Assembly: GCA_009780485.1 (NCBI GenBank) | Contig: WQZZ01000001.1 | Span: 1-56,713 of the forward strand | Length of the DNA: 56,713 nt | Direction: 5' to 3' | Origin: Defluviitaleaceae bacterium | Lineage (GTDB): Bacteria > Bacillota > Clostridia > Lachnospirales > WRAX01 | In this document: positions 1-56,713 of the stretch, piece by piece | Numbering within the stretch: the stretch's first letter is position 1 | Layout: every line of letters starts with the position of its first letter | Program-made: the position numbers and the translations under genes | The notes under the pieces: model-generated | What the model saw: only the letters and a program-made list of their open reading frames with translations | What the model was told of the DNA's origin: nothing | Databases searched by the model: none

Positions 1-19
1 CAAAAGCTCCCTAATTTAG

Positions 20-283
20 TCATACCAGTAGACTGAATACAATCATGGAACTTAGACCTGCAACAAATGCACCAATGGCGGCAGTAATAATGGAACTACG
101 CAACACTTTTCTGGTTATAGACTTTTCCTCGTCGCTCATAAGCACAATGCCTTTTTCTTTACGCATTTTGTCCATGGACTTGATGTCGCTTTTGATGGAA
201 AGGATGCTTTGTACAAAGCCCCACACAGCCAACACCGACATGCTAAATAGACCAGCTACGTTTTCCCGAAAAAATTCAGCCAT
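20..283 (-). CDS. small two-TM membrane protein, function unknown
   Basis: 87-aa ORF 10 nt downstream of the glyQS stop. GAGGA lies 7 nt before the ATG. Two hydrophobic segments flank a charged loop. Confidence 0.45.
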   Translation of the reverse strand: MAEFFRENVAGLFSMSVLAVWGFVQSILSIKSDIKSMDKMRKEKGIVLMSDEEKSITRKVLRSSIITAAIGAFVAGLSSMIVFSLLV

Positions 284-293
284 TTCCTTATCC

Positions 294-1691
294 TCACAGA
301 GTTATGCGTTGTGCTATATAATCCTTTAGGTCTGCGATTGGCACACGCTCCTGTTCCATGCTGTCACGGAAGCGAATGGTCACGGCATGGTCGGCAGGTT
401 TTTCCTCATCGCCAACGGTTTCAAAGTCGACAGTGATGCAGAAGGGCGTGCCAATTTCATCGAAACGGCGGTAGCGTTTACCAATGCTACCTGTGTCATC
501 ATAGTCGCAGGTGAAGTGTTTGGACAGGTCTGTGTAAATTTCGTTTGCTTTGTCCCCAAGTTTTTTGGATAGTGGCAAAACAGCAACTTTTACAGGAGCA
601 ATTGCAGGGTGAAAGCGGAGGACAGTGCGTACATCGCCTTCGGCAATTTCTTCTTCGTCATATGCCTCACAAAGCAAAGCAAGTGCTAAGCGGTCAGCCC
701 CAAGGGATGGCTCGATAACATATGGGATATATTTGTCGCCCTTTTCGGGTTCGCTGTATGTCATGTCTTGCCCGCTATGGTCTTGATGGGCTTTTAGGTC
801 AAAGTCTGTGCGGTTTGCAATGCCCCAAAGCTCTCCCCAACCGAATGGGAATAAAAATTCGATGTCGGTGGTGTTTTTGCTGTAATGGGAGAGTTGCTCT
901 TTACTGTGTTCTGCAAACTTCATGCTTTCTGGTTTCATACCAAGGTCTAGCAGGAATTTTTTGCAATATTCCAGCCAGAAGTCAAACCATTCATCATCCG
1001 TGCCTGGTTTGCAGAAAAATTCCAGCTCCATTTGCTCAAATTCACGGGTACGGAAGGTCAGCCCCTGTGGCGTAATCTCGTTTCTAAAGGCTTTGCCCAC
1101 CTGTGCAATACCAAATGGGATTTTTTTGCGGGTTGTCCTTGCCACATTTTTGAAGTTGACAAAAATACCCTGTGCAGTTTCTGGGCGAAGATAGACAACG
1201 CTGGTGCTGTCCGCTACAACCCCTGCATGGGTTTTGAACATTAGCTCAAATTCACGTATATCAGTGAAATTATGCGACCCACAAGACGGACAAGGCACTT
1301 TGAACTCGTCCACAAAGGCTTTTAGCTGTTCTTTTGTTTTGCCATCAGCTGTGCCTTCCATGCCTTTTTTCTCCATGTAATCGTCAATAATTTTGTCGGC
1401 ACGAAAACGCTCTTTACAATCCTTGCAGTCCATCAATGGGTCAGAAAAACCACCCACGTGTCCGCTGGCTTCCCAAACCTTGCTATTCATTAAAATAGAA
1501 GCGTCCAGACCCACGTTATAAGGGCTTTCCTGTACAAACTTTTTCCACCAAGCCTGTTTGATGTTATTCTTAAGTTCTACACCCAATGGACCATAATCCC
1601 AAGTGGACTGCAAGCCACCGTAAATTTCGCTGCCAGGGAACAGAAAACCCCTGCCTTTCGCTAGTGCTGCAATCTTTTCCATTGTTTTCAT
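294..1691 (-). CDS. glyQS: glycine--tRNA ligase (single-chain GlyQS type)
   Basis: ORF 294..1718. Start trimmed to the ATG at 1691 ([16 protein letters not shown]), which is preceded by AGGAGTGG. Length and class II synthetase motifs (FRNEITP, GADRL) fit GlyRS. Confidence 0.94.
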
Positions 1692-1692
1692 T

Positions 1693-2337
1693 TTATCCAC
1701 TCCTAAATATTCTTCCAAATCTTGCTTTTGTCAAAGCCGTTACCAAGACAGCAACTAGGATTGTGTTAATGATAAGCTCCGCAAGTCCGTTGGTTGTGGC
1801 AACGCCGAATAGTGTAAAGCCAACCAACCCAAATGCGTCCGTTTGAAAGGACAGGGAAGGAGACATTAATGTACCGCCATCGCTGGCTAAGGGTGCGGCG
1901 TAAAACAAATATACGCTTCCAAGTACAAAAAACGTGTTGGCAATGGAGCCGATAGCCCCAGAAATCCCCGCCATTACGGTGATTTTTGCTCCCTTGGTAT
2001 CTTTTGCAATTTTAACCATGGCATTAAACACAACCCACACGGTAATAGCTACCAAAATACGGGGTATCATGGACACCAGCGGGTTCATAAAAAACGGTGC
2101 CATCATAGTTGGGATTATAAACGCCCTAATTAATGACGCAGCCCCCGCCACAATTGCCACAGCCACCCCTGGCCAAAAGCCCAGCATAATAGCCGCTACC
2201 ATTACAGGCAAAAATGCAATGGAAGCCGCCGCAGGCATCAAAGGTAATGCCAGCGTCCCCACGAAAGGAAAGCTCATTACCACAGCAATCCCGCTTAAAA
2301 TGGCGGTTGCTACCAGTTTTCTGGTTTTTTCGTTCAT
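1693..2337 (-). CDS. ECF-transporter S-component-like integral membrane protein (substrate unknown)
   Basis: 214 aa, about 6 hydrophobic helices, Gly/Ala-rich. Its stop lies 1 nt from the glyQS start, and the glyQS RBS sits inside its 3' end. TTGAAA-17-TATACT promoter about 35 nt upstream of its ATG. Confidence 0.5.
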
Positions 2338-2442
2338 GTTGTAAAGCCCTCCTTAAATAATTTGTGAATTCCAGTATACACCATGGGTAGACTAATTTCA
2401 AGATAAATTTTGGTGTGTAGGGGGTGGCACACAAAAACTTAT

Positions 2443-2471
2443 TTGCATTTACCTAAAAAGCCTGTTATACT
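2443..2471 (+). promoter_or_regulatory. TTGCAT-17-TATACT promoter, diverged duplicate of the M16 peptidase promoter; no ORF downstream
   Basis: 2433..2490 aligns with 4050..4107, about 49 of 58 nt identical by hand. The AAGGAG RBS of the second copy is AAGAAG here. Confidence 0.5.
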
Positions 2472-2588
2472 AATCCCCAAGAAGTCGAGGAATTACAACC
2501 AACCTAACCCCACACCTCCGAAAAAGGCAAAGCGAAAGAGCCAAGAAGCAAGCAGATAGGCGAATTATTAGCAAGAATCAAACTAACT

Positions 2589-2631
2589 GAAAAATGGGCT
2601 TCCGCACTCGAAAACAAGATATTGGAAGCCC
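2589..2631 (-). terminator. intrinsic terminator of the radical SAM gene
   Basis: GGGCTTCC / GGAAGCCC stem (2596-2603 / 2624-2631), followed by ATTTTT on the minus strand. Confidence 0.7.
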
Positions 2632-2669
2632 ATTAACGTCGATTTAACCAACAAAATAAATCATTTGGT

Positions 2670-3545
2670 CTATAGCCGCCTCATTGCACTCAACCGCTCC
2701 ATTTCCGCAACATCAAAGCCATCTATTACTTTTTGCAACTTTTCAAGCATTTTAGGTTTGTCATCGGGGATTTGACCCGTTATGTCCAAGAGGTTTGAGC
2801 CATGAACGGAAACCAATTCTGTTGTGGTTTCAAGGCTCTCTACAAACAGTTTCAGTTCTTGTAACTTTTCTAGTTCGTCAGCTTCAACAAACTCTCCATT
2901 TTGCAATTCAGCAAAGAGTGGCGTTTCTGGAAAAACCATAAGGTTCATTGCCCAAATGACATCTGGCTTTACTTGATTGAAAAATCTAGCGGTTTCAAGT
3001 GCATTTCGCTCACCATTTCCTTTCCCAGCGGCACCAAGTATATAGGCAGTCATATATTTAATTCCTGCTTCGTCTAATTTCTTGAGCTGCTCCACCGCTT
3101 GTGCCGAGGTATAACCTTTGTTTTGGGTAATCAAAGTAGCATCGTCACCCGTTTCAAGACCGACATAAAGGTAGTTTATGCCCAAAGTGTTGAGGATTTT
3201 AAGTTCTTCAACAGATTTTGAAATAATGTTTTGTATGCGTGAGTACATTGTAATGGTCTGCATACCAGGAAAATACTGCCTAATTTTTATGGCTATACTT
3301 TTTAGCTTGTCAAAACTAAGCACGAAAGCATCCCCACCCAATAAAAACAGTCTGTTTGTGTACGGTTTATGGGATTGTATTTCCAATAAATCTTCTTCAA
3401 TTTCAGACATGGGTGAAATCTTGAACTTCGTGCCAAGAAACGTGTTGCAAAACTTACATTTACTATGCGAGCACCCTTTTGTTACTTGAAGTAAGATGGT
3501 GTTTGCTTCTGGGGGTGGTCTAAAAATTGGTCCATCGTAGTGCAT
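2670..3545 (-). CDS. radical SAM domain protein with CX4CX2C cluster motif
   Basis: ORF 2670..3731 trimmed to the ATG at 3545 (MHYDGPIF), with AAGGAG 8 nt upstream. Motif GCSHSKCKFC, then GGD and a TIM-barrel-like pattern. Confidence 0.75.
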   Translation of the reverse strand: MHYDGPIFRPPPEANTILLQVTKGCSHSKCKFCNTFLGTKFKISPMSEIEEDLLEIQSHKPYTNRLFLLGGDAFVLSFDKLKSIAIKIRQYFPGMQTITMYSRIQNIISKSVEELKILNTLGINYLYVGLETGDDATLITQNKGYTSAQAVEQLKKLDEAGIKYMTAYILGAAGKGNGERNALETARFFNQVKPDVIWAMNLMVFPETPLFAELQNGEFVEADELEKLQELKLFVESLETTTELVSVHGSNLLDITGQIPDDKPKMLEKLQKVIDGFDVAEMERLSAMRRL

Positions 3546-3637
3546 GGTAAAAACTCCTTTCGCCAAAAAATTGACTATTGATTTGTTGTATACAAGTATG
3601 CTATCATATACACATATATTAAACAAGTACGCAGTTT

Positions 3638-3656
3638 TATGATAGTTACTATCATA
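3638..3656. promoter_or_regulatory. perfect 19-bp palindrome TATGATAG-TTA-CTATCATA, candidate HxlR operator
   Basis: Lies in the divergent radical SAM / HxlR intergenic region. An extra half-site CTATCATA is at 3601..3608. Confidence 0.5.
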
Positions 3657-3685
3657 TGTGGTACTGTATAGATGGAGGCTATTTG

Positions 3686-4027
3686 ATGGAGCAAGACAAT
3701 GAAAAAACATACGAATATGATTCATGCCCATTGTATTTCATCCAAAAGGCTTTATGCGGTAAATGGAAATTGGTTTTATTATGGTCTTTGCAAGAAACGA
3801 AAAGATTTAACGAGCTACACAGGCTTTTTCCTAACATCACACAGGCAATGCTAACTAAGCAGCTAAGGGAGTTAGAAAATTCTGGTTTTATCCATCGTGA
3901 GGTGTACAAGGAAATTCCGCCAAAAGTGGAATACTCGCTAACTGATATGGGGATTGCATTTCTTCCGCTTCTCAAAGACATACGAGATTGGGGAGAGGCT
4001 AATTATGATTTGTTAAAAAATCACTAG
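3686..4027 (+). CDS. HxlR-family winged-helix transcriptional regulator
   Basis: Start trimmed to the ATG at 3686, after GGAGG. Signature CPL..AL..L.GKWK..ILW and EIPPKVEYSLT. Confidence 0.85.
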   Translation: MEQDNEKTYEYDSCPLYFIQKALCGKWKLVLLWSLQETKRFNELHRLFPNITQAMLTKQLRELENSGFIHREVYKEIPPKVEYSLTDMGIAFLPLLKDIRDWGEANYDLLKNH

Positions 4028-4059
4028 AATACTCTGAAAGGTGGAAAATAAAAACTTAT

Positions 4060-4088
4060 TTGCATTTGTTTGCAAAGCCTGTTATACT
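4060..4088 (+). promoter_or_regulatory. TTGCAT-17-TATACT promoter of the M16 peptidase gene
   Basis: Consensus-like hexamers. AAGGAG RBS at about 4096..4101, ATG at 4114. Confidence 0.6.
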
Positions 4089-4113
4089 AATCCCCAAGGA
4101 GTTGATTTATTAA

Positions 4114-6990
4114 ATGAATGGTTATAAACTGTTGTACAAAAGGGCGTTGCCCCATATGGATGGGGAAGGTTTTGTTTACGAACATAAATCTGGGGCGAAA
4201 GTTATGCACATTAAAAACGGGGATAACAACAAGGTGTTTTCTGTCACGTTTAGGACACCGCCAACAGATGATACGGGAATTGCCCATATTATGGAACACG
4301 CCGTGCTTAACGGCAGTCAGAAATACCCGCTAAAAGACCCTTTTATGCAACTTGCCAACGGCTCTTTGTACACCTTTTTGAACGCATTTACCTATCCAGA
4401 CAAGACCATGTATCCCGTGGCAAGCACCAATGACACGGATTTTATGAATTTGATGGATGTGTATTTGGATGCGGTGTTTTTTCCGATGATTTATGAACGC
4501 CCAACCACCCTTGCACAAGAGGGGTGGCATTATCAGCTTGAAGATGGGGAATTAAAATATAACGGGATTGTATATAACGAGATGAAAGGGGCGTTAAGCG
4601 ACCCTTATCGTTTGTTAAGCAATGTGGTGGGGCGGGAAATGCACCCAAAGTCCTGCCTTCGCCATGAAAGCGGTGGCAACCCCGAAGCTATACCAAACAT
4701 AACCAATGATGATTTTATAGACTTTCATAAAAAATATTATCGCCCAGAAAATGCTTTGATTTATTTTTATGGCGATATGGACATTGAAGTTTGCTTCCAA
4801 AAGATGGCAGACAGCTATTTGTCTAAGTTTGAACCCACTGGCGAGATTGTGGAGATTACCCCAGAACCACCTCTCGGCAAGACGATTTATACCACAGGGG
4901 AATACTCTGTCACCGAAGGGGATGACTTAAACGACAATTACATGATTGCAAGTTATCTGTTACCCCACAGCACCCCGCCAATTGATGTGGTGGCTTTGAA
5001 GGTGCTTAATTATATATTACTCGCCACCCCAGCATCCCCTCTGTATAAGGCAATGGCGGAAGCCGAGCTTGGCGAGGACATCTCTGGCTCTATGTCCAAA
5101 GACGTGATACACCCTTATTGGGGCATTACCCTAAAAAATGCCACACTTAGCTGTGAGGGGCTGGACAAGTTCCTTGAAAACTTCTTAACGGAGCTGTGCG
5201 ACAAAGGTTTGAGCAAAGATTTTGTAATGGCTTGTCTTAACTTTTTAGAGTTTCAAGCCAAAGAGGAAGATTTTGGGTCAAGCACACCAAAGGGGCTTGT
5301 TTACAATTTGCGAAGCATGGCAAGCTGGCTGTATGGAGATGACCCGTTTGAGCCGTTAATGGGTATTGACCACTTAGAAAAAGTTCGTAATGCCAGCCAA
5401 GATGGAGGCTTTTTCGAGGGGCTTATACGTAAATATTTACTGGATAACAAACACAAGGGCTTTGCACAACTTAACCCTGTACTTGGGCTGGACGAGAAAA
5501 AAGAGCAAGAAGAACAGGAAAAACTTGCGACTATAAACGCTGGTTTGACAGATGCTGACAGAGAGGACATTAAGGCTAAACAACAAGCCTTAAAGGAGTT
5601 CCAAGAAACCCCTGACACCGCAGAGGTGTTGGCACTTATCCCTCGCCTTGCTGTGGCTGACATTAAAACAAAAATCGAACGTACACCCCTGCAAATACGT
5701 GATGAGGGCGGGGCTAAGGTTCTGCATAGCCCACTGGAGACCAACGGCATAATCTATACCGCTATGTTGTTTGATATGAGGACTGTCCCTGCGGACTTAT
5801 TGCCTTATGTCAACATTTTGCAATATATGCTGTCCAAGGTTGCCACCAAAAACCACGACACAACCCATCTAACCCAAGAAATTAAAGGTTATTTAGGCGG
5901 TCTTGGTTTTTCTATGGACATTATAAGCAAACAAAACGGTGACTTTGTGCCAATGGCTGTTGTGTCTGCCAAGTTTTTAAGCCAAAACACCACCAAGATG
6001 TTTGACATTGTAGCGGAGATTTTGCAATATTCTGTTTTTAGTGACAAAAGTCAAGTTAAAACCTATCTACTGGAAATGCGTGCGGGCATGGAAGATTGGG
6101 TGCTTACATCTGGTTCCAGCCTTGCGGTCAGCCGTTCCATAACATATTTTGCACCAGCAGCCGCTTATCAAGATGCAGCAAATGGGCTTGGTTACTATGA
6201 AATTCTTAAAAATCTTTGCGACAACTTTGATGCAGAGTTCGAGAACCTGCAAGATAAATTACACTACACCGCATGGACAATTTACAACCGCAACCGTGTC
6301 CAGTACAGCTTGGTTTGTAATGAGGAGCTTTACGACCAATATGTAGCTGGGCTTGCAGGTTTTAACTCTATACTTGTTGGTGAGGATTTGCCAGATGCGG
6401 AACAGCCAGCCCTTGTAACTCCAAAAAACGAAGGGCTTGTCACCGCAAGCAAGGTGCAGTATTGTGCCTTGTCTGCCAATTTTGGTGCTGACGGATATGG
6501 TTATCATGGCGGATTGAAAGTTCTTGGTAATGTGCTGGACAATTATTTGTATGAGGAAATTCGGGTAAAAGGTGGCAGTTATGGATGTGGTTCTGGTTTT
6601 AACACAAGGGGCATTATGTTTATGTACAGCTACCGTGACCCAGAGCTGGAAGCCACCTATGAAATTTTCAAGAAGTCAGCGGAACATATACGCAATTTGG
6701 ATTTGAGCCAGAGAGAGATGGAAAAGTTTATTATCGGGACAATTAGGGCATTTGATAGACCCGCAACTAATGCCCATAAGGGGCTTACGGCGGCGGTTAA
6801 TTATCTGCAAGGTTGGACTGATGACGACAAACAAAAAGAACGTGACGAGATTTTAGCGACCGACCTAACAAAAATCAAGTCTTTTGCGGATTTGTTGGTT
6901 GATGCTGTGGCACAGGATAATATTTGTGCCGTGGGCAGTGCGACAGCGTTGGAGGGCAAGCCGATGTTTGGGAGTGTGTATAAGATTTAA
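4114..6990 (+). CDS. M16-family zinc metallopeptidase (large insulinase / PreP-like, M16C type)
   Basis: 958 aa with the inverted zinc motif HIMEHAVLNGS (HxxEH) near the N-terminus. The size fits four-domain single-chain pitrilysins. Confidence 0.88.
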   Translation: MNGYKLLYKRALPHMDGEGFVYEHKSGAKVMHIKNGDNNKVFSVTFRTPPTDDTGIAHIMEHAVLNGSQKYPLKDPFMQLANGSLYTFLNAFTYPDKTMYPVASTNDTDFMNLMDVYLDAVFFPMIYERPTTLAQEGWHYQLEDGELKYNGIVYNEMKGALSDPYRLLSNVVGREMHPKSCLRHESGGNPEAIPNITNDDFIDFHKKYYRPENALIYFYGDMDIEVCFQKMADSYLSKFEPTGEIVEITPEPPLGKTIYTTGEYSVTEGDDLNDNYMIASYLLPHSTPPIDVVALKVLNYILLATPASPLYKAMAEAELGEDISGSMSKDVIHPYWGITLKNATLSCEGLDKFLENFLTELCDKGLSKDFVMACLNFLEFQAKEEDFGSSTPKGLVYNLRSMASWLYGDDPFEPLMGIDHLEKVRNASQDGGFFEGLIRKYLLDNKHKGFAQLNPVLGLDEKKEQEEQEKLATINAGLTDADREDIKAKQQALKEFQETPDTAEVLALIPRLAVADIKTKIERTPLQIRDEGGAKVLHSPLETNGIIYTAMLFDMRTVPADLLPYVNILQYMLSKVATKNHDTTHLTQEIKGYLGGLGFSMDIISKQNGDFVPMAVVSAKFLSQNTTKMFDIVAEILQYSVFSDKSQVKTYLLEMRAGMEDWVLTSGSSLAVSRSITYFAPAAAYQDAANGLGYYEILKNLCDNFDAEFENLQDKLHYTAWTIYNRNRVQYSLVCNEELYDQYVAGLAGFNSILVGEDLPDAEQPALVTPKNEGLVTASKVQYCALSANFGADGYGYHGGLKVLGNVLDNYLYEEIRVKGGSYGCGSGFNTRGIMFMYSYRDPELEATYEIFKKSAEHIRNLDLSQREMEKFIIGTIRAFDRPATNAHKGLTAAVNYLQGWTDDDKQKERDEILATDLTKIKSFADLLVDAVAQDNICAVGSATALEGKPMFGSVYKI

Positions 6991-7024
6991 GGTTGTTATA
7001 TACAAGGCATGGCGGTGCTTTTTT

Positions 7025-7079
7025 GGGATTGGACGGTATCGTCTGCATAAATGGGACGAGCAATGCTCGCCCCTACCAG
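7025..7079. repeat. REP-like palindromic element (core GGGACGAGCAATGCTCGCCCCTACC plus GGTATCGTCTGCATAA flank)
   Basis: Core at 7053..7077. Same about 55-nt unit as 15051..15108. Confidence 0.85.
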
Positions 7080-7152
7080 TTCGGATTGATGTGTTATATG
7101 TATTTACCGAAATTAGTATAAAAAAGGGCGACCTATTGTCGCCCTTTTATTG

Positions 7153-7335
7153 TTAACGCCCGCAACTTGGGCATGGTTCTCCAATTCTTTCGATTATAAG
7201 CCTGTCACCTTCAACATACACGTTTACTTTCGTGCCTTTTTCTAGGCATAGAAGGTCTCTGGCTTCTGATGGTATTACAATTCTGTTTAATTCATCGAGA
7301 ATTCTTTCTTTTAGAAATTTCTTTTTGTTTTCCAT
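7153..7335 (-). CDS. AbrB/SpoVT-type swapped-hairpin domain protein, 60 aa, C-terminal CPSC
   Basis: LDELNRIVIPSEARDLL matches the AbrB-family VDELGRVVIP.E.R motif. The second ATG (7335) was chosen for better spacing from AAAGGAG. Confidence 0.7.
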   Translation of the reverse strand: MENKKKFLKERILDELNRIVIPSEARDLLCLEKGTKVNVYVEGDRLIIERIGEPCPSCGR

Positions 7336-7552
7336 GGGCATCGCTCCTTTCTTATACCCTTTTTGTCAATAAGTGCTTGACAAGAAGACCTAAGATAGGG
7401 TACAATGTCCCTTAGGTCCTGTTTGGGGTCTGACGTGGTGCTTGCCTGGTTTCATTTGCGATGGATTAGGCAAGCACCGATTTACAGTACCCCGTTGGAA
7501 GAAATATATTAGAACTGTTTCCAGTATACGACAAAATTCTGTGGATGTCAAG
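7336..7552 (-). promoter_or_regulatory. long structured 5' leader of the AbrB-like gene (module copy A) with its promoter TTGACA-17-TATACT
   Basis: Minus-strand -35 is the reverse complement of 7546..7551; -10 is the reverse complement of 7523..7528. Nested hairpin: 7425-7432/7485-7493 and 7437-7447/7468-7478. Second hairpin: 7387-7394/7411-7418. Conserved box TTGTCAAGCA. Confidence 0.55.
7377..7406 (+). promoter_or_regulatory. antisense promoter TTGACA-18-TACAAT embedded in leader copy A
   Basis: The -10 lies in the loop of the GACCTAAG/CTTAGGTC hairpin. Geometry is the same in copies B and D. Confidence 0.55.
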
Positions 7553-7570
7553 AGTTTTTTGCAAAAAAAT

Positions 7571-7600
7571 ATAGGGTGGGGGCTTTTGCCCTCACCCTAT
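7571..7600 (+). terminator. GC-rich hairpin ATAGGGTGGGGGC-TTTT-GCCCTCACCCTAT
   Basis: Inverted repeat seen directly. Likely ends the plus-strand antisense RNA of module A. The U-tract is weak. Confidence 0.45.
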
Positions 7601-7610
7601 AATTGTTTAG

Positions 7611-7639
7611 TTGACAATTGGCGAATTTTGGTGTATAAT
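7611..7639 (+). promoter_or_regulatory. consensus promoter TTGACA-17-TATAAT for the small-peptide transcript
   Basis: Perfect hexamers at 7611..7616 and 7634..7639. Confidence 0.65.
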
Positions 7640-7695
7640 CACAATTGCGTACTTGGAGGCAGGCTTTGACGCCCTTTTGGAAAGGGGGTTAGCCT

Positions 7696-7809
7696 ATGTG
7701 GATTTGTGAAGTATTCAATCTGATATTTCTTGGCATTGTGGCATTTGTCACACTTGCCGATTACATAGACAGAAAGAAGAAAAGCAAACGCCGCCCTCCC
7801 GACAAGTGA
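7696..7809 (+). CDS. 37-aa hydrophobic peptide with basic tail (type I toxin-like candidate)
   Basis: MWICEVFNLIFLGIVAFVTLADYIDRKKKSKRRPPDK. AAAGGGGG RBS 7 nt upstream, own consensus promoter, and a terminator overlapping the 3' end. Confidence 0.45.
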   Translation: MWICEVFNLIFLGIVAFVTLADYIDRKKKSKRRPPDK

Positions 7810-7905
7810 TAGCGGCGTTTTGATTAAAGTTTTATCTTAATACCCGCAAAGCCTGCCGACTGTGCGTACTGAAGGGATGTTGTGGAAGATATCCCTTCTT
7901 TTATT
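7780..7905 (-). ncRNA. candidate about 125-nt antisense RNA convergent with the small-peptide ORF
   Basis: Starts after the minus-strand TTGACA-17-TATAAT promoter and ends at the 7786..7821 hairpin. Overlaps the last roughly 25-30 nt of the ORF. Contains the hairpin GAAGGGAT/ATCCCTTC. Confidence 0.45.
7786..7821. terminator. bidirectional hairpin AACGCCGC / GCGGCGTT
   Basis: 8-bp GC-rich stem. TTTTGATT follows on the plus strand and TGCTTTTCTTC on the minus strand. Confidence 0.6.
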
Positions 7906-7911
7906 GTTACC

Positions 7912-7940
7912 ATTATATCATCTTTCACCTACTTTGTCAA
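7912..7940 (-). promoter_or_regulatory. consensus promoter TTGACA-17-TATAAT on the minus strand
   Basis: Reverse complement of 7905..7945 reads gTTGACAaagtaggtgaaagatgaTATAATggtaac. Confidence 0.65.
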
Positions 7941-7955
7941 CACAAAAGTTGACTA

Positions 7956-7984
7956 TTGACGAAATTATGTATAGGGGATATAAT
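7956..7984 (+). promoter_or_regulatory. TTGACG-17-TATAAT promoter of pdp
   Basis: Hexamers at 7956..7961 and 7979..7984. RBS GAGGATGCAGGTGA precedes the ATG at 8011. Confidence 0.55.
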
Positions 7985-8010
7985 TAAGGCAAGAGGATGC
8001 AGGTGATGAT

Positions 8011-9258
8011 ATGAATATATTTGAAATTATCCAGAAGAAAAAACAATCCAAACCCCTGACCCGCCAAGAAATTGATTTTATGGTGGAAGGTTTTTGTAAT
8101 GGGACTGTAAGCGAGGGGCAAATGGCTGCTTTGCTTATGGCAATTTGCATAAATGGCTTTAACCGTGAGGAAACAGCGTCACTTACCCTTGCCATGGCTG
8201 GGTCTGGTGATGTGCTGGACTTTTCTGGTAGGGACTGGGTTATTGCGGACAAACATTCCACGGGGGGCGTGGGGGACAAGTTGACCTTAACTGTTGCCCC
8301 TATGTGTGCCATACTTGGTGTAAGTATGGCAAAAATGTCTGGTCGCTCGCTGGGACATACGGGCGGGACGATTGATAAGTTGGAAGCCATACCAGGTTTT
8401 AAGGTGGACTTGCCAAATGAAGTGCTTATGGACATTTTGGGGCGGGTTGGGCTTTTTATTGCAAGCCAAACCGCAAACCTTGCCCCTGCTGATAAGGTGA
8501 TTTATGCCCTGCGTGATAGTACGGCAACCGTTGACAGCCCTGCCTTGATAGCTTCTAGTATTATGAGCAAGAAAATTGCGGCGGGGGCGGGGGCTATTGT
8601 GCTTGATGTTAAGGTTGGCAGTGGGGCGTTTATGAAAACGCTAGAGGAAGCTCGTAATCTTGCCCAAATTATGGTTGATATTGGTAAGGATTGCGGGCGA
8701 AAGGTGTCTGCGGTGCTTACTGCGATGGATGCACCACTTGGCAATGCCGTTGGTAATGGGGTTGAAGTGCTAGAAGCCGTAGAGGTGTTGCAAAACAAAG
8801 GTCCAGCCGACATTAGAGAGCTTAGTGTGGAGCTGACTGCCCAAATTCTTTCCCTTGCCAAAGGTGTGGAGGAAAGTGTCGCCCGCGACTTGGCAGAAGG
8901 TGTGTTACAAAATGGCTCAGCTTATGAGAAGTTTCGTCAGATGGTTGAGGAGCAAGGTGGCAACCTCGAGGGGATTACGAGCAAAGCCCCCCACAAGATA
9001 ACACAGCTTAAAGCCCCACAAACAGGGCATATTGTCCAGATGTATGGGGAAATTTGTGGCATGGTGGCACATAAAACTGATGGTATTATTTTTCATAAAA
9101 AACTTGGTGATTATGTGGTGGAAGGTCAGACATTGGCCGATGTTTATTTAAGTGAATTTTCAGATGAAGATAACATCTTAGAAAGCCTTTCAAAAGCATA
9201 CACCATAGCCACCGAGAAGCCACTTGCCGCACCTCTCATATACGAGATTATCAGATAG
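8011..9258 (+). CDS. pdp: pyrimidine-nucleoside (thymidine) phosphorylase
   Basis: 415 aa. N-terminal IIQKKK..LT..EI.F.V, the HSTGGVGDK phosphate loop, and the SGRSLGHTGGT motif. Confidence 0.9.
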   Translation: MNIFEIIQKKKQSKPLTRQEIDFMVEGFCNGTVSEGQMAALLMAICINGFNREETASLTLAMAGSGDVLDFSGRDWVIADKHSTGGVGDKLTLTVAPMCAILGVSMAKMSGRSLGHTGGTIDKLEAIPGFKVDLPNEVLMDILGRVGLFIASQTANLAPADKVIYALRDSTATVDSPALIASSIMSKKIAAGAGAIVLDVKVGSGAFMKTLEEARNLAQIMVDIGKDCGRKVSAVLTAMDAPLGNAVGNGVEVLEAVEVLQNKGPADIRELSVELTAQILSLAKGVEESVARDLAEGVLQNGSAYEKFRQMVEEQGGNLEGITSKAPHKITQLKAPQTGHIVQMYGEICGMVAHKTDGIIFHKKLGDYVVEGQTLADVYLSEFSDEDNILESLSKAYTIATEKPLAAPLIYEIIR

Positions 9259-9271
9259 GAACAGGTTGAAG

Positions 9272-11017
9272 ATGAAGCGTTGGATTTTAAGAGAACATGA
9301 TGCAGACATTGCATTAATGACAAAGGTGCTTAAAATAACTCCTGCCCTCGCCCATGTGCTGGCAGGACGTGGCATAAGAAGCAAAAATACCGCAATTAAA
9401 TACCTTGACCCCCAGCTTGCCTACCTACACCCAATGGAAGGCATGGCAGGGGTCAGCGAAGCTGTGGACATTATCAAGAAAGCCGTATCAGATGGCAAAA
9501 AAATCTGCATTTATGGGGATTATGATGTGGATGGCGTGTCTGGCACAGTTATTCTGCATAAAGCCCTGACAAAATTGGGGGCAAATGTGGATTATTACAT
9601 ACCTCACAGGGAGCGGGAAGGTTATGGACTTAACATACCCGCCGTGGAGGAATTGGCGAAGGATTTTCAGGTACTTATTGCCATTGACAATGGTATTGCG
9701 GGGGTTTCGGAGGTCGAACGGGCCGTAGAGCTTGGGCTAACCGTAATTATCATTGACCATCACAACCCGCAATTTGATGAAAACGGGGCGGAATTATTAC
9801 CTCCAGCCCATGCCATTATAAACCCAAAGCAATCGGGTTGCCCCTACCCTTTCAAAGAAATGTCAGCGGCGGGACTTGCCTACAAATTTGCAGGCCATTT
9901 AGGGGTTGCCACAGATGAAATGCTAATTTTTACCACCATGGCAACATTTTGTGACGTGGTTGATTTGGTTGACGAAAACCGCATCCTTGCTAAGAATGGA
10001 TTGCACACCCTTAATGTGCATGGCACGGAAAATGTGGGCTTGCACACCCTTGTCAAAGCTCGAAATTTGGAGTATAATGAAATTGATGATTTCGCAATGG
10101 GTTTTATAATTGGACCCTGCATCAACGCCAGCGGACGGCTGGATTCTGCTGGGATTGCGGTTGAATTGTTTTTAACACATGATGTCGGGCGGGCAAAAGA
10201 ACTTGCCCAGCAATTGGTAGACTTAAATGACAAGCGCAAAGAAATGACAACCCGCTATGTTGACGAAATTATCGGTGGTTTGCCTGATGAACTTGATGAT
10301 GTGCTGGTAATTTACAGTGAAGAAATCCACGAAAGCATTGCGGGCATTGTGGCAGGGCGGGTGAAGGAGCATGCCCACCACCCAGCTATCGTGTTTACGA
10401 AAGCTGGCGAGGTTGCGAAAGGCTCTGCCCGCTCCATAGAAGCATATAATGTTTTTGAAGCCATGTCTGCTAACAGCGATTTGTTTTTGCGTTTTGGGGG
10501 ACATCCCATGGCGGCAGGTGCAACCATGGAAATTAGCAATGTAGACATTTTGCGGAAACGGCTTAATGACGCTTCTGGGCTTACTGCTGAGGATTTTCAA
10601 CCCATTTTATACGGCGACATGGCTTTGACGCTGGAAGAAGCCATCTTCGCCCTTGCACAAGATTTGCAAGTCCTTTGTCCTTTTGGTAAAGCTAACAAAG
10701 AACCCACCTTCTTCAGCTACAACGTGACAACGGAGCGGGCAGAGGTCATTGGGCAGTCTGGACAGACATTGCGTTTGACATTTCGTTGCGAAGAAGGGCG
10801 TAAAATCAAAGCCGTGGCTTTTAAGAGCGTGGATAAATTTGCCCAGCATCTTAGCGACAATTACAGCAAAGAAGTTGCCGAGGCATTTACCACGGGCAGA
10901 CTTAAAAACATGACAATCAAGATGGATATTGCCTATAACCTGAGGATAAACACATGGCAAGGCAATTCCAGTCTGCAACTGCATATCTTGGATTTCAAAC
11001 ACCCCGCACCACGGTAG
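9272..11017 (+). CDS. recJ: single-stranded-DNA-specific exonuclease RecJ
   Basis: ORF from 9224 (TTG) trimmed to the ATG at 9272. DHH motifs: IYGDYDVDG, IAIDNG, IIIDHH and GGHPMAAG. The stop TAG at 11015..11017 lies inside a REP core. Confidence 0.9.
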   Translation: MKRWILREHDADIALMTKVLKITPALAHVLAGRGIRSKNTAIKYLDPQLAYLHPMEGMAGVSEAVDIIKKAVSDGKKICIYGDYDVDGVSGTVILHKALTKLGANVDYYIPHREREGYGLNIPAVEELAKDFQVLIAIDNGIAGVSEVERAVELGLTVIIIDHHNPQFDENGAELLPPAHAIINPKQSGCPYPFKEMSAAGLAYKFAGHLGVATDEMLIFTTMATFCDVVDLVDENRILAKNGLHTLNVHGTENVGLHTLVKARNLEYNEIDDFAMGFIIGPCINASGRLDSAGIAVELFLTHDVGRAKELAQQLVDLNDKRKEMTTRYVDEIIGGLPDELDDVLVIYSEEIHESIAGIVAGRVKEHAHHPAIVFTKAGEVAKGSARSIEAYNVFEAMSANSDLFLRFGGHPMAAGATMEISNVDILRKRLNDASGLTAEDFQPILYGDMALTLEEAIFALAQDLQVLCPFGKANKEPTFFSYNVTTERAEVIGQSGQTLRLTFRCEEGRKIKAVAFKSVDKFAQHLSDNYSKEVAEAFTTGRLKNMTIKMDIAYNLRINTWQGNSSLQLHILDFKHPAPR

Positions 11018-11060
11018 GGGCGAGCATTGCTCGTCCCAGTCCGATAAACGATGCCACATA
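11011..11060. repeat. REP-like element, opposite orientation (GGTAGGGGCGAGCATTGCTCGTCCC)
   Basis: Core at 11013..11037, with a flank related to that of 13789..13806. Confidence 0.85.
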
Positions 11061-11083
11061 TCCGTGGCAAATAAGGAGAAGAA

Positions 11084-11944
11084 ATGAGATTAGACGACTT
11101 ATTTTGTAATATGAGAGCTGGCATGATTTATGAAAGCCTAGATTTACAAAAACTAATAACGGAGGTAGGTGCTAAGCGTTTAGTTGAAGCAATGCTAGAC
11201 AATATTGGCAACACCAATTCACTAATAAGAGAAAATATTCTCGGCATCAACTATCGACTTGCTGTTGAAGGACTTTTAGAACACAAAGATTACATTGATA
11301 TACTAAACACCTGCTTAGGAATGGACTATTTGTTCAAAAACATCAACGACCCAGACTGCGATGACGCAGTGTTTTGCCGTGCATACGCTTCGCTTGCCAT
11401 TGGTTGGATTGTACACGCAGATGCAAAAATGGAATTTTTATCGGAAAGCCAGTACAAGCAAGCATTGGAAACCACCATCCTATATATGATGCAAGAAACC
11501 GACCGCAAGGGCTATGTCTTAGGTAAAGGTTGGGTACACGCAATTGCACATGGTGCAACCATGCTTCGAGAAATGATAAACCATCCCAAATTCCCTATGG
11601 AATATGCCGAAAAAATTCTGGATTGCATTAAGTTCCACATTGCATCACAGCACCCTTTCACGGATGGGGAGGAGCATAGATTTGCAAGTCTCGTTTTAAT
11701 ATTAATGGACAAAGGCATCACCGAACAGCAAACCAAAGACTGGATGGGTAATTTAGCACCAAAAATAAAGGCGGCTCATTTTACGGATGAACACGCAAGC
11801 GAAATACGGTTATGGCGTAATGTGGAGTATTTTTTGCGGTCGCTTGTTAGCGTGCTTGCTGTCGACACTAGGCACGACAGTCTTATGAGAGATACAGCCC
11901 AATATGTATCAAAAATATGGTCGATAGCCCAGTCAAATGATTAG
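11084..11944 (+). CDS. hypothetical helical-repeat protein (possibly DUF2785-like)
   Basis: 286-aa ORF with AAGGAG RBS. Only a weak recollection of the GW.H..AHGA pattern, so no firm family assignment. Confidence 0.5.
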   Translation: MRLDDLFCNMRAGMIYESLDLQKLITEVGAKRLVEAMLDNIGNTNSLIRENILGINYRLAVEGLLEHKDYIDILNTCLGMDYLFKNINDPDCDDAVFCRAYASLAIGWIVHADAKMEFLSESQYKQALETTILYMMQETDRKGYVLGKGWVHAIAHGATMLREMINHPKFPMEYAEKILDCIKFHIASQHPFTDGEEHRFASLVLILMDKGITEQQTKDWMGNLAPKIKAAHFTDEHASEIRLWRNVEYFLRSLVSVLAVDTRHDSLMRDTAQYVSKIWSIAQSND

Positions 11945-11974
11945 GGGTAATCAGTATATGAGGAGGAAGGAATT

Positions 11975-13186
11975 ATGAAAAGAAAAATTTTAGGAACATT
12001 ATTGGCTCTATGTGGTTTGGTATTAGTTGCTTGCAATGGAGAACAACAAGTGGACGATACCCGCCCATATCAAGGTCAAGAAACCACTGACACTAATCAA
12101 CAACAAACAACCGAATATCCAGAAACTTTGGAAATCAGTATCAACATTGCGGACGATGCCATTTTGGCAGGCTTTAACCAACAACACCGCTACAATTACA
12201 GCAACTGGGAAAGTGTAACCATTGCAATCTGGGCAAACCAGCCAATGCGTAACCTTGCCGTTGTAAGTCTGTCCAGCCATTGGGATGAAGAACGCCAGCA
12301 GCTGCTTTACTCCCCCACAGCACGGCGTGGTGAAACACCCATGCTTGCCGTAGGTGACGGTTTTGTCATAAAAAATTACGTGGGTGCTGGCACGCTTCCT
12401 GTTAGCGGAATTGCTTTTACCGACATTAACGGCAACATCCGCCATTTTGCCATGCAGGAAAACAACGCATACCCCAACCACGGCGGTATGTATGTAATAT
12501 GGGAAATTGAAGTGATTGATTGGCAGCAGGCAGCGGACACACTTATAAACAGCATGGACAGCATCTTCACAGAGGTTTTGTGGATGTGGGGCAATGATGG
12601 TACAGCAGAAATCAACTTCCGCCCAAGCGAACAGATGGCAGGCTTCTACAACAGCCAAGGCAACCGCTTTGATGATAGCTTGCCTTGGATTTACAGGTTT
12701 CAAGACAGCTTTTACTTTGCTGACTATTATAAAATAATCGACCTTGACCGTGACGGCATACCAGAAATTCTAATCCACTTCCACCAAACCTTTGAAGGTT
12801 GTTACGGAGGATTTTACCGTATATTTTCCTACAGAAACGGTAGATATGAAATGCTAGAAATGTCCGCATATGGCGACGGTTGGTTGCATTTCGGAAGCGG
12901 CCACCAATTGTTTGTGGATGGATACGGCAGAACAATTGCCCTAATAGACAGCGAACTGTCAGGGATGGAATACACACAGCTAGTAATTGAGGGTAACCGT
13001 GCCACGTTTTACCCCCTTGCACTGCCAGAATGGACCCAAGAACAGTGGAGGGAGCATCATTGGCAAGTGTGGAGCCAAGAAACTTGGGAATTGCTGGATA
13101 GCTGGCTAGACCACAACCCAACAATCTTTGGTACAGACATTCCTCTAACACCTATACAACCATGGCAAGGCAGGGACTTGCCTTAA
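11975..13186 (+). CDS. lipoprotein of unknown function
   Basis: Signal peptide with lipobox LVAC. AGGAGGAAGG RBS. The C-terminal half has an IDLDRDGIPEILIHF FG-GAP-like motif. Confidence 0.7.
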   Translation: MKRKILGTLLALCGLVLVACNGEQQVDDTRPYQGQETTDTNQQQTTEYPETLEISINIADDAILAGFNQQHRYNYSNWESVTIAIWANQPMRNLAVVSLSSHWDEERQQLLYSPTARRGETPMLAVGDGFVIKNYVGAGTLPVSGIAFTDINGNIRHFAMQENNAYPNHGGMYVIWEIEVIDWQQAADTLINSMDSIFTEVLWMWGNDGTAEINFRPSEQMAGFYNSQGNRFDDSLPWIYRFQDSFYFADYYKIIDLDRDGIPEILIHFHQTFEGCYGGFYRIFSYRNGRYEMLEMSAYGDGWLHFGSGHQLFVDGYGRTIALIDSELSGMEYTQLVIEGNRATFYPLALPEWTQEQWREHHWQVWSQETWELLDSWLDHNPTIFGTDIPLTPIQPWQGRDLP

Positions 13187-13208
13187 CCCCACGAAAGGAA
13201 GGACACAA

Positions 13209-13721
13209 ATGGACTTAAAACAAATAATCCGAACATTTCCAGACTATCCTAGCAAAGGCATCATGTTCCGTGACATTACCACAATACTAAAAGACCCCAA
13301 AGCCCTAAACCACGCCCTTGACCAAATGGCAGAACAACTAGAAGGGCTTGACTTCGACTTAATTGTTGCCCCAGAAAGCCGTGGTTTTATCTTTGGTGTT
13401 CCATTGGCTTCAAGGCTTAGCAAAGGCTTTGTCCCAGCCCGCAAAAAAGGCAAACTACCAGGGGCTGTCACCAAAGGTGAGTATACCTTGGAATACGGCA
13501 CAGATATAATCGAAATTCACACAGATGCTGTAGAACATGGGCAAAAGGTGGTGTTGGTAGACGATTTGCTTGCCACAGGAGGCACAGCCAAGTGCATTTG
13601 CGACATCGTGACGGAGCTTGGCGGGGCAGTTGTCCGAACAGTCTTTTTGATTGAACTTGACGGCTTGGGCGGACGTGAAGCATTGGCAGACATAGATACC
13701 AAGGCGATACTGACATATTAA
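13209..13721 (+). CDS. apt: adenine phosphoribosyltransferase
   Basis: 170 aa. F.DIT.IL and the PRPP loop VVLVDDLLATGGT. Confidence 0.93.
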   Translation: MDLKQIIRTFPDYPSKGIMFRDITTILKDPKALNHALDQMAEQLEGLDFDLIVAPESRGFIFGVPLASRLSKGFVPARKKGKLPGAVTKGEYTLEYGTDIIEIHTDAVEHGQKVVLVDDLLATGGTAKCICDIVTELGGAVVRTVFLIELDGLGGREALADIDTKAILTY

Positions 13722-13740
13722 TAAGCAGGACGTTCAATAT

Positions 13741-13806
13741 CCGCCCCTACTGCGGTATACATTGGTAGGGGCGAGCATTGCTCGTCCCAGTCGGAATGAC
13801 GTACAC
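13741..13806. repeat. REP-like element: truncated half-core followed by a full core
   Basis: CCGCCCCTAC at 13741..13750. Full core at 13764..13788. Confidence 0.8.
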
Positions 13807-13828
13807 AAACTAAGGAGGAGACTTAAAA

Positions 13829-14953
13829 ATGACACAGATACACGCAGAAATTGACTTTGTAGGAGATTTAGGCATAATAGCCATGAGCAATTGTGCAGAC
13901 TTCGGGAAAAAACTGGACGAAAACATTAAACGCATCCGCAAAGAAGCAGGACTATCCACCCCAGACACCTTTTTGATAGAAATTAAAGAAGTCCGTTTTG
14001 CCAATGGAGAGGGCAAGATAAAAATTGAAGAATCTGTCCGTGGCAAAGACATTTTTATCGTGTCGGACACAGGCAATTACAGCCAAACATATAAACTTTA
14101 CGGCTTTGAAAACCATATGGGACCAGACGAACATTATCAAGACATTAAGCGAGTAATTTCTGCCATTGGAGGAAAGGCAGCACGTGTCAGCGTCATCATG
14201 CCGATGTTGTACGCCAGCCGTCAAGACAAACGTGACGGTCGAGAGTCATTGGATTGCTCTATGATTTTGCAAGAGCTGGAAAACATGGGCGTAAGGGATA
14301 TTATAACCTTTGATGCCCACAACGCCGCCGTACAAAACGCCGTCAGCGTCATGTCTTTTGAAAATATTTATGCTACATATGAAATTGTTAAAAACTTTGT
14401 GGCAGACGAGCCAGATGTGATAAAAGACCGTGACAACCTGCTTATCATCAGCCCTGATGTGGGCGGTATGGGGCGTGCCATCTACTATTCTACGGTTATG
14501 CAAACAGATGTGGGAATGTTTTACAAAAGAAGGGATTACAGCCGTTTGGTAGACGGAAGCAACCCGATTGTCCAGCACGAATATTTGGGCAAGGACGTAG
14601 AAGGCAAAAACGTAATGATAATTGACGATATGATTGGCACAGGCGGCTCCATGATAGAAATTGTCCACGAGCTAAAGCGCAGAAACGCTGCAAAGGTTTT
14701 TGTTGCCGCCACCTTCGGAATGTTTACCAAAGGTATCGGGGCGTTTGAAGACCTGTACAACAAAGGTCTGATGACCCGCCTGTACACCACAAACCTAACC
14801 CATGTGCCAACCGATGCCTTGGACAAACCTTGGTTTAACCATGTGGATATGAGTCCTTTCGCCGCAGACCTTGTAAACAACATCAATATGAACCGTTCCA
14901 TAGAACCTGTAATTGATGCCACATCCCGCTTGAAAGAAGCACTCGGAAAATAA
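13829..14953 (+). CDS. prs: ribose-phosphate pyrophosphokinase (long form)
   Basis: 374 aa. FANGE, ARQD-like YASRQDKR, DAHN, and the PRPP loop VMIIDDMIGTGGS. AAGGAGGAG RBS. Confidence 0.85.
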   Translation: MTQIHAEIDFVGDLGIIAMSNCADFGKKLDENIKRIRKEAGLSTPDTFLIEIKEVRFANGEGKIKIEESVRGKDIFIVSDTGNYSQTYKLYGFENHMGPDEHYQDIKRVISAIGGKAARVSVIMPMLYASRQDKRDGRESLDCSMILQELENMGVRDIITFDAHNAAVQNAVSVMSFENIYATYEIVKNFVADEPDVIKDRDNLLIISPDVGGMGRAIYYSTVMQTDVGMFYKRRDYSRLVDGSNPIVQHEYLGKDVEGKNVMIIDDMIGTGGSMIEIVHELKRRNAAKVFVAATFGMFTKGIGAFEDLYNKGLMTRLYTTNLTHVPTDALDKPWFNHVDMSPFAADLVNNINMNRSIEPVIDATSRLKEALGK

Positions 14954-14977
14954 ACTTTCGGAATTGTACACTGTAGG

Positions 14978-15001
14978 GTGGGGGCTTGCCCCCACTTTTT
15001 T
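14978..15001 (+). terminator. intrinsic terminator after prs
   Basis: GTGGGGGC/GCCCCCAC stem followed by TTTTTT. Confidence 0.7.
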
Positions 15002-15005
15002 ATGC

Positions 15006-15108
15006 GGTAGGGGCGGGCATTGCCCGTCCCATGTCTGCTGGCACTATTCTTTGGGGTTGGGTGGTATCGTCTGCATAAGTGGGACGGGCAATGCCCGCCC
15101 CTACCAGT
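15006..15108. repeat. inverted pair of REP-like elements (G/C core variant)
   Basis: Cores at 15006..15030 (GGTAGGGGCGGGCATTGCCCGTCCC) and 15081..15105 (reverse orientation). Flanks ATGTCTGCTGGCAC and GGTATCGTCTGCATAAGT. Confidence 0.88.
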
Positions 15109-15167
15109 TGAGGGCGTTATAGATAAAAGTGTTATTGCAAAAAGTTCCAATTATTTTCAAAAAAAGC

Positions 15168-15408
15168 TTGACAATTACATAAACAGACTGTAAAATATAA
15201 ATAAGGGCTAAGGCAATAGCCAAATCCCTACATTCTTTTTCCTTAGTTAATGACTTGTATAAAGTTGCCTGTCTGAAAATCCCGAGAAGAAAACCCAGAC
15301 AGGCAACACCGTACAAGTCCCAAAAAGACCTGAGATAATTCTAACATCTCTCAGGTCTCATTGTCAAGCATAATTTGCTTAGACACAAATCAGAGAGGAG
15401 CATTAAAC
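15168..15408 (+). promoter_or_regulatory. promoter TTGACA-17-TAAAAT plus about 205-nt structured leader of the tandem-AbrB gene (module copy B)
   Basis: -35 at 15168..15173 and -10 at 15191..15196. Nested hairpin: 15252-15259/15312-15319 and 15264-15275/15297-15308. Second hairpin: 15326-15335/15349-15358. Box TTGTCAAGCA at 15361..15370. Confidence 0.6.
15338..15367 (-). promoter_or_regulatory. antisense promoter TTGACA-18-TAGAAT embedded in leader copy B
   Basis: Reverse complement of 15362..15367 is the -35; reverse complement of 15338..15343 is the -10. The -10 lies in the loop of the second hairpin. Confidence 0.55.
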
Positions 15409-15756
15409 ATGGAAACAATTCCAAGAAGATTGGACGATTTGGGTAAGATAATATTACCTAGCGAACTAAGAAGAAAACTAGGTCTAACTCTAGACCCATC
15501 CTCAAAAGTAACCATAACAAAGTTGGATGATGAAACAATAATTGTCCAAAAAGCAAAAGAAGGTTGTCAGTCACCCAACACAAAAGAATTAGACGACATG
15601 GGTCGCCTGCATCTAAACAAAGAATTAAGAGATAGCTTAGGATGGAACGAAAACACCTACCTAGGCGTAAACGACGACATCATGGTTATAAGACCATTAA
15701 CACCAGAACAGATAGAGCTGGTAAAGCAAAAGGAAGAAAAAAGTAAAACCAAATAA
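15409..15756 (+). CDS. protein with two tandem AbrB/SpoVT-type domains
   Basis: Start trimmed to the ATG at 15409, after GAGAGGAG. RRLDDLGKIILPSELRRKLG and a second KELDDMGRLHLNKELRDSLG. Confidence 0.7.
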   Translation: METIPRRLDDLGKIILPSELRRKLGLTLDPSSKVTITKLDDETIIVQKAKEGCQSPNTKELDDMGRLHLNKELRDSLGWNENTYLGVNDDIMVIRPLTPEQIELVKQKEEKSKTK

Positions 15757-15761
15757 ATATA

Positions 15762-15790
15762 GGTGGGGGCAAAGCCCCCACCCTATTATT
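15762..15790. terminator. bidirectional terminator GGTGGGGGC-AAA-GCCCCCACC
   Basis: Sits between the convergent AbrB-like and yigZ-like genes. T-rich on the plus side. Confidence 0.7.
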
Positions 15791-16420
15791 TTAAGGACGC
15801 TCCATATAAGGAGTATCTTGCCAAGTTATTTCCGCAACTGATGAGGTTATGTTTGTAATATGCTTTGCTAAATTGTCCGCATGGGGCATTTCTGTCAGTA
15901 CAGAAAAACTGATGTTTTCGGTGTACGACACATCCGCAATAATATGACCGCCTGTGCGTAATTCAAACTCCAACTTTCCCCCTAAATGGTATGGCACGAC
16001 AATAGAGAATTTTTGATATAAATGTTTTTCTACAATTCGGGCGGCGATGCAGGCTTCTTTTGCAGCGTGACCATATGCGCGGACAAGCCCGCCCGTGCCA
16101 AGCAATGTTCCACCATAATAGCGAGTGACAATTACCAGCACATTTTTCAAATCTTCTTTGCGAAGATAGTCAAGCATGGGCATCCCTGCCGTGCCTGACG
16201 GCTCGCCGTCATCGCTTTGGCGTGTCATTTGGTTCGCCATGCCCATTTGCCACGCCCAGCAGTTGTGTGTTGCCTTGGCATGGGTTTGGCGAATTTCTGA
16301 AAGATGTGCCAGTGCGTCCACCTCGTTATCCACAGGAAAGGCGTGACCTATAAACCGACTGCCCTTTTCCATGGTTTCGATTATGGCGGTTTTGTCAATT
16401 GTCTTAAAACTTTGCAACAT
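15791..16420 (-). CDS. YigZ / IMPACT-family (UPF0029) protein
   Basis: Start trimmed to the ATG at 16420, with an AAAGGAAAGGGG RBS. Motifs HNCWAW and DDGEPSGTAG. Confidence 0.8.
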   Translation of the reverse strand: MLQSFKTIDKTAIIETMEKGSRFIGHAFPVDNEVDALAHLSEIRQTHAKATHNCWAWQMGMANQMTRQSDDGEPSGTAGMPMLDYLRKEDLKNVLVIVTRYYGGTLLGTGGLVRAYGHAAKEACIAARIVEKHLYQKFSIVVPYHLGGKLEFELRTGGHIIADVSYTENISFSVLTEMPHADNLAKHITNITSSVAEITWQDTPYMERP

Positions 16421-16475
16421 AGGCAGAAGCCCCTTTCCTTTGTAATACTCGTCTTTCCAATACCGCACAAACTAT

Positions 16476-16576
16476 GGTAGGGGCGAGCATTGCTCGTCCC
16501 ACTTATGAAGGCTATAGCGTCCAAGTCAATTAGTAGTGCCAACAGGCATAGGACGAGCAATGCTCGCCCCTACCAG
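16476..16576. repeat. inverted pair of REP-like elements (A/T core variant)
   Basis: Cores at 16476..16500 and 16550..16574. Flanks ACTTATGAAGGCTATAGCGT and GTGCCAACAGGCAT. Confidence 0.88.
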
Positions 16577-16592
16577 AGTTGTGGATTACTTG

Positions 16593-17069
16593 CTAACCCT
16601 TTGCTACATGCTTCAATGTGTCGCCTGATAGGCGGTAGGTTGTCCAACCATCCATAGGAACTGCTCCGAGGGATAGGTAGAAGTCGATACTTGGGGTGTT
16701 CCAATCCAAGCAACACCATTCAAATCGTCCACAACCACGGTCGACCGCAATTTTAGCGAGGTGCGACAACATTGTTTTGCCGTATCCTTTGCCCCTGTGT
16801 TCTGGGCGTATATACAAATCTTCTAGGTATATCCCGCCACGCCCCACGAATGTAGAAAAGTTATGAAAAAACAGGGCAAAGCCCACGGGTTCGCCATTCA
16901 CCTCGCCAAAAATCACTTCTGCCTTGCCTTTGTCAAAAATCCATTCTTGTAAAAGCTCCTCGGTTGCCACAACTTCATCCAGCATTTTTTCGTAAACCGC
17001 CAATTCCTTAATAAATGTAAAGATTAGTGGCACATCTGCTGTAGTTGCGTTCCTAATTGCAAAGCTCAT
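16593..17069 (-). CDS. GNAT-family N-acetyltransferase (diamine/SSAT-like)
   Basis: 158 aa. Acetyl-CoA motif RPEHRGKGYGKTML. Confidence 0.85.
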   Translation of the reverse strand: MSFAIRNATTADVPLIFTFIKELAVYEKMLDEVVATEELLQEWIFDKGKAEVIFGEVNGEPVGFALFFHNFSTFVGRGGIYLEDLYIRPEHRGKGYGKTMLSHLAKIAVDRGCGRFEWCCLDWNTPSIDFYLSLGAVPMDGWTTYRLSGDTLKHVAKG

Positions 17070-17073
17070 AAAA

Positions 17074-17838
17074 TCACCTCGCTCCCAATTTGTCTAACAT
17101 AATTTTGAAGAAGTTTTGGTTGGTTTTTGTTTGTATTTCTTGGGGTAGCTGGCTAATTAGCTTTGCCATCAACCCCGCCAACTGGGTCATAGCTGGCAGA
17201 ATGTTAGAAGCCGTTGCCGTCTCCCTAATTTGCTGAATTTCATCATGCAACCCGCTTGGGATGGCTTTATGTAAAGCTTTTAGTCCTAGCTGGGCAGTGT
17301 CCTTGCTATGAATATAGCGTGCAACCACAGAGACGTCCGCCATTTGGTGGGCAAAAAGATGTGTCGCCCATATTAAATCCCCACGTGAATGGGCTATATG
17401 AAACTCCAGCAGGGTAAAAGTGAAGCCGTTTATTTTGCTGACCAAAGCTTGGTCGGAAATGCCAAGTGAAGCCTGCTGGTAATTGTCTAGAACCCCATTT
17501 TTATCATAAATAATCTTAATGCTGTCAGTTTGGGGTATTGCACCAACATCCACAGTGTAAAGGTCGAAGTGCAAGAAATCTTCATAAACCCCCACAATTT
17601 GCGGACCAACAAAGTTGGATTCTACCCAGAACACCAAGGGCAAATATTTTTCCATATAGCAAATGCGTTTGTCCAAAAATTTTTCACGGTTTTCTTTGGT
17701 TACAGCGGCGTACATATCCACGTCCGACCAATCGTCGTCGTCCCCACGGGCGATAGAACCCTTTAGGAACAACGCTTCCACCAAACCATCTTTCAAAATT
17801 TCTTTGCTTACCACTTCTATTGCTTTGTGTCTATTCAT
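17074..17838 (-). CDS. nucleotidyltransferase-domain protein (ANT-like architecture, substrate unknown)
   Basis: Start trimmed to the ATG at 17838, after AAAAGGGGG. The longer ORF would run into a REP. Pol-beta NTase motif GSIARGDDDDWSDVDM, followed by a helical C-domain. Confidence 0.65.
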   Translation of the reverse strand: MNRHKAIEVVSKEILKDGLVEALFLKGSIARGDDDDWSDVDMYAAVTKENREKFLDKRICYMEKYLPLVFWVESNFVGPQIVGVYEDFLHFDLYTVDVGAIPQTDSIKIIYDKNGVLDNYQQASLGISDQALVSKINGFTFTLLEFHIAHSRGDLIWATHLFAHQMADVSVVARYIHSKDTAQLGLKALHKAIPSGLHDEIQQIRETATASNILPAMTQLAGLMAKLISQLPQEIQTKTNQNFFKIMLDKLGAR

Positions 17839-17942
17839 TTGTAAAGCACCCCCTTTTCGATTATAAAATTTGACAACCACATGACTAAAACTGTTATTGC
17901 CCGCCATAGTTCGATTGATGATACCGTACAATCCGAAGAATA

Positions 17943-17981
17943 GTGCCAGCAGATATAGGGCGAGCAATGCTCGCCCCTACC
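17943..17981. repeat. REP-like element (perfect palindrome GGGCGAGCAATGCTCGCCC)
   Basis: Flank GTGCCAGCAGATAT matches the flank of the 53826 copy. Confidence 0.85.
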
Positions 17982-18005
17982 AAGCGTGATATATTCCTAA
18001 AATGG

Positions 18006-20432
18006 TTATAATTTCCAAATTTCATCTGCGTATTGCTTAATTGTGCGGTCGCTGGAGAATTTTCCGCTTTTTGCTACATTCATAATCGCCATTTTAGCCC
18101 AATTATTTCTGTCGGTGTACAACTGTCCAACTTTCTCCTGTGCTGCGGTGTAGCTTGCGAAGTCTTGCAACACAAAGTATTCATCAGGACGCTGACCATG
18201 CCAGCCATTTAGTAAAGCCTCGTAAATCTCTCTAAACATTTCGTGGTTGTCGTCTAAAGTACCATTAATTAGCATATTAAGCACCTGTTGCACATTGCTA
18301 TCCATGTTATATACGTCCCATGGGTTGTAAGTTCTGCGTGAAACAAGCTCCGACACTTCCTGTGCGGACATTCCAAAAATCACAATATTTTCTTCCCCAA
18401 CCTCCTCAAAAATTTCCACATTGGCACCGTCCATTGTGCCGAGGGTTACAGCTCCATTTAACATAAATTTCATATTACCAGTACCACTCGCTTCCTTGCC
18501 TGCCGTGGAAATTTGCTGTGAAACATCGGCGGCAGGTATAAGTATCTCCGCCATACTTACACGGTAATTTTCCATGAAAATCACCTTTAGACGACCATCG
18601 ATTGCTGGGTCATTGTTTACCAAGTCTGCCACGGAGTTTATAAGCTTGATAATAAGTTTTGCACGGTGGTAACTGGCGGCAGCTTTTGCCCCAAAAATAA
18701 AGGTACGTGGTGGAATTTCAAGCCATGGTTGGGTTTTTAGCTTGTTGTAAATGGCAAGCACCTGCAAAATATTCATTAACTGACGCTTGTATTCGTGCAA
18801 GCGTTTTATTTGTATGTCAAAAATGCTATCTGGGTCAATAAGATGCCCAGTGGTTTCTTTTATGTGGTTTGCCAAAGCAATTTTGTTATTATGCTTAATT
18901 TTCATAAACTTATCAGCAAAGTTGCCATCGGTGGCATATGGTGCTAACTTCTCCAATTGGCTAAGGTCTTTTAGCCACCCATCCCCAATGGTATCGGTCA
19001 AAAGCCCAGCCAAGTCGGGGTTGCAGTGGGCAAGCCAACGCCTTTGGGTAATGCCATTGGTTTTGTTGTTAAATTTATCGGGATAAATTTGATAGAAGTC
19101 GGCAAGCTCGGTAGCTTTAAGTATATCGGTGTGGATTGCCGCAACACCATTAACAGAATGGCTGCCCACAATTGCAAGATACGCCATGCGGACATAACCA
19201 TCAGCAATAATTGCCATTTGGCGTAGTTTATTGGGGTCATACCCAAACCATTCTGTAATTTGCGCACAGAAGCGACGGTTAATTTCCTCAATAATCATAT
19301 AAATGCGTGGTAAAATACGGCTCATAAGCTCTGTTGGCCATTTTTCCAAGGCTTCTGCCATTAGGGTATGGTTGGTATAGGCACAGGTCTTGCGGGTAAC
19401 ATCCCAAGCCACGTCCCATGATAATCCGTTTTCGTCCACCAAAATCCGCATAAGTTCAGGCACAGCTACAGACGGGTGGGTGTCATTAAGTTGTAAGGCG
19501 ACTTTTTCGGGCAACAGTGTCAAATCGTCATGGGTTTCCAAAAAGCGAGCCACAATCCTTTGCAAGGTTGCCGAAATGAAAAAATATTGCTGACGCAGAC
19601 GCAATTCCTTGCCAGCCATTGTATCATCTGCGGGATATAATACTTTTGAAAGACTTCTTGCCAAGCTCTGCTCCTCCACCGCCTTGCCATACTCGCCTTG
19701 ACTAAAATATTCAAGGTTAAACTGGTTTACCGCCTCAGCTTCCCAAAGGCGAAGGGTATTCACTGTGTCAGTGTCGTATCCAGGGATGGGATAATCATAA
19801 GGGATTGCCAGTACATTTTGGGTGTTTTCCTGTACAAAACTATAACTTCCATCATCATTTTTGACAGCGGAAACCGAACCGCCAAATTTAACCTCCACAG
19901 CATAATCACGGCGAAGCACGCCCCAAGCGTCGCCCCTGTCCAGCCAATTGTCTGGTCGCTCCACTTGAAAGCCATCTTCGATACCTTGCTCGAAAATACC
20001 ATAACGATAGCGAATGCCACAACCATAGGCAGGTAAATTAAGGGTTGACAAGGAGTCCAAAAAGCAAGCCGCCAAACGCCCAAGACCTCCATTTCCAAGT
20101 CCAGGGTCACGTTCTGCATCTTCTACGGCGTTCAAATCAATCCCGAGTTCATCAAATGTTTCTTTTGCGATGCCTTTTAACGACAAATTAATTAGGGCAT
20201 TACCCAAAAACCTACCCATCAAAAATTCCATGGACAAATAATGCACAATCTTCACGTCTTGTTGGTTGTAAGCGTCATGGGTGGCAATCCATTTGTCTGT
20301 AAGCATCTCCCGCACAGTCACCGCCAAAGCATCGTAGAGCTGTGGGGTTGTGGCTGTTTCTGGTGTTTTGCGACTAATATTCCTTACGTTTTTAATAAAT
20401 TTTTCTTTGAAATCTTCTTTTTTTATCATCAT
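18006..20432 (-). CDS. glgP: glycogen/maltodextrin phosphorylase
   Basis: About 808 aa. PLP-lysine motif EASGTGNMKFMLNGA. Start set to the ATGATG after GGAGG. Confidence 0.93.
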   Translation of the reverse strand: MMIKKEDFKEKFIKNVRNISRKTPETATTPQLYDALAVTVREMLTDKWIATHDAYNQQDVKIVHYLSMEFLMGRFLGNALINLSLKGIAKETFDELGIDLNAVEDAERDPGLGNGGLGRLAACFLDSLSTLNLPAYGCGIRYRYGIFEQGIEDGFQVERPDNWLDRGDAWGVLRRDYAVEVKFGGSVSAVKNDDGSYSFVQENTQNVLAIPYDYPIPGYDTDTVNTLRLWEAEAVNQFNLEYFSQGEYGKAVEEQSLARSLSKVLYPADDTMAGKELRLRQQYFFISATLQRIVARFLETHDDLTLLPEKVALQLNDTHPSVAVPELMRILVDENGLSWDVAWDVTRKTCAYTNHTLMAEALEKWPTELMSRILPRIYMIIEEINRRFCAQITEWFGYDPNKLRQMAIIADGYVRMAYLAIVGSHSVNGVAAIHTDILKATELADFYQIYPDKFNNKTNGITQRRWLAHCNPDLAGLLTDTIGDGWLKDLSQLEKLAPYATDGNFADKFMKIKHNNKIALANHIKETTGHLIDPDSIFDIQIKRLHEYKRQLMNILQVLAIYNKLKTQPWLEIPPRTFIFGAKAAASYHRAKLIIKLINSVADLVNNDPAIDGRLKVIFMENYRVSMAEILIPAADVSQQISTAGKEASGTGNMKFMLNGAVTLGTMDGANVEIFEEVGEENIVIFGMSAQEVSELVSRRTYNPWDVYNMDSNVQQVLNMLINGTLDDNHEMFREIYEALLNGWHGQRPDEYFVLQDFASYTAAQEKVGQLYTDRNNWAKMAIMNVAKSGKFSSDRTIKQYADEIWKL

Positions 20433-20566
20433 TGATGCCTCCAAAAGTTGTATTATCGCTCATTATACTATACTTCCAAAAAAAATTCAATAGATGCAAA
20501 ATTTGTTCTTGACAATATAGTACTGATATGATATTATACTAGTATACTATTATACGAGGTGATTAT

Positions 20567-21112
20567 ATGTCATTACCACATGGTCTGCTGGGACTGTTGC
20601 AATACCGTGACCGTACGGGTTACGAGCTTGCAAAACTGTTTGAAGTTTCGCTAAACAAATTTTGGCACGCCCAATCCAGTCAAATTTATCGAGAGTTAGG
20701 ACGCTTGGAAGAACAGGGCTGGGTAACATCCCAAAATGTCATACAACAGGGCAAACCCAACAAAAAAGTCTATACAATTACAGAAAGTGGGCGGGCAGAG
20801 TTTCTGGGGTGGATGTGTACCCCTGCCCAATTATTCAAAAACCGTCATTCGCCCCTATTAATGTATACTTTCTTTGGGGCATCTGCCCCAGAGGTGACTT
20901 TGGAAAGACTTAAAAGGGTCAGAGGGGCGGTACAGTCAGCTGTGGAGGAACAATTGCCACAAAACCAAGCTGCCGTGGACACATTCAAAGCCATAGCGCC
21001 CAATGGAGAAAAGGAGGCGTTGTACTGGGAAATGACCGTTTCGTACGGCGTTTTGGAAGCCAAGGCACTATTGCAATGGCTGGATGAATGTATTGAGAAA
21101 TTAGAGGGCTGA
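20567..21112 (+). CDS. PadR-family transcriptional regulator
   Basis: LLGLL....GYEL......W.A..SQIY.EL..LE..GW signature. Its TTGACA promoter overlaps AT-rich inverted repeats at 20510..20550. Confidence 0.85.
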   Translation: MSLPHGLLGLLQYRDRTGYELAKLFEVSLNKFWHAQSSQIYRELGRLEEQGWVTSQNVIQQGKPNKKVYTITESGRAEFLGWMCTPAQLFKNRHSPLLMYTFFGASAPEVTLERLKRVRGAVQSAVEEQLPQNQAAVDTFKAIAPNGEKEALYWEMTVSYGVLEAKALLQWLDECIEKLEG

Positions 21113-21137
21113 CAACTAACATATGGAGGTAATAAAA

Positions 21138-22373
21138 ATGTTTAAGTTGATTAAGGAAAACAGAAATTTTCGTAAAATGGCTGTGTTTTCCACATTTGTT
21201 GGCATCGCACAGGTGATGCTGGGTATGTTTATGATGTGGGTGGTTCACGCAACATATCAAAACCCTATTTACACAGGTATTGCTGCGTTTATGCTGGTGG
21301 CACCCATGGCACTCAGCTTTGTGGTGGGGCCTTTGGTAGACAGATGGAACAAAGCCACGGTAATAAAATTCGCCACACTGGCAGAGCTTTTAGCGGTGGG
21401 TGGCTTGTTATTTAGCTATCTGGTATACTATCCTGGTGTGTGGCTGTTTTTTGCAGTTATTTTCCTATTTAGAACAGCACAAACCTTTGGAAGCCCAGCC
21501 TTTTCCGCCCTCATGCCCAAAGTGATTGACGGAAGTGACCTACCCGCCGCCAATTCTTCTCTTAACATAATTGCAATTTTGGCTGGCTTGCCCTTTGCTG
21601 CCATAATGTTTCTTACCATGGACAACGAGGGTGGCTTTGGAATGATTTATATGATAATGGCGGGCGTGTTGGTTTTAGGTTTGCTGTCATCCTTCTTTTT
21701 GCCCAATGACAAAGGCGAACAAACCGATAGATATGCCACAAAAACCTATTTCAAGGAGCTTGGTGCTGGCTTTTCCTTTGCGAAGGTCACTGTGCTTTTC
21801 CCTTTGATGGTTGCTACAATTTCTATGAGCTTTTTTGCAGATGTGGCATATGCCAACTTCCCAGCTTTTGCGGAACTGCACATGGGCGATGCCTCTGGTT
21901 ATATTCTGCTATCCGTCCTTGCTCTTACTGGCAGTTTGATAGGCAGTGTTTTGGTGGGTATAGTCCAAAATAGGCTTTCTCTTTTGAAGATTTTTGTAGG
22001 CGGTTTTATATTAATGGGACTTGTAAGAATTGGCTTTGTACAACTTATACAGGAATACAGAATTGCAGGTGTGCTGACATATGTTTTGTATGTTGGTATG
22101 GCAACAACAGTAGGAATACTTTTTCATGTAATAACCCAGAAACTGCCCCCAAAAAATCTCGTGGGCAGGATAAGAACCAACACAACCAGCCTGTCTTCAG
22201 TGGCTGCGGCTTTAGGGGCTTTGGCGGGTGGGTTTTTAGGTAGCGTATTGGGTGATGTAAATCTCATCTTTATGCTACAAGGTGCGTCTTATGTGCTTAT
22301 TGGCATTTGCCTGCTTCTCTCCAAAAAAGTTCGTGATTTGCCAAAGATTGGGGATTTACCCGAACAAGAATAA
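21138..22373 (+). CDS. MFS transporter
   Basis: About 12 predicted hydrophobic helices. PLVDRWNK loop motif. ATG at 21138 chosen (GGAGGT 7 nt upstream). Confidence 0.8.
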   Translation: MFKLIKENRNFRKMAVFSTFVGIAQVMLGMFMMWVVHATYQNPIYTGIAAFMLVAPMALSFVVGPLVDRWNKATVIKFATLAELLAVGGLLFSYLVYYPGVWLFFAVIFLFRTAQTFGSPAFSALMPKVIDGSDLPAANSSLNIIAILAGLPFAAIMFLTMDNEGGFGMIYMIMAGVLVLGLLSSFFLPNDKGEQTDRYATKTYFKELGAGFSFAKVTVLFPLMVATISMSFFADVAYANFPAFAELHMGDASGYILLSVLALTGSLIGSVLVGIVQNRLSLLKIFVGGFILMGLVRIGFVQLIQEYRIAGVLTYVLYVGMATTVGILFHVITQKLPPKNLVGRIRTNTTSLSSVAAALGALAGGFLGSVLGDVNLIFMLQGASYVLIGICLLLSKKVRDLPKIGDLPEQE

Positions 22374-22378
22374 CGCTA

Positions 22379-22405
22379 GTAGGGACGGGTAATGTCTGTC
22401 CCTAC
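22379..22405. repeat. degenerate REP-like hairpin GTAGGGAC / GTCCCTAC, probably the MFS terminator
   Basis: Shares the TAGGGACGGG..CCCTAC skeleton with the REP core. Followed by TATATTTTT. Confidence 0.5.
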
Positions 22406-22526
22406 TATATTTTTGCAGACGAACGGTCAGTCCAAAGGTCATTACCTATGGCTTTTTTGTTTCCGAAATTCATCCATTTTATAGTGAAAACAAAACTTAT
22501 CGCTAACTCGAAAATTGTAAAAAGGC

Positions 22527-22608
22527 TTGCATTTGGCTGTCACATAATGTATAATATAATTAAAGTTAGAAGTTTCTAAGTTTTAAGAGAATATTTAGAA
22601 AACTTAGA
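22527..22608 (+). promoter_or_regulatory. TTGCAT-17-TATAAT promoter and leader hairpin TCTAAGTTTT / AAAACTTAGA of abrB
   Basis: Hexamers at 22527..22532 and 22550..22555. The 10-bp stem at 22575-22584/22599-22608 lies just upstream of the AAAGGAGG RBS. Confidence 0.55.
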
Positions 22609-22630
22609 CAAAAGCAAAGGAGGAAATTTA

Positions 22631-22870
22631 ATGATAACACGTAAATTAGATGACTTAGGAAGGCTTGTAATCCCCAAAGAGATGCGGAGAACTCTTGATA
22701 TGATAGAGGGTGACAATTTGGCAATAACCCTGTCAGGCAGTAGCGTAATGGTAAGAAAATTTGCCACAGCTTGCGATTTCTGTAATAATGACGAGGAAGT
22801 TGTGCGTACAAACAGAGTCTTTTTGTGCCGTGATTGCACAGATATCCTCGAAGCTAAAAGGAGCAACTAG
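22631..22870 (+). CDS. abrB: AbrB-family transition-state-regulator-like protein with C-terminal CxxC..CxxC zinc ribbon
   Basis: RKLDDLGRLVIPKEMRRTL closely resembles the AbrB N-domain. C-terminal CDFC...CRDC. Confidence 0.75.
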   Translation: MITRKLDDLGRLVIPKEMRRTLDMIEGDNLAITLSGSSVMVRKFATACDFCNNDEEVVRTNRVFLCRDCTDILEAKRSN

Positions 22871-22915
22871 ACTTACATAAATTCATGTGTAGTTCTTTTC
22901 TAACTTAGGAAATTA

Positions 22916-22946
22916 CCTCTGCTATTGTACTTTGCAGGGGTTTTTG
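22916..22946 (+). terminator. intrinsic terminator after abrB
   Basis: CCTCTGC / GCAGGGG stem followed by TTTTT. Confidence 0.65.
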
Positions 22947-23060
22947 GTGTAAAATTATATATAATTACCGCAACTTTAGGATAAACTTAAAACCCACATT
23001 CAATAAGCCAATACATAGCTTAATGAATGTGGGTTTTATCGTTGTTAAAGCTTTTAGGTT

Positions 23061-26000
23061 CTAAGCAAAATATCTCACACCAGAATTAAAGATTCTTTGG
23101 TCAAAATTACCTGGGATGTTCTTGTAGAAATCCCCACGCTCGCTATGGCACATTTTTCCAAGTATACGACCCGTGGGGTCGGTAATGCCTTCGATTGCCA
23201 TGAAGGTGCCATTCGGGTTATATGGCAAGCTTGCCATGGGTTGCCCATTGTGATTTACAAAGGCGGTGACAACTTGCCCATTTTCAAACAGTTTTTCGGC
23301 AACTTCTGAAGTACATACAAAGCGACCTTGACCGTGACTGGCAGCAACACGATGAATTTCACCTACATCTGTCCCCGCCAACCAAGGAGATTTGTTGGAA
23401 TGGATTTTTGTCATGGCAAAGTTGGATATGTGACGACCAATTGAGTTGCTTGCCAATGTCGGGGAGTTTGCTGATAGAGGGCCGATTTTACCGAAGGGCA
23501 AAAGTCCCATTTTAACCAGACCTTGAAAGCCGTTACAAATACCTATAACAAGTCCTTCACGGTCATATATTAGGCGGTGGGTAGCTTCTGTTATAGCTGG
23601 GTTGGAGAAGATTGCAGCGATGAATTTCGCACTACCTTCTGGCTCATCTCCCGCCGAGAAACCGCCAGGTATTGCAATTATTTGGGCATCATCAATCCGC
23701 CTTGCCATTTCCGCAACAGAATCTTGGAAGGATTTTAGAGTTAGGTTGTTAATAACCATAATATCTGCGTTTCCGCCCTCTCCTCGGAAAGCGGTTGCAA
23801 TGTCAAATTCGCAATTGCTTCCTGGGAAAACAGGTATGAAGGCGGTGGGTTTTGCAACCTTATTTTTTGCCACGTAAATTTCTTTGGTTTTGTGGGGTGC
23901 TGGCAGGTCAAGTACCTTTTCTTCCACGTCAATCATACCTGTGGGGAACACGCTATCCAGCGGTAACATCCATGTGCGTATACATTCATCAATGCAGATT
24001 TCTGTGCCGTTGATATTTAGTGTAGGTGTGTCCACGGTATTTCCGATAACTTCCAGTCCGCAATCCCCTGTGGTTTCTAAGAGGAAAAAGCCTGCTTCTT
24101 TGGCGTGGGTGTTAAAAAAGTCGCCATTATAGTTAATTGTGGCACCAATTTTGTTTCCAAACGCCATTTCAGAAATGGCACAGGCAATGCCACCAAATCC
24201 TATTACACGAGCGGACACAACCTTGCCCTGTAAAATTAGTTGGTGAAGTTTTGTGAAGTTGTTACGCAAATCTTCAAAGCAAGGTAGGTCGTATTCTGTT
24301 TGCTTTGTACGCATTATGGCGACTTTGTTGCCTGACTTCTTAAATTCTGGTGAAATAATGTCTTTTATTGGGGTTGCCACAGCAGAGAAGCTGGCAAGGG
24401 TTGGCGGTACATGAATATCCTTAAACGTGCCACTCATAGAGTCTTTACCACCGATTGCTGGCAAACCAAGCCCCATTTGTGCAGCAAACGCACCCAGTAA
24501 AGCTCCAAATGGCTTGCCCCAACTTTCCTCACTGGTAAGCCTTTCAAAATATTCTTGAAAACTTAGACGAACCTTGGTAAAGTCTGCACCATGGGCAACA
24601 AGACGGGCAACGGATTGCACAACGGCGTAAACCGCACCATGATAGGGACTTTTCTCGCTAACATATGGGTCAAGACCAAAGGACATCATTGAAGCTGTCC
24701 CTGTCTTTCCATACAAAACAGGAATACGTGCCGCCATGGCGTGTCCTGGCGTCAACTGGTATTTACCCCCAAAAGGTGCAAGTACCGTGCCAGCCCCAAC
24801 GGTGGGGTCGAAATGCTCCACAAGCCCTTTTTGGCTTGCTACATTTAAGTCGCTTAGCATTTTAAGCCAGTTTTCTTTGGTTGGGGCTTGGGGTTCGACA
24901 GTCGCCTCCTTGATGGGCGAGGTTAGACGCACACTGGTCTTTTGGGTAATGCCAGAGGTGTCAAGAAATTCACGTGAAACATCCACAATCTTCTTGCCCC
25001 GCCACATCATTACCAGTCTGCCTGTATCAGTTATTTTGGCTATTTCATAGGCTTCCAAATTCTCCTCAAAAGCCATCTGAATAAGCTTTTCGGCGTCTTT
25101 TGCGTGTACAACCGCCGCCATACGCTCCTGAGATTCGGATATGGCAAGCTCTGTGCCATCCAAGCCATCATATTTTGTTTTTATAACATCTAAATTAATT
25201 TCTAGAGAGTCGGCAAGCTCACCCACGGCAACGGACACACCACCAGCACCAAAATCATTGCAACGGATAATCAGTTTTATAGCTTCTGGATTACGGAAAA
25301 GCCTTTGCAATTTCCGCTGGGTAACAGGGTTGCCCTTTTGCACCTCAGCCCCAACACTGCCTAGGGATTCCTCGTCATGCCCTTTGGATGAACCTGTAGC
25401 ACCACCAACCCCATCACGACCAGTACGCCCTCCGATAAGCAAAACAACATCCCCTACCTCAGGGCGTTTGCGAACTACATGAGAGCGTTTAACAGCACCA
25501 ATAACAGCACCAATTTCCATACGCTTGGCTTTGTAACCCTCGTGGTAAATTTCGTTTACCAACCCTGTCGCCAAGCCCATTTGGTTGCCATAGGACGAAT
25601 ACCCTGCCCCCGCTTGGGTGGTGATAAGACGCTGTGGTAATTTGCCTTCCAAAGTTTCGGTAGAATTGGGATTGGCACAGCCACTTAAACGCATGGCTTG
25701 ATATACATAGGCTCTCCCAGACAATGGGTCACGAATTGCCCCGCCAAGGCAGGTGGCTGCCCCGCCAAACGGCTCAACCTCTGTGGGATGGTTATGGGTT
25801 TCGTTTTTGAACATCAGAAGCCATTCTTCATTCTTACCATCAACGTCCACATCAATTATAATACTACAAGCGTTTATTTCCTCGGAAATATCTAAATCTT
25901 CTAATTTACCTTCTTGTCGAAGAATTTTTGCACCAATGGTCGCCATATCCATTAGGGAAATAGGTTTGTCCTTGTCCCCATGCACCTTGGCACGTACAGC

Positions 26001-26759
26001 CTTATAGTCTGCAAAGGTCTGTTCAAACAAAGCCTTATATGGACCATCCTCAATTTCTACGTTTTCCAAAGTTGTGTGAAAAGTTGTGTGACGGCAATGG
26101 TCGCTCCAATAAGTATCAATCATTTTAATTTCTGTAATGGTAGGCTCACGACGTTCTGTGTCACGGAAATAGTTCCGTAAAAATGCAAAGTCATCTAAAT
26201 TCATAGCCATGCCCATATTTTTATGGATTTGGGCAAGTTCATCATCACTTTTTGCGATAATTTCAAGGGTTGCCACATCTGCAGGAGCATCGCTGTCACC
26301 AATAGCGTAAATTGGCGTGTTAAGCTCCACTTGACGGCTATCTACAGGGTTAATGGTGTCCGACAAAATCATATCTTTGTCAGCATCTGTCAAATCACCT
26401 TCCACCAGATGAAACTTCGCATACTGGATTGAAGGCAATTTACCCGTAATAACTTGTGCGCATTGCTCTGCCCAATCCGACCGCTGGTCATATTGCCCAG
26501 GCAACAAAGCCTTACCAAAAATAAAGCCATCGCCATCAAGGGTGCTTGTGGCTATATCCACATTAGCCTCAGCAAGCACACGATGGGCAAATTGGTTAAA
26601 TTCCTCCGCCCCAAGACCTTGCACATCATAACAATGAAAAATCCGCAAGTCCGTGGCATTTGTAACACCCAAATTACCCTGTATATGCTCCAATAACTTT
26701 TTGGCTTCTGTGTCAAAGCCCGCTTTCTTCTCGACAAAAATCCTCATGTTTTCCGCCAT
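23061..26759 (-). CDS. purL: phosphoribosylformylglycinamidine synthase, single-chain large form
   Basis: 1232 aa with a C-terminal glutaminase domain (GICNGFQ, HSERG). TTGACG-17-TATAAT promoter and a leader of only about 40 nt. Confidence 0.95.
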   Translation of the reverse strand: MAENMRIFVEKKAGFDTEAKKLLEHIQGNLGVTNATDLRIFHCYDVQGLGAEEFNQFAHRVLAEANVDIATSTLDGDGFIFGKALLPGQYDQRSDWAEQCAQVITGKLPSIQYAKFHLVEGDLTDADKDMILSDTINPVDSRQVELNTPIYAIGDSDAPADVATLEIIAKSDDELAQIHKNMGMAMNLDDFAFLRNYFRDTERREPTITEIKMIDTYWSDHCRHTTFHTTLENVEIEDGPYKALFEQTFADYKAVRAKVHGDKDKPISLMDMATIGAKILRQEGKLEDLDISEEINACSIIIDVDVDGKNEEWLLMFKNETHNHPTEVEPFGGAATCLGGAIRDPLSGRAYVYQAMRLSGCANPNSTETLEGKLPQRLITTQAGAGYSSYGNQMGLATGLVNEIYHEGYKAKRMEIGAVIGAVKRSHVVRKRPEVGDVVLLIGGRTGRDGVGGATGSSKGHDEESLGSVGAEVQKGNPVTQRKLQRLFRNPEAIKLIIRCNDFGAGGVSVAVGELADSLEINLDVIKTKYDGLDGTELAISESQERMAAVVHAKDAEKLIQMAFEENLEAYEIAKITDTGRLVMMWRGKKIVDVSREFLDTSGITQKTSVRLTSPIKEATVEPQAPTKENWLKMLSDLNVASQKGLVEHFDPTVGAGTVLAPFGGKYQLTPGHAMAARIPVLYGKTGTASMMSFGLDPYVSEKSPYHGAVYAVVQSVARLVAHGADFTKVRLSFQEYFERLTSEESWGKPFGALLGAFAAQMGLGLPAIGGKDSMSGTFKDIHVPPTLASFSAVATPIKDIISPEFKKSGNKVAIMRTKQTEYDLPCFEDLRNNFTKLHQLILQGKVVSARVIGFGGIACAISEMAFGNKIGATINYNGDFFNTHAKEAGFFLLETTGDCGLEVIGNTVDTPTLNINGTEICIDECIRTWMLPLDSVFPTGMIDVEEKVLDLPAPHKTKEIYVAKNKVAKPTAFIPVFPGSNCEFDIATAFRGEGGNADIMVINNLTLKSFQDSVAEMARRIDDAQIIAIPGGFSAGDEPEGSAKFIAAIFSNPAITEATHRLIYDREGLVIGICNGFQGLVKMGLLPFGKIGPLSANSPTLASNSIGRHISNFAMTKIHSNKSPWLAGTDVGEIHRVAASHGQGRFVCTSEVAEKLFENGQVVTAFVNHNGQPMASLPYNPNGTFMAIEGITDPTGRILGKMCHSERGDFYKNIPGNFDQRIFNSGVRYFA

Positions 26760-26838
26760 GTTTATCCTCCACCCTTGTTTGCGATTTCACTTACGTATAT
26801 TATAACCCCCGCCCACAAATCCGTCAACAACTTTCTTC

Positions 26839-27038
26839 TTGACAAGCAAGCTGTGTGAAGGTATAATATACACAATCCCGCAAATTCTGCGGGTTGGCAA
26901 AAAGATACACGCTGGACGGTCAAGACTTCCAATCAAAGCCCGTCCAGCGTGTTCCAAAAGCCAAAAGGCTCAGTGATAATCTTACATTACTGAAGCCTCT
27001 TTTGTCAAGCCCTTATAAGGGCAGAGGGAGGATTTTTT
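26839..27038 (+). promoter_or_regulatory. TTGACA-17-TATAAT promoter plus about 165-nt leader with three hairpins, the third a terminator-like attenuator
   Basis: Hairpins at 26877..26893, at 26907-26919/26940-26952, and at 26966-26977/26986-26998 followed by CTTTTGTC. Then GCCCTTATAAGGGC and a GGGAGG RBS. Confidence 0.5.
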
Positions 27039-27737
27039 ATGCAGAAATTTCTGAAAAGACTTCAAGTCAAAGGTTTTGTGACAGGCGTACTAGTAACCAT
27101 ACTGCTTTCGGGAACAATGTTGGCTATGGCAAACCAAGGCGGTACAATACGAGAATTGTTTTATGGCGTAAACATTGTAGTGAATGGTCGCCCTTTACAA
27201 ACAGAGGGTATCGACCGCCCCTTTATAATGGATGGTAGGACGTTTTTGCCTGTTCGTGTTGTTTCTGAGGCTCTTAATGTGCCTGTGGAATGGGATGGCT
27301 CTACAATGACGGTGTATGTCGGAACAGGTACAACAGGAAGACCATTATTTGAAACCACACCAACTGCTTCAAGTCAGAATATAACAACCGCATCGGGAAC
27401 TATGTCAGACAGGTCATTTAATACCGTATTTAGGACATCAAGCTTTAACGCAGGTCAGAGTACAACAGGGTGGGGCGAATTTAATCTAAATGGACAATTT
27501 AGCTCCATTTCTGGAGTTCTGGGTCGCCTAAACAATGCGGCAGGCACTTCAAATATTGTCTTTATTGGTGATGGAATAGAAATAGTTAGATTTGCAGTAG
27601 ATGGAACAACTGTGGCACATGACATTTCTGTTGATGTGAGCGGGGTTCTAGTTCTCAGGATTGAAATTTTACAAGACATGGTAAACTTCGGAACACAAAG
27701 GTCTCAAGTAGGTTTTGCAAGCCCCATGTTGCACTAG
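27039..27737 (+). CDS. secreted/anchored protein: copper-amine-oxidase N-terminal-like (stalk) domain plus NPCBM-like C-terminal domain
   Basis: N-terminal TM/signal segment. VNGRPL...PFIMDGRTFLPVRVVSEALN..VEWD motif. C-terminal pattern F.L.G.F..ISG..G......V.F.GDG. Confidence 0.6.
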   Translation: MQKFLKRLQVKGFVTGVLVTILLSGTMLAMANQGGTIRELFYGVNIVVNGRPLQTEGIDRPFIMDGRTFLPVRVVSEALNVPVEWDGSTMTVYVGTGTTGRPLFETTPTASSQNITTASGTMSDRSFNTVFRTSSFNAGQSTTGWGEFNLNGQFSSISGVLGRLNNAAGTSNIVFIGDGIEIVRFAVDGTTVAHDISVDVSGVLVLRIEILQDMVNFGTQRSQVGFASPMLH

Positions 27738-27811
27738 CCTTGAATAGAGGGGAATGTCAAAAATAAAACAGAGCATCATGGTAGATACCTCACAATGATG
27801 CTCTGTTTTAT

Positions 27812-28030
27812 TCATTTTCGTTTAACTTGGTTGTAAATCTCGCTTTTAGCCACTCCCCTCTCTTTAGCGACAAGTTTCATGGCATCTTTTTCGCCACATC
27901 CTTGATTGATGAAGCTTTCAATATGTTCTTGCACATTTTCTGGATAGAAGATGCTTCGTTCCCTTATGCCTTCGACAATAATCACAAATTCCCTACGAGG
28001 GACGTTGTTTGCATAGCTGTCTAGGATAAG
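27812..28030 (-). pseudogene. orphan 3' fragment of an rsmI paralogue (last about 72 codons, no start)
   Basis: Translates to ...ILDSYANNVPRREFVIIVEG..PENVQEHI..EKDAMKLVAKERGVAKSEIYNQVKRK-stop. 50 of 73 residues match the C-terminus of rsmI at 37544..37762 in my hand alignment. Confidence 0.75.
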
Positions 28031-28031
28031 G

Positions 28032-28304
28032 TTAAAGTGGAGTTTGTATCGATTTTACTGGTTGATATACATATCGCCCATTTTCCATCAATCGAGAGTA
28101 AAGTCCTACTTCCCCCAACTGGGCATCAAGCAATAAAGTCATAGCTGGTTGGATTTCCTTTGGTTTGATGCGTAGGCAAAGTCCACACCCAGCACTTATT
28201 TGGGATGGAAGGGGCAAAACACCTACTTGTAGCTTTTGTGCAATCAAGGTTTTTTCGGCTTTCATAGCAAAGCTGGTGCTTGTAAATGTGATTATATATT
28301 CCAT
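28032..28304 (-). CDS. DUF3343 (putative Se/S carrier-like) protein
   Basis: 90 aa. F.ST..A.KAEK.L pattern and AGCGLC. GGAGTGA RBS inside the upstream gene's end. Confidence 0.7.
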   Translation of the reverse strand: MEYIITFTSTSFAMKAEKTLIAQKLQVGVLPLPSQISAGCGLCLRIKPKEIQPAMTLLLDAQLGEVGLYSRLMENGRYVYQPVKSIQTPL

Positions 28305-28308
28305 GGGT

Positions 28309-29406
28309 TCACTCCGATAATTTCAAAATTTCTTTTATGGCATCAACGGTTCGCACCACTTCATCCAACGTGTTGAAATAGGAAAATGAGAAGCGTACCA
28401 TGCCCCTGTCAATTGTGTCCAATTGTTTGTGGAGCAACGGAGCGCAATGACCGCCTGCACGGGTCACTATTCCATAACCTTCCCAAAGTCGCTCAGCAAG
28501 GTCGGTAGAGGTAAGATTGCTGATATTTAGGGATATAATAGGCAAACGGTCGCTTGCACTCATATCGCCATAAAATTGAATTTGTTCCAAGTGTTGGATG
28601 CCGTTGTAAAACATTTGTGCAAGTGCGGTTTCGTGCTGATGTATTTTGTCAACTCCAATTCGATTTACGAATTGTACACCTTTTTGCAAACCGTATATTC
28701 CGTGGCTGTTGGGTGTGCCAACCTCAAAAAAGTCAGGCATCATCTTTGTTTGGTATGTGGCAAAAGTATTAACGCCTGCCCCACCAGTTTTAACAATATC
28801 AAAGTCAAAATTACCACACGTAATTATGCCACCAGTACCCTGTGGTCCAAAAAGCCCTTTGTGACCTGTAAAGCAAAAAATATCAGCCATATCCATGCTT
28901 ACTGGTATTGTGCCGAAAGTCTGGGCGATGTCCAAAATCATGGTGATGCCCTTAGCTTGACAGTTTTGGTGCAAACTAACCGCATCCACAATATCACCTG
29001 TCAGATTTGAGCCGTGGGTACAGACCAAAAATTTTGTTCCGACCTTAAAATCGGGGTTGTGGGGGTCAATAAAATATAGGTCGCAACCTGACAAATACAG
29101 AGGACGCAGAACCGAGTTATGCTCCCATACCGTGGTTGCCACCACATCCCCTTGCTTTATCAGACCACCAATTACAAGATTTAGGCTTTCCGTGGCAGAT
29201 GATGTGAAAGCTACAGACAAAGGGTCATCTGCCCCGATAAGACCAGCAACTTCTGCCCTTGTGTTATAGATTTCACGGCTGGCGAGAAGGCTCGGTTCAG
29301 AAAAACCTCGGCTAGGGTTGCCAAAGTTTTTCAGAGCAAAAGTCACTGCTTCTGCCACTTCTGGGGGTTTTGTTAATGTTGTGCTTGCATTGTCAAGGTA
29401 TATCAT
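28309..29406 (-). CDS. class-V aminotransferase-fold cysteine desulfurase / selenocysteine-lyase-like enzyme
   Basis: PLP-lysine context FTGHKGLFGPQGTGG. Active-site loop RAGGHCAPL. ATGA overlap with the upstream gene. Confidence 0.85.
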   Translation of the reverse strand: MIYLDNASTTLTKPPEVAEAVTFALKNFGNPSRGFSEPSLLASREIYNTRAEVAGLIGADDPLSVAFTSSATESLNLVIGGLIKQGDVVATTVWEHNSVLRPLYLSGCDLYFIDPHNPDFKVGTKFLVCTHGSNLTGDIVDAVSLHQNCQAKGITMILDIAQTFGTIPVSMDMADIFCFTGHKGLFGPQGTGGIITCGNFDFDIVKTGGAGVNTFATYQTKMMPDFFEVGTPNSHGIYGLQKGVQFVNRIGVDKIHQHETALAQMFYNGIQHLEQIQFYGDMSASDRLPIISLNISNLTSTDLAERLWEGYGIVTRAGGHCAPLLHKQLDTIDRGMVRFSFSYFNTLDEVVRTVDAIKEILKLSE

Positions 29407-29735
29407 AGTGTTATAACCTGGTCAACACCCGCCGAACCAAGGGCGGCATAAAGGTTGGGGAAACAACCGATACCAGCACCGTCTATAAGGTTGGACTGTA
29501 TGCCACGTTCTATAGCACAAAGGTCGCAAGTCATCAGCAAAGTTCCGTACTTTTCATGGACTTGTTGCAACCCCTTGCCTGTGGTGGTTTCGGGGGTCAG
29601 TAAAAACGCATTGTCAAAGAAAAACATCATCCCCACCACCTCCACACCATGGTTGCCCGACAACATCTGAGGGATTATCATTTTATCTAAAATTTTCTGG
29701 CTTCCGTTTGACGAAAAAATATATGCAACTTTCAA
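29403..29735 (-). CDS. DsrE/DsrF-like sulfur-relay family protein
   Basis: 110 aa. TTG start 7 nt after AAGGAG. Rossmann-like small fold pattern with CDLC. Confidence 0.6.
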   Translation of the reverse strand: MKVAYIFSSNGSQKILDKMIIPQMLSGNHGVEVVGMMFFFDNAFLLTPETTTGKGLQQVHEKYGTLLMTCDLCAIERGIQSNLIDGAGIGCFPNLYAALGSAGVDQVITL

Positions 29736-29739
29736 TTTA

Positions 29740-30504
29740 TCACTCCTTGCTGTAATTGAACGCCTTACGCAAAAGGTCGGTCAGGTCGTTGTTGTAGGTC
29801 TTAAACTGGTCGCTACTTCTGTCCCTTGGGCGGGGCAGGTCGATTTTTACATCAGCCAACAATTCCCCGCCATTTGACTGCATCACCAGCACACGGTCGC
29901 TTAAAAACACCGCCTCTGAAACGTCATGTGTAACCATCATCACCGTTGTTCCTGCTTTTTGGACGAGGCTGGCAAGCTCGTTCTGCAAAATTTCTCGCAT
30001 TTGAAAATCCACAGCCCCCAGCGGTTCGTCCAGTAGCAAAATCCGTGGGTGACTTGCTAAGGCACGCAAAACCGCCACCCTCTGTTGCATTCCGCCAGAC
30101 AACTGAATGGGAAATTTCTTCTCATGCCCAGTTAGATAAGCCATTTCTAGAAGCTCCTTTAAGCGGACATCCCTTTGCTCCTTGGGCATACCCTGCATCC
30201 GCAGAGAATACGTAATATTGCGTCCAACATTCATCCACGGAAACAGGGCGTAATTTTGGAAAACATAGCCCCGCTCCACACTTGGCCCATCAATTTCTAC
30301 GTCATCAAGGGCAATTAACCCATCCGTGGTTTGCTGAAAACCTCCAACCATGGACAACATGGTGGTCTTGCCACAACCAGATGGGCCAATTAAGCTGACA
30401 AATTCCCCTTCCTCAATTTCTGCGGAAAAACCTTTGATAACCACATGGTCAACCTCTTTTTTATTAGGAAAAACCTTGCGTACATTATTAATTTTCAGCG
30501 GCAT
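29740..30504 (-). CDS. ABC transporter ATP-binding protein (NitT/TauT nitrate-sulfonate-taurine type)
   Basis: Walker A GPSGCGKTT, signature LSGGMQQR, Walker B ILLLDEP. Confidence 0.9.
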   Translation of the reverse strand: MPLKINNVRKVFPNKKEVDHVVIKGFSAEIEEGEFVSLIGPSGCGKTTMLSMVGGFQQTTDGLIALDDVEIDGPSVERGYVFQNYALFPWMNVGRNITYSLRMQGMPKEQRDVRLKELLEMAYLTGHEKKFPIQLSGGMQQRVAVLRALASHPRILLLDEPLGAVDFQMREILQNELASLVQKAGTTVMMVTHDVSEAVFLSDRVLVMQSNGGELLADVKIDLPRPRDRSSDQFKTYNNDLTDLLRKAFNYSKE

Positions 30505-31279
30505 CCTTAAACCTCCAACTGGTCAAACTTCTTTCAACCAAAAGCAAAATCCTGTCGATAAAATAGCCTGTCACAGCCGCCATTATCATCAGCGACCATA
30601 GGTCTGCTGTGCGAAATTGTATTTGTGCTTGTATCAATAGAAACCCAAAGCCAGAGCTAGTTGCAATAAATTCTGCACAAATAACGCTCATCCAGCCCAG
30701 TCCCACAGCCATGCGTAATCCTGTTAGAAAGCTGGGGAAAGCTCCTGGTAAAATGATTGTGACAAAGATTTTAAGGGTAGATGCACCCATGGATTTGGCG
30801 GCACTTATGTAGTTCGGGTCAATATTCATAACGCCAGACAAGGTATTTATCATCAGAGGGAAAACTGCTGACATAAAGATGATAAACAGTGTGGGCCCTT
30901 CACCTAAGCCAAACCAGAGTATTGCCATAGGCACCCATGCCATGATGGGTATTTGGCGGATTGAATTCATAAGTGGCGATATGGCTTGCCTTATGGTTTT
31001 GGAATATCCCATGAACATCCCAAGTGGCAAGCCAATCAAGGAAGCATATCCTACTCCACGAAGCACCCGCCAGAGGGTTATGCCAAGGTTTTCCATTACC
31101 CAACTATTTGTCCAATTGGTGAAAAACGCCTGCATGGTGGTGACAAAATTAGGAAGCCTTATGGCTTGGTCTATGTGCAGGGAAGCAAAATGCCACACCA
31201 CAAATGCCACTGCCAGACCTCCGAAAAACATTAACGTACCCTTGGAAGGCTTGGGAAATTTACGTAAAATTCTTTCCAC
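30488..31279 (-). CDS. ABC transporter permease (NitT/TauT type)
   Basis: EAA-like loop AAKSMGAS..KIF..IILP. GTG at 31279 after GAGGAG. An alternative ATG at 31231 forms a TAATG overlap with the upstream stop. Confidence 0.8.
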   Translation of the reverse strand: MERILRKFPKPSKGTLMFFGGLAVAFVVWHFASLHIDQAIRLPNFVTTMQAFFTNWTNSWVMENLGITLWRVLRGVGYASLIGLPLGMFMGYSKTIRQAISPLMNSIRQIPIMAWVPMAILWFGLGEGPTLFIIFMSAVFPLMINTLSGVMNIDPNYISAAKSMGASTLKIFVTIILPGAFPSFLTGLRMAVGLGWMSVICAEFIATSSGFGFLLIQAQIQFRTADLWSLMIMAAVTGYFIDRILLLVERSLTSWRFKDAAEN

Positions 31280-31962
31280 TTCGCCAGCTCCTCTCCTTGT
31301 ATCAATTGGTTAAAATTTTCAATAAAATCTGCAAACTGCTGTGTGTACACCACATCTTGATGAACCAACAAAACGCTGGACGGGCGGTTATAAGGCAACG
31401 GGCGTATTATCAAGCCAGCATCCTCGACGGCGTTTGTGGCGGTTAAAACATCTAACACAACTGCATCCACCGCCCCTCGTGCCAAAGCATAAGGCAAAGC
31501 CAATGTATTCATCGGCACAAACGCCACATCTTGTCCCAAATTAGCTTGAGCAATTTGATGTTGTGATGACCTACCGAAGGTATAGCCCACGCTAGAGGGT
31601 ACATTGTATGTAATTGACACCAAAACACTGGAATTTTCTACAATGCTACCCCACAACACAAAGGGGCGGTTTCCACCCTGCAAAAACAACTCTGCCGCAT
31701 CAGGGCAAATGACAGCAATGTCAAAAACCCCAGCTTCTAAAGCCATTTCTGCTTGTGTTCCACAACAATCTGCCAACCTAATTCCTTGTACATCATCCGT
31801 CGCACCTGCGGCTTGATTTACTAGAAGTCCCGCCAAATCATTAGTTGACACTATTCGCAAAACATCCCCACCGTCACCGCCACGGGTTGCCAAAAATACG
31901 ATAATGGCAACCACGGTAACGGCAATGATGGTGGAAAATACCTTATCTTTGTTGGCTTTCAT
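31231..31962 (-). CDS. membrane-anchored half-size substrate-binding-like protein with Cys-Cys motif
   Basis: N-terminal TM anchor. LADCCGTQAEMALEAGVFDIAV. Position between an SBP gene and the permease gene. Confidence 0.5.
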   Translation of the reverse strand: MKANKDKVFSTIIAVTVVAIIVFLATRGGDGGDVLRIVSTNDLAGLLVNQAAGATDDVQGIRLADCCGTQAEMALEAGVFDIAVICPDAAELFLQGGNRPFVLWGSIVENSSVLVSITYNVPSSVGYTFGRSSQHQIAQANLGQDVAFVPMNTLALPYALARGAVDAVVLDVLTATNAVEDAGLIIRPLPYNRPSSVLLVHQDVVYTQQFADFIENFNQLIQGEELAKWKEFYVNFPSLPRVR

Positions 31963-31964
31963 TA

Positions 31965-33152
31965 TTACTCTACAATGCCATCAACATAGACAGCCATTGC
32001 ACGCCAATCCTCAAAGCTCATCCCTAGCGGGAAAACAGGGTCAACACGGTCACGGATAAAGGTGTTAAAATCGCCCGCCCCACTGTTGTTAAAAAACCTT
32101 AAGTCTATGTAATCTTCCACATTGGCATCGTTAATATCAGGTCTAAGCCCCATATATGCCAGCGTGTTAATTTGGTTTTGGAAGTACTGCACATTCAAAT
32201 CCCAGCTAATGGTACGCCCTTCGTAATTTAGTTTACGCCACATGGTAATAAGCCCTACTTCCAACGGCACAACAAAAGCGTGGGAGAAGATTTCCGCCGC
32301 ACGGTACGGGAACATATACATAAATTCGATGGCGATGGTGTGTGCAAGCAACATTCTTTCTGCAAGCTCTGGATGTTCCTCACCAAATCCAGTCCGCATA
32401 ACCACTTTACAACAAGTGCCGTGACCCAATCCACGGTCAGTACGGTCGGTATCGTTGCGAATCATAATCCAGCCAGTACCTCTATATTCGGCATAGGAAG
32501 CCCACGGGTCGCAGGTGATGAAAGCATCAAGCTCGCCAGCTTGAAAGGCGAAATGGGCATCAGTTTGTGCCATAATGTTAAGGTTGTAATATTCCAAAGC
32601 TGTGGGAAGCCCCAAAATAGTCAACATTTCTACCCAGTTTAGGAAATTTAGCGGGTCAGCGTTGTTGGTGGCAATTCTCGCACCAATCAAATCTTCTGGG
32701 GTTTGTATGTGGTTGGCAACAACCAAATATTCCGCCCCACCAATGTGATTTTCAGCCACCACAATAATCGGCGAGCCAGCACGGCGGGAAGCAAACACAA
32801 GTCGATGGTCAACCAATCCAATATCCACATGACCGCCTGCCATAGCCTCTGGCACACCGCCGTGACCTGTCATGCTTACCGTCAAGTCTAAATGCTCAAA
32901 AATACCAGCATAGTATGCGGTTGGTGCGGCCGTCATATGGTCACAGTTAAAGTAACCAAGACGCACTTCAATTCCCTGAAGTTCTGCTGGTAGTGGCGGA
33001 ATTTCCCTGCCGTCAAGTATGATTGCGATACGTTCCGCATCGGTCAATGTCCCTGTCTGCTCCACAGCCACAACATCATCTCCGCTACATGCCACAAACA
33101 TAGTCATAGCAAGCAATACAGCCAAAAATAGACTTAAAACCCTCTTTTTCAT
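31965..33152 (-). CDS. ABC substrate-binding lipoprotein (NMT1/SsuA-like) with Cys-Cys motif
   Basis: Start trimmed to MKKRVLSLFLAVLLAMTMFVAC (lipobox), after GGAGGAAAAC. GHGTCCKVV motif. Confidence 0.72.
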   Translation of the reverse strand: MKKRVLSLFLAVLLAMTMFVACSGDDVVAVEQTGTLTDAERIAIILDGREIPPLPAELQGIEVRLGYFNCDHMTAAPTAYYAGIFEHLDLTVSMTGHGGVPEAMAGGHVDIGLVDHRLVFASRRAGSPIIVVAENHIGGAEYLVVANHIQTPEDLIGARIATNNADPLNFLNWVEMLTILGLPTALEYYNLNIMAQTDAHFAFQAGELDAFITCDPWASYAEYRGTGWIMIRNDTDRTDRGLGHGTCCKVVMRTGFGEEHPELAERMLLAHTIAIEFMYMFPYRAAEIFSHAFVVPLEVGLITMWRKLNYEGRTISWDLNVQYFQNQINTLAYMGLRPDINDANVEDYIDLRFFNNSGAGDFNTFIRDRVDPVFPLGMSFEDWRAMAVYVDGIVE

Positions 33153-33175
33153 AATGTTTTCCTCCATTTTTTTGT

Positions 33176-33610
33176 TTAACAACATCCGTCTAATCCACCA
33201 AACAAATCTACCCATTGGTTGTCATAAAACCGCAAAATGCCTAGCCCGAAATTTATGCCCCGCCGTCCAGAAATCATTAATTCATTAGGGGGTTGGTCGT
33301 TGATGTTTATAAATTCCATATCCACATCTTGGAAGGGGGCTGGCATTGGCTCTGTTAGCTTGAAACCGTTTGGGGTTGAAAATACAGTAACTTTGTGGTT
33401 GTGTTCGGGGTCTGCCCTAAAAACCACCACCAAATCATCAATGCCATCGTCATTGGCATCTCCTTCAATCATCAGTACAATCTGCTGGTTGGGAAACTCC
33501 GCACGGAAATACGGCAAAAGGTCGCTTTCGATAAGGTCGGGGTAGTCATCTGTGACACCACAACCTGCCAAAACTAGCAAAAGTAACGCTCCAAGCAAAA
33601 ACCGCATCAT
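33176..33610 (-). CDS. small lipoprotein ending in Cys-Cys-COOH
   Basis: Start trimmed to MMRFLLGALLLLVLAGC, after GAGGGAGGG. Last codons are GGA TGT TGT TAA. DANDDGIDDLVVVF motif. Confidence 0.6.
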   Translation of the reverse strand: MMRFLLGALLLLVLAGCGVTDDYPDLIESDLLPYFRAEFPNQQIVLMIEGDANDDGIDDLVVVFRADPEHNHKVTVFSTPNGFKLTEPMPAPFQDVDMEFININDQPPNELMISGRRGINFGLGILRFYDNQWVDLFGGLDGCC

Positions 33611-34674
33611 TTTGCCTCCCTCCCTCGGATTTTGCGTCGTGTCCACATTATCCACGAATACAAACCCAAAACCATAATCAGACCAGCGGCAAACACCCTG
33701 AACCATTCGGGAAAGAATATTGTAAAGTTTTCCGCTAAACTTATGGCTTGTTGTGTGCCTGTCATGTCAAATCTTGGCATAAAATTGTCGGCAAAAAAGA
33801 AGTTTACAATCCAACCCAAGAAAATACCGTAAGCCACCACGATACCTGTGTAAATCAGCACCGCACGTCGCCCAATCATTTTCCAAATACTTATCATTTC
33901 AGGCAGGTTGGTTACCACGCCTACCAACAGGAAGGTGACGGCAATGCCAGGGGCTGTGCCAACACTAACAAGTGCCGCAATGAATGGGATATGTCCCGTT
34001 GCACACACATACATTAACGCCCCAAGCAAGGTGACACCAACCAGCGACATCATATCTGGGCTGGCAAGGTATTGCTGGATAAAGGACAGGGGCAAGACGG
34101 CAAAGATTAGGGCAGCAAAGGCTGTACCTAGTAGGATAAAGCGACTGGTTTGCACAGCAAGGTCGGCAAACCCCCATTTTAGCCCGCCTGCCAAACGCTT
34201 AAATAACGGCGGTTTAGCGGTGGCAAGCTTGACCAAGGCTTCTTGTACAGCGTGGGGAGATTTAACTAAATCCCCACCAAAGCGATTGGCGACCAGCCCA
34301 ATTATTATAGGCAACACAAAACCGCTAATCAGGTAAATTGTAGCGATTTCTGCACCAAGCAATGTGAAAGCCAAAATCAAGGCGGCGGGGTTGATGATGG
34401 GGGCAGCTACCAAAAACGCAAGCGTTGGCCCTAAATTTGCACCAGAACGATGCAAGCCAATGGTTAGGGGCATAACGCCACATGAGCAAATTGGAAGCAA
34501 CGCCCCAGAAACTGTCGCCTTGACAATGCTAGAAAATTTACTATTCCCAAGCGATTTTTGCAGACGCTCTGGACGTAAAACCCCATATAACAAGCCACAG
34601 ATGGCGAAGCTAACCACCAGCCATGGACCACTCATCCTAATCATTTCCCAGAAAAATTGGGGAAATTCATTCAT
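33607..34674 (-). CDS. PF03773-type (ArsP/YraQ-like) permease with CSC motif
   Basis: Two-fold repeat membrane protein. SGALLPICSCGVMPL is typical of this permease family. ATGA overlap with the upstream gene. Confidence 0.78.
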   Translation of the reverse strand: MNEFPQFFWEMIRMSGPWLVVSFAICGLLYGVLRPERLQKSLGNSKFSSIVKATVSGALLPICSCGVMPLTIGLHRSGANLGPTLAFLVAAPIINPAALILAFTLLGAEIATIYLISGFVLPIIIGLVANRFGGDLVKSPHAVQEALVKLATAKPPLFKRLAGGLKWGFADLAVQTSRFILLGTAFAALIFAVLPLSFIQQYLASPDMMSLVGVTLLGALMYVCATGHIPFIAALVSVGTAPGIAVTFLLVGVVTNLPEMISIWKMIGRRAVLIYTGIVVAYGIFLGWIVNFFFADNFMPRFDMTGTQQAISLAENFTIFFPEWFRVFAAGLIMVLGLYSWIMWTRRKIRGREAK

Positions 34675-34931
34675 AATGCAAACCCTATGGCTTTACTAAC
34701 AACCTTAGCCATTTTTTTGCGATTCAAATCCTCATGTTTCTCACTTTCGTTGATAATCAATGTGCCACGTAAGATTTGACCATATTTTTCTAGATAGTTA
34801 AAATCTTTACCAGCGTTGTAGATGGTAATATCTACTTTGTCAGCATGATTTTCTGCCACTTCCCGCAGAAAATTTTCATTGCCGTCACAGCACGGGCAGG
34901 TGTTGATAAATTCGATTTTTGTCTTAACCAT
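34671..34931 (-). CDS. small thioredoxin-fold protein with CPCC motif
   Basis: 86 aa. Begins KIEFINTCPCCDG. AAGGAG RBS. Immediately upstream of the permease, as in the permease plus redox-active-disulfide-protein pairs I recall. Confidence 0.62.
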   Translation of the reverse strand: MVKTKIEFINTCPCCDGNENFLREVAENHADKVDITIYNAGKDFNYLEKYGQILRGTLIINESEKHEDLNRKKMAKVVSKAIGFAL

Positions 34932-35694
34932 TTTTAATCTCCTTGATACAAGCCCCTATTGCCCCTGCAAATTGGGCATTGGGGTCAGTTTTAACATCAA
35001 ATCCTGTGGTTTTTGCGATTGCAGTTACCAGCATATTAGAGCGAGCCAACCCACCCGTCATAAGTAGGGACTTTGTGCCATCAAAGCCTATTTTGGCAGT
35101 CATCTGATGCACCCGTTGTGCTATGGATTGTAGCACTCCCGCTAAAATTTTGCCACGGTCAATTTGGGCGGCAAGACTGCTGATAATCTCGGTTTCTGCA
35201 AAAACAGTACATATACTGGTAACATGGCTAGCTTCTGTGGGGTGGGCAAAATTATCAACTTCATCCAGTTTAATGCCTAACACATCACAAGCCATGGTTA
35301 GGAAACGACCTGTTCCAGCAGCACATTTATCATTCATCAAAAAGTCTGCTGGTTTTCCACTTTCCAATCTAATAACCTTACTGTCCTGCCCACCAATATC
35401 AATGACACCGCCAATATTAGGGATAAGAAATTCCGCCCCCAAAGCATGACAGGTAATTTCCGTATATGTTTTATCCGCAAAAGTTATGGCATCCCTTCCA
35501 TAGCCAGTAGCTACAACCCTAACATCTTCACGCCTAAGCTCATTAGTTGCGAATAGAGCATCCAGAGCTGACTGTGCAGAAATCATAGGGTTCCATCCAG
35601 TTTTTTCTATGTGAAGCTTCTCTATGTAGCCGTTCTTAAAAAGCACTGCTTTACACATGGTGGAACCAGAGTCGATGCCGACAACCCAACACAT
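34924..35694 (-). CDS. BcrAD/BadFG-family ATPase (acyl-CoA dehydratase activase-type electron-transfer ATPase)
   Basis: VVGIDSGSTMCKAV, DIGGQDSKV and CAAGTGRFL motifs. TAATG overlap with the upstream gene. Confidence 0.88.
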   Translation of the reverse strand: MCWVVGIDSGSTMCKAVLFKNGYIEKLHIEKTGWNPMISAQSALDALFATNELRREDVRVVATGYGRDAITFADKTYTEITCHALGAEFLIPNIGGVIDIGGQDSKVIRLESGKPADFLMNDKCAAGTGRFLTMACDVLGIKLDEVDNFAHPTEASHVTSICTVFAETEIISSLAAQIDRGKILAGVLQSIAQRVHQMTAKIGFDGTKSLLMTGGLARSNMLVTAIAKTTGFDVKTDPNAQFAGAIGACIKEIKNG

Positions 35695-36845
35695 TACATC
35701 ATCTCCAAAAATGCCGCAAGCCTTGTTTTTAGCTGTGCTGTATCGGATGTGGAATAATCCGTTTCCACGCTGATAAATGGAACGTCATGGGATTGCATCA
35801 ATTTGCGTATTTCCACCGTTTCAATTGCATATGTATGACAAGCGGTTAGCACCATTTCGACCACGCCGTCCACCTTAAAATCCTTACAAAGCTGGGTAAG
35901 AAGGTCGTAGCGGTTGGTGTTTGGTGACATGACAGAGCATCCGATTTGCAAGTATCTGTCCGCAATCGCCCTGTAAGGCTCGGCATTTTCGTCGATATTT
36001 AGTGCAACAGGTTTGTAGCCAATACAGTTTTCGTACACCACCACAACGCCACCGCTTTCCTCGATAGCCTTGACCACCTTTTCCGTAACGCCAGCCAGCG
36101 GGCAACCCGTCACAAGGATACGTTTAGCGTTTTCTGGCACGTTGCGGACACCATTATCATAATCCATCTTGACTTTATCAATCATCTGACGCAATTCTTT
36201 GTTTTTTTCTTCCAAGTCAAATTTGAAAAGTTGCCCATAATTTAGTTTTAACTGCTCTGACCCCATAATGGGCGGTGGATTCAGCATACTAAGTTCTGCA
36301 AATTCTTTAAGCAAACTACGGGTTTCGTTTTTGATTTTAATAGCGGATTTAATGGCTTCATCAGTAATTGTCACGCCAAAGTCTGCTTCAACACGCTCTT
36401 TTAACCGTAGAACCTCTTTATACCACAGCTCTTGAGAAGCTTCGTCAAACTGACTTTGAGGTAACTGCATCACATGGACATTCTTAATTTCGCCCATAAG
36501 TTCGTACATCTTCTTTTTTCCATCACAAGTGGTTTCGCCAACCACCAAATCAGCAAAATAAAGGTATGGACATTTGTCCGTCACCGCAAAGCCATAACTA
36601 GATTTTATGAGAGGGCATAGGTTGCGGGGCAACACTTTCTCTGCTTCTGCAATGGTTTCATCGCTAAATGCACAAATACCCACAGGCACAGCCCCCGCCG
36701 CAATGAAAATTTCTTCTGGGGTATAGGTGCAATACATTCCGACTACCTTTTTGCCTGCATCTTTTAATTTCTTAATATCCAAAAACCCTTGTTTACGGGC
36801 GTCAGCAAAGCCATCAAAATCAACTGGTAAAGCATTATCGTTCAT
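35694..36845 (-). CDS. 2-hydroxyacyl-CoA-dehydratase-family protein, single subunit (double-cubane-cluster reductase-like)
   Basis: Start trimmed to the ATG at 36845, after CGGAGG. About 383 aa, at least 10 Cys. Only one dehydratase-family subunit is paired with an activase. Confidence 0.75.
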   Translation of the reverse strand: MNDNALPVDFDGFADARKQGFLDIKKLKDAGKKVVGMYCTYTPEEIFIAAGAVPVGICAFSDETIAEAEKVLPRNLCPLIKSSYGFAVTDKCPYLYFADLVVGETTCDGKKKMYELMGEIKNVHVMQLPQSQFDEASQELWYKEVLRLKERVEADFGVTITDEAIKSAIKIKNETRSLLKEFAELSMLNPPPIMGSEQLKLNYGQLFKFDLEEKNKELRQMIDKVKMDYDNGVRNVPENAKRILVTGCPLAGVTEKVVKAIEESGGVVVVYENCIGYKPVALNIDENAEPYRAIADRYLQIGCSVMSPNTNRYDLLTQLCKDFKVDGVVEMVLTACHTYAIETVEIRKLMQSHDVPFISVETDYSTSDTAQLKTRLAAFLEMM

Positions 36846-37041
36846 ATGTAACCTCCGACATTTTTTGATTAAATTATGCCACAAGTATCATAAATTTTCT
36901 AATATCAATTATTAATGAATTTTATGAATATTATCAAAATATCTAATAAACAGTAAATTGTTTATAAAATCGTTGTAAGATTTGTTGCCATATGATAAAA
37001 TCAATTTTATTCATAAAACGACTTTGAAAAGAGGTGCGACT

Positions 37042-37257
37042 ATGAAAGATAGCACAATGATGATATGTTACTGCTCAAATGTCACAAAAAATGAAATTCT
37101 TATTGCTATTAGTAATGGAGCAACAACCATGGATGACATACGTAGCAAAACAAATGCCTGCACCCTCGGTCTTTGTGAAGAGTTTAACCCAGAAAAGAGA
37201 TGCTGCTCCCCTGAAATAATTACAATCCTTAAAGAAGCCCGTGAAATAAATCCATAG
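37042..37257 (+). CDS. BFD-like [2Fe-2S]-binding-domain protein with extra Cys-Cys
   Basis: 71 aa, from the ATG after AAGAGGTG. ICYCSNVT...ACTLGLCE pattern plus KRCCSPE. TTGTAA-17-TAAAAT promoter at 36973..37001. Confidence 0.6.
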   Translation: MKDSTMMICYCSNVTKNEILIAISNGATTMDDIRSKTNACTLGLCEEFNPEKRCCSPEIITILKEAREINP

Positions 37258-37543
37258 CCAATATTTGTTGAAAATTAGGACACTGATAAATGCGTCATAT
37301 CGACTTTTATATTACATTACGAACTAATTCAAAAAAATGTACAATCAAAAATCCCCTGCGTTGAACAACGGAGGGGATTTTGTTACATATTATGGGTTTC
37401 TACTATAAGGTTTTGAGACCAAGAACCCCATTACCACTAATAAACATAGTGGTAATGGGGGGACTATATATTTAACAGTTTAACTTAGTTAGATTATCAA
37501 AAAACAACACCATTGTTAACCCGACTAACATTGGTGTTGTTTT

Positions 37544-38368
37544 TTATTTACGTTTGACTTGATTATAGATTTCACTTTTTGACACTCCCCGCTCTTTGGC
37601 AGCAAGCTTTATAGCATCTTTTTCACTATGTCCTTGTCCCATAAAACCATTAATATGTTCTTGCACATTTTCAGGAAAATCGACAACTTGCTCAACTGCA
37701 CCTTCCACAATAATCACAAATTCCCCACGAGGGGCGGTGTCCGTGTAGCTATCTAGGATTTGGGTGAATGTTCCACGTGAAACATTCTCAAATTTTTTGG
37801 TAAGCTCTCTCACAATGGCGACTTTTCTATCACCAAGCATATCCCGCATTTCGGTAAGTACAGTTATTAGGCGGTGAGGGGCTTCATAAAACACCATTGT
37901 GCGATGCTCCGTGACAAGTCCTCCCAAAATCCTTTTGCGGTCAGATTTGTCACGGGGCAAGAAGCCTTCAAAAACATGGGGGTGTATGGTGAAGCCAGAC
38001 AACACAAGGGCAGACAGTCCCGCAGTTGCCCCAGGGCAAATGGTAACGGTTATGTCCTCGTCATGGCAGGTCTGTATCAATTCCCGCCCAGGGTCAGAAA
38101 TGCCAGGCATACCAGAATCGCTCACCAAAGCAATCTTTGCACCACCCCGCAACCGCTCTATCAGTTGCTTTCCCTTTGTTTCCTTGTTGTTTTCATGGTA
38201 GCTGGTTGTCGGGGTTTTGATTTCGTAATGATGCAAAAGTTTAGCCGTGTGTCGTGTGTCCTCGGCAGCAATCAAATCCACTTCGCCAAGTACACGCAAC
38301 ACACGCAAGGTAATATCCTCCAAATTCCCAATGGGTGTGGCACAAATATACAAAATTCCGTCAACCAT
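37544..38368 (-). CDS. rsmI: 16S rRNA (cytidine1402-2'-O)-methyltransferase
   Basis: LYICATPIGNLEDIT.R, the tetrapyrrole-methylase fold, and a C-terminal KERGVSKSEIYN tail. Confidence 0.92.
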   Translation of the reverse strand: MVDGILYICATPIGNLEDITLRVLRVLGEVDLIAAEDTRHTAKLLHHYEIKTPTTSYHENNKETKGKQLIERLRGGAKIALVSDSGMPGISDPGRELIQTCHDEDITVTICPGATAGLSALVLSGFTIHPHVFEGFLPRDKSDRKRILGGLVTEHRTMVFYEAPHRLITVLTEMRDMLGDRKVAIVRELTKKFENVSRGTFTQILDSYTDTAPRGEFVIIVEGAVEQVVDFPENVQEHINGFMGQGHSEKDAIKLAAKERGVSKSEIYNQVKRK

Positions 38369-39086
38369 AGTACATCTCCCTTACCTCTGCTGTGTATTCA
38401 CCATCGTCCCCGTAAATAATCAAAGGTGCGTCAATCTTTAACTGTGGTCCACCGCCTTTGGTCGCTTTAATTAGTACTAAATTTGGCGGTTTACCTACCT
38501 TAGACTGCACAAACCGTAATATTTTAGGGGCAAGCCCATGTCTATCAAATGCCAAAATTATATCTGCCAACCGCTGGGGGCGATGAACCATATAAAATGT
38601 TCCACGTGGAACAAGCCAGCGACTTGCCGCCTCTGCCACATCATCCAAGACACATTCAATTTCGTGTCTAGCAATGGCAAGGGCTTGGTCAGGGCTGATT
38701 TTGCCATCATTTATCGCCATATAAGGCGGGTTACAGGTTACAATGTCAAAACCATCAGAAGGAAAAGTGCTTGCATCACGCAAATCACCACAAACAATCC
38801 GTACCTTTTGACTGATGCCGTTTAACTCCACAGAACGCATAGCCATGTCCGCAGCCTTTTGCTGAATTTCCAACCCAGTAAAATGCTCACCGACAGTCTT
38901 TGCTGATAGCAAAATTGGCACAATCCCATTACCGCTACACAAATCCAGAACCCGCTGACCCTTATGCACCTGTGCAAACGCAGACAACAATACCGCATCC
39001 ATACCAAAGCAAAACCCATTAGGGTTTTGGATAATTTTCAAACCATCCCTATGCAAGTCATCCAACCGCTCGCCTTCCTGCAACAA
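38361..39086 (-). CDS. SAM-dependent methyltransferase, tRNA (adenine-N6)-methyltransferase YfiC/YabB-like
   Basis: TTG start after GGGGGGA. F.FGMDAVLL, VLDLCSGNG and the NPPY motif. Confidence 0.8.
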   Translation of the reverse strand: MLQEGERLDDLHRDGLKIIQNPNGFCFGMDAVLLSAFAQVHKGQRVLDLCSGNGIVPILLSAKTVGEHFTGLEIQQKAADMAMRSVELNGISQKVRIVCGDLRDASTFPSDGFDIVTCNPPYMAINDGKISPDQALAIARHEIECVLDDVAEAASRWLVPRGTFYMVHRPQRLADIILAFDRHGLAPKILRFVQSKVGKPPNLVLIKATKGGGPQLKIDAPLIIYGDDGEYTAEVREMYYG

Positions 39087-39177
39087 AGCCTAATCCCCCC
39101 TAGCAAAACACATATGGTAAATAGAAGTTTAACAAAAATAATCCAGAGTGTCAAATGCTCTGGATTATTTTTGTTAA

Positions 39178-40047
39178 CTATTTCGCCGACTGTAAGATGA
39201 ATATAGTGCCTTCAACCCCATATCCCAACTTTTCATAATAAGGGTCTACACCGCTCATAACATAAACCGCACTATGAGGAAAATCACGGCATACTTGTTC
39301 CATCAACATACGCCCATACCCTTTTCCTCGATAATCCTTATCCACAAGCAAATCCACTATATATACACCAAATCCGAAATCATCACGGACACGGACGTAT
39401 CCGCACAGTGTTTCACCCTCATAAGCAAGATAAACGTCACATTCTTCCAAGGCTCTTTTATATCTTGCTCGGTTTTCGCCTTGCCAATATGTCCATTCCA
39501 AGCCTTCACGCTCAATTAAGGAAAATAATTCATCCTCCTCATCTGAGCTATAAGACTTAATTAGCACTTTCTCTATTTTATATCGGTTACACTCTGTGTC
39601 GAATAACACAAATCCGCTTGACAGCAATGCCTTTTCAGAAGCTTTGTTGCCTTCACCAATGTCTGCAACAACTCGCTTGGCGTCTGGTAAAGTGAAGATT
39701 TTATCAACAAGTTGTGTGATAATGCCTTTACCCAAACCCTTACCAAGATACAATTCCTCTCCTATAAAATAGTCGATACAATATGAACCTGCAAGTTGCA
39801 AAGCACCCCAGCCCTCATCGCTGTCTATACATTTGTAATACTGACAAAACCCTATGGGACGACCATCATACATGGCTATAAGATGTGTTAAAAATTGAAA
39901 TTCGCCATGGCGGTTTTCGATTTCATAAACCCAATCGTCAATAGAGCAATCTCCTGGCACTTCGTACCATCTCTTTATATGCTCTTTGTTCAGCCAGTCT
40001 TCCACCAAAGTTATATCGTTGTCATTTAATAATCTTAATTCTAACAT
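39178..40047 (-). CDS. two-domain GNAT acetyltransferase (N-domain AAC(6')/RimL-like)
   Basis: Start trimmed to the ATG at 40047, after GGAGGAC. Two acetyl-CoA motifs: GKGLGKG and RGKGYGRML. Confidence 0.75.
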   Translation of the reverse strand: MLELRLLNDNDITLVEDWLNKEHIKRWYEVPGDCSIDDWVYEIENRHGEFQFLTHLIAMYDGRPIGFCQYYKCIDSDEGWGALQLAGSYCIDYFIGEELYLGKGLGKGIITQLVDKIFTLPDAKRVVADIGEGNKASEKALLSSGFVLFDTECNRYKIEKVLIKSYSSDEEDELFSLIEREGLEWTYWQGENRARYKRALEECDVYLAYEGETLCGYVRVRDDFGFGVYIVDLLVDKDYRGKGYGRMLMEQVCRDFPHSAVYVMSGVDPYYEKLGYGVEGTIFILQSAK

Positions 40048-40179
40048 AGTTTTGTCCTCCAAAATAGTTGTAATTATTATGATATGTACCAACTTCATAT
40101 ATTCGGAGGTCCACGGATTCTTACTAAACTCGAGGTTTAACAAGGGGGTCTAATTTTATTCATATTAACACTCCTCCTA

Positions 40180-41214
40180 TCACAATACTGGTGTTTCTAG
40201 CAGTCGCAGGGATTTGGTGTTGCAGTCAATTTCGGCGGTGATACCATATGGCAAAACGCAAATAGGGGCGGTATGTCCAAAGTTTACATTATATAATATG
40301 GGCATATCTGGTCGGTGGGCTTCTTTGGCAACTTGCATAAGGACGGTCTTATATTCCTCATAAAATTTCTCCCCGCAGGGCTTACCAAAGATAATGCCGC
40401 CAATACGGTGGGTAATTCCCTGTGCTGTCAAACCTCGCAAAATCCATTTTATGTGGTCTGGACTTGGATGAACCTCGGAGGTTTCTAAAAACAGTAAGGC
40501 ATTGTCCCATTCGTCTCCTGATGGCCAAATTTTGCTACCGACAATCATAGGCAACACATCAAGGCAACCACCGAGTAGCTTTCCACGTGAAACACCTTTG
40601 CCTTGTAACAACTCATAGCCCTTGAGGTCCGGGGTCATTGTGCGAGCAATGTTGCAGTTGGATTTGTCGCTCCACTCCAAATACTCCCCTGTCCAAACTG
40701 GACTCGGTTTAATCTCCAAATGGTCTGTTGGCTCAAAAATTACGTTTTTGATGTGTTGGATGGTATAGTCGTGCATAGCAACATTTTCGGCAAACTCTAC
40801 CATAATGCAACCGCCGTAAAAGGACACAACTCCTGCCTTTTGCATCATAAAATGGTTTGCCGTGGTATCCGAATAACCCATAAACACCTTGGGGTTTTCA
40901 CGTATAACATCAAAATCTACATAGGGCAACAAGCGAATAGCATCATCTCCACCAATCATGCAGATAATACCTTTTATATCAGGGTTTCTGAAGGCATCCA
41001 TTAAATCCTTTGCACGAAGGGCTGGATTATCATACAAAAACTCAATTCCCTTTAGTGCGTGGGGCATCGTAACCACATTAAGCCCAAAAACTTCCTCCAG
41101 CCGTTGTTTACCTCGCTGGTATCGGTGCAAAAACGCTTCCTCGCCACCCAACCCACTGGATAGGGATACAATGGCAACCGTATCACCCCTTTTCAGCCTT
41201 GCTGGTTTAATCAT
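40180..41214 (-). CDS. S66-family LD-carboxypeptidase (LdcA / MccF-like)
   Basis: LKRGDTVAIVSLSSG, GYSDTT and FGH motifs. ATGA overlap with the upstream gene. Confidence 0.85.
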   Translation of the reverse strand: MIKPARLKRGDTVAIVSLSSGLGGEEAFLHRYQRGKQRLEEVFGLNVVTMPHALKGIEFLYDNPALRAKDLMDAFRNPDIKGIICMIGGDDAIRLLPYVDFDVIRENPKVFMGYSDTTANHFMMQKAGVVSFYGGCIMVEFAENVAMHDYTIQHIKNVIFEPTDHLEIKPSPVWTGEYLEWSDKSNCNIARTMTPDLKGYELLQGKGVSRGKLLGGCLDVLPMIVGSKIWPSGDEWDNALLFLETSEVHPSPDHIKWILRGLTAQGITHRIGGIIFGKPCGEKFYEEYKTVLMQVAKEAHRPDMPILYNVNFGHTAPICVLPYGITAEIDCNTKSLRLLETPVL

Positions 41215-42143
41215 CTTCTTCTCAACTCCTCAACAATTTCCCGCATGACATCACAAAAACCCTTTGGATTGTCTATATCAGTGATATGCCCTGCATCCTC
41301 CACCCAATAAAGCTTTTTGTGAGGGGCGTTTATTTTTTCAAAATACTCCGCCGCCGTAGTGCTGGGGGTCTGCCAGTCATCTCTGCCAAGGATATAGTAA
41401 ACAGGTAGGTCGTACTGGGTTATATCCCAAATTGTATAATCCGCAAGGCTATCTTGAAAATCTTTGTTTGCCTTAATGCTTTTCATATACATGGGTAAGT
41501 CAGTAAGCTTAAAAACTGGACTTTTAAGTGCCACCCTAAGCAATTTTGAAACATTAATAGCCTGCCCGTGCTTGGATTGCAAACGCCCAAAACGAAACAT
41601 ATGGTTGTTATAATTTTCAAGGCTGACATTAGGGTAATCCCCCAAGGCATCTAGCTTTTTTAAGTCACCTTTTGCCCCTTTGGTTTCAAGAGTTTGGCGT
41701 AGGTGGTCGTAAGAAGCCCGCATTTCACGTCTAGTATCCACCACGTGACCGTTACCCACATAGGCAAACACATCACTTGGGTATTTAAGCACGTATTGCG
41801 TACCCAAAACCGAACCCCATGACTGACCCCACAAAATAATCCTGTTGGTTTGGTATTTTTCCTTTATATAAGCGATGGTTTGGCGTAAATCTTCCAGTAA
41901 GGTATCTATATTTAGTTCTCCTCGTTTTACTACATTCCTTTTTAAGGTTTTGAGCGTCCCTCGCTGGTCGTAATACACCAGATTTGCAAAATCCCAATAC
42001 TCTTTTAAGGTATGTCCGCCCATTGCAGTAGACGAACCAGGTCCGCCATGTAACATCAACACAACTTCTTCATGGTCTGATGGGTAATGCAGAAAATACT
42101 GGTTGATACCATTTATCGGCACATATTCTTCAATATAACTCAT
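41211..42143 (-). CDS. alpha/beta hydrolase (proline-iminopeptidase-like)
   Basis: Start trimmed to the ATG at 42143. HGGPG oxyanion motif. Nucleophile elbow GQSWGS. Confidence 0.8.
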   Translation of the reverse strand: MSYIEEYVPINGINQYFLHYPSDHEEVVLMLHGGPGSSTAMGGHTLKEYWDFANLVYYDQRGTLKTLKRNVVKRGELNIDTLLEDLRQTIAYIKEKYQTNRIILWGQSWGSVLGTQYVLKYPSDVFAYVGNGHVVDTRREMRASYDHLRQTLETKGAKGDLKKLDALGDYPNVSLENYNNHMFRFGRLQSKHGQAINVSKLLRVALKSPVFKLTDLPMYMKSIKANKDFQDSLADYTIWDITQYDLPVYYILGRDDWQTPSTTAAEYFEKINAPHKKLYWVEDAGHITDIDNPKGFCDVMREIVEELRRR

Positions 42144-42223
42144 ATTTCCCCCTCGTGCCACTAATACAATTAAAGGCGGGGGCAAGCCACCCGCCCTACA
42201 TGGTGTTATAATTAAAATTTGTT

Positions 42224-42982
42224 TTAGCTACAGTTGTTATTATGCCAATCGCTACACAAAAGCGGATACTCACAGTTTTTTACGGCATCCTCATAGGTGA
42301 CATTTCCATCGGTTTCTATGATGGTTTTCAGATAAGCTCTCAAGTTTTTGATTGACGAAGCGACCTTTTGCCCCTCAAAAGCTGGTCCGTGTCCTGGTAT
42401 CATTGTCAGGTGGGAATATTTCTCGAGATTGTCCAAGGCGTCCATCTGGATTTTAGCATCACTTTTACCCGCACATAGATATGGCAAGGTTTGTTCTCCA
42501 CTATTTGCAAAAACTAGCTCGTCTGCAACACACAAAAACTGGTCGTTGATTTTTACCAGTAATGTATCCACCGAGTGACCAGGGGCTGGGATAAGCTCCA
42601 GCTTATGTCTGACAAATTCTATGGTTGTTGATGTATCCACTGTGGTTGTTGGGGTATATTTTCGTATTTCCTCCTCGCTTGTCTTATAAAAAGCGAAGGT
42701 TTCATGGAAGCGTATGCTCCCGAAAAAGGGGATGTTAGGCAACGCTTCTAAACCAGAATAGTGGTCGGAATGGAAATGCGTAATTATTATTTTGTCAATT
42801 GTTATGCCCTTTGCGGATAAGTCATCCATGGCTTGCTTTGCATAATCTTCAAAGGCAACATCAATCAGCAAAGCCTTGTCGCCATCAATAACGGCGACTA
42901 TATTATACCCAACTGGGCTTGTTTCACTTCTTGGTGGAAACATATATTGGATTACATCGTTCGATAGTTGAATTTTATTCAT
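42224..42982 (-). CDS. MBL-fold metallohydrolase
   Basis: Start trimmed to the ATG at 42982, after AAGGAG. HFHSDH motif. Confidence 0.8.
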   Translation of the reverse strand: MNKIQLSNDVIQYMFPPRSETSPVGYNIVAVIDGDKALLIDVAFEDYAKQAMDDLSAKGITIDKIIITHFHSDHYSGLEALPNIPFFGSIRFHETFAFYKTSEEEIRKYTPTTTVDTSTTIEFVRHKLELIPAPGHSVDTLLVKINDQFLCVADELVFANSGEQTLPYLCAGKSDAKIQMDALDNLEKYSHLTMIPGHGPAFEGQKVASSIKNLRAYLKTIIETDGNVTYEDAVKNCEYPLLCSDWHNNNCS

Positions 42983-42992
42983 TTTTATCTCC

Positions 42993-43901
42993 TTAGCTAA
43001 ATGTGGTACCGCTTTTGCCAGCGATGGCATCCCCTGCTTTTTCTAGCAGAGCAATTATCGCTTTTTTACCACCGTTTTCGATAAAGCTTGCACAAGCTTG
43101 CACCTTTGGTAGCATACTGCCTGGTGCAAAATGCCCTTCGGCTTCGTATTTTTTGGCTTCTTCCACTGTTAGGGTGTCTAAATCTTTGTGGTCTGGCTTT
43201 TGGAAGTTAAGAGCTACGTGGGTAACGGCAGTTAGAATTATGAGGGTGTCTGCCCCGATAAGTTCTGCCATTTTGGCGGATGCAAAGTCTTTGTCAACCA
43301 CTGCGTCAATGCCTTTCCAAATGCCAGCGTCGTCATAAACTGGCGTGCCACCGCCTCCGCAGGCGATAACAATCATATCGTCAGCCAATAGCTTTTTAAC
43401 TACGTCCTTTTCTACGATGTCAACTGGCTTAGGGGATGCCACTGCCCAGCGCCAGCCACGCCCAGCATCTTCCATGTAATATTTGCCAGTTTCCGCCATT
43501 ATTTTTTTGGCTTCTTCTTCAGTGCTATAAGCTCCAATGGGCTTGGTGGGCTTTAGGAAGGCGGGGTCGTTCTTGTCTACCACTGTTTGGGATGGGATTG
43601 TGGCAACCTCTTTGTTGATGCCACGTTCGGAAAGCTCGTTGCGGATTGCTTGTTGGATGTGATAACCTATGTAACCTTGGGACATGGCAATGCACTCTAC
43701 CAGTGGCATATCGTCTTTGCCAGCATCCATTAGAAGCTTTATCATGCCCACCTGTGGGCCGTTTCCGTGGGCAACCACAACCTTATGCCCATCTGCCACA
43801 AAATCTACTACGGATTTCGCAGCTTGTTTTACCATTTCCAATTGCTCTTTTACATTGTTACCTAGGGCATTGCCCCCTAAAGCTAATACAACTGTTGACA
43901 T
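42993..43901 (-). CDS. arcC: carbamate kinase
   Basis: VVLALGGNAL, HGNGPQVG and GGGGTPV motifs. 302 aa. Confidence 0.9.
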   Translation of the reverse strand: MSTVVLALGGNALGNNVKEQLEMVKQAAKSVVDFVADGHKVVVAHGNGPQVGMIKLLMDAGKDDMPLVECIAMSQGYIGYHIQQAIRNELSERGINKEVATIPSQTVVDKNDPAFLKPTKPIGAYSTEEEAKKIMAETGKYYMEDAGRGWRWAVASPKPVDIVEKDVVKKLLADDMIVIACGGGGTPVYDDAGIWKGIDAVVDKDFASAKMAELIGADTLIILTAVTHVALNFQKPDHKDLDTLTVEEAKKYEAEGHFAPGSMLPKVQACASFIENGGKKAIIALLEKAGDAIAGKSGTTFS

Positions 43902-43940
43902 AAATTTTCCTCCTGTGTATGTAAAATTGTTGTTGACATA

Positions 43941-44594
43941 TTAAAGGTCTTTCATTCGCATTTTTGTGCGGTAGGAATATCCACCTTCTGAATGTGGAGT
44001 TTTTAGCCAGACGATGATACCTAAAGTACTAAATATGGTGATTGTAGTGAGGGTGAAGATGACACCCCACTCTATAGGTGGCGGGATTGGTTCAAGGGTT
44101 GAAAGCATTTGGAAAATGCGTTGTCCATGCTCCCCTTCCCATTCTTCGTCAGATAACCTAACACGAATTTCTATTACACTTCCTTGACCTGCCTCACGTA
44201 AAAATATTTGACGATAATACCCAATATCCCAGTGATAAGGCGGCAATCTTTCTGATACAAAAAATGGGAAGCTATCTGTTGGTGGATAAAACAGTGTATT
44301 ACCATCCTCCCAAGCAGCTACCCATCGCCAACTCGGGAGCGTGATAGCATTAACTAAATTCCTGTCAGTTTCATTGCAACTAACACTTATAAAACCAAGG
44401 CGAACTTCTGAAGCGTAGTAATATCGACTGTCGATATACACAACAAAACCAGGCCCAGTTGGCGACCATGACCACGAACTTCCTCGAACCTCTGGTTTCA
44501 CTTCTACACGTTTCAAGTATAAGCTTTCAGTAAAGCCAGATAAAAATAGGAGTATGAGTACCAACAATGGTAATATTCTTTTTGGAAATTTCAT
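43941..44594 (-). CDS. hypothetical protein with N-terminal signal/anchor and C-terminal TM helix
   Basis: 217-aa ORF, Trp/Tyr-rich ectodomain. No recognisable motif. Confidence 0.5.
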   Translation of the reverse strand: MKFPKRILPLLVLILLFLSGFTESLYLKRVEVKPEVRGSSWSWSPTGPGFVVYIDSRYYYASEVRLGFISVSCNETDRNLVNAITLPSWRWVAAWEDGNTLFYPPTDSFPFFVSERLPPYHWDIGYYRQIFLREAGQGSVIEIRVRLSDEEWEGEHGQRIFQMLSTLEPIPPPIEWGVIFTLTTITIFSTLGIIVWLKTPHSEGGYSYRTKMRMKDL

Positions 44595-44613
44595 AAACAG
44601 ACCCCTTTCTCTA

Positions 44614-44657
44614 GGGTATCGTATTCAGAATTGGGGCGGGCAATGCCCGCCCCTACC
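44614..44657. repeat. REP-like element (perfect palindrome GGGGCGGGCAATGCCCGCCCC)
   Basis: Lies between the two hypothetical membrane-protein genes. The flank GGGTATCGTATTCAGAAT is related to GGTATCGTCTGCATAA. Confidence 0.85.
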
Positions 44658-44658
44658 T

Positions 44659-46521
44659 TTATCGAGTGGTTTGCACACTGTGGGTAACGAATTGTCCACC
44701 CAAAAACTCTCCTGCCACTTTGTGGGTTAGAATTTCTTGGTGCAACCTACCATTTTGCAGGCTGGGTCGCATTTCTTTTACGATTGCAAAAACCCTATCA
44801 CCATCCACTTTCATGGTAGAAATTTGGGAAAACGGCTCTAACATCCCGCCTGTGTAGGGCGTCTGCACAAAATGTTCTTCGATAAGCCTTGCACGGATTG
44901 CGTTTTCCGCAGATGGGGCAATGTCACCGATATTAAGGTCTATTGTGTATGCGGTGCGGGGCAGGTTCATGTAAATGGTTTCGATTTCTAAGCTAATTCT
45001 TGCACCACCTACACCTTCAAAATTTGCGTTATTGCGGGTGTCAAAAACCACATCTGTCCCACGGGAATCATAACGCACTGCACCTTCCAAGCGGTGGGTT
45101 ATGCCATCATCGTCGGTAAATACAAGACTTGATGTCATGGTGGTTGGCACACGACCTTCTTGGCGTTGCCATGTATTATAATCTTCATCATAAACCAAAG
45201 TGGAACGAACACCACCTAAAGGCATAATGAACATTGGACCTTGCCTTGTCATGCCTTCAATGGTTACAAAATGATTGCTATCCAGCCACATTTCCTGCTC
45301 ACGATTGCTGCCTGGCACAAGTAATGGGGTGATGGACATGGTTTGGTTTACATTGAAATACCTGTACAATCCATCTAAAAGTACACTTACTTCACCCCCA
45401 AGGGTACGTAATGGACCAAAGTCCATACGGGCAATTTCTACACTTCCGTCAAAATATGCGGTTTCCATTTCGCCACTGATGGGCGGAAGAAAAACAGCCC
45501 CTTGACGCAGAACCACAGATGCGATGCTGTCACGTTGTTTTAACACAAATCCGCCGTCACTGAAATTGTGGGACAGGGACAGACCAACAGTACTGCCACC
45601 ACCAGAGAATAAACCATGTGTCATCCGCACATCAATCCCCAACAGTATGTCTGTTTCAAAAGTTACGGGATGGTTAAAATGTCTTGCAAAAGCAATGTCA
45701 CCGCCGTAATATGCCAAATCCACATCCACCGTTACCCCTGTTTCCAAGTCGGTGATGGACAGGGTTAGACCTTCAGCTTCTGGACTTACAGGTTGAAAAC
45801 GCACAGGGATGTGGTTAAGAGAAAGTTGGCGCATGGGGTTGGTTGCAAAAGCAATGTCTTGCCTGTAGCTGTTGCCGTCAAAGTCTGTTAGGGCGATAAA
45901 AAAGCGGGTTAAGTCTATATCTCCTTCAAAATAAAAGGTGGTTGCAGCAGCGTCTAGTAAAATTCGCCTTAAAATTAATTCTTCACCGCCTACATTTATA
46001 GCTAGGTTTACGAAAGCGTGGTTTGCACTGTTAAAACCACCATGGGGCTGGTATATGCGACGCACACCATCATCGCCATCTGACCCTCGGCTCATAGCAA
46101 ACACCACAACGACCCCCACAAGGGAAATCACTGCCACCGTTGCCATTGCAATTATGGCTATGCGTAACATTTTTGGTGCAGCTTTTATATCTTGCAAGAT
46201 TTTGTTATCTTTAAGACTCTGTTTTATGGATGGCGGCTTAAATGTACGCTTCTTTTTTTCTTTCCCTTGTTTTTCTTCCTTTTCTTCTCCGTAAATTACT
46301 GCACCTTCTGGCAGGGAATCTGCAGTAAGGATAAGTTCACCTGAACTTTCTTCATCGTTAACCTTTTCGATGGAATCCAAAAAATCGGCGTTTGGTCCAC
46401 GCCCTTCGTCATCATCTTCTTCTTTTTGTGTCATTAATGCTTCAAGTATGGCATCCAAGTCTTCTTCTTCAGAATCCGAACCACTCATGGCACCTAAAAT
46501 TTTATCTAAATCGTCAGCCAT
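44659..46521 (-). CDS. hypothetical single-pass membrane protein: acidic N-terminal tail, TM, large extracytoplasmic domain
   Basis: 620-aa ORF. D/E-rich first roughly 100 aa, then a Lys-rich stretch and the hydrophobic helix IAIIAMATVAVISLVGVVVVFAM. Confidence 0.6.
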   Translation of the reverse strand: MADDLDKILGAMSGSDSEEEDLDAILEALMTQKEEDDDEGRGPNADFLDSIEKVNDEESSGELILTADSLPEGAVIYGEEKEEKQGKEKKKRTFKPPSIKQSLKDNKILQDIKAAPKMLRIAIIAMATVAVISLVGVVVVFAMSRGSDGDDGVRRIYQPHGGFNSANHAFVNLAINVGGEELILRRILLDAAATTFYFEGDIDLTRFFIALTDFDGNSYRQDIAFATNPMRQLSLNHIPVRFQPVSPEAEGLTLSITDLETGVTVDVDLAYYGGDIAFARHFNHPVTFETDILLGIDVRMTHGLFSGGGSTVGLSLSHNFSDGGFVLKQRDSIASVVLRQGAVFLPPISGEMETAYFDGSVEIARMDFGPLRTLGGEVSVLLDGLYRYFNVNQTMSITPLLVPGSNREQEMWLDSNHFVTIEGMTRQGPMFIMPLGGVRSTLVYDEDYNTWQRQEGRVPTTMTSSLVFTDDDGITHRLEGAVRYDSRGTDVVFDTRNNANFEGVGGARISLEIETIYMNLPRTAYTIDLNIGDIAPSAENAIRARLIEEHFVQTPYTGGMLEPFSQISTMKVDGDRVFAIVKEMRPSLQNGRLHQEILTHKVAGEFLGGQFVTHSVQTTR

Positions 46522-46647
46522 TGCTTCCTCCTAAAAATTTCAACATGGTTGTCCAGTATTATACCACACTTTGCCCAAAAAGAAAAGGTTTGAAAATATT
46601 TTTGTTTTATGTTATAATAGTATTGATTGATAAGATGGGGGTGGTCT

Positions 46648-47271
46648 ATGCCTATGGAAAATATATTTATAACCTTTGAAGGCGGAGAAGGGGCAGGTAA
46701 AACCACCCAAATTCAGATGTTGCATGACTATTTGTCGGCACAGGGTCTGGCGGTGGTGGCGGTGCGCGACCCTGGCGGGACTGCCATTGCAGAGCAAATT
46801 CGTGCCATGGTTAAAAGCAATGCCAATGCTGATATTTATGTGCGGACGGAAGCATTGCTGTATCTGGCAGCACGATGTGAGATGGTAGAGAAGCTTATAA
46901 GACCCCATCTGTCGGCTGGTCGGATTGTTTTATGCGACCGTTTTGCGGATTCTACAATTGCTTACCAAGGTTTTGCCAATGGGCTGGAAGTAGAGGGCTT
47001 GGAATATATCGGCAGATTTGCCACAGGTGATTTAACACCAACCCTAACTTTTTACCTAAAAATTAGCCCACAGGATGGGCTTTTGCGTAAGACTGCCCAG
47101 CAAGACCTTGACAGGGTGGAAAACAAGGGCTTGGGGTATCATAAGAAGGTGGAAGAAGGTTTTGAGCATCTTGCCAAGAATAACCCCCAGCGGATTATCA
47201 CCATTGACGCCACCCTGCCAATTGATGAGATACACCAAATTATTGTAAATAGTACAAATAGAATTTTCTAG
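46648..47271 (+). CDS. tmk: thymidylate kinase
   Basis: Start trimmed to the ATG at 46648. P-loop FEGGEGAGKTTQ and a DRF motif. Confidence 0.92.
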   Translation: MPMENIFITFEGGEGAGKTTQIQMLHDYLSAQGLAVVAVRDPGGTAIAEQIRAMVKSNANADIYVRTEALLYLAARCEMVEKLIRPHLSAGRIVLCDRFADSTIAYQGFANGLEVEGLEYIGRFATGDLTPTLTFYLKISPQDGLLRKTAQQDLDRVENKGLGYHKKVEEGFEHLAKNNPQRIITIDATLPIDEIHQIIVNSTNRIF

Positions 47272-47356
47272 CAAGACAATCATTCCATATGCAAACAACC
47301 AAACGGCTTTGGTTGAAAAGAATGTTGCTGGCCTAAAATAAAAGGAGGACAAAATT

Positions 47357-47686
47357 ATGAAATTTATTATGGCTATTGTTCAAGACGAGGATGCAATTAA
47401 ACTTATTGATAAGTTAAGCGAGCATCGTTTTATGGTAACTAAAATGGCATCTACTGGTGGTTTTTTACGCACTGGTAACACCACGCTAATTTGTGGTGTG
47501 GATGACGAAAGGGTGGAGGAATTTATTAGCCTTGTGGAAAGTAATTGTAAATCCCGCAAGCAAATTACCTCTGTAAACGCTTCCCACCTTTCCACTGCCG
47601 ATAACTATGTTCCATATCCTGTGGAAGTTGCTGTTGGCGGTGCCACCATCTTTGTTTTGGACGTTGCGGAGTTTAGGAGAGTTTAG
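47357..47686 (+). CDS. darA: cyclic-di-AMP receptor PII-like protein DarA (YaaQ)
   Basis: Near-collinear similarity to B. subtilis YaaQ as I remember it (VQD.D, VTK.A.TGGFL..GNTT, YVPYPVEV.VGGAT.FVL). Confidence 0.85.
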   Translation: MKFIMAIVQDEDAIKLIDKLSEHRFMVTKMASTGGFLRTGNTTLICGVDDERVEEFISLVESNCKSRKQITSVNASHLSTADNYVPYPVEVAVGGATIFVLDVAEFRRV

Positions 47687-48130
47687 ATGTCTATTAAGAT
47701 TGGAGATGTGGGTACGGTTGCAACCCCGCAACAAATTTCCGCTGTTAAAGAAAAATTTGATACTGGCGAATTTGCTTTTACCCTTAAAAGAGTTGCAGGC
47801 GAAGGGCTTGCTGAGCGTCTAGAAGGGCTAATTACCGATATTAACCTGTGGGGCAAAAAAATTGCCGACCACAGGGATATTGGCGACCTTAAAAAATATC
47901 GTGCCTTGGTGCAAGAGTTTATAAACGAAGTCGTCACAAATTCCCATGAATTTTCACGGGAAAACTTTTTGGATAGGCGGGGACGGCATCGTGTTTACGG
48001 CATTGTACGTCAAGTAAACCAAGAATTAGATGCTTTGGCACAAGATTTGTTGGTAAACGAAGCAAAGCATATAGATATTTTGTCTAGGGTTGGTGAAATT
48101 CATGGTTTGCTTTTGGATATGGTTATCTAG
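47687..48130 (+). CDS. YaaR-like DUF327 protein
   Basis: Position after darA (TAGATG junction), 147 aa, helical. Confidence 0.72.
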   Translation: MSIKIGDVGTVATPQQISAVKEKFDTGEFAFTLKRVAGEGLAERLEGLITDINLWGKKIADHRDIGDLKKYRALVQEFINEVVTNSHEFSRENFLDRRGRHRVYGIVRQVNQELDALAQDLLVNEAKHIDILSRVGEIHGLLLDMVI

Positions 48131-48154
48131 CAAGTAAAGAACTAGGTGAGGGAT

Positions 48155-48997
48155 ATGAAGCAGTTAATTGTTTTGGCTGACATGGAAGGTGCAAGCGGAA
48201 TTTTTGACCATAATATTACTTGGCTGTACAACGGGCAAGATGATTGGCGAAAATTTGGTCGGGATTGTATAACGTCTGATATGCTGGCGGTTTGTAAGGC
48301 AGCAAAAGATTTTGGCATTGATGAAATTTTGCTTTACGACTTTCATTGGGCAGGTAATCCAGAATTTAATATCATTTTAGAAAAACTACCATCTATGGTG
48401 CGTGTTTTTGACGTAGTGGACAGATGTATGTTTTATGAAAAAATGCGGGGGCAGGCTGCCCGTAATGCTTTTGGCATAATTACCCTTGGGCAACATGCCA
48501 GATGGGAAACGCCAAACGCATATTTTGAACACACAATCCAATCCCCGCCAATTAAGAACATTTTTGTTAATGGCTTGCACATAGCAGAAATTGGTTTCAG
48601 TGTGCTAAATTTTGGCGGGATACCCTATCTTGCTAATATCGGGTGTCAGGCGTCCATGACGGAAGCCTTGGAGCTTTCTGACAGCATTGTGACAATTCCC
48701 GTCAAGGACAAAGCAAAAAAATGGGAGCCAAGCCCCCAAGAAACATTCCCATTGATTTATGACGGCGTGCTAAAGGCTTTACAGCAAGCCGACAAGGCAA
48801 AAGTGGTTAAACTGCCACCACCTTACAGCTTCTCGATGGAGCTATGTGATGGTTTTGCATACGACACCAATGCCGAGATGAGTTGGAAAGGGGAAATCAC
48901 CCCTAAAAATGCAGAGTGGACAGCACCTACCATCGAAATGGGATTGGAGCTTTTTCATCATGTGCGTGCTTTGATAAGTAAAGATGATAGGGTTTGA
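48155..48997 (+). CDS. M55-family D-aminopeptidase (DppA-like)
   Basis: N-terminal LADMEGASGI motif. ATG at 48155 after AGGTGAGGG. Confidence 0.7.
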   Translation: MKQLIVLADMEGASGIFDHNITWLYNGQDDWRKFGRDCITSDMLAVCKAAKDFGIDEILLYDFHWAGNPEFNIILEKLPSMVRVFDVVDRCMFYEKMRGQAARNAFGIITLGQHARWETPNAYFEHTIQSPPIKNIFVNGLHIAEIGFSVLNFGGIPYLANIGCQASMTEALELSDSIVTIPVKDKAKKWEPSPQETFPLIYDGVLKALQQADKAKVVKLPPPYSFSMELCDGFAYDTNAEMSWKGEITPKNAEWTAPTIEMGLELFHHVRALISKDDRV

Positions 48998-49005
48998 GAA
49001 AGGAA

Positions 49006-49941
49006 ATGTTCCACGTGAAACAAATTCTTGGAAACGAACTTACACTACGCTCCATGGCTTCGGCTGTGGGTCATAGGCGGATTAGCCACGCTTATATATT
49101 TTGCGGTGGCAAAGGCTTTGGCAAAAAAATGCTGGCAAGGCATTTTGCCAAAGCCGTTTTGTGCCATAGCCCAAATGATGGTATGGCTTGTGGTGGCTGT
49201 AAATCCTGCAAAACTTGTGACAGCGGAAACAATCCAGATTTGGTCTTTGTACAAAGCGAAAAGTCGGCACTAAGTGTCGGCGAGGTACGGAGCAATCTGT
49301 TGGCAGACCTAGCTGTGTTGCCCCATGGGGGCGAACGTCGGGTTTACATTATCCAAAATGCAGATATGATGAACCATCAGGCACAAAATGCTTTGCTATT
49401 GTCTTTGGAAGATGGTCCAAAGCATGCCGTTTTTATGTTGTTGGCAACGGGACTTGGTGGGTTTTTGCCGACAATCCTTTCCCGCTGTGTGGAGTATAAA
49501 ATACCACCACTTGGCACAGGTGTTATCGTCCAGCATCTTATGGGACAAGGTGTACCTCAAGATAAAGCACAAATTGCCGCCGAATTTTCTGGTGGGGGCG
49601 TTGGGCGAGCCTTAACATTGCTTGATGACGAGGAATTTGCCCAAATACGCACCACAACAATTAATTTGGCACAAACAATCAGCGGTATGGGCATAGCAGA
49701 AATTTTTGCTACCGCAAAAGAATTGGAACAACAAAAAGAACATATTATTGATATTTTAGACATTTTACAAATGCTTTACAGAGACGCCCTTGTAACATTT
49801 TATGATGTGGATGCTTTACATAAAATCCACGCCATCACCGATGCACGTGAAAAATTACGTGCAAATTGCAATTTTCTAATGACGGTCGAACTTTTGCTGT
49901 TGAAACTTGGAGGCAAATATAATGAAGAAACATATAGATAA
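49006..49941 (+). CDS. holB: DNA polymerase III delta-prime subunit
   Basis: SHAYIF.G..G.GK, zinc module C..C..C..C, and SRC motif. Start ambiguous (48994 TTG, 49006 ATG or 49015 GTG). Confidence 0.85.
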   Translation: MFHVKQILGNELTLRSMASAVGHRRISHAYIFCGGKGFGKKMLARHFAKAVLCHSPNDGMACGGCKSCKTCDSGNNPDLVFVQSEKSALSVGEVRSNLLADLAVLPHGGERRVYIIQNADMMNHQAQNALLLSLEDGPKHAVFMLLATGLGGFLPTILSRCVEYKIPPLGTGVIVQHLMGQGVPQDKAQIAAEFSGGGVGRALTLLDDEEFAQIRTTTINLAQTISGMGIAEIFATAKELEQQKEHIIDILDILQMLYRDALVTFYDVDALHKIHAITDAREKLRANCNFLMTVELLLLKLGGKYNEETYR

Positions 49942-50833
49942 AACGAAACAAGGAAAAGAAGCTAAGGATATGGAAGTTATCGGCGTTCGCTTTAAGAAAG
50001 CGGGCAAAATTTACTATTTTGACCCATCTGGTAGCCAGTTTGAATATGGCACTGGCGTTATAGCCGAAACTATCCGTGGTGTGGAGTATGGCACGGTTGT
50101 TATGGCTAACAAAATATCCCGTGTAGAAGCGGCTTGGATGCCCCTTCGCAAACTTAACCGCATTGCCACTGAAAATGATTTAGAGACCCTAAAAGCCAAC
50201 AAACAGCGGGAAAATGAAGCTTTTGACATATGCTTGGAGCGTATTGAAAAACACAGGCTTGGCATGAAATTGGTTGATGTAGAACTTACTTTTGACGCTG
50301 CCAAAATAATATTTTATTTTACGGCAGACGGGCGTGTGGATTTTCGTGAGCTGGTTAGGGATTTGGCTGGCGTGTTCCGTATGCGAATCGAGCTTCGTCA
50401 AATTGGTGTTCGGGACGAATCTAAGTTGTTAAACGGCATCGGGGTTTGCGGTCGAACTTTATGTTGTTCCACCTTTTTGCCAGACTTTCACCCTGTGTCG
50501 ATTAAAATGGCTAAAGACCAGAACCTGTCACTTTCTCCCACGAAAATTTCTGGGGTTTGCGGGCGGCTGATGTGTTGTTTGAAATATGAAGAATCTCATT
50601 ACGACGAACTTAACCAAATTATGCCTGGTGTAGGGGATATTATAAAAGTTGCGGATGGCGAGGGAGAGGTTATTTCTACGTCAATTTTACGCCAAACCCT
50701 GCGGGCTGTAATTCGTAAAAACCCGAAAGATGCCCCGTCAATTAACACATATCATGCCAATGAAATTAAGATTTTGAAAAAGGCAGAGGTGCCAGAGTGG
50801 GAAGAACGCCGCAAAGGACGGTATAGAGAGTAG
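49922..50833 (+). CDS. ricT: PSP1-domain protein RicT (YaaT)
   Basis: VIGVRFKKAGKIYYFDP start region. Cys-rich GVCGRTLCC...CGRLMCCL. ATG at 49922 after GGAGG. Confidence 0.88.
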   Translation: MKKHIDKTKQGKEAKDMEVIGVRFKKAGKIYYFDPSGSQFEYGTGVIAETIRGVEYGTVVMANKISRVEAAWMPLRKLNRIATENDLETLKANKQRENEAFDICLERIEKHRLGMKLVDVELTFDAAKIIFYFTADGRVDFRELVRDLAGVFRMRIELRQIGVRDESKLLNGIGVCGRTLCCSTFLPDFHPVSIKMAKDQNLSLSPTKISGVCGRLMCCLKYEESHYDELNQIMPGVGDIIKVADGEGEVISTSILRQTLRAVIRKNPKDAPSINTYHANEIKILKKAEVPEWEERRKGRYRE

Positions 50834-50949
50834 TTTGGGACAAGGTGCTTCTGTACTAATCATCCGCCAAAAGTTTATGTCGGTTGTGGCAGTCAACACA
50901 AAAATTCCGCAAGGCTCTCTTGCGTTGATATAGATATTCTAAAATTCCG

Positions 50950-51047
50950 AAAGGGGACTGATTTATTATGAAAAGCAGAACTGTTACTATTTCAACACGG
51001 AGAGTGATTTCGACATAACTCTCCGTCATATTTCAAGGAGAGTGTTT
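50950..51047 (+). promoter_or_regulatory. candidate translational attenuator: 16-codon leader ORF (50968..51018) plus mutually exclusive hairpins involving the GNAT RBS
   Basis: ACGGAGAGT (50997..51005) and the RBS GGAGAGT (51037..51043) can each pair with ACTCTCCGT (51018..51026). Confidence 0.35.
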
Positions 51048-51530
51048 ATGGTAAAACCAACAAACATAGAAATTAAGAAGTTTAATGATTTGGATTTTGA
51101 TATTTTTGCACAGATGGTCGGGGTGTATTTTATCGAAGACCTTGAAGAAACACTTAATCACAACCCACCCATTGGGATGTGCAAAGCAATGACGCAGGCC
51201 GCCAAAGATGGTATAATTCATCTTGACCTTCTGCACTTAGATGATACGGCAATAGGTTTCATAATGTATCAGGTAGATAGCCCCGAAAGTAATTGGTGTG
51301 AAAAAGAGGGCTATGGCTTTATAAGGGAGATGTATATTCGCAAAGACCATCGTAAGCAGGGCTATGGAAAAGTCCTTGTTGCCCATGCCGAAAATGAGTT
51401 GAAAAAGCTGTCAGTTCCATATATCTACCTCACTTCTTCCAATGATGACTTTTGGTTGGGTGTTGGATATGTCGAAACTGGTGAAGTTTGTGAAAAAAAC
51501 AGCCTCGGTATTTTAATAAAACAACCATAA
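51048..51530 (+). CDS. GNAT-family N-acetyltransferase
   Basis: 160 aa. Acetyl-CoA motif RKDHRKQGYGKVLV. Confidence 0.8.
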   Translation: MVKPTNIEIKKFNDLDFDIFAQMVGVYFIEDLEETLNHNPPIGMCKAMTQAAKDGIIHLDLLHLDDTAIGFIMYQVDSPESNWCEKEGYGFIREMYIRKDHRKQGYGKVLVAHAENELKKLSVPYIYLTSSNDDFWLGVGYVETGEVCEKNSLGILIKQP

Positions 51531-51561
51531 CTTGTTGATTTAATTGGCAAGTTAGAAGCCC

Positions 51562-51591
51562 AAAACACCCCACTATTTGCGGGGTGTTTTT
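51562..51591. terminator. bidirectional terminator AAAACACCCC / GGGGTGTTTT
   Basis: Lies between convergent genes, with A/T runs on both sides. Confidence 0.75.
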
Positions 51592-51618
51592 ATTAATCGG
51601 ACAAATCAATACATTACC

Positions 51619-52431
51619 CTACTTTAGAGTTTTGTTAAAAAATGTTTCGCTGGACATATGGGGTGGTCGCAGGTAACGGTTTAGAGCAAAAAGACCGTCA
51701 ATATCCCCCACGGTTATGGTGTTGGGCTTTTCGTAACAGGACAAGCTTGCCAGATAACCACCATCACGTATAATCTCATCAGAGGCGGGGGATAAAATGC
51801 CCAACGGATAAGTCAAGCTATTTGCTGTAAGCCCCACATTATCCAGCAAAACATCAGCAAATTTTTTCAAGTCGCCCAAAAGTCTTTCCCTATATTGGTC
51901 AAGGCTTTCCGCTCTTTTCTTGCCAACACCAGCCGAGCCATGAAGGTCATATGTGTGGCTTTGAATTTCTATTCGACCACTCTCATGGGCTTTTCGCACA
52001 CAATCCCATGTCATATGGGGAAATTGGTATTCTTTGCCTTCCTCTGCAAGCTTTGTATATTGGTCTGTTGTCGCCCCGATGATAGCCATGGTTATGCGGG
52101 CATCATATGTTTCCAACATGGGCAACATAATGTCAACCGCTGGTTGCCGACCATCATCAAAACTTAGTACGATGGGTTTTGATGGCAACGGCTTACCCGA
52201 ATGTACGAAGTCAATTAAATCTTGCATTATAACCGCAGTATAACCATTTGCCGACAACCATTTTAAGTCATCCTCAAACTCCGCCACTGTAATTTCCCAG
52301 CGGTTACTGGGGTTATCTTCTAAGGCGTGGTACATGATAATCGGCACATCCGCCGTTTCCCCCGCTGGCAGACCCGCCAACAACGGATTAATGAACGCAA
52401 AAGCCAACAATGTAAATAATAGATTTTTCAT
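51619..52431 (-). CDS. polysaccharide deacetylase (NodB-domain) family protein, secreted
   Basis: Start trimmed to MKNLLFTLLAFAF (signal peptide). LSFDDG and H..H motifs. Confidence 0.83.
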   Translation of the reverse strand: MKNLLFTLLAFAFINPLLAGLPAGETADVPIIMYHALEDNPSNRWEITVAEFEDDLKWLSANGYTAVIMQDLIDFVHSGKPLPSKPIVLSFDDGRQPAVDIMLPMLETYDARITMAIIGATTDQYTKLAEEGKEYQFPHMTWDCVRKAHESGRIEIQSHTYDLHGSAGVGKKRAESLDQYRERLLGDLKKFADVLLDNVGLTANSLTYPLGILSPASDEIIRDGGYLASLSCYEKPNTITVGDIDGLFALNRYLRPPHMSSETFFNKTLK

Positions 52432-52557
52432 AAATTTGCACCTCACAATAAATAATCTTTATTGTTTGCGTCTCTTAGCTTGTCTAAACCTAGAACCTTT
52501 TGTAAATCCACTTGTAAATTTGTTGATTGTTCTGTATAATACTGTTGAGGTGAAATT

Positions 52558-53787
52558 ATGACATATGAGCAAGCACAGGAATATTTATTAAACAGTTACG
52601 GAGTAGGACGAAAAAAAGGGCTAAACGCCATGGCAGACGCTTTGTCAAGGCTTGATAACCCCCAAGATAAAATCAAAATTATCCATGTGGCTGGGACAAA
52701 TGGCAAGGGTAGTTTTTGTGCCATGATGTCCGCTGTTTTGCAAGACGCAGGGTATAAAGTCGGTGTTTTCTGCTCCCCTCATATTGAGGAAGTGGAGGAG
52801 CGTTTTGTAATAAACAACGAGATGATTACCCATAGTGACTTTTGCAAGATTTTAACAGAGGTTGCTAAAATCAGCGAAGATATGTTTGAAGCTGGTGATT
52901 GTTTTTCGTTTTTCGAGCTGTTGACAGTTATGGCATTTGTTTATTTTCAACAACAGGAAGTTGATTTTTTGTTATTGGAAGTGGGTATTGGCGGGCGTTT
53001 GGATGCTACAAATGTGATAACCAATCCATTTTTAACCGCCATAATGCGTATCGGCTTTGACCACATGGAGATACTCGGCAACACCCTTCCAGAAATTGCC
53101 TCTGAAAAGGGCGGTATAATCAAAGAAAATCGTCCTTTGGCATTGTATGACGACATAGAGTTGGTTCGTGATATTTTTGAGCAAATAGCAGAGGAAAAAG
53201 GGGCAAAAATTTACAATGCTAGGGATTTAGATTTAACAGGCTTTCAAGTTGGGTTGCTTGGCGAACACCAACAGGAAAACGCAAGGGTTGTAATGGCGGC
53301 TTGCTCCGCTTTGATGGATTTGGGGGTTAAATTGCGACCAGACCACATCAGATACGGCTTAAAAAACGCCCACCACCCCGCCCGAATGGAAATTATGAGC
53401 GAAAACCCCACCATCATCCTTGAAGGGGCGCATAATTTACAAGGTGCATTAGCCTGTGCCGAAAACATGGGCAAAATGTTTGCTGGGCGTGAAATTACCG
53501 TGGTTATTGGTATTCTAAAGGACAAAGAAATAGGCGAAATTGTGCGGGCTTTGACCAGCTTTGCAACCCGTGTGGTGTTTACCAAACCGCTATACGATTT
53601 TAAGGCATCGACACCCCAAGAATTGCGTGATAGTGCAAGCCTAACGGGTATTGAGCAACATATTGTAGAAAATTGTATCGAAGCCCTTAATTTAGCTGAA
53701 GAAATTACCTCTGATGATGGTGTTATCCTGTGTACGGGTTCGCTATACCTAATGGGCGATATTAGAAAATATTTGCGAGAACGATAA
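52558..53787 (+). CDS. folC: bifunctional folylpolyglutamate synthase / dihydrofolate synthase
   Basis: HVAGTNGKGS P-loop. Mur-ligase pattern EVGIGGRLDATN. Confidence 0.9.
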   Translation: MTYEQAQEYLLNSYGVGRKKGLNAMADALSRLDNPQDKIKIIHVAGTNGKGSFCAMMSAVLQDAGYKVGVFCSPHIEEVEERFVINNEMITHSDFCKILTEVAKISEDMFEAGDCFSFFELLTVMAFVYFQQQEVDFLLLEVGIGGRLDATNVITNPFLTAIMRIGFDHMEILGNTLPEIASEKGGIIKENRPLALYDDIELVRDIFEQIAEEKGAKIYNARDLDLTGFQVGLLGEHQQENARVVMAACSALMDLGVKLRPDHIRYGLKNAHHPARMEIMSENPTIILEGAHNLQGALACAENMGKMFAGREITVVIGILKDKEIGEIVRALTSFATRVVFTKPLYDFKASTPQELRDSASLTGIEQHIVENCIEALNLAEEITSDDGVILCTGSLYLMGDIRKYLRER

Positions 53788-53825
53788 GGCATCAAACACA
53801 CACTATCGTCTAAATTTGAAAAATA

Positions 53826-53950
53826 GTGCCAGCAGGCATGGGACGGGCAATGCCCGCCCCTACAATTGCGTGTTGGCAATATTGTGGGTTTTTGCACATG
53901 CGTGGTAGGGGCGGGCATTGCCCGTCCCACTTATGTAGACGATACCGTAC
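53826..53950. repeat. inverted pair of REP-like elements (G/C variant), arranged tail-to-tail, opposite to the 15006 and 16476 pairs
   Basis: Cores at 53840..53863 and 53904..53928. Flanks GTGCCAGCAGGCAT and ACTTATGTAGACGATACCGT. Confidence 0.88.
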
Positions 53951-53977
53951 AAGCCCAGGGGATGATGCCGTTAAGCA

Positions 53978-54014
53978 AAAACACCATTGCGGGGGTTGAC
54001 CCGCAATGGTGTTT
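53978..54014. terminator. bidirectional hairpin AAACACCATTGCGGG / CCCGCAATGGTGTTT
   Basis: 15-bp perfect stem. T-run on the minus-strand side (reverse complement gives GGTGTTTTTGC). Confidence 0.7.
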
Positions 54015-54035
54015 GGTTTATGTTGAAAAATATGC

Positions 54036-54221
54036 TTGACAAATAGACCTATGAGATGTTAGAATTATCTCAGGTCTAATGGCAGACTTGTATCATTGCC
54101 TGTCTGGGAATTCATTTGGTGTGATTATGCCAGACAGGCAACTTTTATACAAGTCTCTAACTAAGGAATATAAAGGGAATGACCCTAATTACATTTTACA
54201 GGTTGGTTTTATGTTTGTCAA
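54036..54221. ncRNA. orphan copy (D) of the AbrB-leader module: face-to-face promoters and nested hairpins, no downstream ORF
   Basis: Plus strand: TTGACA (54036..54041)-18-TAGAAT (54060..54065). Minus strand: TTGACA (rc 54216..54221)-17-TAAAAT (rc 54193..54198). Stem 54085-54092/54147-54154 plus an inner stem. Aligns along its length with the reverse complement of 15168..15370. Confidence 0.55.
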
Positions 54222-54262
54222 CACTTTTTTGAAGTTTTTTTGTTGAGTGACGCTGAATACAC

Positions 54263-54300
54263 AAAACAATGCCTACGCAACCAAGCGTAGGCATTGTTTT
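54263..54300. terminator. bidirectional terminator AAAACAATGCCTACGC / GCGTAGGCATTGTTTT
   Basis: 16-bp stem between module D and the convergent small gene. Confidence 0.75.
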
Positions 54301-54329
54301 TAATGTTTTCAATTCATTATGAAATCTTT

Positions 54330-54599
54330 CTAGACATTTACAGAAACTTCCTCTACATCTATGAATTCTTCCACAACTTCTAAGAGTTGTTTAGGTGACA
54401 ATTGTTGTTCTGTAAACTTTTTCGCCAAATTATGTACAAATACTGAATTTACGCTAATATCTAGCACTTGTTGGGCAACTTCACCATTGACAAGGGCTTG
54501 TAAACCGTACGTTCTTGCTGGTTCTCCACATTCTTTAATCACCTCTTGAAAGACCACATTATACACAACTGCCGTGTTCACTTTTTGTTCAATTGTCAT
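54330..54599 (-). CDS. hypothetical acidic 89-aa protein downstream of sigF
   Basis: Start trimmed to the ATG at 54599, after AAGGAGG. No motif recognised. Confidence 0.5.
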   Translation of the reverse strand: MTIEQKVNTAVVYNVVFQEVIKECGEPARTYGLQALVNGEVAQQVLDISVNSVFVHNLAKKFTEQQLSPKQLLEVVEEFIDVEEVSVNV

Positions 54600-54624
54600 T
54601 CCATTTTCCTCCTTAGTTGGATAA

Positions 54625-55380
54625 TCATTGTGATAACTTATCACGCAATGTTTTTAAGACCCGCTTTTCAATGCGGCTTACCTGCACTTGGCTCACACCA
54701 ATGGCCTGTGCAATTTGACTCTGTGTTTTGTCTTGAAAGTACCTCATTACAATAACCTGACGTTCTCTAGCGTCCAATTGACTGATAATTTCACGTAGGG
54801 CAATCTTATCAATCATTCTTTCGCTCTGGTCTTCTCCCATCACCTCCAATTTGTCTAGCAAATACACTGGTCCGCCATCGCCCTGATGTACAACAGCGTG
54901 TAGGCTTTCCACATCGCTTGCTGCATCCATTGCGTGGGCAAGTTCTTCCACGTCAATTTCTAGGGCTTTGGCAATTTCGGCAACACTCGGCACTTTTCCA
55001 GTGGACTGTTGTAAACTTTCTTGAATATATCTTGCCTTAATGGCAAGTTCTTTTAAGGGGCGACTGACTTTTATCATCCCGTCGTCCCGTAAAAACCGCT
55101 TAATTTCGCCCATTATCATGGGTACGGCATAGGTAGAGAATTTTACGCCAAAACTTATGTCAAATTTATCAATGCACTTCATCAGTCCTATTGCACCTAT
55201 TTGAAACAGGTCTTCCAGCTCGTAGCCACGTCCTGCAAAACGCTTAACCACAGACCAGACCAAGCCTGTATTTTCAGTAACCAAGGTGTCCCTTGCCAAA
55301 CTGTCGCCGTTTTGGCTGGCGGCTATTAGCTCCAATGTCCTGTCGTGGGTTCTGTCTAAGGTTTTTTCCATTGGGTTCAC
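54625..55380 (-). CDS. sigF: sporulation sigma factor SigF
   Basis: Sigma-70 regions 2-4: LVWSVV.RF, DLFQIG.IGL.K..D.F, and a Q.ISQVQVSR HTH. Position after spoIIAB. Confidence 0.93.
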   Translation of the reverse strand: MNPMEKTLDRTHDRTLELIAASQNGDSLARDTLVTENTGLVWSVVKRFAGRGYELEDLFQIGAIGLMKCIDKFDISFGVKFSTYAVPMIMGEIKRFLRDDGMIKVSRPLKELAIKARYIQESLQQSTGKVPSVAEIAKALEIDVEELAHAMDAASDVESLHAVVHQGDGGPVYLLDKLEVMGEDQSERMIDKIALREIISQLDARERQVIVMRYFQDKTQSQIAQAIGVSQVQVSRIEKRVLKTLRDKLSQ

Positions 55381-55383
55381 TCC

Positions 55384-55809
55384 TTAGACCATTTTTTTGT
55401 GCATCTTGACAATTGTCCCGCTTGGGCTGGACTGGACTTGTAAGTCGTCCATGAACTCTGACATTACCGTGAAACCCATGCCCGACCGCTCCTCGTCTGG
55501 TTTGCTTGTGTATAGAGGTTCGAGGGCTTGTTCTATATTTGGTATGCCTCTACCAAAATCTTCAACTTCTATGTAAATTTCACGGTTTGTGGTTAAATGG
55601 CAACGCATGGTTACAAAGCAATCTGTTTCTACGCCCTCATAGCCGTGTATCATGGCGTTTGTGACGGCTTCGCTTACAGCGGTTTTGATTTCGTTTATCT
55701 CCGCCACAGTGGGGTCTAGCTGGCTGGCAAAGGCGGCGGCTGTTGCCCTTGCGAAGGATTGGTTTTCGCTAATGGCGAGGAAGGTTAGGTTCATTTGGTT
55801 CTCTGTCAT
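55384..55809 (-). CDS. spoIIAB: anti-sigma F factor (serine kinase) SpoIIAB
   Basis: 141 aa. E.V.NA..H N-box and DFGRGI, SGMGF G-boxes. Confidence 0.93.
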   Translation of the reverse strand: MTENQMNLTFLAISENQSFARATAAAFASQLDPTVAEINEIKTAVSEAVTNAMIHGYEGVETDCFVTMRCHLTTNREIYIEVEDFGRGIPNIEQALEPLYTSKPDEERSGMGFTVMSEFMDDLQVQSSPSGTIVKMHKKMV

Positions 55810-55812
55810 GGT

Positions 55813-56160
55813 TTACATTCCCCTCCCGCTCTCGCTTTCAATTTCATCAATGCCTGCAAAACAAGGGATTATTTTACGCAAGCCCGAAATGTCAAAAATT
55901 CTGCTTATCTCTGGACCGATGTTTATGGCAAAGACCCGCCCGCCTGTTTTTTGTAGCTCTTTGTAGCGTCCAATTACCATGCCTATGCCAGAGCTGTCCA
56001 TGAAGCCCACATGGGCAAAATCGAAAACAATGTTTTTGGCGGTGCTTTCTGAAAATTCATCTTCAAGGCTTTTTCGTATCTTGTCGGCGGTGTGATGGTC
56101 AATCTCACCTCTTATCTTGGCGATTAAATTTCCGTTTCGTTCTACAAATTGTATGTCCAA
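55813..56160 (-). CDS. spoIIAA: anti-sigma F factor antagonist SpoIIAA (STAS domain)
   Basis: TTG start 6 nt after GGAGGAG. GE.D..TA and the phosphorylatable FMDSSG motif. Confidence 0.92.
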   Translation of the reverse strand: MDIQFVERNGNLIAKIRGEIDHHTADKIRKSLEDEFSESTAKNIVFDFAHVGFMDSSGIGMVIGRYKELQKTGGRVFAINIGPEISRIFDISGLRKIIPCFAGIDEIESESGRGM

Positions 56161-56253
56161 AATCGCTCCTCCTTGGCAATATTAGTGGCTTGTACACTCC
56201 ACCCTATTCAATCTTAATTACTGATATTGTAAGTTATAACATAAATTCTCAGA

Positions 56254-56713
56254 CAATGCAAGCACTTTTTGTAATTTTTTTCAACTTTTTTCGGAGATTT
56301 TGAAATATGCTCTGTCAGTAGCAATTATGTGGGTATATAAATTGGTGAAATTTGTAGTTAGAAATATTTTCTGATTGCTTATTTTAATTATTAACTTAAA
56401 GTACACTTGGGTTACATTTTCCATTATAGCATATAATTTTATAATTGCAAGCATTATTTTTTATTTTTCCACCTTTTTTAGTATTTTGTGATTTTTAGCG
56501 ACAATAATATACATGAAACGATAATAGGGGCCGTGAAATTTATACCCAGTAGTTTGTTTAGATATTAACAATTATAGCAAATATTCCCACGATTGCAAGT
56601 ACTATTTCATATTTTTTTCATTTATCTGGTATTCTTGGAATTTATACTGGCAATAATATACACGAGACGATTAGAGGGGTGTATAAATTGGGAAAATTCG
56701 TGATTGAGAACAA
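56254..56713 (+). repeat. three tandem degenerate copies (about 190, 147 and more than 123 bp) of an AT-rich promoter/5'-leader module
   Basis: Each unit starts (C/A)A(T)TGCAAG(C/T)A. Each ends with a G-rich RBS-like box plus (T/G)TG..AAATT. Only the third unit continues as an open frame (MGKFVIEN...) to the window edge. Confidence 0.6.

Follow-up and report, generated by a model that had tools for sequence, protein, structure and literature searches.

A multicopy leader cassette with facing promoters and a covarying RNA structure ahead of small AbrB-like genes in termite-gut Defluviitaleaceae

The leader described here is an undescribed, strongly covarying RNA family limited to one family of uncultured gut Clostridia. 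Copy A forms a self-contained expression unit of ~450 bp with terminators at both ends, located on the minus strand of the window, the 56,713-nucleotide stretch of DNA that was analysed. The control cassette itself spans ~200 bases and is found ahead of tiny AbrB-type genes and other small-protein genes. There are ~43 copies in the 2.0-Mb genome, about one per 50 kb, rather than the three or four that a sequence-only reading of the window had counted. The leader is best read as a new RNA family that uses a known kind of mechanism. Judging from its sequence features, we propose with moderate confidence that the cassette is a cis-antisense-controlled expression unit, akin to SymE/SymR or to plasmid countertranscripts, in which a dedicated antisense RNA probably switches each gene.

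Organization and distribution of the cassette

The elements of copy A are collected in Table 1. All those that the sequence-only reading had listed for the leader (7336-7552, minus strand) were found in place, with every detail correct.

Table 1. Features of copy A and antisense terminator sites of two further copies in the window
Feature	Position	Strand	Details
Sense promoter TTGACA-17-TATACT	7523..7551	−	11/12 consensus positions; −35 at 7551-7546, −10 at 7528-7523
P1/P2 nested hairpin	7425..7493	−	Fold and covariation
P1	7493-7485 × 7432-7425	−	GGGGTACTG × CAGACCCC
P2	7478-7468 × 7447-7437	−	GGTGCTTGCCT × AGGCAAGCACC; closes 20-nt loop 7467-7448
P3 hairpin	7387..7418	−	GACCTAAG 7418-7411 × CTTAGGTC 7394-7387; 16-nt loop
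Invariant box TTGTCAAGCA	7374..7383	−	Also 5′ arm of hairpin P4
P4 hairpin/palindrome TTGTCAA-N7-TTGACAA	7363..7383	−	Between box and RBS
RBS and start codon	7333..7348	−	AGGAG 7344-7348, ATG 7333-7335; 8 nt between
60-aa AbrB N-domain-like ORF	7153..7335	−	C-terminal CPSCGR
Intrinsic terminator of the AbrB-like gene	7119..7144	−	GGGCGAC-AATA-GGTCGCCC, then TTTTTT; read from sequence
GC-rich hairpin between A-run and T-run	7570..7601	both	Terminator scan: 14-pair stem, plus-strand tail ATTGTTTAGT
Antisense promoter TTGACA-18-TACAAT	7377..7406	+	11/12 consensus; TTGACA 7377-7382, TACAAT 7401-7406
B-type antisense terminator (P0)	15221-15206		Terminator scan
Copy D antisense terminator-like site	54263-54300		

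The sense promoter has identical spacing in all 32 own-genome copies that have upstream sequence, and transcription of copy A likely starts at ~7516. A promoter scan found no other proximal sense promoter between the box and the RBS. A third sense promoter at the 3′ arm of P4 (TTGACAA) was rejected because no −10 lies at a usable spacing. The box is unchanged in 33 own-genome copies, with exact copies at 7374, 15361 and 54033. It is the reverse complement of the extended −35 (TGCTTGACAA), and in antisense matches of the leader model it falls on the GCTTGACAA of the sense promoter itself. Nearly all copies form the adjacent P4 hairpin in their minimum-energy fold, although its registers differ. 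Downstream, paralogs begin MENKKK at the same ATG as copy A, and their homology stops ~350-410 nt past the start of the core, at the position of the gene terminator. At the other end, the hairpin at 7570..7601 is followed on the minus strand by TATTTTTTT and is, on that strand, a terminator shielding the cassette from upstream transcription; all A-type paralogs carry a hairpin end and a T-run ~25-30 nt upstream of the −35. The P0 hairpin known from B-type copies is probably missing in copy A, since the 5′ hairpin predicted there uses bases upstream of the likely start.

No conserved ORF was found within the leader. Leader and antisense ORFs of 53 and 35 amino acids were rejected because they begin before the predicted transcription starts and covariation breaks their frames.

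Unitig contigs from two independent termite-gut metagenomes tile most of 6800-8100 with zero mismatches, coverage of 7183-7238 being found in the depth table only. The unique part of the copy A leader has the same metagenome depth as its flanks and is joined to the right flank. The assembly is broken by cassette repeats, with at least 10 contigs ending within one.

The cassette is also multicopy in nine of the 20 genomes of the family (MAGs titled Defluviitaleaceae, from termite-gut samples), and it was found in none of 281 other genomes of the order and none of 400 of the class. A contig scan with a 15-base box pattern gave mostly chance matches among the matches listed; only those in Defluviitaleaceae MAGs were of use. 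A sister species lacks copy A in its syntenic spacer. Of the ~43 copies, ~30 stand before AbrB-like genes, another four or five before unrelated small ORFs, and ~8 are without a gene and have a terminator shortly after the box. The earlier proposal that the leader, and not the coding sequence, is the conserved unit is borne out by this range of cargo: the leader serves single-domain AbrB proteins with a CPxCGR knuckle, tandem AbrB proteins and orphan small proteins of two or more unrelated families, and it is also present in remnants that have no gene. The two AbrB-like genes originally compared do differ as described, the copy A gene encoding a single domain with the knuckle and the B-type gene two domains. 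For the cargo proteins, PADLOC, Pfam and NCBIfam add nothing besides the AbrB domain, and a word-indexed protein search yields one cluster only.

Structure of the leader RNA

The copy A leader folds at −64.4 kcal/mol, compared with −41.8 ± 4.3 for shuffled sequences (z = −5.2), and its P1/P2 hairpin alone folds at −32.2 kcal/mol (z = −5.05). The stems therefore exceed the shuffled controls against which the initial reading had asked that they be measured. Folded individually, 54 of 55 distinct copies give the same P1(P2)-P3 arrangement. The compensatory changes that had been noted between copies A and B are present as three double changes in P2 and one in P3, with P1 entirely different, and the architecture the two copies share is upheld by covariation across 58 sequences from several genomes, at a level matched by none of 500 shuffles. 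Each of the 10 P2 pairs shows changes in both of its bases, and pairing holds in 97% of cells, whereas slid controls are only 23-45% paired. P1 is formed by many differing self-complementary sequences among the copies. P3 covaries through such combinations as GACCTGAG/CTCAGGTC, GACCTAAG/CTTAGGTC and GGTCTAGGTG/CACCTATGGCC, among others.

The 54 distinct P3 sequences contain 38 G·U pairs but not a single A·C 1×1 mismatch, which indicates that P3 is selected as a helix of the sense RNA and not as a DNA palindrome. P1/P2 leans to the other strand: its complement in copy A folds at −39.8 kcal/mol, the antisense RNA gives the stabler hairpin in 64 of 65 copies (mean gain 4.6 kcal/mol), and G·U pairs amount to 15% in the antisense form versus 3.6% in the sense form. 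However, an A/C-rich sense loop would stabilize its complement whatever the function, so this asymmetry may reflect selection for an open sense loop. The apical loop is indeed rich in A and C, both in the 20 nt of copy A and across copies, and its length is constant at 19-23 nt. While the stems are frozen (JC distance 0), the loop has diverged to a JC distance of 0.36-0.41, about equal to the dS of 0.32-0.42, and diversifying selection on it is therefore rejected. The loop was also rejected as a guide to trans targets, as 13-mer matches to it elsewhere in the genome either stem from paralogs or do not exceed chance.

Some structural features are confined to parts of the family. In A1/A2/A6-type copies the minimum-energy fold has the RBS sequestered by the 3′ half of P3; this fold is missing from A3 and B types, its registers vary by subfamily, and it lacks positional covariation. 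Sequestration of this kind may thus be a subfamily-level matter only. No alternative anti-terminator structure with covariation was found. Rfam 15 gives no match in the whole window at gathering thresholds, and matches over 7100-7700 at E ≤ 10 are chance-level unrelated sRNAs and terminators, none of which falls over the P1/P2-P3-box core.

Proposed antisense control and its alternatives

The reverse complement of a −10 element sits in the loop of P3, and the embedded antisense promoter recognized there by the sequence-only reading proves to be widely kept. The arrangement TTGAC(A)-16/17/18-TAnnnT is retained in 51 of 55 distinct copies from several genomes (49 of them at 17 or 18 nt), while the surrounding P3 stem covaries. 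Spacers are of 18 nt in 41 copies, 17 nt in 11 and 16 nt in three. The hexamer is TATAAT in 24 copies, TAGAAT in 11, TAAGAT in six and TACAAT in five, with only T1, A2 and T6 invariant. As judged from this alignment, the −10 varies solely at the least critical positions, which is the conservation pattern of a promoter. The antisense start of copy A is predicted at ~7413-7415, within the 5′ arm of P3 and ~65 nt upstream of the RBS. The predicted RNA leaves the RBS and start codon uncovered, and any effect on translation must therefore be indirect. Its 3′ end differs between subfamilies, with terminator-like sites present in copies A, B and D. The suggestion that the plus-strand RNA ends at the 7570-7601 hairpin is plausible for copy A, where a terminator-like site is called by scan, but this end is not a conserved feature.

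Based on these features, the following mechanism is proposed. A near-consensus sigma-A-type promoter (7551-7523) would drive a ~180-nt leader and the 60-aa AbrB-like gene. The sense leader would form the long nested P1/P2 with its open A/C-rich loop of 20 nt, then P3, then P4 with the box, and then the RBS. The box and the P3 loop would act together on the other strand as a near-consensus promoter (7377-7406) that fires back through P1/P2 and then across the sense promoter. From comparison of the copies, we infer that this yields a non-coding antisense RNA of ~100-190 nt, a perfect complement of the first ~100 nt of the mRNA, for which the hairpin at 7570..7601 on the plus strand is the candidate 3′ end in copy A. 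This RNA would fold as a more stable, G·U-rich form of the P1/P2 hairpin and might locate the mRNA of its own cassette by way of the complementary apical loops; these differ between paralogs as a result of neutral drift. Either the duplex, or collision of polymerases from promoters ~100 bp apart, could then set the level of the small protein in a direction that is likewise conjectural; possible routes are RNase III-type cleavage, or undoing of the base of P3 so that structure near the RBS is altered. Because P3 covaries as a sense-RNA helix, the leader also does something for which the antisense RNA is not obviously required.

The nature of the encoded protein bears on whether the cassettes could go further and act as type I toxin-antitoxin modules. 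The copy A protein passes the curated cutoffs of PF04014 (E = 4.5e-7, 30.2 bits versus a cutoff of 24.7) and TIGR01439 (E = 8.4e-9, 35 bits versus 28.3) and is a member of the AbrB/SpoVT/MazE superfamily. Among solved structures it lies closest to the AbrB, Abh and SpoVT N-domains, and longer relatives have a four-Cys ribbon. A-type paralogs have a dN/dS of 0.09 and B-type paralogs one of 0.27, showing that the protein is under purifying selection. If the small proteins were growth-inhibiting toxins and the antisense RNA their antitoxin, as for SymE/SymR, the cassettes would be a special case of the antisense-controlled unit with an added claim on the protein. We regard this as possible but not likely. 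An AbrB fold is shared with SymE, many copies with a patchy range and presence or absence between sister species are typical of such loci, gene-less remnants retain the leader, and the 5′ UTR is long and structured. Nevertheless, the proteins are nearest to DNA-binding N-domains and not to SymE: the copy A protein has no match to the SymE family PF08845, and the sole paralog that matches does so at E = 0.16 (12.5 bits versus a cutoff of 29). Moreover, the proteins are not hydrophobic, the predicted antisense RNA misses the RBS, unlike SymR, and the strong purifying selection on ~30 paralogs fits ordinary regulators too.

Rather unlikely is the possibility that the leader is purely a cis-acting element of the sense RNA (a protein or ligand site, an mRNA stabilizer, or an attenuator at P3) and that the antisense promoter-like motif is incidental or weakly active. 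The selection of P3 in the sense RNA, the constant length and A/C richness of the apical loop, and the termination of gene-less copies soon after the box all agree with such a role. A U-rich stretch (UAUUUGUC in most relatives) also comes after P3, which could therefore be a leaky attenuator, though its tail is moderately U-rich, its loop is 13-16 nt and it is uncalled by the terminator scan. However, conservation lies in the stems and in two hexamers, the box and the −10-like element, whereas the junctions and the apical loop are variable, so the leader offers no candidate ligand pocket and does not resemble a riboswitch. No Rfam family matches it, and a TAnnnT that is near-fixed relative to TTGAC, mostly at 17-18 nt in copies spanning genera, is hard to explain as a loop motif.

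The two promoters might instead act mainly by transcriptional interference, making each cassette a bistable switch in which RNA-RNA pairing is secondary, a reading we consider very unlikely. Both promoters match the consensus at 11 of 12 positions and their predicted starts are ~100 bp apart. In copy A the antisense transcript would have to pass the sense promoter to reach 7570-7601, and in B-type copies the T-tract of the antisense terminator overlaps the sense −10 and start region. Yet B-type antisense RNA probably ends before the sense promoter, and interference alone leaves the covarying P1/P2 and P3 helices unexplained.

It is barely credible that the cassette is a DNA-level element, such as a mobile-element end, recombination site or cruciform, with hairpins that reflect single-stranded DNA folding: the many dispersed copies, often beside REP-like repeats, and the absence of copy A from the sister-species spacer would suit it, but the frequent G·U pairs of P3 are strand-specific and the repeat unit runs exactly from promoter to terminator. 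Adjacency to REP-like repeats is expected by chance, given ~250 REP-like loci genome-wide. A MITE or transposon was rejected: the repeat unit lacks terminal inverted repeats, is not bordered by target duplications and carries no transposase, and the sequence on either side of it is unrelated from one paralog to the next.

Relation to known systems and implications

The closest precedent with a related protein is SymE/SymR, a type I toxin-antitoxin system of E. coli in which a cis-encoded antisense RNA, made from a promoter inside the sense transcription unit, overlaps the 5′ region of the mRNA for a small AbrB-fold protein (Kawano, Aravind & Storz 2007, PMC1891008). The cassette shares the embedded promoter, its antisense RNA being predicted, but places it in the 5′ UTR so that the RNA would cover the distal leader only. 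It also differs in that its proteins group with the AbrB/Abh/SpoVT N-domains rather than the SymE family, it occurs in ~43 copies per genome with some non-AbrB cargo, and no SOS control is evident. Among the Bacillus transition-state regulators AbrB, Abh and SpoVT (PDB 2K1N, 1Z0R, 2FY9, 2RO5), the N-terminal swapped-hairpin DNA-binding domain aligns over residues 11-51, although in the 60-aa copy A protein a single CPxCGR knuckle replaces the C-terminal multimerisation domain. B-type copies are like MraZ in holding two AbrB domains in one chain.

The cassette can also be compared with plasmid-borne systems, by virtue of its arrangement of promoters. Plasmid countertranscripts (pT181 RNAI/II, pIP501 RNAIII, and R1 CopA/CopT) are made from a strong antisense promoter within the leader of the regulated mRNA, and both RNAs carry complementary stem-loops, as is predicted for the two RNAs of the cassette. 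Loop-loop kissing is expected to start recognition, and loop sequence would therefore set specificity between related copies. In contrast to these plasmid loci, the cassettes lie scattered over the chromosome and express small DNA-binding-type proteins instead of a replication initiator, and, relative to pT181 and pIP501, an attenuator between target and RBS is a candidate only (P3 with its U-rich tail). In prgQ/prgX of the Enterococcus faecalis plasmid pCF10, convergent promoters give overlapping transcripts, interference and antisense RNA effects together form a switch, and a bistable switch based on transcriptional interference has been proposed. The shared trait is a pair of promoters that face each other over a few hundred bp at most, whereas the cassette has neither a coding gene on the antisense side nor a peptide pheromone circuit and its copy number is far higher.

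As a compact natural cassette, the element combines two near-consensus facing promoters, a structured leader and a putative antisense partner, and it is reused before unrelated small genes. Its ~43 copies are an extreme number for a 2-Mb genome. One tentative and rather doubtful extension, drawn from sequence comparison, is that these copies constitute an expanded set of independently addressable antisense switches or addiction modules, in which each drifted 20-nt loop recognizes only its own mRNA. Were this true, the cell would switch its small AbrB-fold DNA binders, along with other small proteins, on and off through dozens of orthogonal and possibly bistable controls, and a Gram-positive lineage would have a type I-like toxin-antitoxin or regulatory system with an AbrB-N-domain effector. 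To our knowledge, no such system has been described in this lineage. If antisense control is real, the cassettes would form a natural collection of related antisense/target pairs whose loops have diverged, and this would aid the study of cis-antisense specificity and crosstalk and might supply orthogonal regulators for Gram-positive synthetic biology. The SymE precedent of an AbrB-fold protein under antisense control would then reach the Firmicutes, and the finding raises the question of what role ~30 AbrB-N-domain paralogs play within one small genome.

Architecture and authenticity of copy A

Copy A is a leader cassette on the minus strand (7336-7552) upstream of a 60-aa AbrB-like gene. The sequence-only reading had assigned to it a sense promoter in the direction of the mRNA, an opposing antisense promoter, hairpins, an invariant 10-nt box and an RBS, and every one of these elements was found in place. 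The hairpins comprise the nested P1/P2 element and the later P3. Sense transcription is likely to start near 7516. The 5ʹ hairpin of B-type copies, P0, is probably missing from copy A, because the 5ʹ hairpin in its predicted fold takes up part of the −10 hexamer, which precedes this likely start. The leader as a whole folds far more stably than shuffled controls (−64.4 versus −41.8 ± 4.3 kcal/mol, z = −5.2), and the P1/P2 hairpin folded alone gives z = −5.05.

In two independent termite-gut metagenomes, contigs cover most of positions 6800-8100 with no mismatches, where support for 7183-7238 comes from the depth table only. The copy-specific part (7390-7701; in the second run, 7390-8069) has the same depth as the flanks and connects to the right flank. 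These data exclude an assembly artefact as the source of the copy A arrangement. All runs containing the window are termite-gut metagenomes.

Copy A and its closest paralog (C66:5737) are homologous only between P2 and the end of the gene (+58 to +352), and the promoter and P1 5ʹ region are unlike those of the paralog. These limits suggest mosaic recombination between cassettes.

Features of copy A, copy D and the cassette subfamilies (C-numbers are contigs of the window's own genome, G000)
Feature	Position or locus	Strand	Details
Copy A sense promoter	7551-7546, 7528-7523	minus	TTGACA, 17-nt spacer, TATACT; read from sequence
Copy A P1	7493-7485 with 7432-7425	minus	GGGGTACTG with CAGACCCC; read from sequence
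Copy A P2	7478-7468 with 7447-7437	minus	GGTGCTTGCCT with AGGCAAGCACC; 20-nt loop
Copy A P1-P2 spacers		minus	taaatc (5ʹ side), acgt (3ʹ side)
Copy A P3	7418-7411 with 7394-7387	minus	GACCTAAG with CTTAGGTC; 16-nt loop
Copy A box	7383-7374	minus	TTGTCAAGCA
Copy A short palindrome	7383-7363	minus	TTGTCAA-N7-TTGACAA
Copy A RBS	7348-7344	minus	AGGAG, 8 nt before ATG
Copy A 60-aa ORF	7335 (ATG) to 7153	minus	
Intrinsic terminator after ORF	7144-7119	minus	clean
Copy A antisense promoter	7377-7406	plus	TTGACA-18-TACAAT; consensus scan, 11/12 positions
Terminator-like hairpin beside copy A	7570-7601	plus	same scan
Copy D	54030-54225	minus	promoter, leader and antisense promoter complete; no gene
Copy D strong terminator	53979-54014		25 nt after box
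Other gene-less or remnant copies (at least 7)	C36, C62, C92, C26, C48, C7, C37:3333		
A-type (includes copy A)			P2 GTGCTTGCCT; before single-domain AbrB genes ending CPxCGR
B-type			P2 TTGCCTGTCT; before tandem-domain AbrB genes, ~115 aa
C-type	C144:3293, C19:22831, C106:5247, C41:853, C41:11538, C92:4745		box TTAGTCAAGCACT; P2 GTGCGTGGGG or ACACGCTGGGTGG; before two orphan small-protein families
Contigs ending inside or ≤300 nt from a cassette	C50, C98, C163, C123, C69, C109, C168, C121, C77, C144		
REP-like repeat in window	7052-7075; ~11016, 13767, 15009, 15080, 16479, 16549, 44632, 53839, 53907		

Covarying stems and an opposing promoter

Single-sequence folds yield the P1(P2)-P3 architecture in 54 of 55 distinct copies, despite differing arms. 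P1 is formed among these copies by GACTTGTA/TACAAGTC, GGGGT.CTG/CAGACCCC, AAGGGC/GCCCTT, GGATTGGT/ACCAGTCC, TTGGTTGTGTGG/CCACACACAGCCAA and others. In the model alignments, each of the ten P2 pairs varies on both sides, with 97% of cells paired. Pairing falls to 23-45% when the 3ʹ partner is slid by 1-3 columns, and the observed covariation score was reached by none of 500 shuffles. The compensatory stem changes proposed between copy A and copy B, another cassette in the window, correspond to three P2 double changes that are part of this family-wide covariation. By these comparisons, the leader structure is judged to be under selection.

For P3, 54 distinct sequences contain 38 G·U pairs and no A·C 1×1 mismatches, which indicates that this helix is selected in the sense RNA; the same counts rule out a DNA palindrome or an antisense-RNA helix. 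P1/P2 carries 40 G·U pairs and nine A·C mismatches. Because the sense-strand sequence of its internal loop and 20-nt apical loop is rich in A (35%) and C (28%), the complementary RNA forms a longer, G·U-rich hairpin, which is stabler in 64 of 65 copies by a mean of 4.6 kcal/mol (antisense −39.8 versus sense −32.2 kcal/mol for copy A). This predicted asymmetry is consistent with an antisense regulator that is stably folded and meets a more open loop in its target, and could equally reflect mere selection for an unpaired sense loop.

The antisense promoter reported within the copy A leader was likewise located, and 51 of the 55 distinct copies, which come from several genomes, carry the pattern TTGAC(A)-spacer-TAnnnT on the opposite strand. 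Best spacers across the full set of 55 are 18 nt (41 copies), 17 nt (11) and 16 nt (three). The −10 hexamers (TATAAT 24, TAGAAT 11, TAAGAT 6, TACAAT 5, others once or twice) are fixed at positions 1, 2 and 6 alone. Variation of this kind is typical of promoter −10 elements and would not be expected of an RNA loop motif. This pattern therefore argues that the element is conserved as a promoter. The hexamer is kept while the surrounding P3 stem covaries, and B-type copies have an extra TG two bases upstream, forming an extended −10. In copy A, the predicted antisense start falls near 7413-7415, inside the 5ʹ arm of P3. Read in reverse, the B-type P0 (15206-15221, minus strand) resembles a terminator for the antisense RNA, with a T-tract that overlaps the −10 and start region of the sense strand.

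The covariance model also matched the antisense strand of several copies, aligning the box to the sense −35 context GCTTGACAA. The box is thus the reverse complement of an extended −35, rendering the cassette quasi-symmetric around P1/P2. A consensus scan found no other sense promoter between box and RBS.

Copy number, cargo and distribution

The sequence-only reading counted three leader copies, a family size that proved far too small. Searches of the own genome (2.04 Mb, 169 contigs, 86% complete) with BLAST, nhmmer and covariance model R1 recovered 33 strong and ~10 divergent copies, and the true count is probably above 43. Contig ends fall inside or within 300 nt of at least 10 copies, so cassettes break the assembly. 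The flanking sequence of several cassettes is cut off by contig ends.

Leaders fall into three subfamilies. The repeated unit begins at the promoter, in some cases also taking in REP-like repeats upstream of it, and stops at the gene terminator. Its flanks are unrelated; no terminal repeats or target duplications were found at its ends. The REP-like palindromic repeat, GGGACGGGCAATGCCCGCCCC and variants, occurs at ~250 loci in the 2-Mb genome, often just upstream or downstream of cassettes, which may be chance given its density.

AbrB-like genes follow ~30 of the 43 own-genome copies. Their products match PF04014 and TIGR01439, and among solved structures the nearest are the N-domains of AbrB, Abh and SpoVT. 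An exhaustive protein search identified the 60-aa CPxCG(R) form as a rare truncated version of AbrB proteins whose usual form has a four-cysteine C-terminal ribbon. Two unrelated orphan families, of 66 and 76 aa, are the cargo of four to five copies and have no match in Pfam, NCBIfam or PADLOC. About eight copies, including copy D, have no gene or a remnant only, and in relatives further unrelated small ORFs follow the leader.

The dN/dS ratios are 0.09 for A-type and 0.27 for B-type genes (dS 0.32-0.42), and the cassette proteins are under purifying selection. Within subfamilies, P2 stems are identical (JC 0) and P3 and the box are little diverged (JC 0.12). Apical loops have diverged by JC 0.36-0.41 plus indels, approximately the synonymous rate, with length held at 19-23 nt. 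Loop sequence therefore drifts neutrally under constraints on length and composition. Comparison of loop JC with dS gave no indication of diversifying selection, and a search for trans targets of the loop found none. Neutral drift is enough to make each loop pair copy-specific.

Models R1 and R2, the latter broader and built on 58 sequences from several genomes, match in nine of 20 family genomes, representing five of 15 genera. Most matching genomes carry several copies, with at least 8-16 in G001, G002, G007, G014 and G019. Matches are absent from 281 genomes of other families of the order and from 400 other genomes of the class, and no Rfam 15 family matches the leader. G002, a sister species, has 152 bp and no cassette between its M16 peptidase and pyrimidine-nucleoside phosphorylase genes, compared with a 1020-bp spacer in the window. 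Because this syntenic spacer is empty, species differ by the gain or loss of cassettes. A perfect TTGACA-17-TATAAT promoter (7611-7639) lies immediately upstream of copy A in divergent orientation and precedes a 37-codon ORF (7696-7809) for a hydrophobic/basic peptide. This locus (7611-7940), like copy A, is missing from the G002 spacer.

A cis-antisense model

A cassette controlled by cis-antisense RNA is the model best supported by the sequence comparisons. The sense promoter would produce an mRNA with a structured leader, and the antisense promoter an RNA complementary to approximately the first 100 nt of that mRNA. For copy A, an end at 7570-7601 would give an antisense RNA of ~190 nt; B-type copies would yield one of ~130 nt, ending at the backward-read P0 terminator (15221-15206). 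Pairing of the two RNAs could destabilise the mRNA, or could open the base of P3 and thereby remodel the region around the later hairpin P4 and the RBS; a further possibility is direct interference between converging polymerases. The minimum-energy fold of some A-type subfamilies pairs the 3ʹ half of P3 with the RBS/AUG region, without positional covariation.

What chiefly separates the cassette from SymE/SymR, a type I toxin-antitoxin system of Escherichia coli, is that the predicted antisense RNA would not cover the RBS, and for this reason it is not filed as a system of that type. Overall, the original observation is confirmed and its interpretation supported. The element represents a new RNA and regulatory cassette family whose proposed mechanism, cis-antisense control, is of a known kind, and which is distinguished by an unusually high copy number within a narrow taxonomic range.

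Follow-up and report, generated by a model that had tools for sequence, protein, structure and literature searches.

The window, a stretch of 56,713 nucleotides from a Defluviitaleaceae bacterium, carries at 15409..15756 on the plus strand a monocistronic gene for a 115-residue, tandem-domain protein of the AbrB/SpoVT type (PF04014, MraZ and TIGR01439 matches), with a terminator 3' of it at 15762-15782. A predicted promoter, P1 (TTGACA-17-TAAAAT, an 11/12 match with an A-run just 5' of it), lies far upstream at 15168..15196 (+), and a scan of the plus strand from P1 to the ATG at 15409 found no further promoter-like site. A second predicted promoter, P2 (TTGACA-18-TAGAAT, also 11/12, with TG preceding the -10), faces it from the minus strand at 15367..15338, its -35 hexamer occupying 15367..15362 and its -10, TAGAAT, 15343..15338. 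By the usual +7 rule the two starts are predicted at ~15203 (+) and ~15331 (-), a separation of ~128 nt that agrees with the ~130 nt given in the first-pass annotation of this DNA; the P2 RNA would thus begin with AGGUCU. Small corrections aside, the elements at this locus lie where that annotation had placed them.

The leader between P1 and the gene is predicted to be highly structured, with a fold of -70.1 kcal/mol compared with -35.5 +/- 4.4 for shuffled sequences (z = -7.9). In the computed fold the sense leader opens with a 5' hairpin at 15204..15229 (+; AGGG..GGC/GCC..CCCU), an optional part of the cassette whose conservation is confined to the subfamily of this copy. It is followed by a big two-tier hairpin at 15252..15319, read from the sequence together with the fold, which forms the zone of sense/antisense complementarity; its outer stem pairs 15252-15259 with 15312-15319 and its inner stem 15264-15275 with 15296-15307. 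The pairing is as originally claimed, although the loop holds 20 nt rather than 21. Hairpin 2 (15326..15358, +) is formed by AGACCTGAGA at 15326-15335 and TCTCAGGTCT at 15349-15358, and the P2 -10 sits in its 13-nt loop. The box TTGTCAAGCA at 15361-15370 (+), which on the opposite strand is the P2 -35, pairs with a downstream partner to give hairpin 3 of the sense leader (15361..15387, +, computed fold). In the minimum-energy fold UUCCUU at 15239-15244 also pairs with the Shine-Dalgarno sequence GAGGAG; this anti-SD pairing was dropped as a general mechanism because the UUCCUU segment, on inspection by eye, is missing even in close orthologues of this copy.

The window holds four copies of this cassette: the one described above (copy B), copies A and C, and a divergent copy D. 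As the first-pass annotation had noted, A and C repeat the architecture of B; both lie in the opposite orientation to it. Copy A (7377..7551, sense on the minus strand, covariance-model score 100.5 bits) has P1 at 7551..7523 (-), P2 at 7377..7406 (+), hairpin 2 at 7386-7419 and the big hairpin at 7425-7493. Its stem sequences are unlike those of copy B, yet pairing is retained, and it precedes a gene at 7153..7341 (-), identified by profile matches, for a single-domain AbrB-type protein of 60-62 residues ending in CPSCGR. Copy C (54036..54221, -, 106 bits) has P1 at 54221..54193 (-), P2 at 54036..54065 (+), hairpin 2 at 54045-54077 and the big hairpin at 54085-54155. It is an orphan with no gene downstream, so that the window contains two AbrB-like proteins at such modules and not three as had been counted; directly after its box an intrinsic terminator (53975..54012, -; a hairpin of -22.3 kcal/mol plus a T-run) is predicted to end the sense RNA. 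Copy D (26839..27010, +) scores 37.4 bits (E = 4.5e-7) and has a P1 of TTGACA-17-TATAAT at 26839..26867 (+), an inner stem at 26907-26919/26940-26952, a hairpin 2 at 26967-26975/26988-26997 in which GGCT/AGCC replaces GACC/GGTC, and a box at 27002-27010. The gene 3' of it (27039..27737, +) encodes a non-AbrB protein of 232 residues with a copper amine oxidase N-terminal-like domain (PF07833). Promoter matches of at least 11/12 number 16 in the window against 1.7 in simulated sequence, and 7 of the 16 fall within the four cassette copies. At none of the window copies does P2 lead into a protein-coding gene. The window also carries spoIIAA-spoIIAB-sigF, and the host is a spore-former.

Public data contain ~85-90 distinct copies, all from termite-gut Defluviitaleaceae, and a single genome bin carries at least 15. 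A covariance-model scan and a search of relatives, both proposed at the outset, yielded further copies together with covariation. Eighteen pattern matches without the big hairpin were treated as chance and excluded (L004, L006, L011, L014, L016, L023, L027, L034, L043, L048, L057, L064, L067, L088, L106, L118, L120 and L121). Around 50 of the 75 classifiable copies are followed by a ribosome binding site and an AbrB-type open reading frame; occasionally the gene is of another kind, encoding a Cu_amine_oxidN1-domain protein, a membrane protein or a 98-residue protein. Pseudogene and orphan copies are numerous, with the ATG changed to ATT or with internal deletions. The first-pass annotation had recognised no known RNA family, and nothing in Rfam matches: a covariance-model scan of the whole window with Rfam 15 gave 0 families at the gathering threshold, and a search of 15100-15450 at a permissive E-value returned only chance-level matches to eukaryotic snoRNAs and miRNAs, the best scoring 20.9 bits against a cut-off of 100. 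Close relatives in Defluviitaleaceae bins were all that word-indexed searches with the two window proteins turned up. As judged from these relatives, the cassette is a high-copy, lineage-specific family, and the observation is well above chance expectation.

Both promoters are conserved across the family. P1 matches at 10/12 or better in all 75 complete copies, 72 of which have the 17-bp spacer; this bears out the claim of a long structured leader with a distal promoter. The claim of a second strong promoter firing back through the leader also held up as a prediction, since an exact TTGACA with a TAnAAT-type -10 (at least 5/6) at 16-18 bp is found in 69 of 85 copies. The P2 -10 hexamers are TATAAT (32), TAGAAT (21), TATACT (10) and TACAAT (4), variable at the third position and constant at the critical T1, A2 and T6; divergent copies that lie beyond the search pattern retain TATAAT in the loop of hairpin 2. 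The predicted distance between the two starts has a median of 120 nt (range 85-138). P1 and P2 are thus predicted to be sigma-A-type promoters, P1 a strong one. Roughly ten recently duplicated orphans in one bin have a poor P2 -10 (GTTAAT or TATCCT) and an intact hairpin 2 and box, which suggests that these two elements may have a P2-independent role. Two further candidate elements were set aside. In the copies inspected by eye, no properly spaced -10 accompanies the TTGACA with which the box pairs on the sense strand; this TTGACA is therefore taken as a pairing partner and not as a third promoter. Perfect TTCGACA motifs, as in Spo0A boxes, occur ~29 nt 5' of P1 in some orphans of one bin, but no window copy has them; between the leader box TTGTCAAGC and the 0A box TGTCGAA only 5 of 7 positions agree.

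Covariation argues for selection on structure and against a recent duplication, as the first-pass annotation had proposed from three copies. Double changes occur at 10 of the 17 modelled pairs (132 cells), 96.4% of cells are paired, and none of 500 shuffles equalled this; sliding the stem partners lowers pairing to 19-48%. Compensatory changes back both the big hairpin and hairpin 2, and copies D, L033b, L075b and L044b have wholly different inner stems with pairing intact. In all 48 gene-linked copies a downstream (C)TTGACA(A) serves as partner to the box, pairing over a mean of 7.8 of 11 nt compared with 4.6 in shuffles.

The folding energy of the whole region favours the P2 strand in 72 of 79 copies, a comparison confounded by the G+U richness of that strand, and per-pair wobble counts were therefore relied on instead. 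Among the non-Watson-Crick cells of the inner stem, 25 are C-A on the sense strand (G-U on the P2 strand) and only 2 are sense-strand G-U, an asymmetry that comes down to few independent stem variants, 6 versus 2. Wobbles of the outer stem have no strand bias (19 versus 21). Hairpin 2 behaves in the opposite way to the inner stem, with its G-U pairs on the sense strand (GGACCU..AGGUCU in 20 distinct copies). The inner stem thus looks like part of the antisense (P2) RNA, where it resembles a terminator, and the wobble pairs assign hairpins 2 and 3 to the sense (P1) leader.

An A-run 5' of the inner stem, at least 90% conserved, corresponds on the P2 strand to a U-run after that stem: at least 5 U in 8 nt are found in 63 of 77 copies, centred at about +63 of the predicted RNA. 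The inner stem is G+C-rich and 11-13 bp long; its loop of ~20 nt compares with 3-8 nt in canonical intrinsic terminators, and a terminator scanner makes no call. The inner hairpin and U-run are the probable end of the antisense RNA in most copies, which would make it a discrete RNA of ~65-80 nt and not only a colliding polymerase. In copy B the U-run is weak (CUUUAUAC), and a terminator-like call on the minus strand (15221..15206), followed by a U-rich tract, falls within the 5' hairpin, a possible second stop for the antisense RNA. The predicted P2 RNA begins ~78 nt 5' of the ATG and heads away from it, so that overlap is limited to the distal leader; as the ribosome binding site is not covered, the step at which repression might occur is not obvious. 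On the sense strand, hairpin 2 is trailed by a weak U-tract (UnUUUGU). It was rejected as an efficient sense-strand terminator, since the scanner makes no call there and orphans need another terminator: a separate strong one right after the box, which suggests that read-through of hairpin 2 is apparently the rule.

The downstream proteins, judged by their profile matches, carry the AbrB/MazE swapped-hairpin fold and are of the AbrB/SpoVT DNA-binding type. PF04014 scores above the gathering threshold in the window proteins, TIGR01439 (NCBIfam) also matches, and profile matches extend to PDB entries 1z0r, 2fy9 and 2ro5 (E = 1e-8 to 1e-10) as well as 2k1n. Among 30 family members searched against Pfam at E <= 0.01, 22 match PF04014, 9 match MraZ and nothing else is found; the two window proteins have no Pfam match to SymE even at E <= 1. 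The proteins diverge very fast (mean column identity 24%); some have tandem domains and some have Cys-rich tails. Each gene is monocistronic and lacks a companion gene for a partner protein.

Taken together, the cassette may provide every AbrB-like paralogue with its own self-contained sense/antisense unit for control in cis, a reading given slightly better than an even chance. P1 would produce a sense leader of 170-200 nt consisting of an optional 5' hairpin, the big hairpin, hairpin 2 and hairpin 3, followed by the ribosome binding site and gene. P2 would yield a short RNA with full complementarity to the big hairpin of that leader; its length would be ~65-80 nt in the majority of copies and, owing to the weak U-run, up to ~135 nt in copy B. 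Contact between the two RNAs may be made via their long apical loops, which vary between copies, and the resulting duplex could lower output of the AbrB-like protein by RNase III-type cleavage or destabilisation, possibly helped by pausing at hairpin 2. P2 would in turn be dampened by transcription that crosses it from P1, and the mutual effects of the two promoters could make output mutually exclusive and switch-like. The stems and loops are not the same from one paralogue to the next, so that in a genome with 15 or more copies each would answer to its own antisense RNA, free of cross-talk. Orphans with a terminator right after the box would be non-coding sense/antisense pairs left by gene decay.

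A precedent for such an arrangement comes from Escherichia coli, where the cis-antisense RNA SymR keeps the AbrB-fold protein SymE repressed (Kawano, Aravind & Storz 2007, PMC1891008). Both systems pair a small AbrB/MazE-fold protein with a short antisense RNA, here predicted, that holds its synthesis down; in both a promoter of constitutive appearance in the 5' portion of the locus gives rise to that RNA (again a prediction here), and in both the gene is monocistronic and lacks a partner protein. The SymR promoter, however, lies inside the symE open reading frame and SymR covers the ribosome binding site and start codon, whereas the predicted antisense RNA of the cassette lies 45-80 nt 5' of the ribosome binding site, within a long structured leader. 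The proteins here are classical AbrB/SpoVT DNA-binding types and not of the SymE family, the host is a Firmicute rather than a proteobacterium, each genome has many paralogues, and LexA-type control is not evident at the cassette.

In geometry the predicted unit also recalls plasmid countertranscript systems. The countertranscripts of pT181, pIP501/pAMbeta1 and pMV158 (RNAII), and prgQ/prgX of pCF10, have a leader with face-to-face promoters 100-230 bp apart and a short antisense RNA, rich in stem-loops and with its own terminator, whose specificity lies in loop-loop contacts; output is switch-like or bistable, and replication or conjugation genes are controlled by inducing a strong attenuator in the sense leader. 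The cassette likewise has two face-to-face promoters in a leader and, by prediction, overlapping complementary RNAs. In contrast, its genes are chromosomal AbrB-like regulators, no strong sense-strand attenuator is seen in it and it lacks sequence similarity to plasmids. With abrB of Bacillus subtilis, abh and spoVT the downstream genes share an N-terminal swapped-hairpin DNA-binding domain and a spore-forming host; unlike those proteins, the ones found here include tandem-domain forms and Cys-rich tails. Bacillus subtilis abrB is controlled by Spo0A boxes and autorepression, and is not known to have an antisense RNA or a long structured leader. With RNAs catalogued in Rfam, termite-gut motifs included, the cassette shares a conserved, covarying, structured sense leader.

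Several other explanations were weighed against cis control by a sense/antisense pair. If the AbrB-fold protein were harmful and the P2 RNA its antitoxin, the cassette would be a selfish module like a type I toxin-antitoxin system. The SymE/SymR precedent (PMC1891008), the copy number of at least 15 per genome bin, the very fast divergence of the proteins, the monocistronic genes without a partner and the abundance of pseudogenes and orphans, a birth-and-death pattern typical of such loci, all fit. This is nevertheless considered unlikely: the proteins match the classical DNA-binding domains of AbrB, Abh and SpoVT and none matches the SymE_toxin family, the predicted antisense RNA leaves the ribosome binding site and start codon uncovered, the cassette also heads unrelated genes, and the copies sit among housekeeping genes, outside mobile or defence islands. 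Of similarly low probability is a sense leader that functions alone, as a 5' UTR or small RNA whose hairpin 2 and box are recognised by a protein or ligand, with P2 as a by-product that yields no regulatory RNA. A TAnAAT stands 16-18 bp away from TTGACA in 69 of 85 copies, which a by-product would hardly achieve, both the wobbles of the inner stem and the conserved U-run speak for the opposite strand, and the A-run has no obvious role in a sense RNA; this is set against the sense-strand G-U pairs of hairpins 2 and 3, a semi-conserved purine-rich motif (ACAAAG, GAAAAG) on the sense strand of the big-hairpin loops, and the orphans with a degraded P2, which keep P1, hairpin 2, the box and the sense terminator and resemble sense small-RNA genes. 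It is distinctly improbable that the inverted repeat AGACCT-N21/22-AGGTCT serves as an operator in double-stranded DNA at which an AbrB-like protein, or some common regulator, controls P2 and roadblocks P1, with the hairpin incidental. The repeat does bracket the P2 -10, a classic operator position, AbrB-type proteins bind DNA, and the half-sites stay very much alike in copies with diverged proteins, but that similarity is partly a product of the search patterns, which in part force the apparent invariance of GACCT, AGGTCT and TTGTCAAGC. In copies found by the covariance model the half-sites change on both sides together (GGCT/AGCC or AGCC/GGCT), pairing reaches past them with variable compensating sequences and bulges, and G-T mismatches fall on one strand only, which is relevant to an RNA and not to a symmetric operator. 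The palindrome, suggested at first as an operator hairpin for autoregulation, behaves as a sense-strand RNA hairpin more than as a fixed DNA operator, though an operator role could coexist with it.

A very improbable alternative is a miniature mobile repeat of MITE or REP type that has spread through intergenic regions and acquired promoter-like ends by chance. High copy number, REP-like palindromes adjoining copies A, B and C, the short inverted repeat formed by the two -35 regions (CTTGACAA / TTGTCAAG) and the ten copies interrupted by contig ends, a sign of assembly breaking at a repeat, would all be expected of one. The shared inverted sequence, however, extends to only ~9 nt, the -35 hexamer itself, whereas the inverted repeats of a MITE run to at least a dozen bases; the orphan unit ends in A/T runs that belong to terminators, and orientation relative to the gene is constant. 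A blastn search of the module against plasmid and phage collections gave no match, and a pattern scan of viral contigs gave one match only, at chance level. Cassette divergence tracks protein divergence (Spearman 0.37), which fits duplication of whole units, and the retention of promoters and pairing in old, highly diverged copies points to selection on function. Hardly credible, finally, is the suggestion that the conservation stems from a 71-residue open reading frame on the minus strand (15101..15316) encoding a small hydrophobic protein. The frame is open in copy B and has a weak, sub-threshold MreD-like match (E = 0.027), but it begins with TTG and lacks a ribosome binding site, stops or frameshifts interrupt it in most of copy B's close relatives, and copies A and C have not kept it; the first-pass annotation had named it as a protein-coding alternative.

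If cis control by a sense/antisense pair is right, a compact, portable cassette of ~200 bp, comprising promoter, structured leader, antisense promoter and terminators on both strands, would have been reused dozens of times in one lineage, mostly for fast-evolving AbrB-type regulators. A large RNA family supported by covariation would join the few well-characterised chromosomal cis-antisense switches in Firmicutes, and the SymE/SymR idea would be extended to a distant phylum with a different geometry. A more speculative and rather doubtful extension is that each genome holds at least 15 mutually insulated antisense toggles, every one with its own stem/loop 'address' and gating a different, rapidly diversifying AbrB-type DNA-binding protein. 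Stochastic, combinatorial expression of paralogues could then give RNA-based phenotypic heterogeneity or bet-hedging from one reusable cassette, and the orphan copies would be RNA sponges or decoys. In a sharper form of this extension some of the AbrB-fold proteins would be toxins, and theirs would be the first SymE-like type I toxin-antitoxin family in Firmicutes. The natural stem and loop variants on one scaffold offer a ready test of how antisense specificity and orthogonality are encoded, and the family flags an unexplained expansion of AbrB-like proteins in uncultured but abundant termite-gut bacteria.

All elements listed for copy B in the first-pass annotation are found in the sequence. 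This cassette, a unit of about 200 bp, precedes a tandem-domain AbrB/SpoVT-type gene (15409..15756, + strand). Its promoter P1 (TTGACA-17-TAAAAT, 15168..15196, + strand) is followed by a leader with a big two-tier hairpin, in which 15252-15259 pairs with 15312-15319 (outer stem) and 15264-15275 with 15296-15307 (inner stem); both stems are as claimed, but the loop is 20 nt long rather than 21. Hairpin 2 (15326-15335 paired with 15349-15358) and the box TTGTCAAGCA (15361-15370) come next. On the − strand the box supplies the −35 of a second promoter, P2 (TTGACA-18-TAGAAT, 15367..15338), whose −10 lies within the hairpin 2 loop and which points back through the leader. A promoter scan found no further forward promoter-like site from P1 to the start codon (ATG, 15409). 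The leader folds far more stably than its shuffles (z = −7.9), and of the window's 16 promoter matches scoring 11/12 or better, against 1.7 expected, seven belong to cassette copies. A 71-aa ORF was considered as an explanation and refuted.

Copies A (7377..7551) and C (54036..54221) have the same architecture, as had been proposed, in the orientation opposite to B. Copy A lies upstream of an AbrB-type gene of 60–62 aa, while copy C has no gene after it and a strong terminator 3′ of its box. A fourth, divergent cassette, copy D (26839..27010), was detected by covariance model; the gene behind it encodes a Cu_amine_oxidN1-domain protein. The window's units are flanked by housekeeping genes. Copy C is immediately downstream of, and convergent with, the spoIIAA-spoIIAB-sigF operon (54330-56160, − strand; spoIIAA 55813..56160, spoIIAB 55384..55809, sigF 54625..55380), after which comes a DUF6514 gene (~54330..54599, − strand); the presence of this operon shows that the host is a spore-former.

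The window derives from a Defluviitaleaceae genome bin of a termite-gut metagenome. When each species was represented by one genome, an exact-pattern scan placed true copies in only two Defluviitaleaceae bins (15 and 4), both recovered from the soil-feeding termite Labiotermes labralis (P1 compartment of the gut; PMC7024585). Of the 94 loci found by a metagenome scan, almost all belong to four or five termite-gut datasets; exclusion of chance matches left 85 distinct copies, and addition of covariance-model finds gave 90 distinct rows. The cassette has no counterpart in an Rfam search, in line with the earlier view that it is no known RNA family, and no cassette-like sequence was found in the plasmids, phages or viral contigs searched.

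Every complete copy shows the same sense-strand order: A-run, P1, variable segment (35–60 nt, often with a 5′ hairpin), big hairpin, hairpin 2 and box. P1 matches at 10/12 or better in all 75 complete copies, 72 of which have a 17-bp spacer. Downstream classes were assigned by automatic ORF and terminator detection and then adjusted on inspection. In about 50 of 75 classifiable copies the box is followed by a third hairpin and then by an AbrB/SpoVT-type ORF with its ribosome-binding site; hairpin 3, formed by the box and a downstream (C)TTGACA(A), is present in 48/48 gene-linked copies. An intrinsic terminator replaces the gene in 11–13 copies, contig ends truncate ten, and the remainder have visibly decayed genes (ATG to ATT, premature stops, internal deletions). 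Unrelated genes stand behind a few cassettes. The encoded proteins take three forms: about 60 aa with a C-terminal CPxCGR, tandem-domain proteins of 100–130 aa, and proteins of about 76 aa whose tail is Cys-rich. They match PF04014, TIGR01439 and the solved AbrB, Abh and SpoVT N-domains; those scanned gave no match to SymE_toxin. Their mean column identity is just 24%, and the correlated divergence of cassette and protein indicates that whole units were duplicated and then drifted.

Selection on structure, claimed previously, is borne out by the covariance-model alignment, in which 96.4% of cells are paired and 10/17 pairs show double changes; no shuffle equals this value and slid partners pair at just 19–48%. 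Likewise, the claimed second strong promoter recurs, with a P2 −10 of at least 5/6 located 16–18 bp from an exact TTGACA in 69/85 copies. Its hexamers (TATAAT, TAGAAT, TATACT, TACAAT) hold T1, A2 and T6 constant, and TATAAT, in some cases extended by a TG, is also what divergent copies not covered by the search pattern carry there. The exceptions are about ten near-identical orphan copies (cassettes with no gene downstream) in one bin. In the window no P2 leads into a coding gene, and terminator-like sites lie within 250 nt on the path of the predicted P2 transcripts.

Wobble pairs distinguish the strands. Nearly all inner-stem exceptions read C-A on the sense strand and hence G-U in the P2 direction (25 cells, six stem variants, versus 2 cells with G-U on the sense strand), although few independent events underlie this bias. 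The A-run separating outer from inner stem shows at least 90% conservation and becomes, on the P2 strand, a U-run after the inner hairpin (five or more U within 8 nt in 63/77 copies, near +63). Hairpin 2 has the opposite bias, as in the closing G-U of GGACCU..AGGUCU (20 distinct copies), and its half-sites covary in divergent copies (GGCT/AGCC in copy D); outer-stem wobbles show no strand bias. Some of the sequence 'invariance' is a product of the search patterns. On this sequence evidence, we read the inner hairpin as selected as stem-loop and putative terminator of a predicted antisense RNA, one whose loop is atypically long and on which a terminator scanner makes no call, and hairpins 2 and 3 as selected in the sense leader.

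A REP-like palindromic repeat, GGTAGGGGCGRGCATTGCYCGTCCCA, occupies at least eight intergenic sites of the window, often as inverted pairs 35–50 nt apart (7052-7078, 11012-11038, 13763-13789, 15005-15031/15080-15106, 16475-16500/16551-16575, 17958-17983, 44632-44657, 53839-53863/53905-53929); it adjoins copies A, B and C and is also present in related loci outside the window (e.g. L002, L044, L071). Orphan cassettes of bin Lab288P1bin76 are flanked by another kind of REP-like repeat (CCGTCATTGCGAGGGACGTTCCTACG..). On the P2 side of copy A and close downstream of it, 7611-7809 (+) holds a perfect promoter (TTGACA-17-TATAAT at 7611) and a 37-aa ORF (7696..7809, MWICEVFNLIFLGIVAFVTLADYIDRKKKSKRRPPDK) with a hydrophobic helix and basic tail, resembling a small membrane protein or type I toxin and without a match in Pfam. 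In several Lab288P1bin76 orphans (L003, L005, L010, L019) the heptamer TTCGACA (reverse complement TGTCGAA), a perfect Spo0A-like box, stands some 29 nt 5′ of the P1 −35; the window copies lack it, and gene-linked L022 and L026 have the variant TTTGACAAG at its position. The P1 −35 of L024 (~1815-1835), L026 (~2725-2745) and L017 (662-681) lies inside a short G+C-rich hairpin followed on the P2 strand by 6–8 U (e.g. GCTCTTGTTTTGTCAAGGGC TTTTTTGTTG). Such a canonical terminator would halt antisense transcripts right at the edge of the cassette.

Repeats also occur elsewhere in the window. A 73-nt stretch at 2423-2495 and 4040-4112 (82% identity) resembles a promoter (TTGCAT-17-TATACT) with a ribosome-binding site; its second copy is directly 5′ of an M16-family peptidase gene at 4114, and no obvious forward gene stands behind the first. 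Stretches of 137 and 68 nt recur 9.7 kb apart (27808-28036 and 37540-37768, 77–81% identity) and are probably paralogous coding sequence. Direct repeats of 45 nt (56486-56530 and 56635-56679, 78% identity, spacing 149 nt) sit at the window end, in non-coding sequence that is very AT-rich.

A type I toxin-antitoxin system like SymE/SymR (PMC1891008) would be consistent with the high copy number and decaying copies, but the proteins' classical DNA-binding signature, the non-AbrB cargo of some units and the housekeeping surroundings weaken this reading. A riboregulator made up of the sense RNA only suits orphans with a degraded P2, yet leaves P2 −10 conservation and the antisense-strand evidence unexplained. 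Covariation speaks against a DNA operator, which is disfavoured but could coexist with an RNA role. A MITE is disfavoured too, since real terminal repeats are lacking, orientation is fixed and the cassette co-diverges with its gene.

We lean towards the cassette being a cis-antisense control unit with convergent promoters. P1 would give an mRNA of leader and gene, and P2 an RNA of 65–80 nt (in copy B as much as about 135 nt) beginning AGGUCU and complementary to the big hairpin. What the sequences show is the promoter geometry, the base pairing, the strand-specific wobble bias, the U-run and the link to genes; we infer that both RNAs are produced and interact, pairing beginning at the long apical loops, which are specific to each copy. 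The duplex would be processed or destabilised, lowering expression, and read-through from P1 would dampen P2. The principle is already known from countertranscripts, prgQ/prgX and SymE/SymR; the cassette itself, its structure, its copy number and its tie to an expanded AbrB-like family appear to be undescribed.

Follow-up and report, generated by a model that had tools for sequence, protein, structure and literature searches.

The gene cluster at positions 28032-37257 of the window (the whole 56,713-nucleotide stretch analysed, from a spore-forming Defluviitaleaceae bacterium) is, judging by its protein families and their order, almost certainly a complete copy of the SAO (Selenocysteine-Assisted Organometallic) system published by Haft and Gwadz (bioRxiv 10.1101/2022.07.06.499078; J Bacteriol 2023). 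Eight Sao equivalog models were matched by NCBIfam search in canonical order, here saoT-E-C-X-B-P-A-D, and the models for the double-cubane protein (DCCP), the activase, DUF3343 and BFD were likewise matched in Pfam and NCBIfam (Table 1). The sao genes are nested in an operon, with DCCP and activase genes on their 5′ side and genes for an SclA-like PLP lyase and a DUF3343 protein on their 3′ side. These searches bore out all the family guesses of an earlier note on this DNA, including the names SaoC, SaoT and SaoB which it had put forward tentatively. The novelty that it implied fails: the SAO system, with its CC/CU theme, two SBPs, ArsP-like exporter and double-cubane link, was already described (10.1101/2022.07.06.499078), and is now in NCBIfam. 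The note was right that the chemistry is not described, as it is still without experimental determination according to a 2026 review (PMC13188914). Unlike many SAO loci, the present copy is all-cysteine, and it offers an experimentally convenient form of a system already known rather than a new one. Three observations go beyond the paper: the placement of the sao genes between the DCCP-activase and lyase/DUF3343 pairs, the location of the operon on a 10.8-kb insertion that separates rsmI from purL, beside a partial rsmI duplicate, and the mosaic nature of the SaoX-B-P segment.

Table 1. Features of the cluster and its borders (positions in the window; model scores in bits, cut-offs in brackets).
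Feature	Position	Strand	Evidence and motifs
BFD-like [2Fe-2S] protein	36982..37257	+	PF04324 32.4 (26); extra CC, RCCSP
AT-rich divergent promoter region	36846..37041		between DCCP and BFD-like genes
DCCP, double-cubane [8Fe-9S]-type reductase, short 383-aa form	35694..36845	-	NF040772 526.6 (350), PF06050
ATP-dependent activase (archerase, DCCP-R type)	34924..35694	-	TIGR00241 247 (125), PF01869
SaoT, thioredoxin-like	34671..34931	-	NF040730 112.3 (65); CPCC
SaoE, ArsP/SO_0444-family permease	33607..34674	-	NF040736 432.5 (325), PF03773; CSC
SaoC, lipoprotein	33176..33610	-	NF040734 108.4 (80); Cys-Cys-COOH end
SaoX, SsuA/NMT1-type lipoprotein SBP	31965..33215	-	NF040735 384.9 (300); GTCCK
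SaoB, membrane-anchored SBP	31231..31962	-	NF040727 164.6 (140); DCCGT and C86
SaoP, ABC permease	30488..31279	-	NF040733 333.4 (295)
SaoA, ABC ATPase	29740..30504	-	best NCBIfam match NF040729 353.9, 6 below cut-off (360)
SaoD, DsrE-related	29403..29735	-	NF040732 171.2 (169); CxxC and one more Cys
SclA/EF2568-like PLP lyase (cysteine desulfurase/selenocysteine lyase family)	28309..29406	-	NCBIfam matches; RAGGHCAPL
DUF3343, putative Se/S carrier	28032..28304	-	PF11823 70 (25); CxxC
Partial rsmI 3′-end duplicate	27812..28030	-	73 codons, in frame, few nt past DUF3343 stop
Intrinsic terminator after rsmI fragment	27758..27811	-	hairpin and T-run, dG -27.7 kcal/mol, z = -7.9

The ORF check recovered the layout reported earlier, namely twelve tightly packed minus-strand ORFs between 28032 and 36845 and a divergent BFD-like gene on the plus strand. 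Overlaps of 1 nt (DCCP/activase, TAATG at 35694), 8 nt (activase/SaoT), 4 nt (SaoT/SaoE, ATGA at 34671-34674), 17 nt (SaoP/SaoA) and 4 nt (SaoD/lyase, ATGA at 29403-29406) join the genes, and gaps are of 2 nt for SaoX/SaoB and 4 nt for both SaoA/SaoD and lyase/DUF3343. SaoE and SaoC overlap by 4 nt if SaoC starts at ATG 33610, which has an RBS upstream. With the longest ORF, SaoX overlaps SaoC by 40 nt; its true start is likely 33152 or 33185, and a start at 33152 (MKKRVL) leaves a 23-nt gap. The only strong intrinsic terminator lies 3′ of the cluster, at about 27758-27811, and is likely the end of the operon transcript. The single operon-like unit proposed earlier is thus upheld by tight junctions and one strong downstream terminator, and the cluster likely works as one functional unit.

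All the cysteine motifs that had been quoted, from the vicinal pairs of SaoX, SaoB, SaoC, SaoT and the BFD-like protein to CSC in SaoE and CxxC in SaoD and DUF3343, were found. CC pairs recur beyond chance: they are carried by 5 of the 13 cluster proteins versus 2 of the 39 others in the window (Fisher p = 0.008), and 5 CC dipeptides were observed versus 0.95 expected from the cluster's own Cys frequency. Conservation and Sec counts were made on 80 independent, SaoX-anchored related genome loci, in which the Cys positions are conserved. C91, C235, C268 and C269 of SaoX are invariant in 17 homologues and in 79 of these loci, the SaoD cysteines are invariant across loci, and so is the CSC of SaoE wherever SaoE was detected. 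Replacement by in-frame TGA was found in orthologues, as the earlier note had suggested: the CC of SaoB becomes CU in 8 of the 80 loci, the lone Cys of SaoP (C201, at the gating position) is TGA (Sec) in about 30, the conserved terminal CC of SaoC (lipobox LAGC) is CU in one (L076), and SaoT orthologues have CxCC, UxxC or CxUC. The present cluster has no selenocysteine; selD, selA and selB are absent from the 56.7-kb window, as previously noted, and no tRNA-Sec was found within it.

The reading of the first gene as a single-subunit double-cubane-type protein with an activase stands. Aligned with PDB 6ENO (255 bits), its seven motif cysteines (C39, C58, C77, C107, C274, C303 and C336) are all matched by Cys, the cluster ligands being defined as in PMC7317905. 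DCCP genes lie near SAO in about 38 of the 80 loci versus 0 of 80 control loci; these controls, anchored on rsmI (776 kb), contain no DCCP, lyase, DUF3343, YedF or SelD gene. Sec is present in every SAO species, and 955 of 970 double-cubane proteins were found in SelD genomes (10.1101/2022.07.06.499078).

At the other end of the operon, the lyase scored below the cut-offs of both TIGR01977 (337 versus 377 bits) and the SclA model NF040779 (274 versus 525), so that its preference for Se over S is only putative. DUF3343 keeps its first Cys (C40) conserved, but not the second. Both a Sec lyase and DUF3343 were proposed as selenium-trafficking proteins, and DUF3343 occurs also in organisms without SelD (PMC5322559). 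The selenium link claimed for the pair holds in the contexts of ten sampled lyase homologues (58-74% identity): DUF3343 is next in 9 of 10, selD adjoins in 5 (among these a DUF3343::SelD fusion and one selA-selB neighbour), YedF-type proteins in 7 and DCCP-activase in 3. Between SaoD and YedF itself there is weak similarity, in the DsrE-like C-terminal domain of the latter. In Desulfitobacterium dichloroeliminans (L167) and L172, DCCP-activase-lyase-DUF3343 operons occur that lack sao genes altogether, and six SAO loci (L023, L040, L041, L045, L048 and L083) have lyase, DUF3343, YedF or SelD genes in varied orders. The lyase lies beside DCCP or activase in 4 of the 5 SaoX-anchored loci having it. 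Since a relative, L174, and most of the 80 SAO loci (within 10 kb) lack the lyase/DUF3343 pair, it is accessory.

In three relatives, the cluster occupies three distinct places in the chromosome. Here, the edge of the inserted DNA is marked by the rsmI fragment, which shares 81% nucleotide column identity with 37544-37762; 32 of its codons match exactly, 19 show synonymous differences and 22 non-synonymous ones. A second Defluviitaleaceae MAG (L164) has the identical 12-gene order, with 47-91% amino acid identity (85% for SaoA), and L174 a 10-gene version, that is, a DCCP-sao operon without the lyase pair. DCCP is 71-88% identical to those of L164, L167 and L172 (71-73% for the latter two), and a Defluviitaleaceae MAG encodes a protein with 100% identity to SaoC. 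The order T-E-C-X-(L)-B-P-A-D holds in most of the 80 loci.

The best overall explanation, and probably the right one, is that this SAO copy captures and reduces a thiophilic ligand; we infer the steps as follows. Outside the cell, SaoC (CC-COOH), SaoX (four-Cys cleft) and the anchored SaoB (CC plus C) would trap the ligand by thiolate exchange, then pass it to a SaoP2/SaoA2 importer whose gate would be a cysteine pair. In the cytoplasm, SaoT and SaoD may keep it as a thiol adduct. The activase, with ATP, would drive low-potential electrons into the double-cubane protein, which would then reduce either the ligand itself or some compound formed with it; SaoE might pump out surplus ligand or product, and the lyase and DUF3343 could be source or acceptor of persulfide or perselenide. 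We favour a role for selenium, either as the element being carried or as an ingredient in the chemistry of the double cubane, although a selenium-centred chemistry is held tentatively, at a little under an even chance, and Hg/As-type organometal(loid) chemistry seems rather unlikely. The earlier suggestion that selenium is most likely differs from the published organometallic, Hg-like view; the contexts found here support it circumstantially, and we lean towards it over the published organomercurial idea. Some observations speak against selenium. The copy has neither selenocysteine nor nearby selD, selA or selB. SaoL, where present, is homologous to organomercurial lyase, and SaoE to organoarsenical and Cu/Zn exporters (SO_0444 Cu/Zn efflux pumps), homologies which a metal(loid) fits better. 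Import of selenium by a system needing Sec in most species would also be circular.

The published model proposes import of an organometallic compound or heavy metal (Hg-like, possibly As) bound by the Cys/Sec pairs, the metal being catalytic in fermentative energy metabolism with double-cubane reductases, SaoE serving metal efflux, and the lyase/DUF3343 pair being incidental sulfur or selenium housekeeping. It is on such metal reasoning that the families, the CC/CU motifs and the co-occurrence with DCCP were defined (10.1101/2022.07.06.499078). The MerB-like lyase SaoL is found in 21 of 39 complete related loci, and SaoE falls in PF03773, with the SO_0444 pumps. Vicinal cysteines are moreover classic soft-metal ligands, as in the C-terminal CC of MerA and Cys12-Cys13 of ArsD. 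However, SaoL is absent from the present operon, L164 and L174, so that C-metal lysis cannot be the core step here; mer or ars genes were not found nearby, the recurrent operon-level joining to Se-mobilisation genes is left unexplained, and the metal is unknown by the authors' own statement (Haft and Gwadz). We consider this model doubtful for the present cluster. Alternatively, the lyase, DUF3343, SaoD and the BFD-like protein could build or repair the double-cubane cluster by delivering a bridging sulfide or a selenide analogue, with the sao transporter separately importing the reductase substrate. The operons of L167 and L172, the adjacency of lyase and DCCP or activase, the Se-bridged cluster named as a formal possibility by Haft and Gwadz (10.1101/2022.07.06.499078), and the HGD-dehydratase subunit and activase among the STRING partners of YedF/DUF3343 (Lin et al. 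2015, PMC5322559) all point this way. Yet no such helpers are needed for the DCCP of C. hydrogenoformans to acquire an [8Fe-9S] cluster in E. coli (PMC7317905), and most SAO-adjacent DCCPs, like that of L174, lack the pair. We regard such a maturation role as unlikely.

That the sao transporter, the DCCP reductase and the selenium-recycling pair are independent modules travelling together on a mobile cassette appears quite improbable. The inserted DNA, the three chromosomal sites, the X-B-P mosaic and the variable content (BFD plus XBPA only in L001, no lyase pair in L174) speak in its favour, but the modules are joined by start/stop overlaps, the sao genes sit between the halves of a four-gene module conserved elsewhere, and DCCP is enriched near SAO. 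All three modules are also combined, in differing orders, in the unrelated Peptococcaceae L023, Lachnospiraceae L040 and Dehalococcoidia L083. Least credible, to the point of being very improbable, is uptake of sulfonate- or taurine-type organosulfur with a sulfur relay for sulfur assimilation. The nearest families to SaoX, SaoP and SaoA outside SAO are SsuA/SsuC/TauB, and the DsrE-like, thioredoxin-like and desulfurase proteins have sulfur-relay folds; the Ssu and Tau model scores are nevertheless far under cut-offs, sulfonate transporters have no known Cys-lined binding sites or Sec substitutions, and SAO is strictly tied to Sec-using anaerobes (10.1101/2022.07.06.499078).

Upstream of the operon, no Rfam family was matched in 36846..37041. 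The minus strand has a promoter-like TTGATA-18-AATAAT at 36937-36908, by consensus match only, and the sequence upstream of the DCCP gene can be aligned with L164 over about 78 nt. The BFD-like gene likely starts at 37042, and its product gives a weak match (40.8 bits, cut-off 190) to NF045877, the family of the Csac_0668 2Fe-2S (seleno)protein. In L001-L003, a CC-bearing BFD-like homologue (52% identity) is encoded divergently to saoX.

All twelve minus-strand ORFs of the cluster, and the divergent ORF beside them (table below), were found as the earlier note had described them. Their junctions proved as tight as claimed, with overlaps of 1, 8, 4, 4, 17 and 4 nt and other gaps of 2 to 4 nt; SaoC and SaoX either overlap by 40 nt or lie 23 nt apart, according to the SaoX start chosen. 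A strong intrinsic terminator (dG −27.7 kcal/mol, z = −7.9) lies 3′ of the cluster, and only weak terminator-like matches were returned within it by a consensus scan. The recurrence of Cys-Cys pairs was also borne out: 5 of the 13 cluster proteins contain CC, as against 2 of the 39 other window proteins (Fisher p = 0.008), and 5 CC dipeptides were counted in the cluster where 0.95 were expected from its own Cys frequency. Rfam searches over the window produced no match at gathering thresholds, and nothing but sub-threshold noise in the leader and intergenic regions, so that no riboswitch gave a clue to the ligand. Between rsmI and the BFD-like gene, the spacer contains three strong hairpins in succession, probably stacked terminators, and gives a sub-threshold Rfam match to the Bacillus sRNA ncr1575 (39 bits against 60). 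The rest of the window consists of housekeeping genes of a spore-former, and no selD, selA, selB, tRNA or integrase is found anywhere in it. In one ~1-kb stretch, neither strand has an ORF of at least 110 aa, and Rfam gives no match at gathering thresholds.

The Sao family names suggested in the earlier note were correct. They belong to NCBIfam equivalog models (NF040727-NF040736) of the families defined by Haft & Gwadz (bioRxiv 10.1101/2022.07.06.499078; J Bacteriol 2023) for the Selenocysteine-Assisted Organometallic (SAO) system. Seven of them (T, E, C, X, B, P and D) exceed their equivalog cut-offs. SaoA scores below its own, but NF040729 is still its best match, the gene occupies the canonical position and the protein is close to its counterpart in L164, a second Defluviitaleaceae MAG with the same 12-gene order. 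The T-E-C-X-(L)-B-P-A-D order on one strand, which recurs in most of the 80 genome loci that we fetched with SaoX as anchor and mapped for all components by tblastn, is present here. So is the double-cubane protein (DCCP, NF040772) that an SAO genome is expected to encode, adjacent within the operon; its gene lies at most 5 kb away in 40% of SAO loci (Haft & Gwadz). We conclude that the cluster is another copy of the known, uncharacterised SAO system, a nine-gene locus reported in 52 of 15,511 representative genomes (Haft & Gwadz) and considered still functionally unresolved in a 2026 review (PMC13188914). The observations of the earlier note thus stood, as the rediscovery of a published system: the CC/CU theme, the two substrate-binding proteins (SBPs), the selenocysteine (Sec)-gated permease and the ArsP-like exporter are all covered by Haft & Gwadz. 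Its interpretation, an operon for uptake, relay and reduction of a chalcogen (most likely selenium) or metalloid, held in part only.

Coordinates of the features discussed (window positions unless a relative locus is named), with family scores and amino-acid identity to the L164 counterpart
Feature	Coordinates	Family model	Bits / cut-off	Identity to L164 (%)
Twelve-gene operon	28032-36845 (−)
Double-cubane reductase (DCCP)	35694-36845 (−)	NF040772	526.6 / 350	88.5
Acyl-CoA-dehydratase-type activase		TIGR00241	247 / 125
SaoT		NF040730	112 / 65	84
SaoE		NF040736	432 / 325	85
SaoC		NF040734	108 / 80
SaoX		NF040735	385 / 300	47
SaoB		NF040727	165 / 140	56
SaoP		NF040733	333 / 295	60
SaoA		NF040729	353.9 / 360	85
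SaoD		NF040732	171 / 169	91
SclA-like lyase	28309-29406 (−)	TIGR01977; NF040779 (SclA)	337 / 377; 274 / 525
DUF3343 (Se_S_carrier)	28032-28304 (−)	PF11823	70 / 25
Divergent BFD-like gene	36982-37257	NF045877	40.8 / 190
SaoX-B-P segment	30488-33215; L164:4271-6922
Intrinsic terminator	~27758-27811
rsmI fragment	27812-28030
Intact rsmI 3′ end	37544-37762
DNA between rsmI and purL	26760-37543
232-aa ORF	27039-27737 (+)
Spacer, rsmI to BFD-like gene	37258-37543
ORF-poor stretch	6991-8010
DCCP-activase-lyase-DUF3343 operons	L167:4055-7394; L172:4043-7402
DUF3343::SelD fusion	L168:7269-8579
Proteins of 112-114 aa	L164:9361-9699; L165:9064-9408
Minimal saoX-B-P-A locus	L001:9606-13446
SaoL with CCCC	L023:11211-11855
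Transposase-like ORF	L077:~11000-12200

The window copy shares with the published SAO eight of the nine families in canonical order, the CC, CSC and CxCC motifs at the same positions, two SBPs for one permease and one ATPase, and the adjacent DCCP and activase. It differs in having neither SaoL nor any selenocysteine, and in that its sao genes are nested between DCCP-activase and the SclA-like lyase/DUF3343 pair, on which the defining paper is silent. The locus also bears clear marks of insertion, of which that paper saw none. What is new beyond the paper is the selenium-mobilisation pair fused to the operon, together with the mobility of the cassette and a mosaic substrate-contacting segment, both treated below.

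Per-site counts across the 80 SaoX-anchored loci established that the CC positions are conserved and that Sec-containing orthologues exist, as the earlier note had suggested for these families. The SaoX CC is retained in 79 of 80 loci, and the SaoE CSC and SaoD CxxC-plus-C are invariant wherever the gene was detected. The SaoB CC becomes CU, with an in-frame TGA, in 8 of the 80, the single SaoP Cys is TGA in ~30, SaoT occurs as CxCC, UxxC or CxUC, and the SaoC C-terminus is CU in one locus. The published figures are Sec in 85% of SaoP and 60% of SaoB (Haft & Gwadz). Here the whole signature set (SaoB CC plus C, SaoX CC, SaoC terminal CC, SaoT CxCC, SaoP gate C, SaoE CSC, SaoD CxxC plus C) is kept as Cys, every relevant codon being TGT or TGC; no component in the window copy is a selenoprotein, and tRNA-Sec, like selD, selA and selB, is absent from the window. 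The MerB-like lyase SaoL (NF040728), reported in 45 of 52 loci (Haft & Gwadz), was not found in the window by tblastn with the SaoL of L023, a Peptococcaceae locus (best E = 1.5), and no ORF matches a MerB-type model. Of 39 related loci that are complete and flanked by at least 3 kb on either side, 20 are free of Sec codons, 18 have no SaoL nearby and 10 lack both. Cysteine-only, SaoL-less SAO is a common form, despite the bias of this set towards relatives of an all-Cys query; Sec does not define SAO membership, since 20 of 39 complete relatives are all-Cys, and SaoL is not universal. The lyase/DUF3343 pair was considered as a replacement for SaoL and rejected, as L023, L004 and L014, three of the fetched loci, carry both. 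The L023 SaoL has CCCC where most SaoL have CU, and coexists with lyase, DUF3343 and YedF downstream of DCCP.

The practical value of this copy is that all twelve genes lie in one 8.8-kb operon and none needs selenocysteine insertion, which would allow expression of the complete pathway in a standard host and tests of binding, import and reduction. Among its products, SaoE has in common with the ArsP organoarsenical efflux permease and SO_0444 Cu/Zn efflux family (PF03773) both the fold and the CSC motif in a transmembrane helix, but forms a separate equivalog and scores 187 bits against the SO_0444 cut-off of 300. A Defluviitaleaceae MAG encodes a protein 100% identical to SaoC; the AlphaFold2 model of SaoC was poor (mean pLDDT 58.6, pTM 0.50, from a 7-sequence alignment).

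The reductase was said by the earlier note to be a single-subunit protein of the double-cubane [8Fe-9S] type, and it retains the seven motif cysteines. A literal regular-expression search for the motif had failed, which could have meant missing ligands; full-length alignment to PDB 6ENO (255 bits) traced the failure to a spacing convention and a 3-residue indel, and C39, C58, C77, C107, C274, C303 and C336 all align to 6ENO cysteines. The motif comprises six cluster ligands and one nearby Cys (PMC7317905). No second HgdA/HgdB-type subunit was found, a single PF06050 gene being present in the cluster and in the whole window, and the activase gene overlaps the DCCP stop codon. An [8Fe-9S]-type, ATP-dependent reductase is thus predicted from the sequence. 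Like the DCCP/DCCP-R pair of Carboxydothermus hydrogenoformans (PDB 6ENO, 7YYL), it has the same fold family, a single subunit and an adjacent archerase-type ATPase. It is a short form of 383 aa: an N-terminal extension of ~37 residues, by which the C. hydrogenoformans protein constricts its substrate channel, is missing, and in this it resembles the E. coli YjiM (class II in PMC7317905). An additional Cys, at position 248, is conserved within its subfamily. Of 970 double-cubane proteins, 955 are encoded in SelD genomes, and a selenium-bridged cluster was raised as a formal possibility (Haft & Gwadz).

The desulfurase-family lyase, the DUF3343 protein and the BFD-like protein receive no mention in the SAO-defining paper. 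The lyase, below both curated cut-offs, is an EF2568/SclA-like PLP enzyme and a close outlier of the TIGR01977/SclA families, with the catalytic Cys loop RAGGHCAPL and the PLP-lysine motif GHK. Every DUF3343 homologue detected keeps C40; C43 is not conserved. Ten contexts of close lyase homologues (58-74% identity) were sampled: DUF3343 follows in 9, a YedF-type protein adjoins in 7, and selD adjoins in 5, once as a DUF3343::SelD fusion and once beside selA-selB. In 3 of the 10 the lyase homologue comes directly after DCCP-activase, and two of these, L167 (Desulfitobacterium dichloroeliminans, CP003344.1) and L172, are four-gene operons devoid of sao genes. The DCCPs of both operons show 71-73% identity to the window DCCP and also have the Cys at position 248; DCCPs beside other SAO loci reach only 36-57%. 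We concluded that DCCP-activase-lyase-DUF3343 is a conserved four-gene unit, which encloses the eight sao genes both here and in L164. Six further SAO loci (L023, L040, L041, L045, L048 and L083) carry lyase, DUF3343, YedF or SelD in other orders, and in a control of 80 rsmI-anchored loci (776 kb) no gene of the lyase/DUF3343/YedF/SelD/DCCP set was found. Compared with the selenium-mobilisation set SclA-DUF3343-SelD-YedF (PMC5322559; E. faecalis SclA, bioRxiv 2020.02.07.939272), the lyase is 58-74% and DUF3343 41-73% identical, but the pairs of that set lie directly upstream of selD and yedF, whereas the window pair comes after saoD, and the window has neither selD nor yedF. The STRING partners that Lin et al. 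2015 (PMC5322559) give for YedF and DUF3343 include, uncommented, a dehydratase (HGD) subunit and an activase. The operon fusions are evidence of physical linkage that points the same way as these partners and the DCCP/SelD co-occurrence. Among the uncharacterised systems of anaerobes, C. difficile and C. botulinum included, SAO and the double-cubane reductases count as two of the more puzzling, and the fusion of DCCP-activase to a Sec-lyase-type enzyme and DUF3343, also seen outside SAO, offers a testable lead on why DCCPs track selD.

Some related genes were noted in passing. The L168 fusion is a single 436-aa gene joining DUF3343 (PF11823) to SelD (AIRS/AIRS_C), and adjoins a lyase homologue and a xanthine-dehydrogenase-family operon. 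In L164 and L165, stand-alone proteins following the lyase or DUF3343 gene match the C-terminal, DsrE-like half of YedF, with a CGTC motif, and are weakly similar to SaoD (E ~1e-3 to 1e-5). The divergent gene encodes a BFD-domain protein (PF04324) with an extra CC. It scores well below the cut-off of the Csac_0668 2Fe-2S (seleno)protein family NF045877, of which it weakly matches the C-terminal 60 profile positions only, and the full-length architecture with a CopZ N-terminal domain is not found.

As to function, the most economical model is a thiolate-exchange relay, in which a thiophilic ligand would be captured outside the cell by SaoC, SaoX and SaoB, imported through the Cys-gated SaoP2A2 and held in the cytoplasm by SaoT and SaoD; the ATP-driven DCCP would reduce the ligand, or something made with it, and SaoE would export the surplus. 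The mer operon achieves uptake with MerP/MerT and has a lyase, MerB, and a reductase, MerA, with a C-terminal Cys-Cys. The logic of passing a thiophilic species between Cys pairs from the outside to a cytoplasmic reductase is shared, but no protein is homologous except SaoL, itself absent here; SAO takes up its ligand by an ABC importer with SBPs, and its reductase is predicted to be an ATP-driven iron-sulfur protein, not a flavoenzyme.

Which ligand travels along this relay can be weighed as follows. Selenium-linked chemistry is the reading we favour, at somewhat under an even chance, because the window copy has no lyase for carbon-metal bonds and the genes fused to the operon have close homologues that feed SelD. 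Against it, the lyase scores below its family cut-offs, DUF3343 is not selenium-specific, the pair is missing from L174 (a 10-gene version of the operon) and from most SAO loci, and SaoE and SaoL have homologies that suggest metal(loid)s. These homologies are in line with the published organometallic idea of the Hg/As type, which we regard as possible, leaning towards unlikely. The lyase/DUF3343 pair could instead serve the maturation of a cofactor, a role that overlaps the selenium reading and that we judge unlikely. That independent modules are merely travelling together is improbable, given the nesting of the sao genes and the repeated independent assembly of the set; sulfonate uptake seems very improbable.

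A more specific form of the selenium reading, put forward tentatively and as rather doubtful, is that a subfamily of DCCPs depends on selenium, present in a selenide-bridged cluster or bound to the substrate, for which a SclA-like lyase and a DUF3343 carrier would be the dedicated suppliers. SAO would then acquire and process selenium (or another chalcogen) rather than organomercurials, its transporter having been inserted here into the DCCP-activase-lyase-DUF3343 operon. If so, the cysteine-only window operon would be the minimal form of the pathway expressible in a heterologous host.

Comparison with L164 revealed an uneven conservation. Identities are 77-91% for DCCP, activase, SaoT, SaoE, SaoA and SaoD and 69-74% for SaoC, lyase and DUF3343, with a drop to 47%, 56% and 60% in SaoX, SaoB and SaoP. 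The window SaoX is 75% identical to that of L001-L003, and identities to L174 are even (57-75%). The substrate-contacting X-B-P segment is mosaic and looks as if it had been exchanged by recombination. L001, L002 and L003, holding the closest SaoX relative, are minimal loci with a divergent BFD-like gene, its CC conserved, and saoX-B-P-A only; saoT, E, C, D and DCCP are absent within 8-10 kb.

Finally, the insertion site itself was examined. In the two closest rsmI relatives (L084 and L085), trmN-rsmI is followed by purL, 17 bp apart; in the window, rsmI and purL are separated by 10.8 kb holding the whole cluster. The final 73 codons of rsmI are present a second time, followed by a separate terminator and starting within a few nt of the DUF3343 stop. 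This copy shows 81% nucleotide column identity to the intact 3′ end and all 73 codons in frame, of which 32 are identical, 19 differ synonymously and 22 non-synonymously. Decay of a duplicate in situ is unlikely on this pattern, which points to two gene ends having evolved under selection in different lineages. The same 12-gene operon lies between mnmA and valS in L164, and the version in L174 adjoins ispF and cdaA. The rsmI duplicate, together with insertion at three different sites among the relatives, leads us to conclude that the cassette moves horizontally, whereas Haft & Gwadz reported no sign of horizontal transfer. A classical integrative element was considered, but neither integrase nor transposase is present in the window, and tblastn of SaoX against PLSDB plasmids gave no match. 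No NCBIfam model matches the 232-aa ORF that lies in the insertion between purL and the rsmI fragment, and the ORF is missing at the rsmI-purL junction of the relatives. Elsewhere, the SAO locus of Cetobacterium sp. SF1 (L078) lies on a 190-kb plasmid (p1), and in Desulfopila sp. IMCC35008 (L077) saoX and saoB are separated by a transposase-like ORF with a DDE-type sequence.
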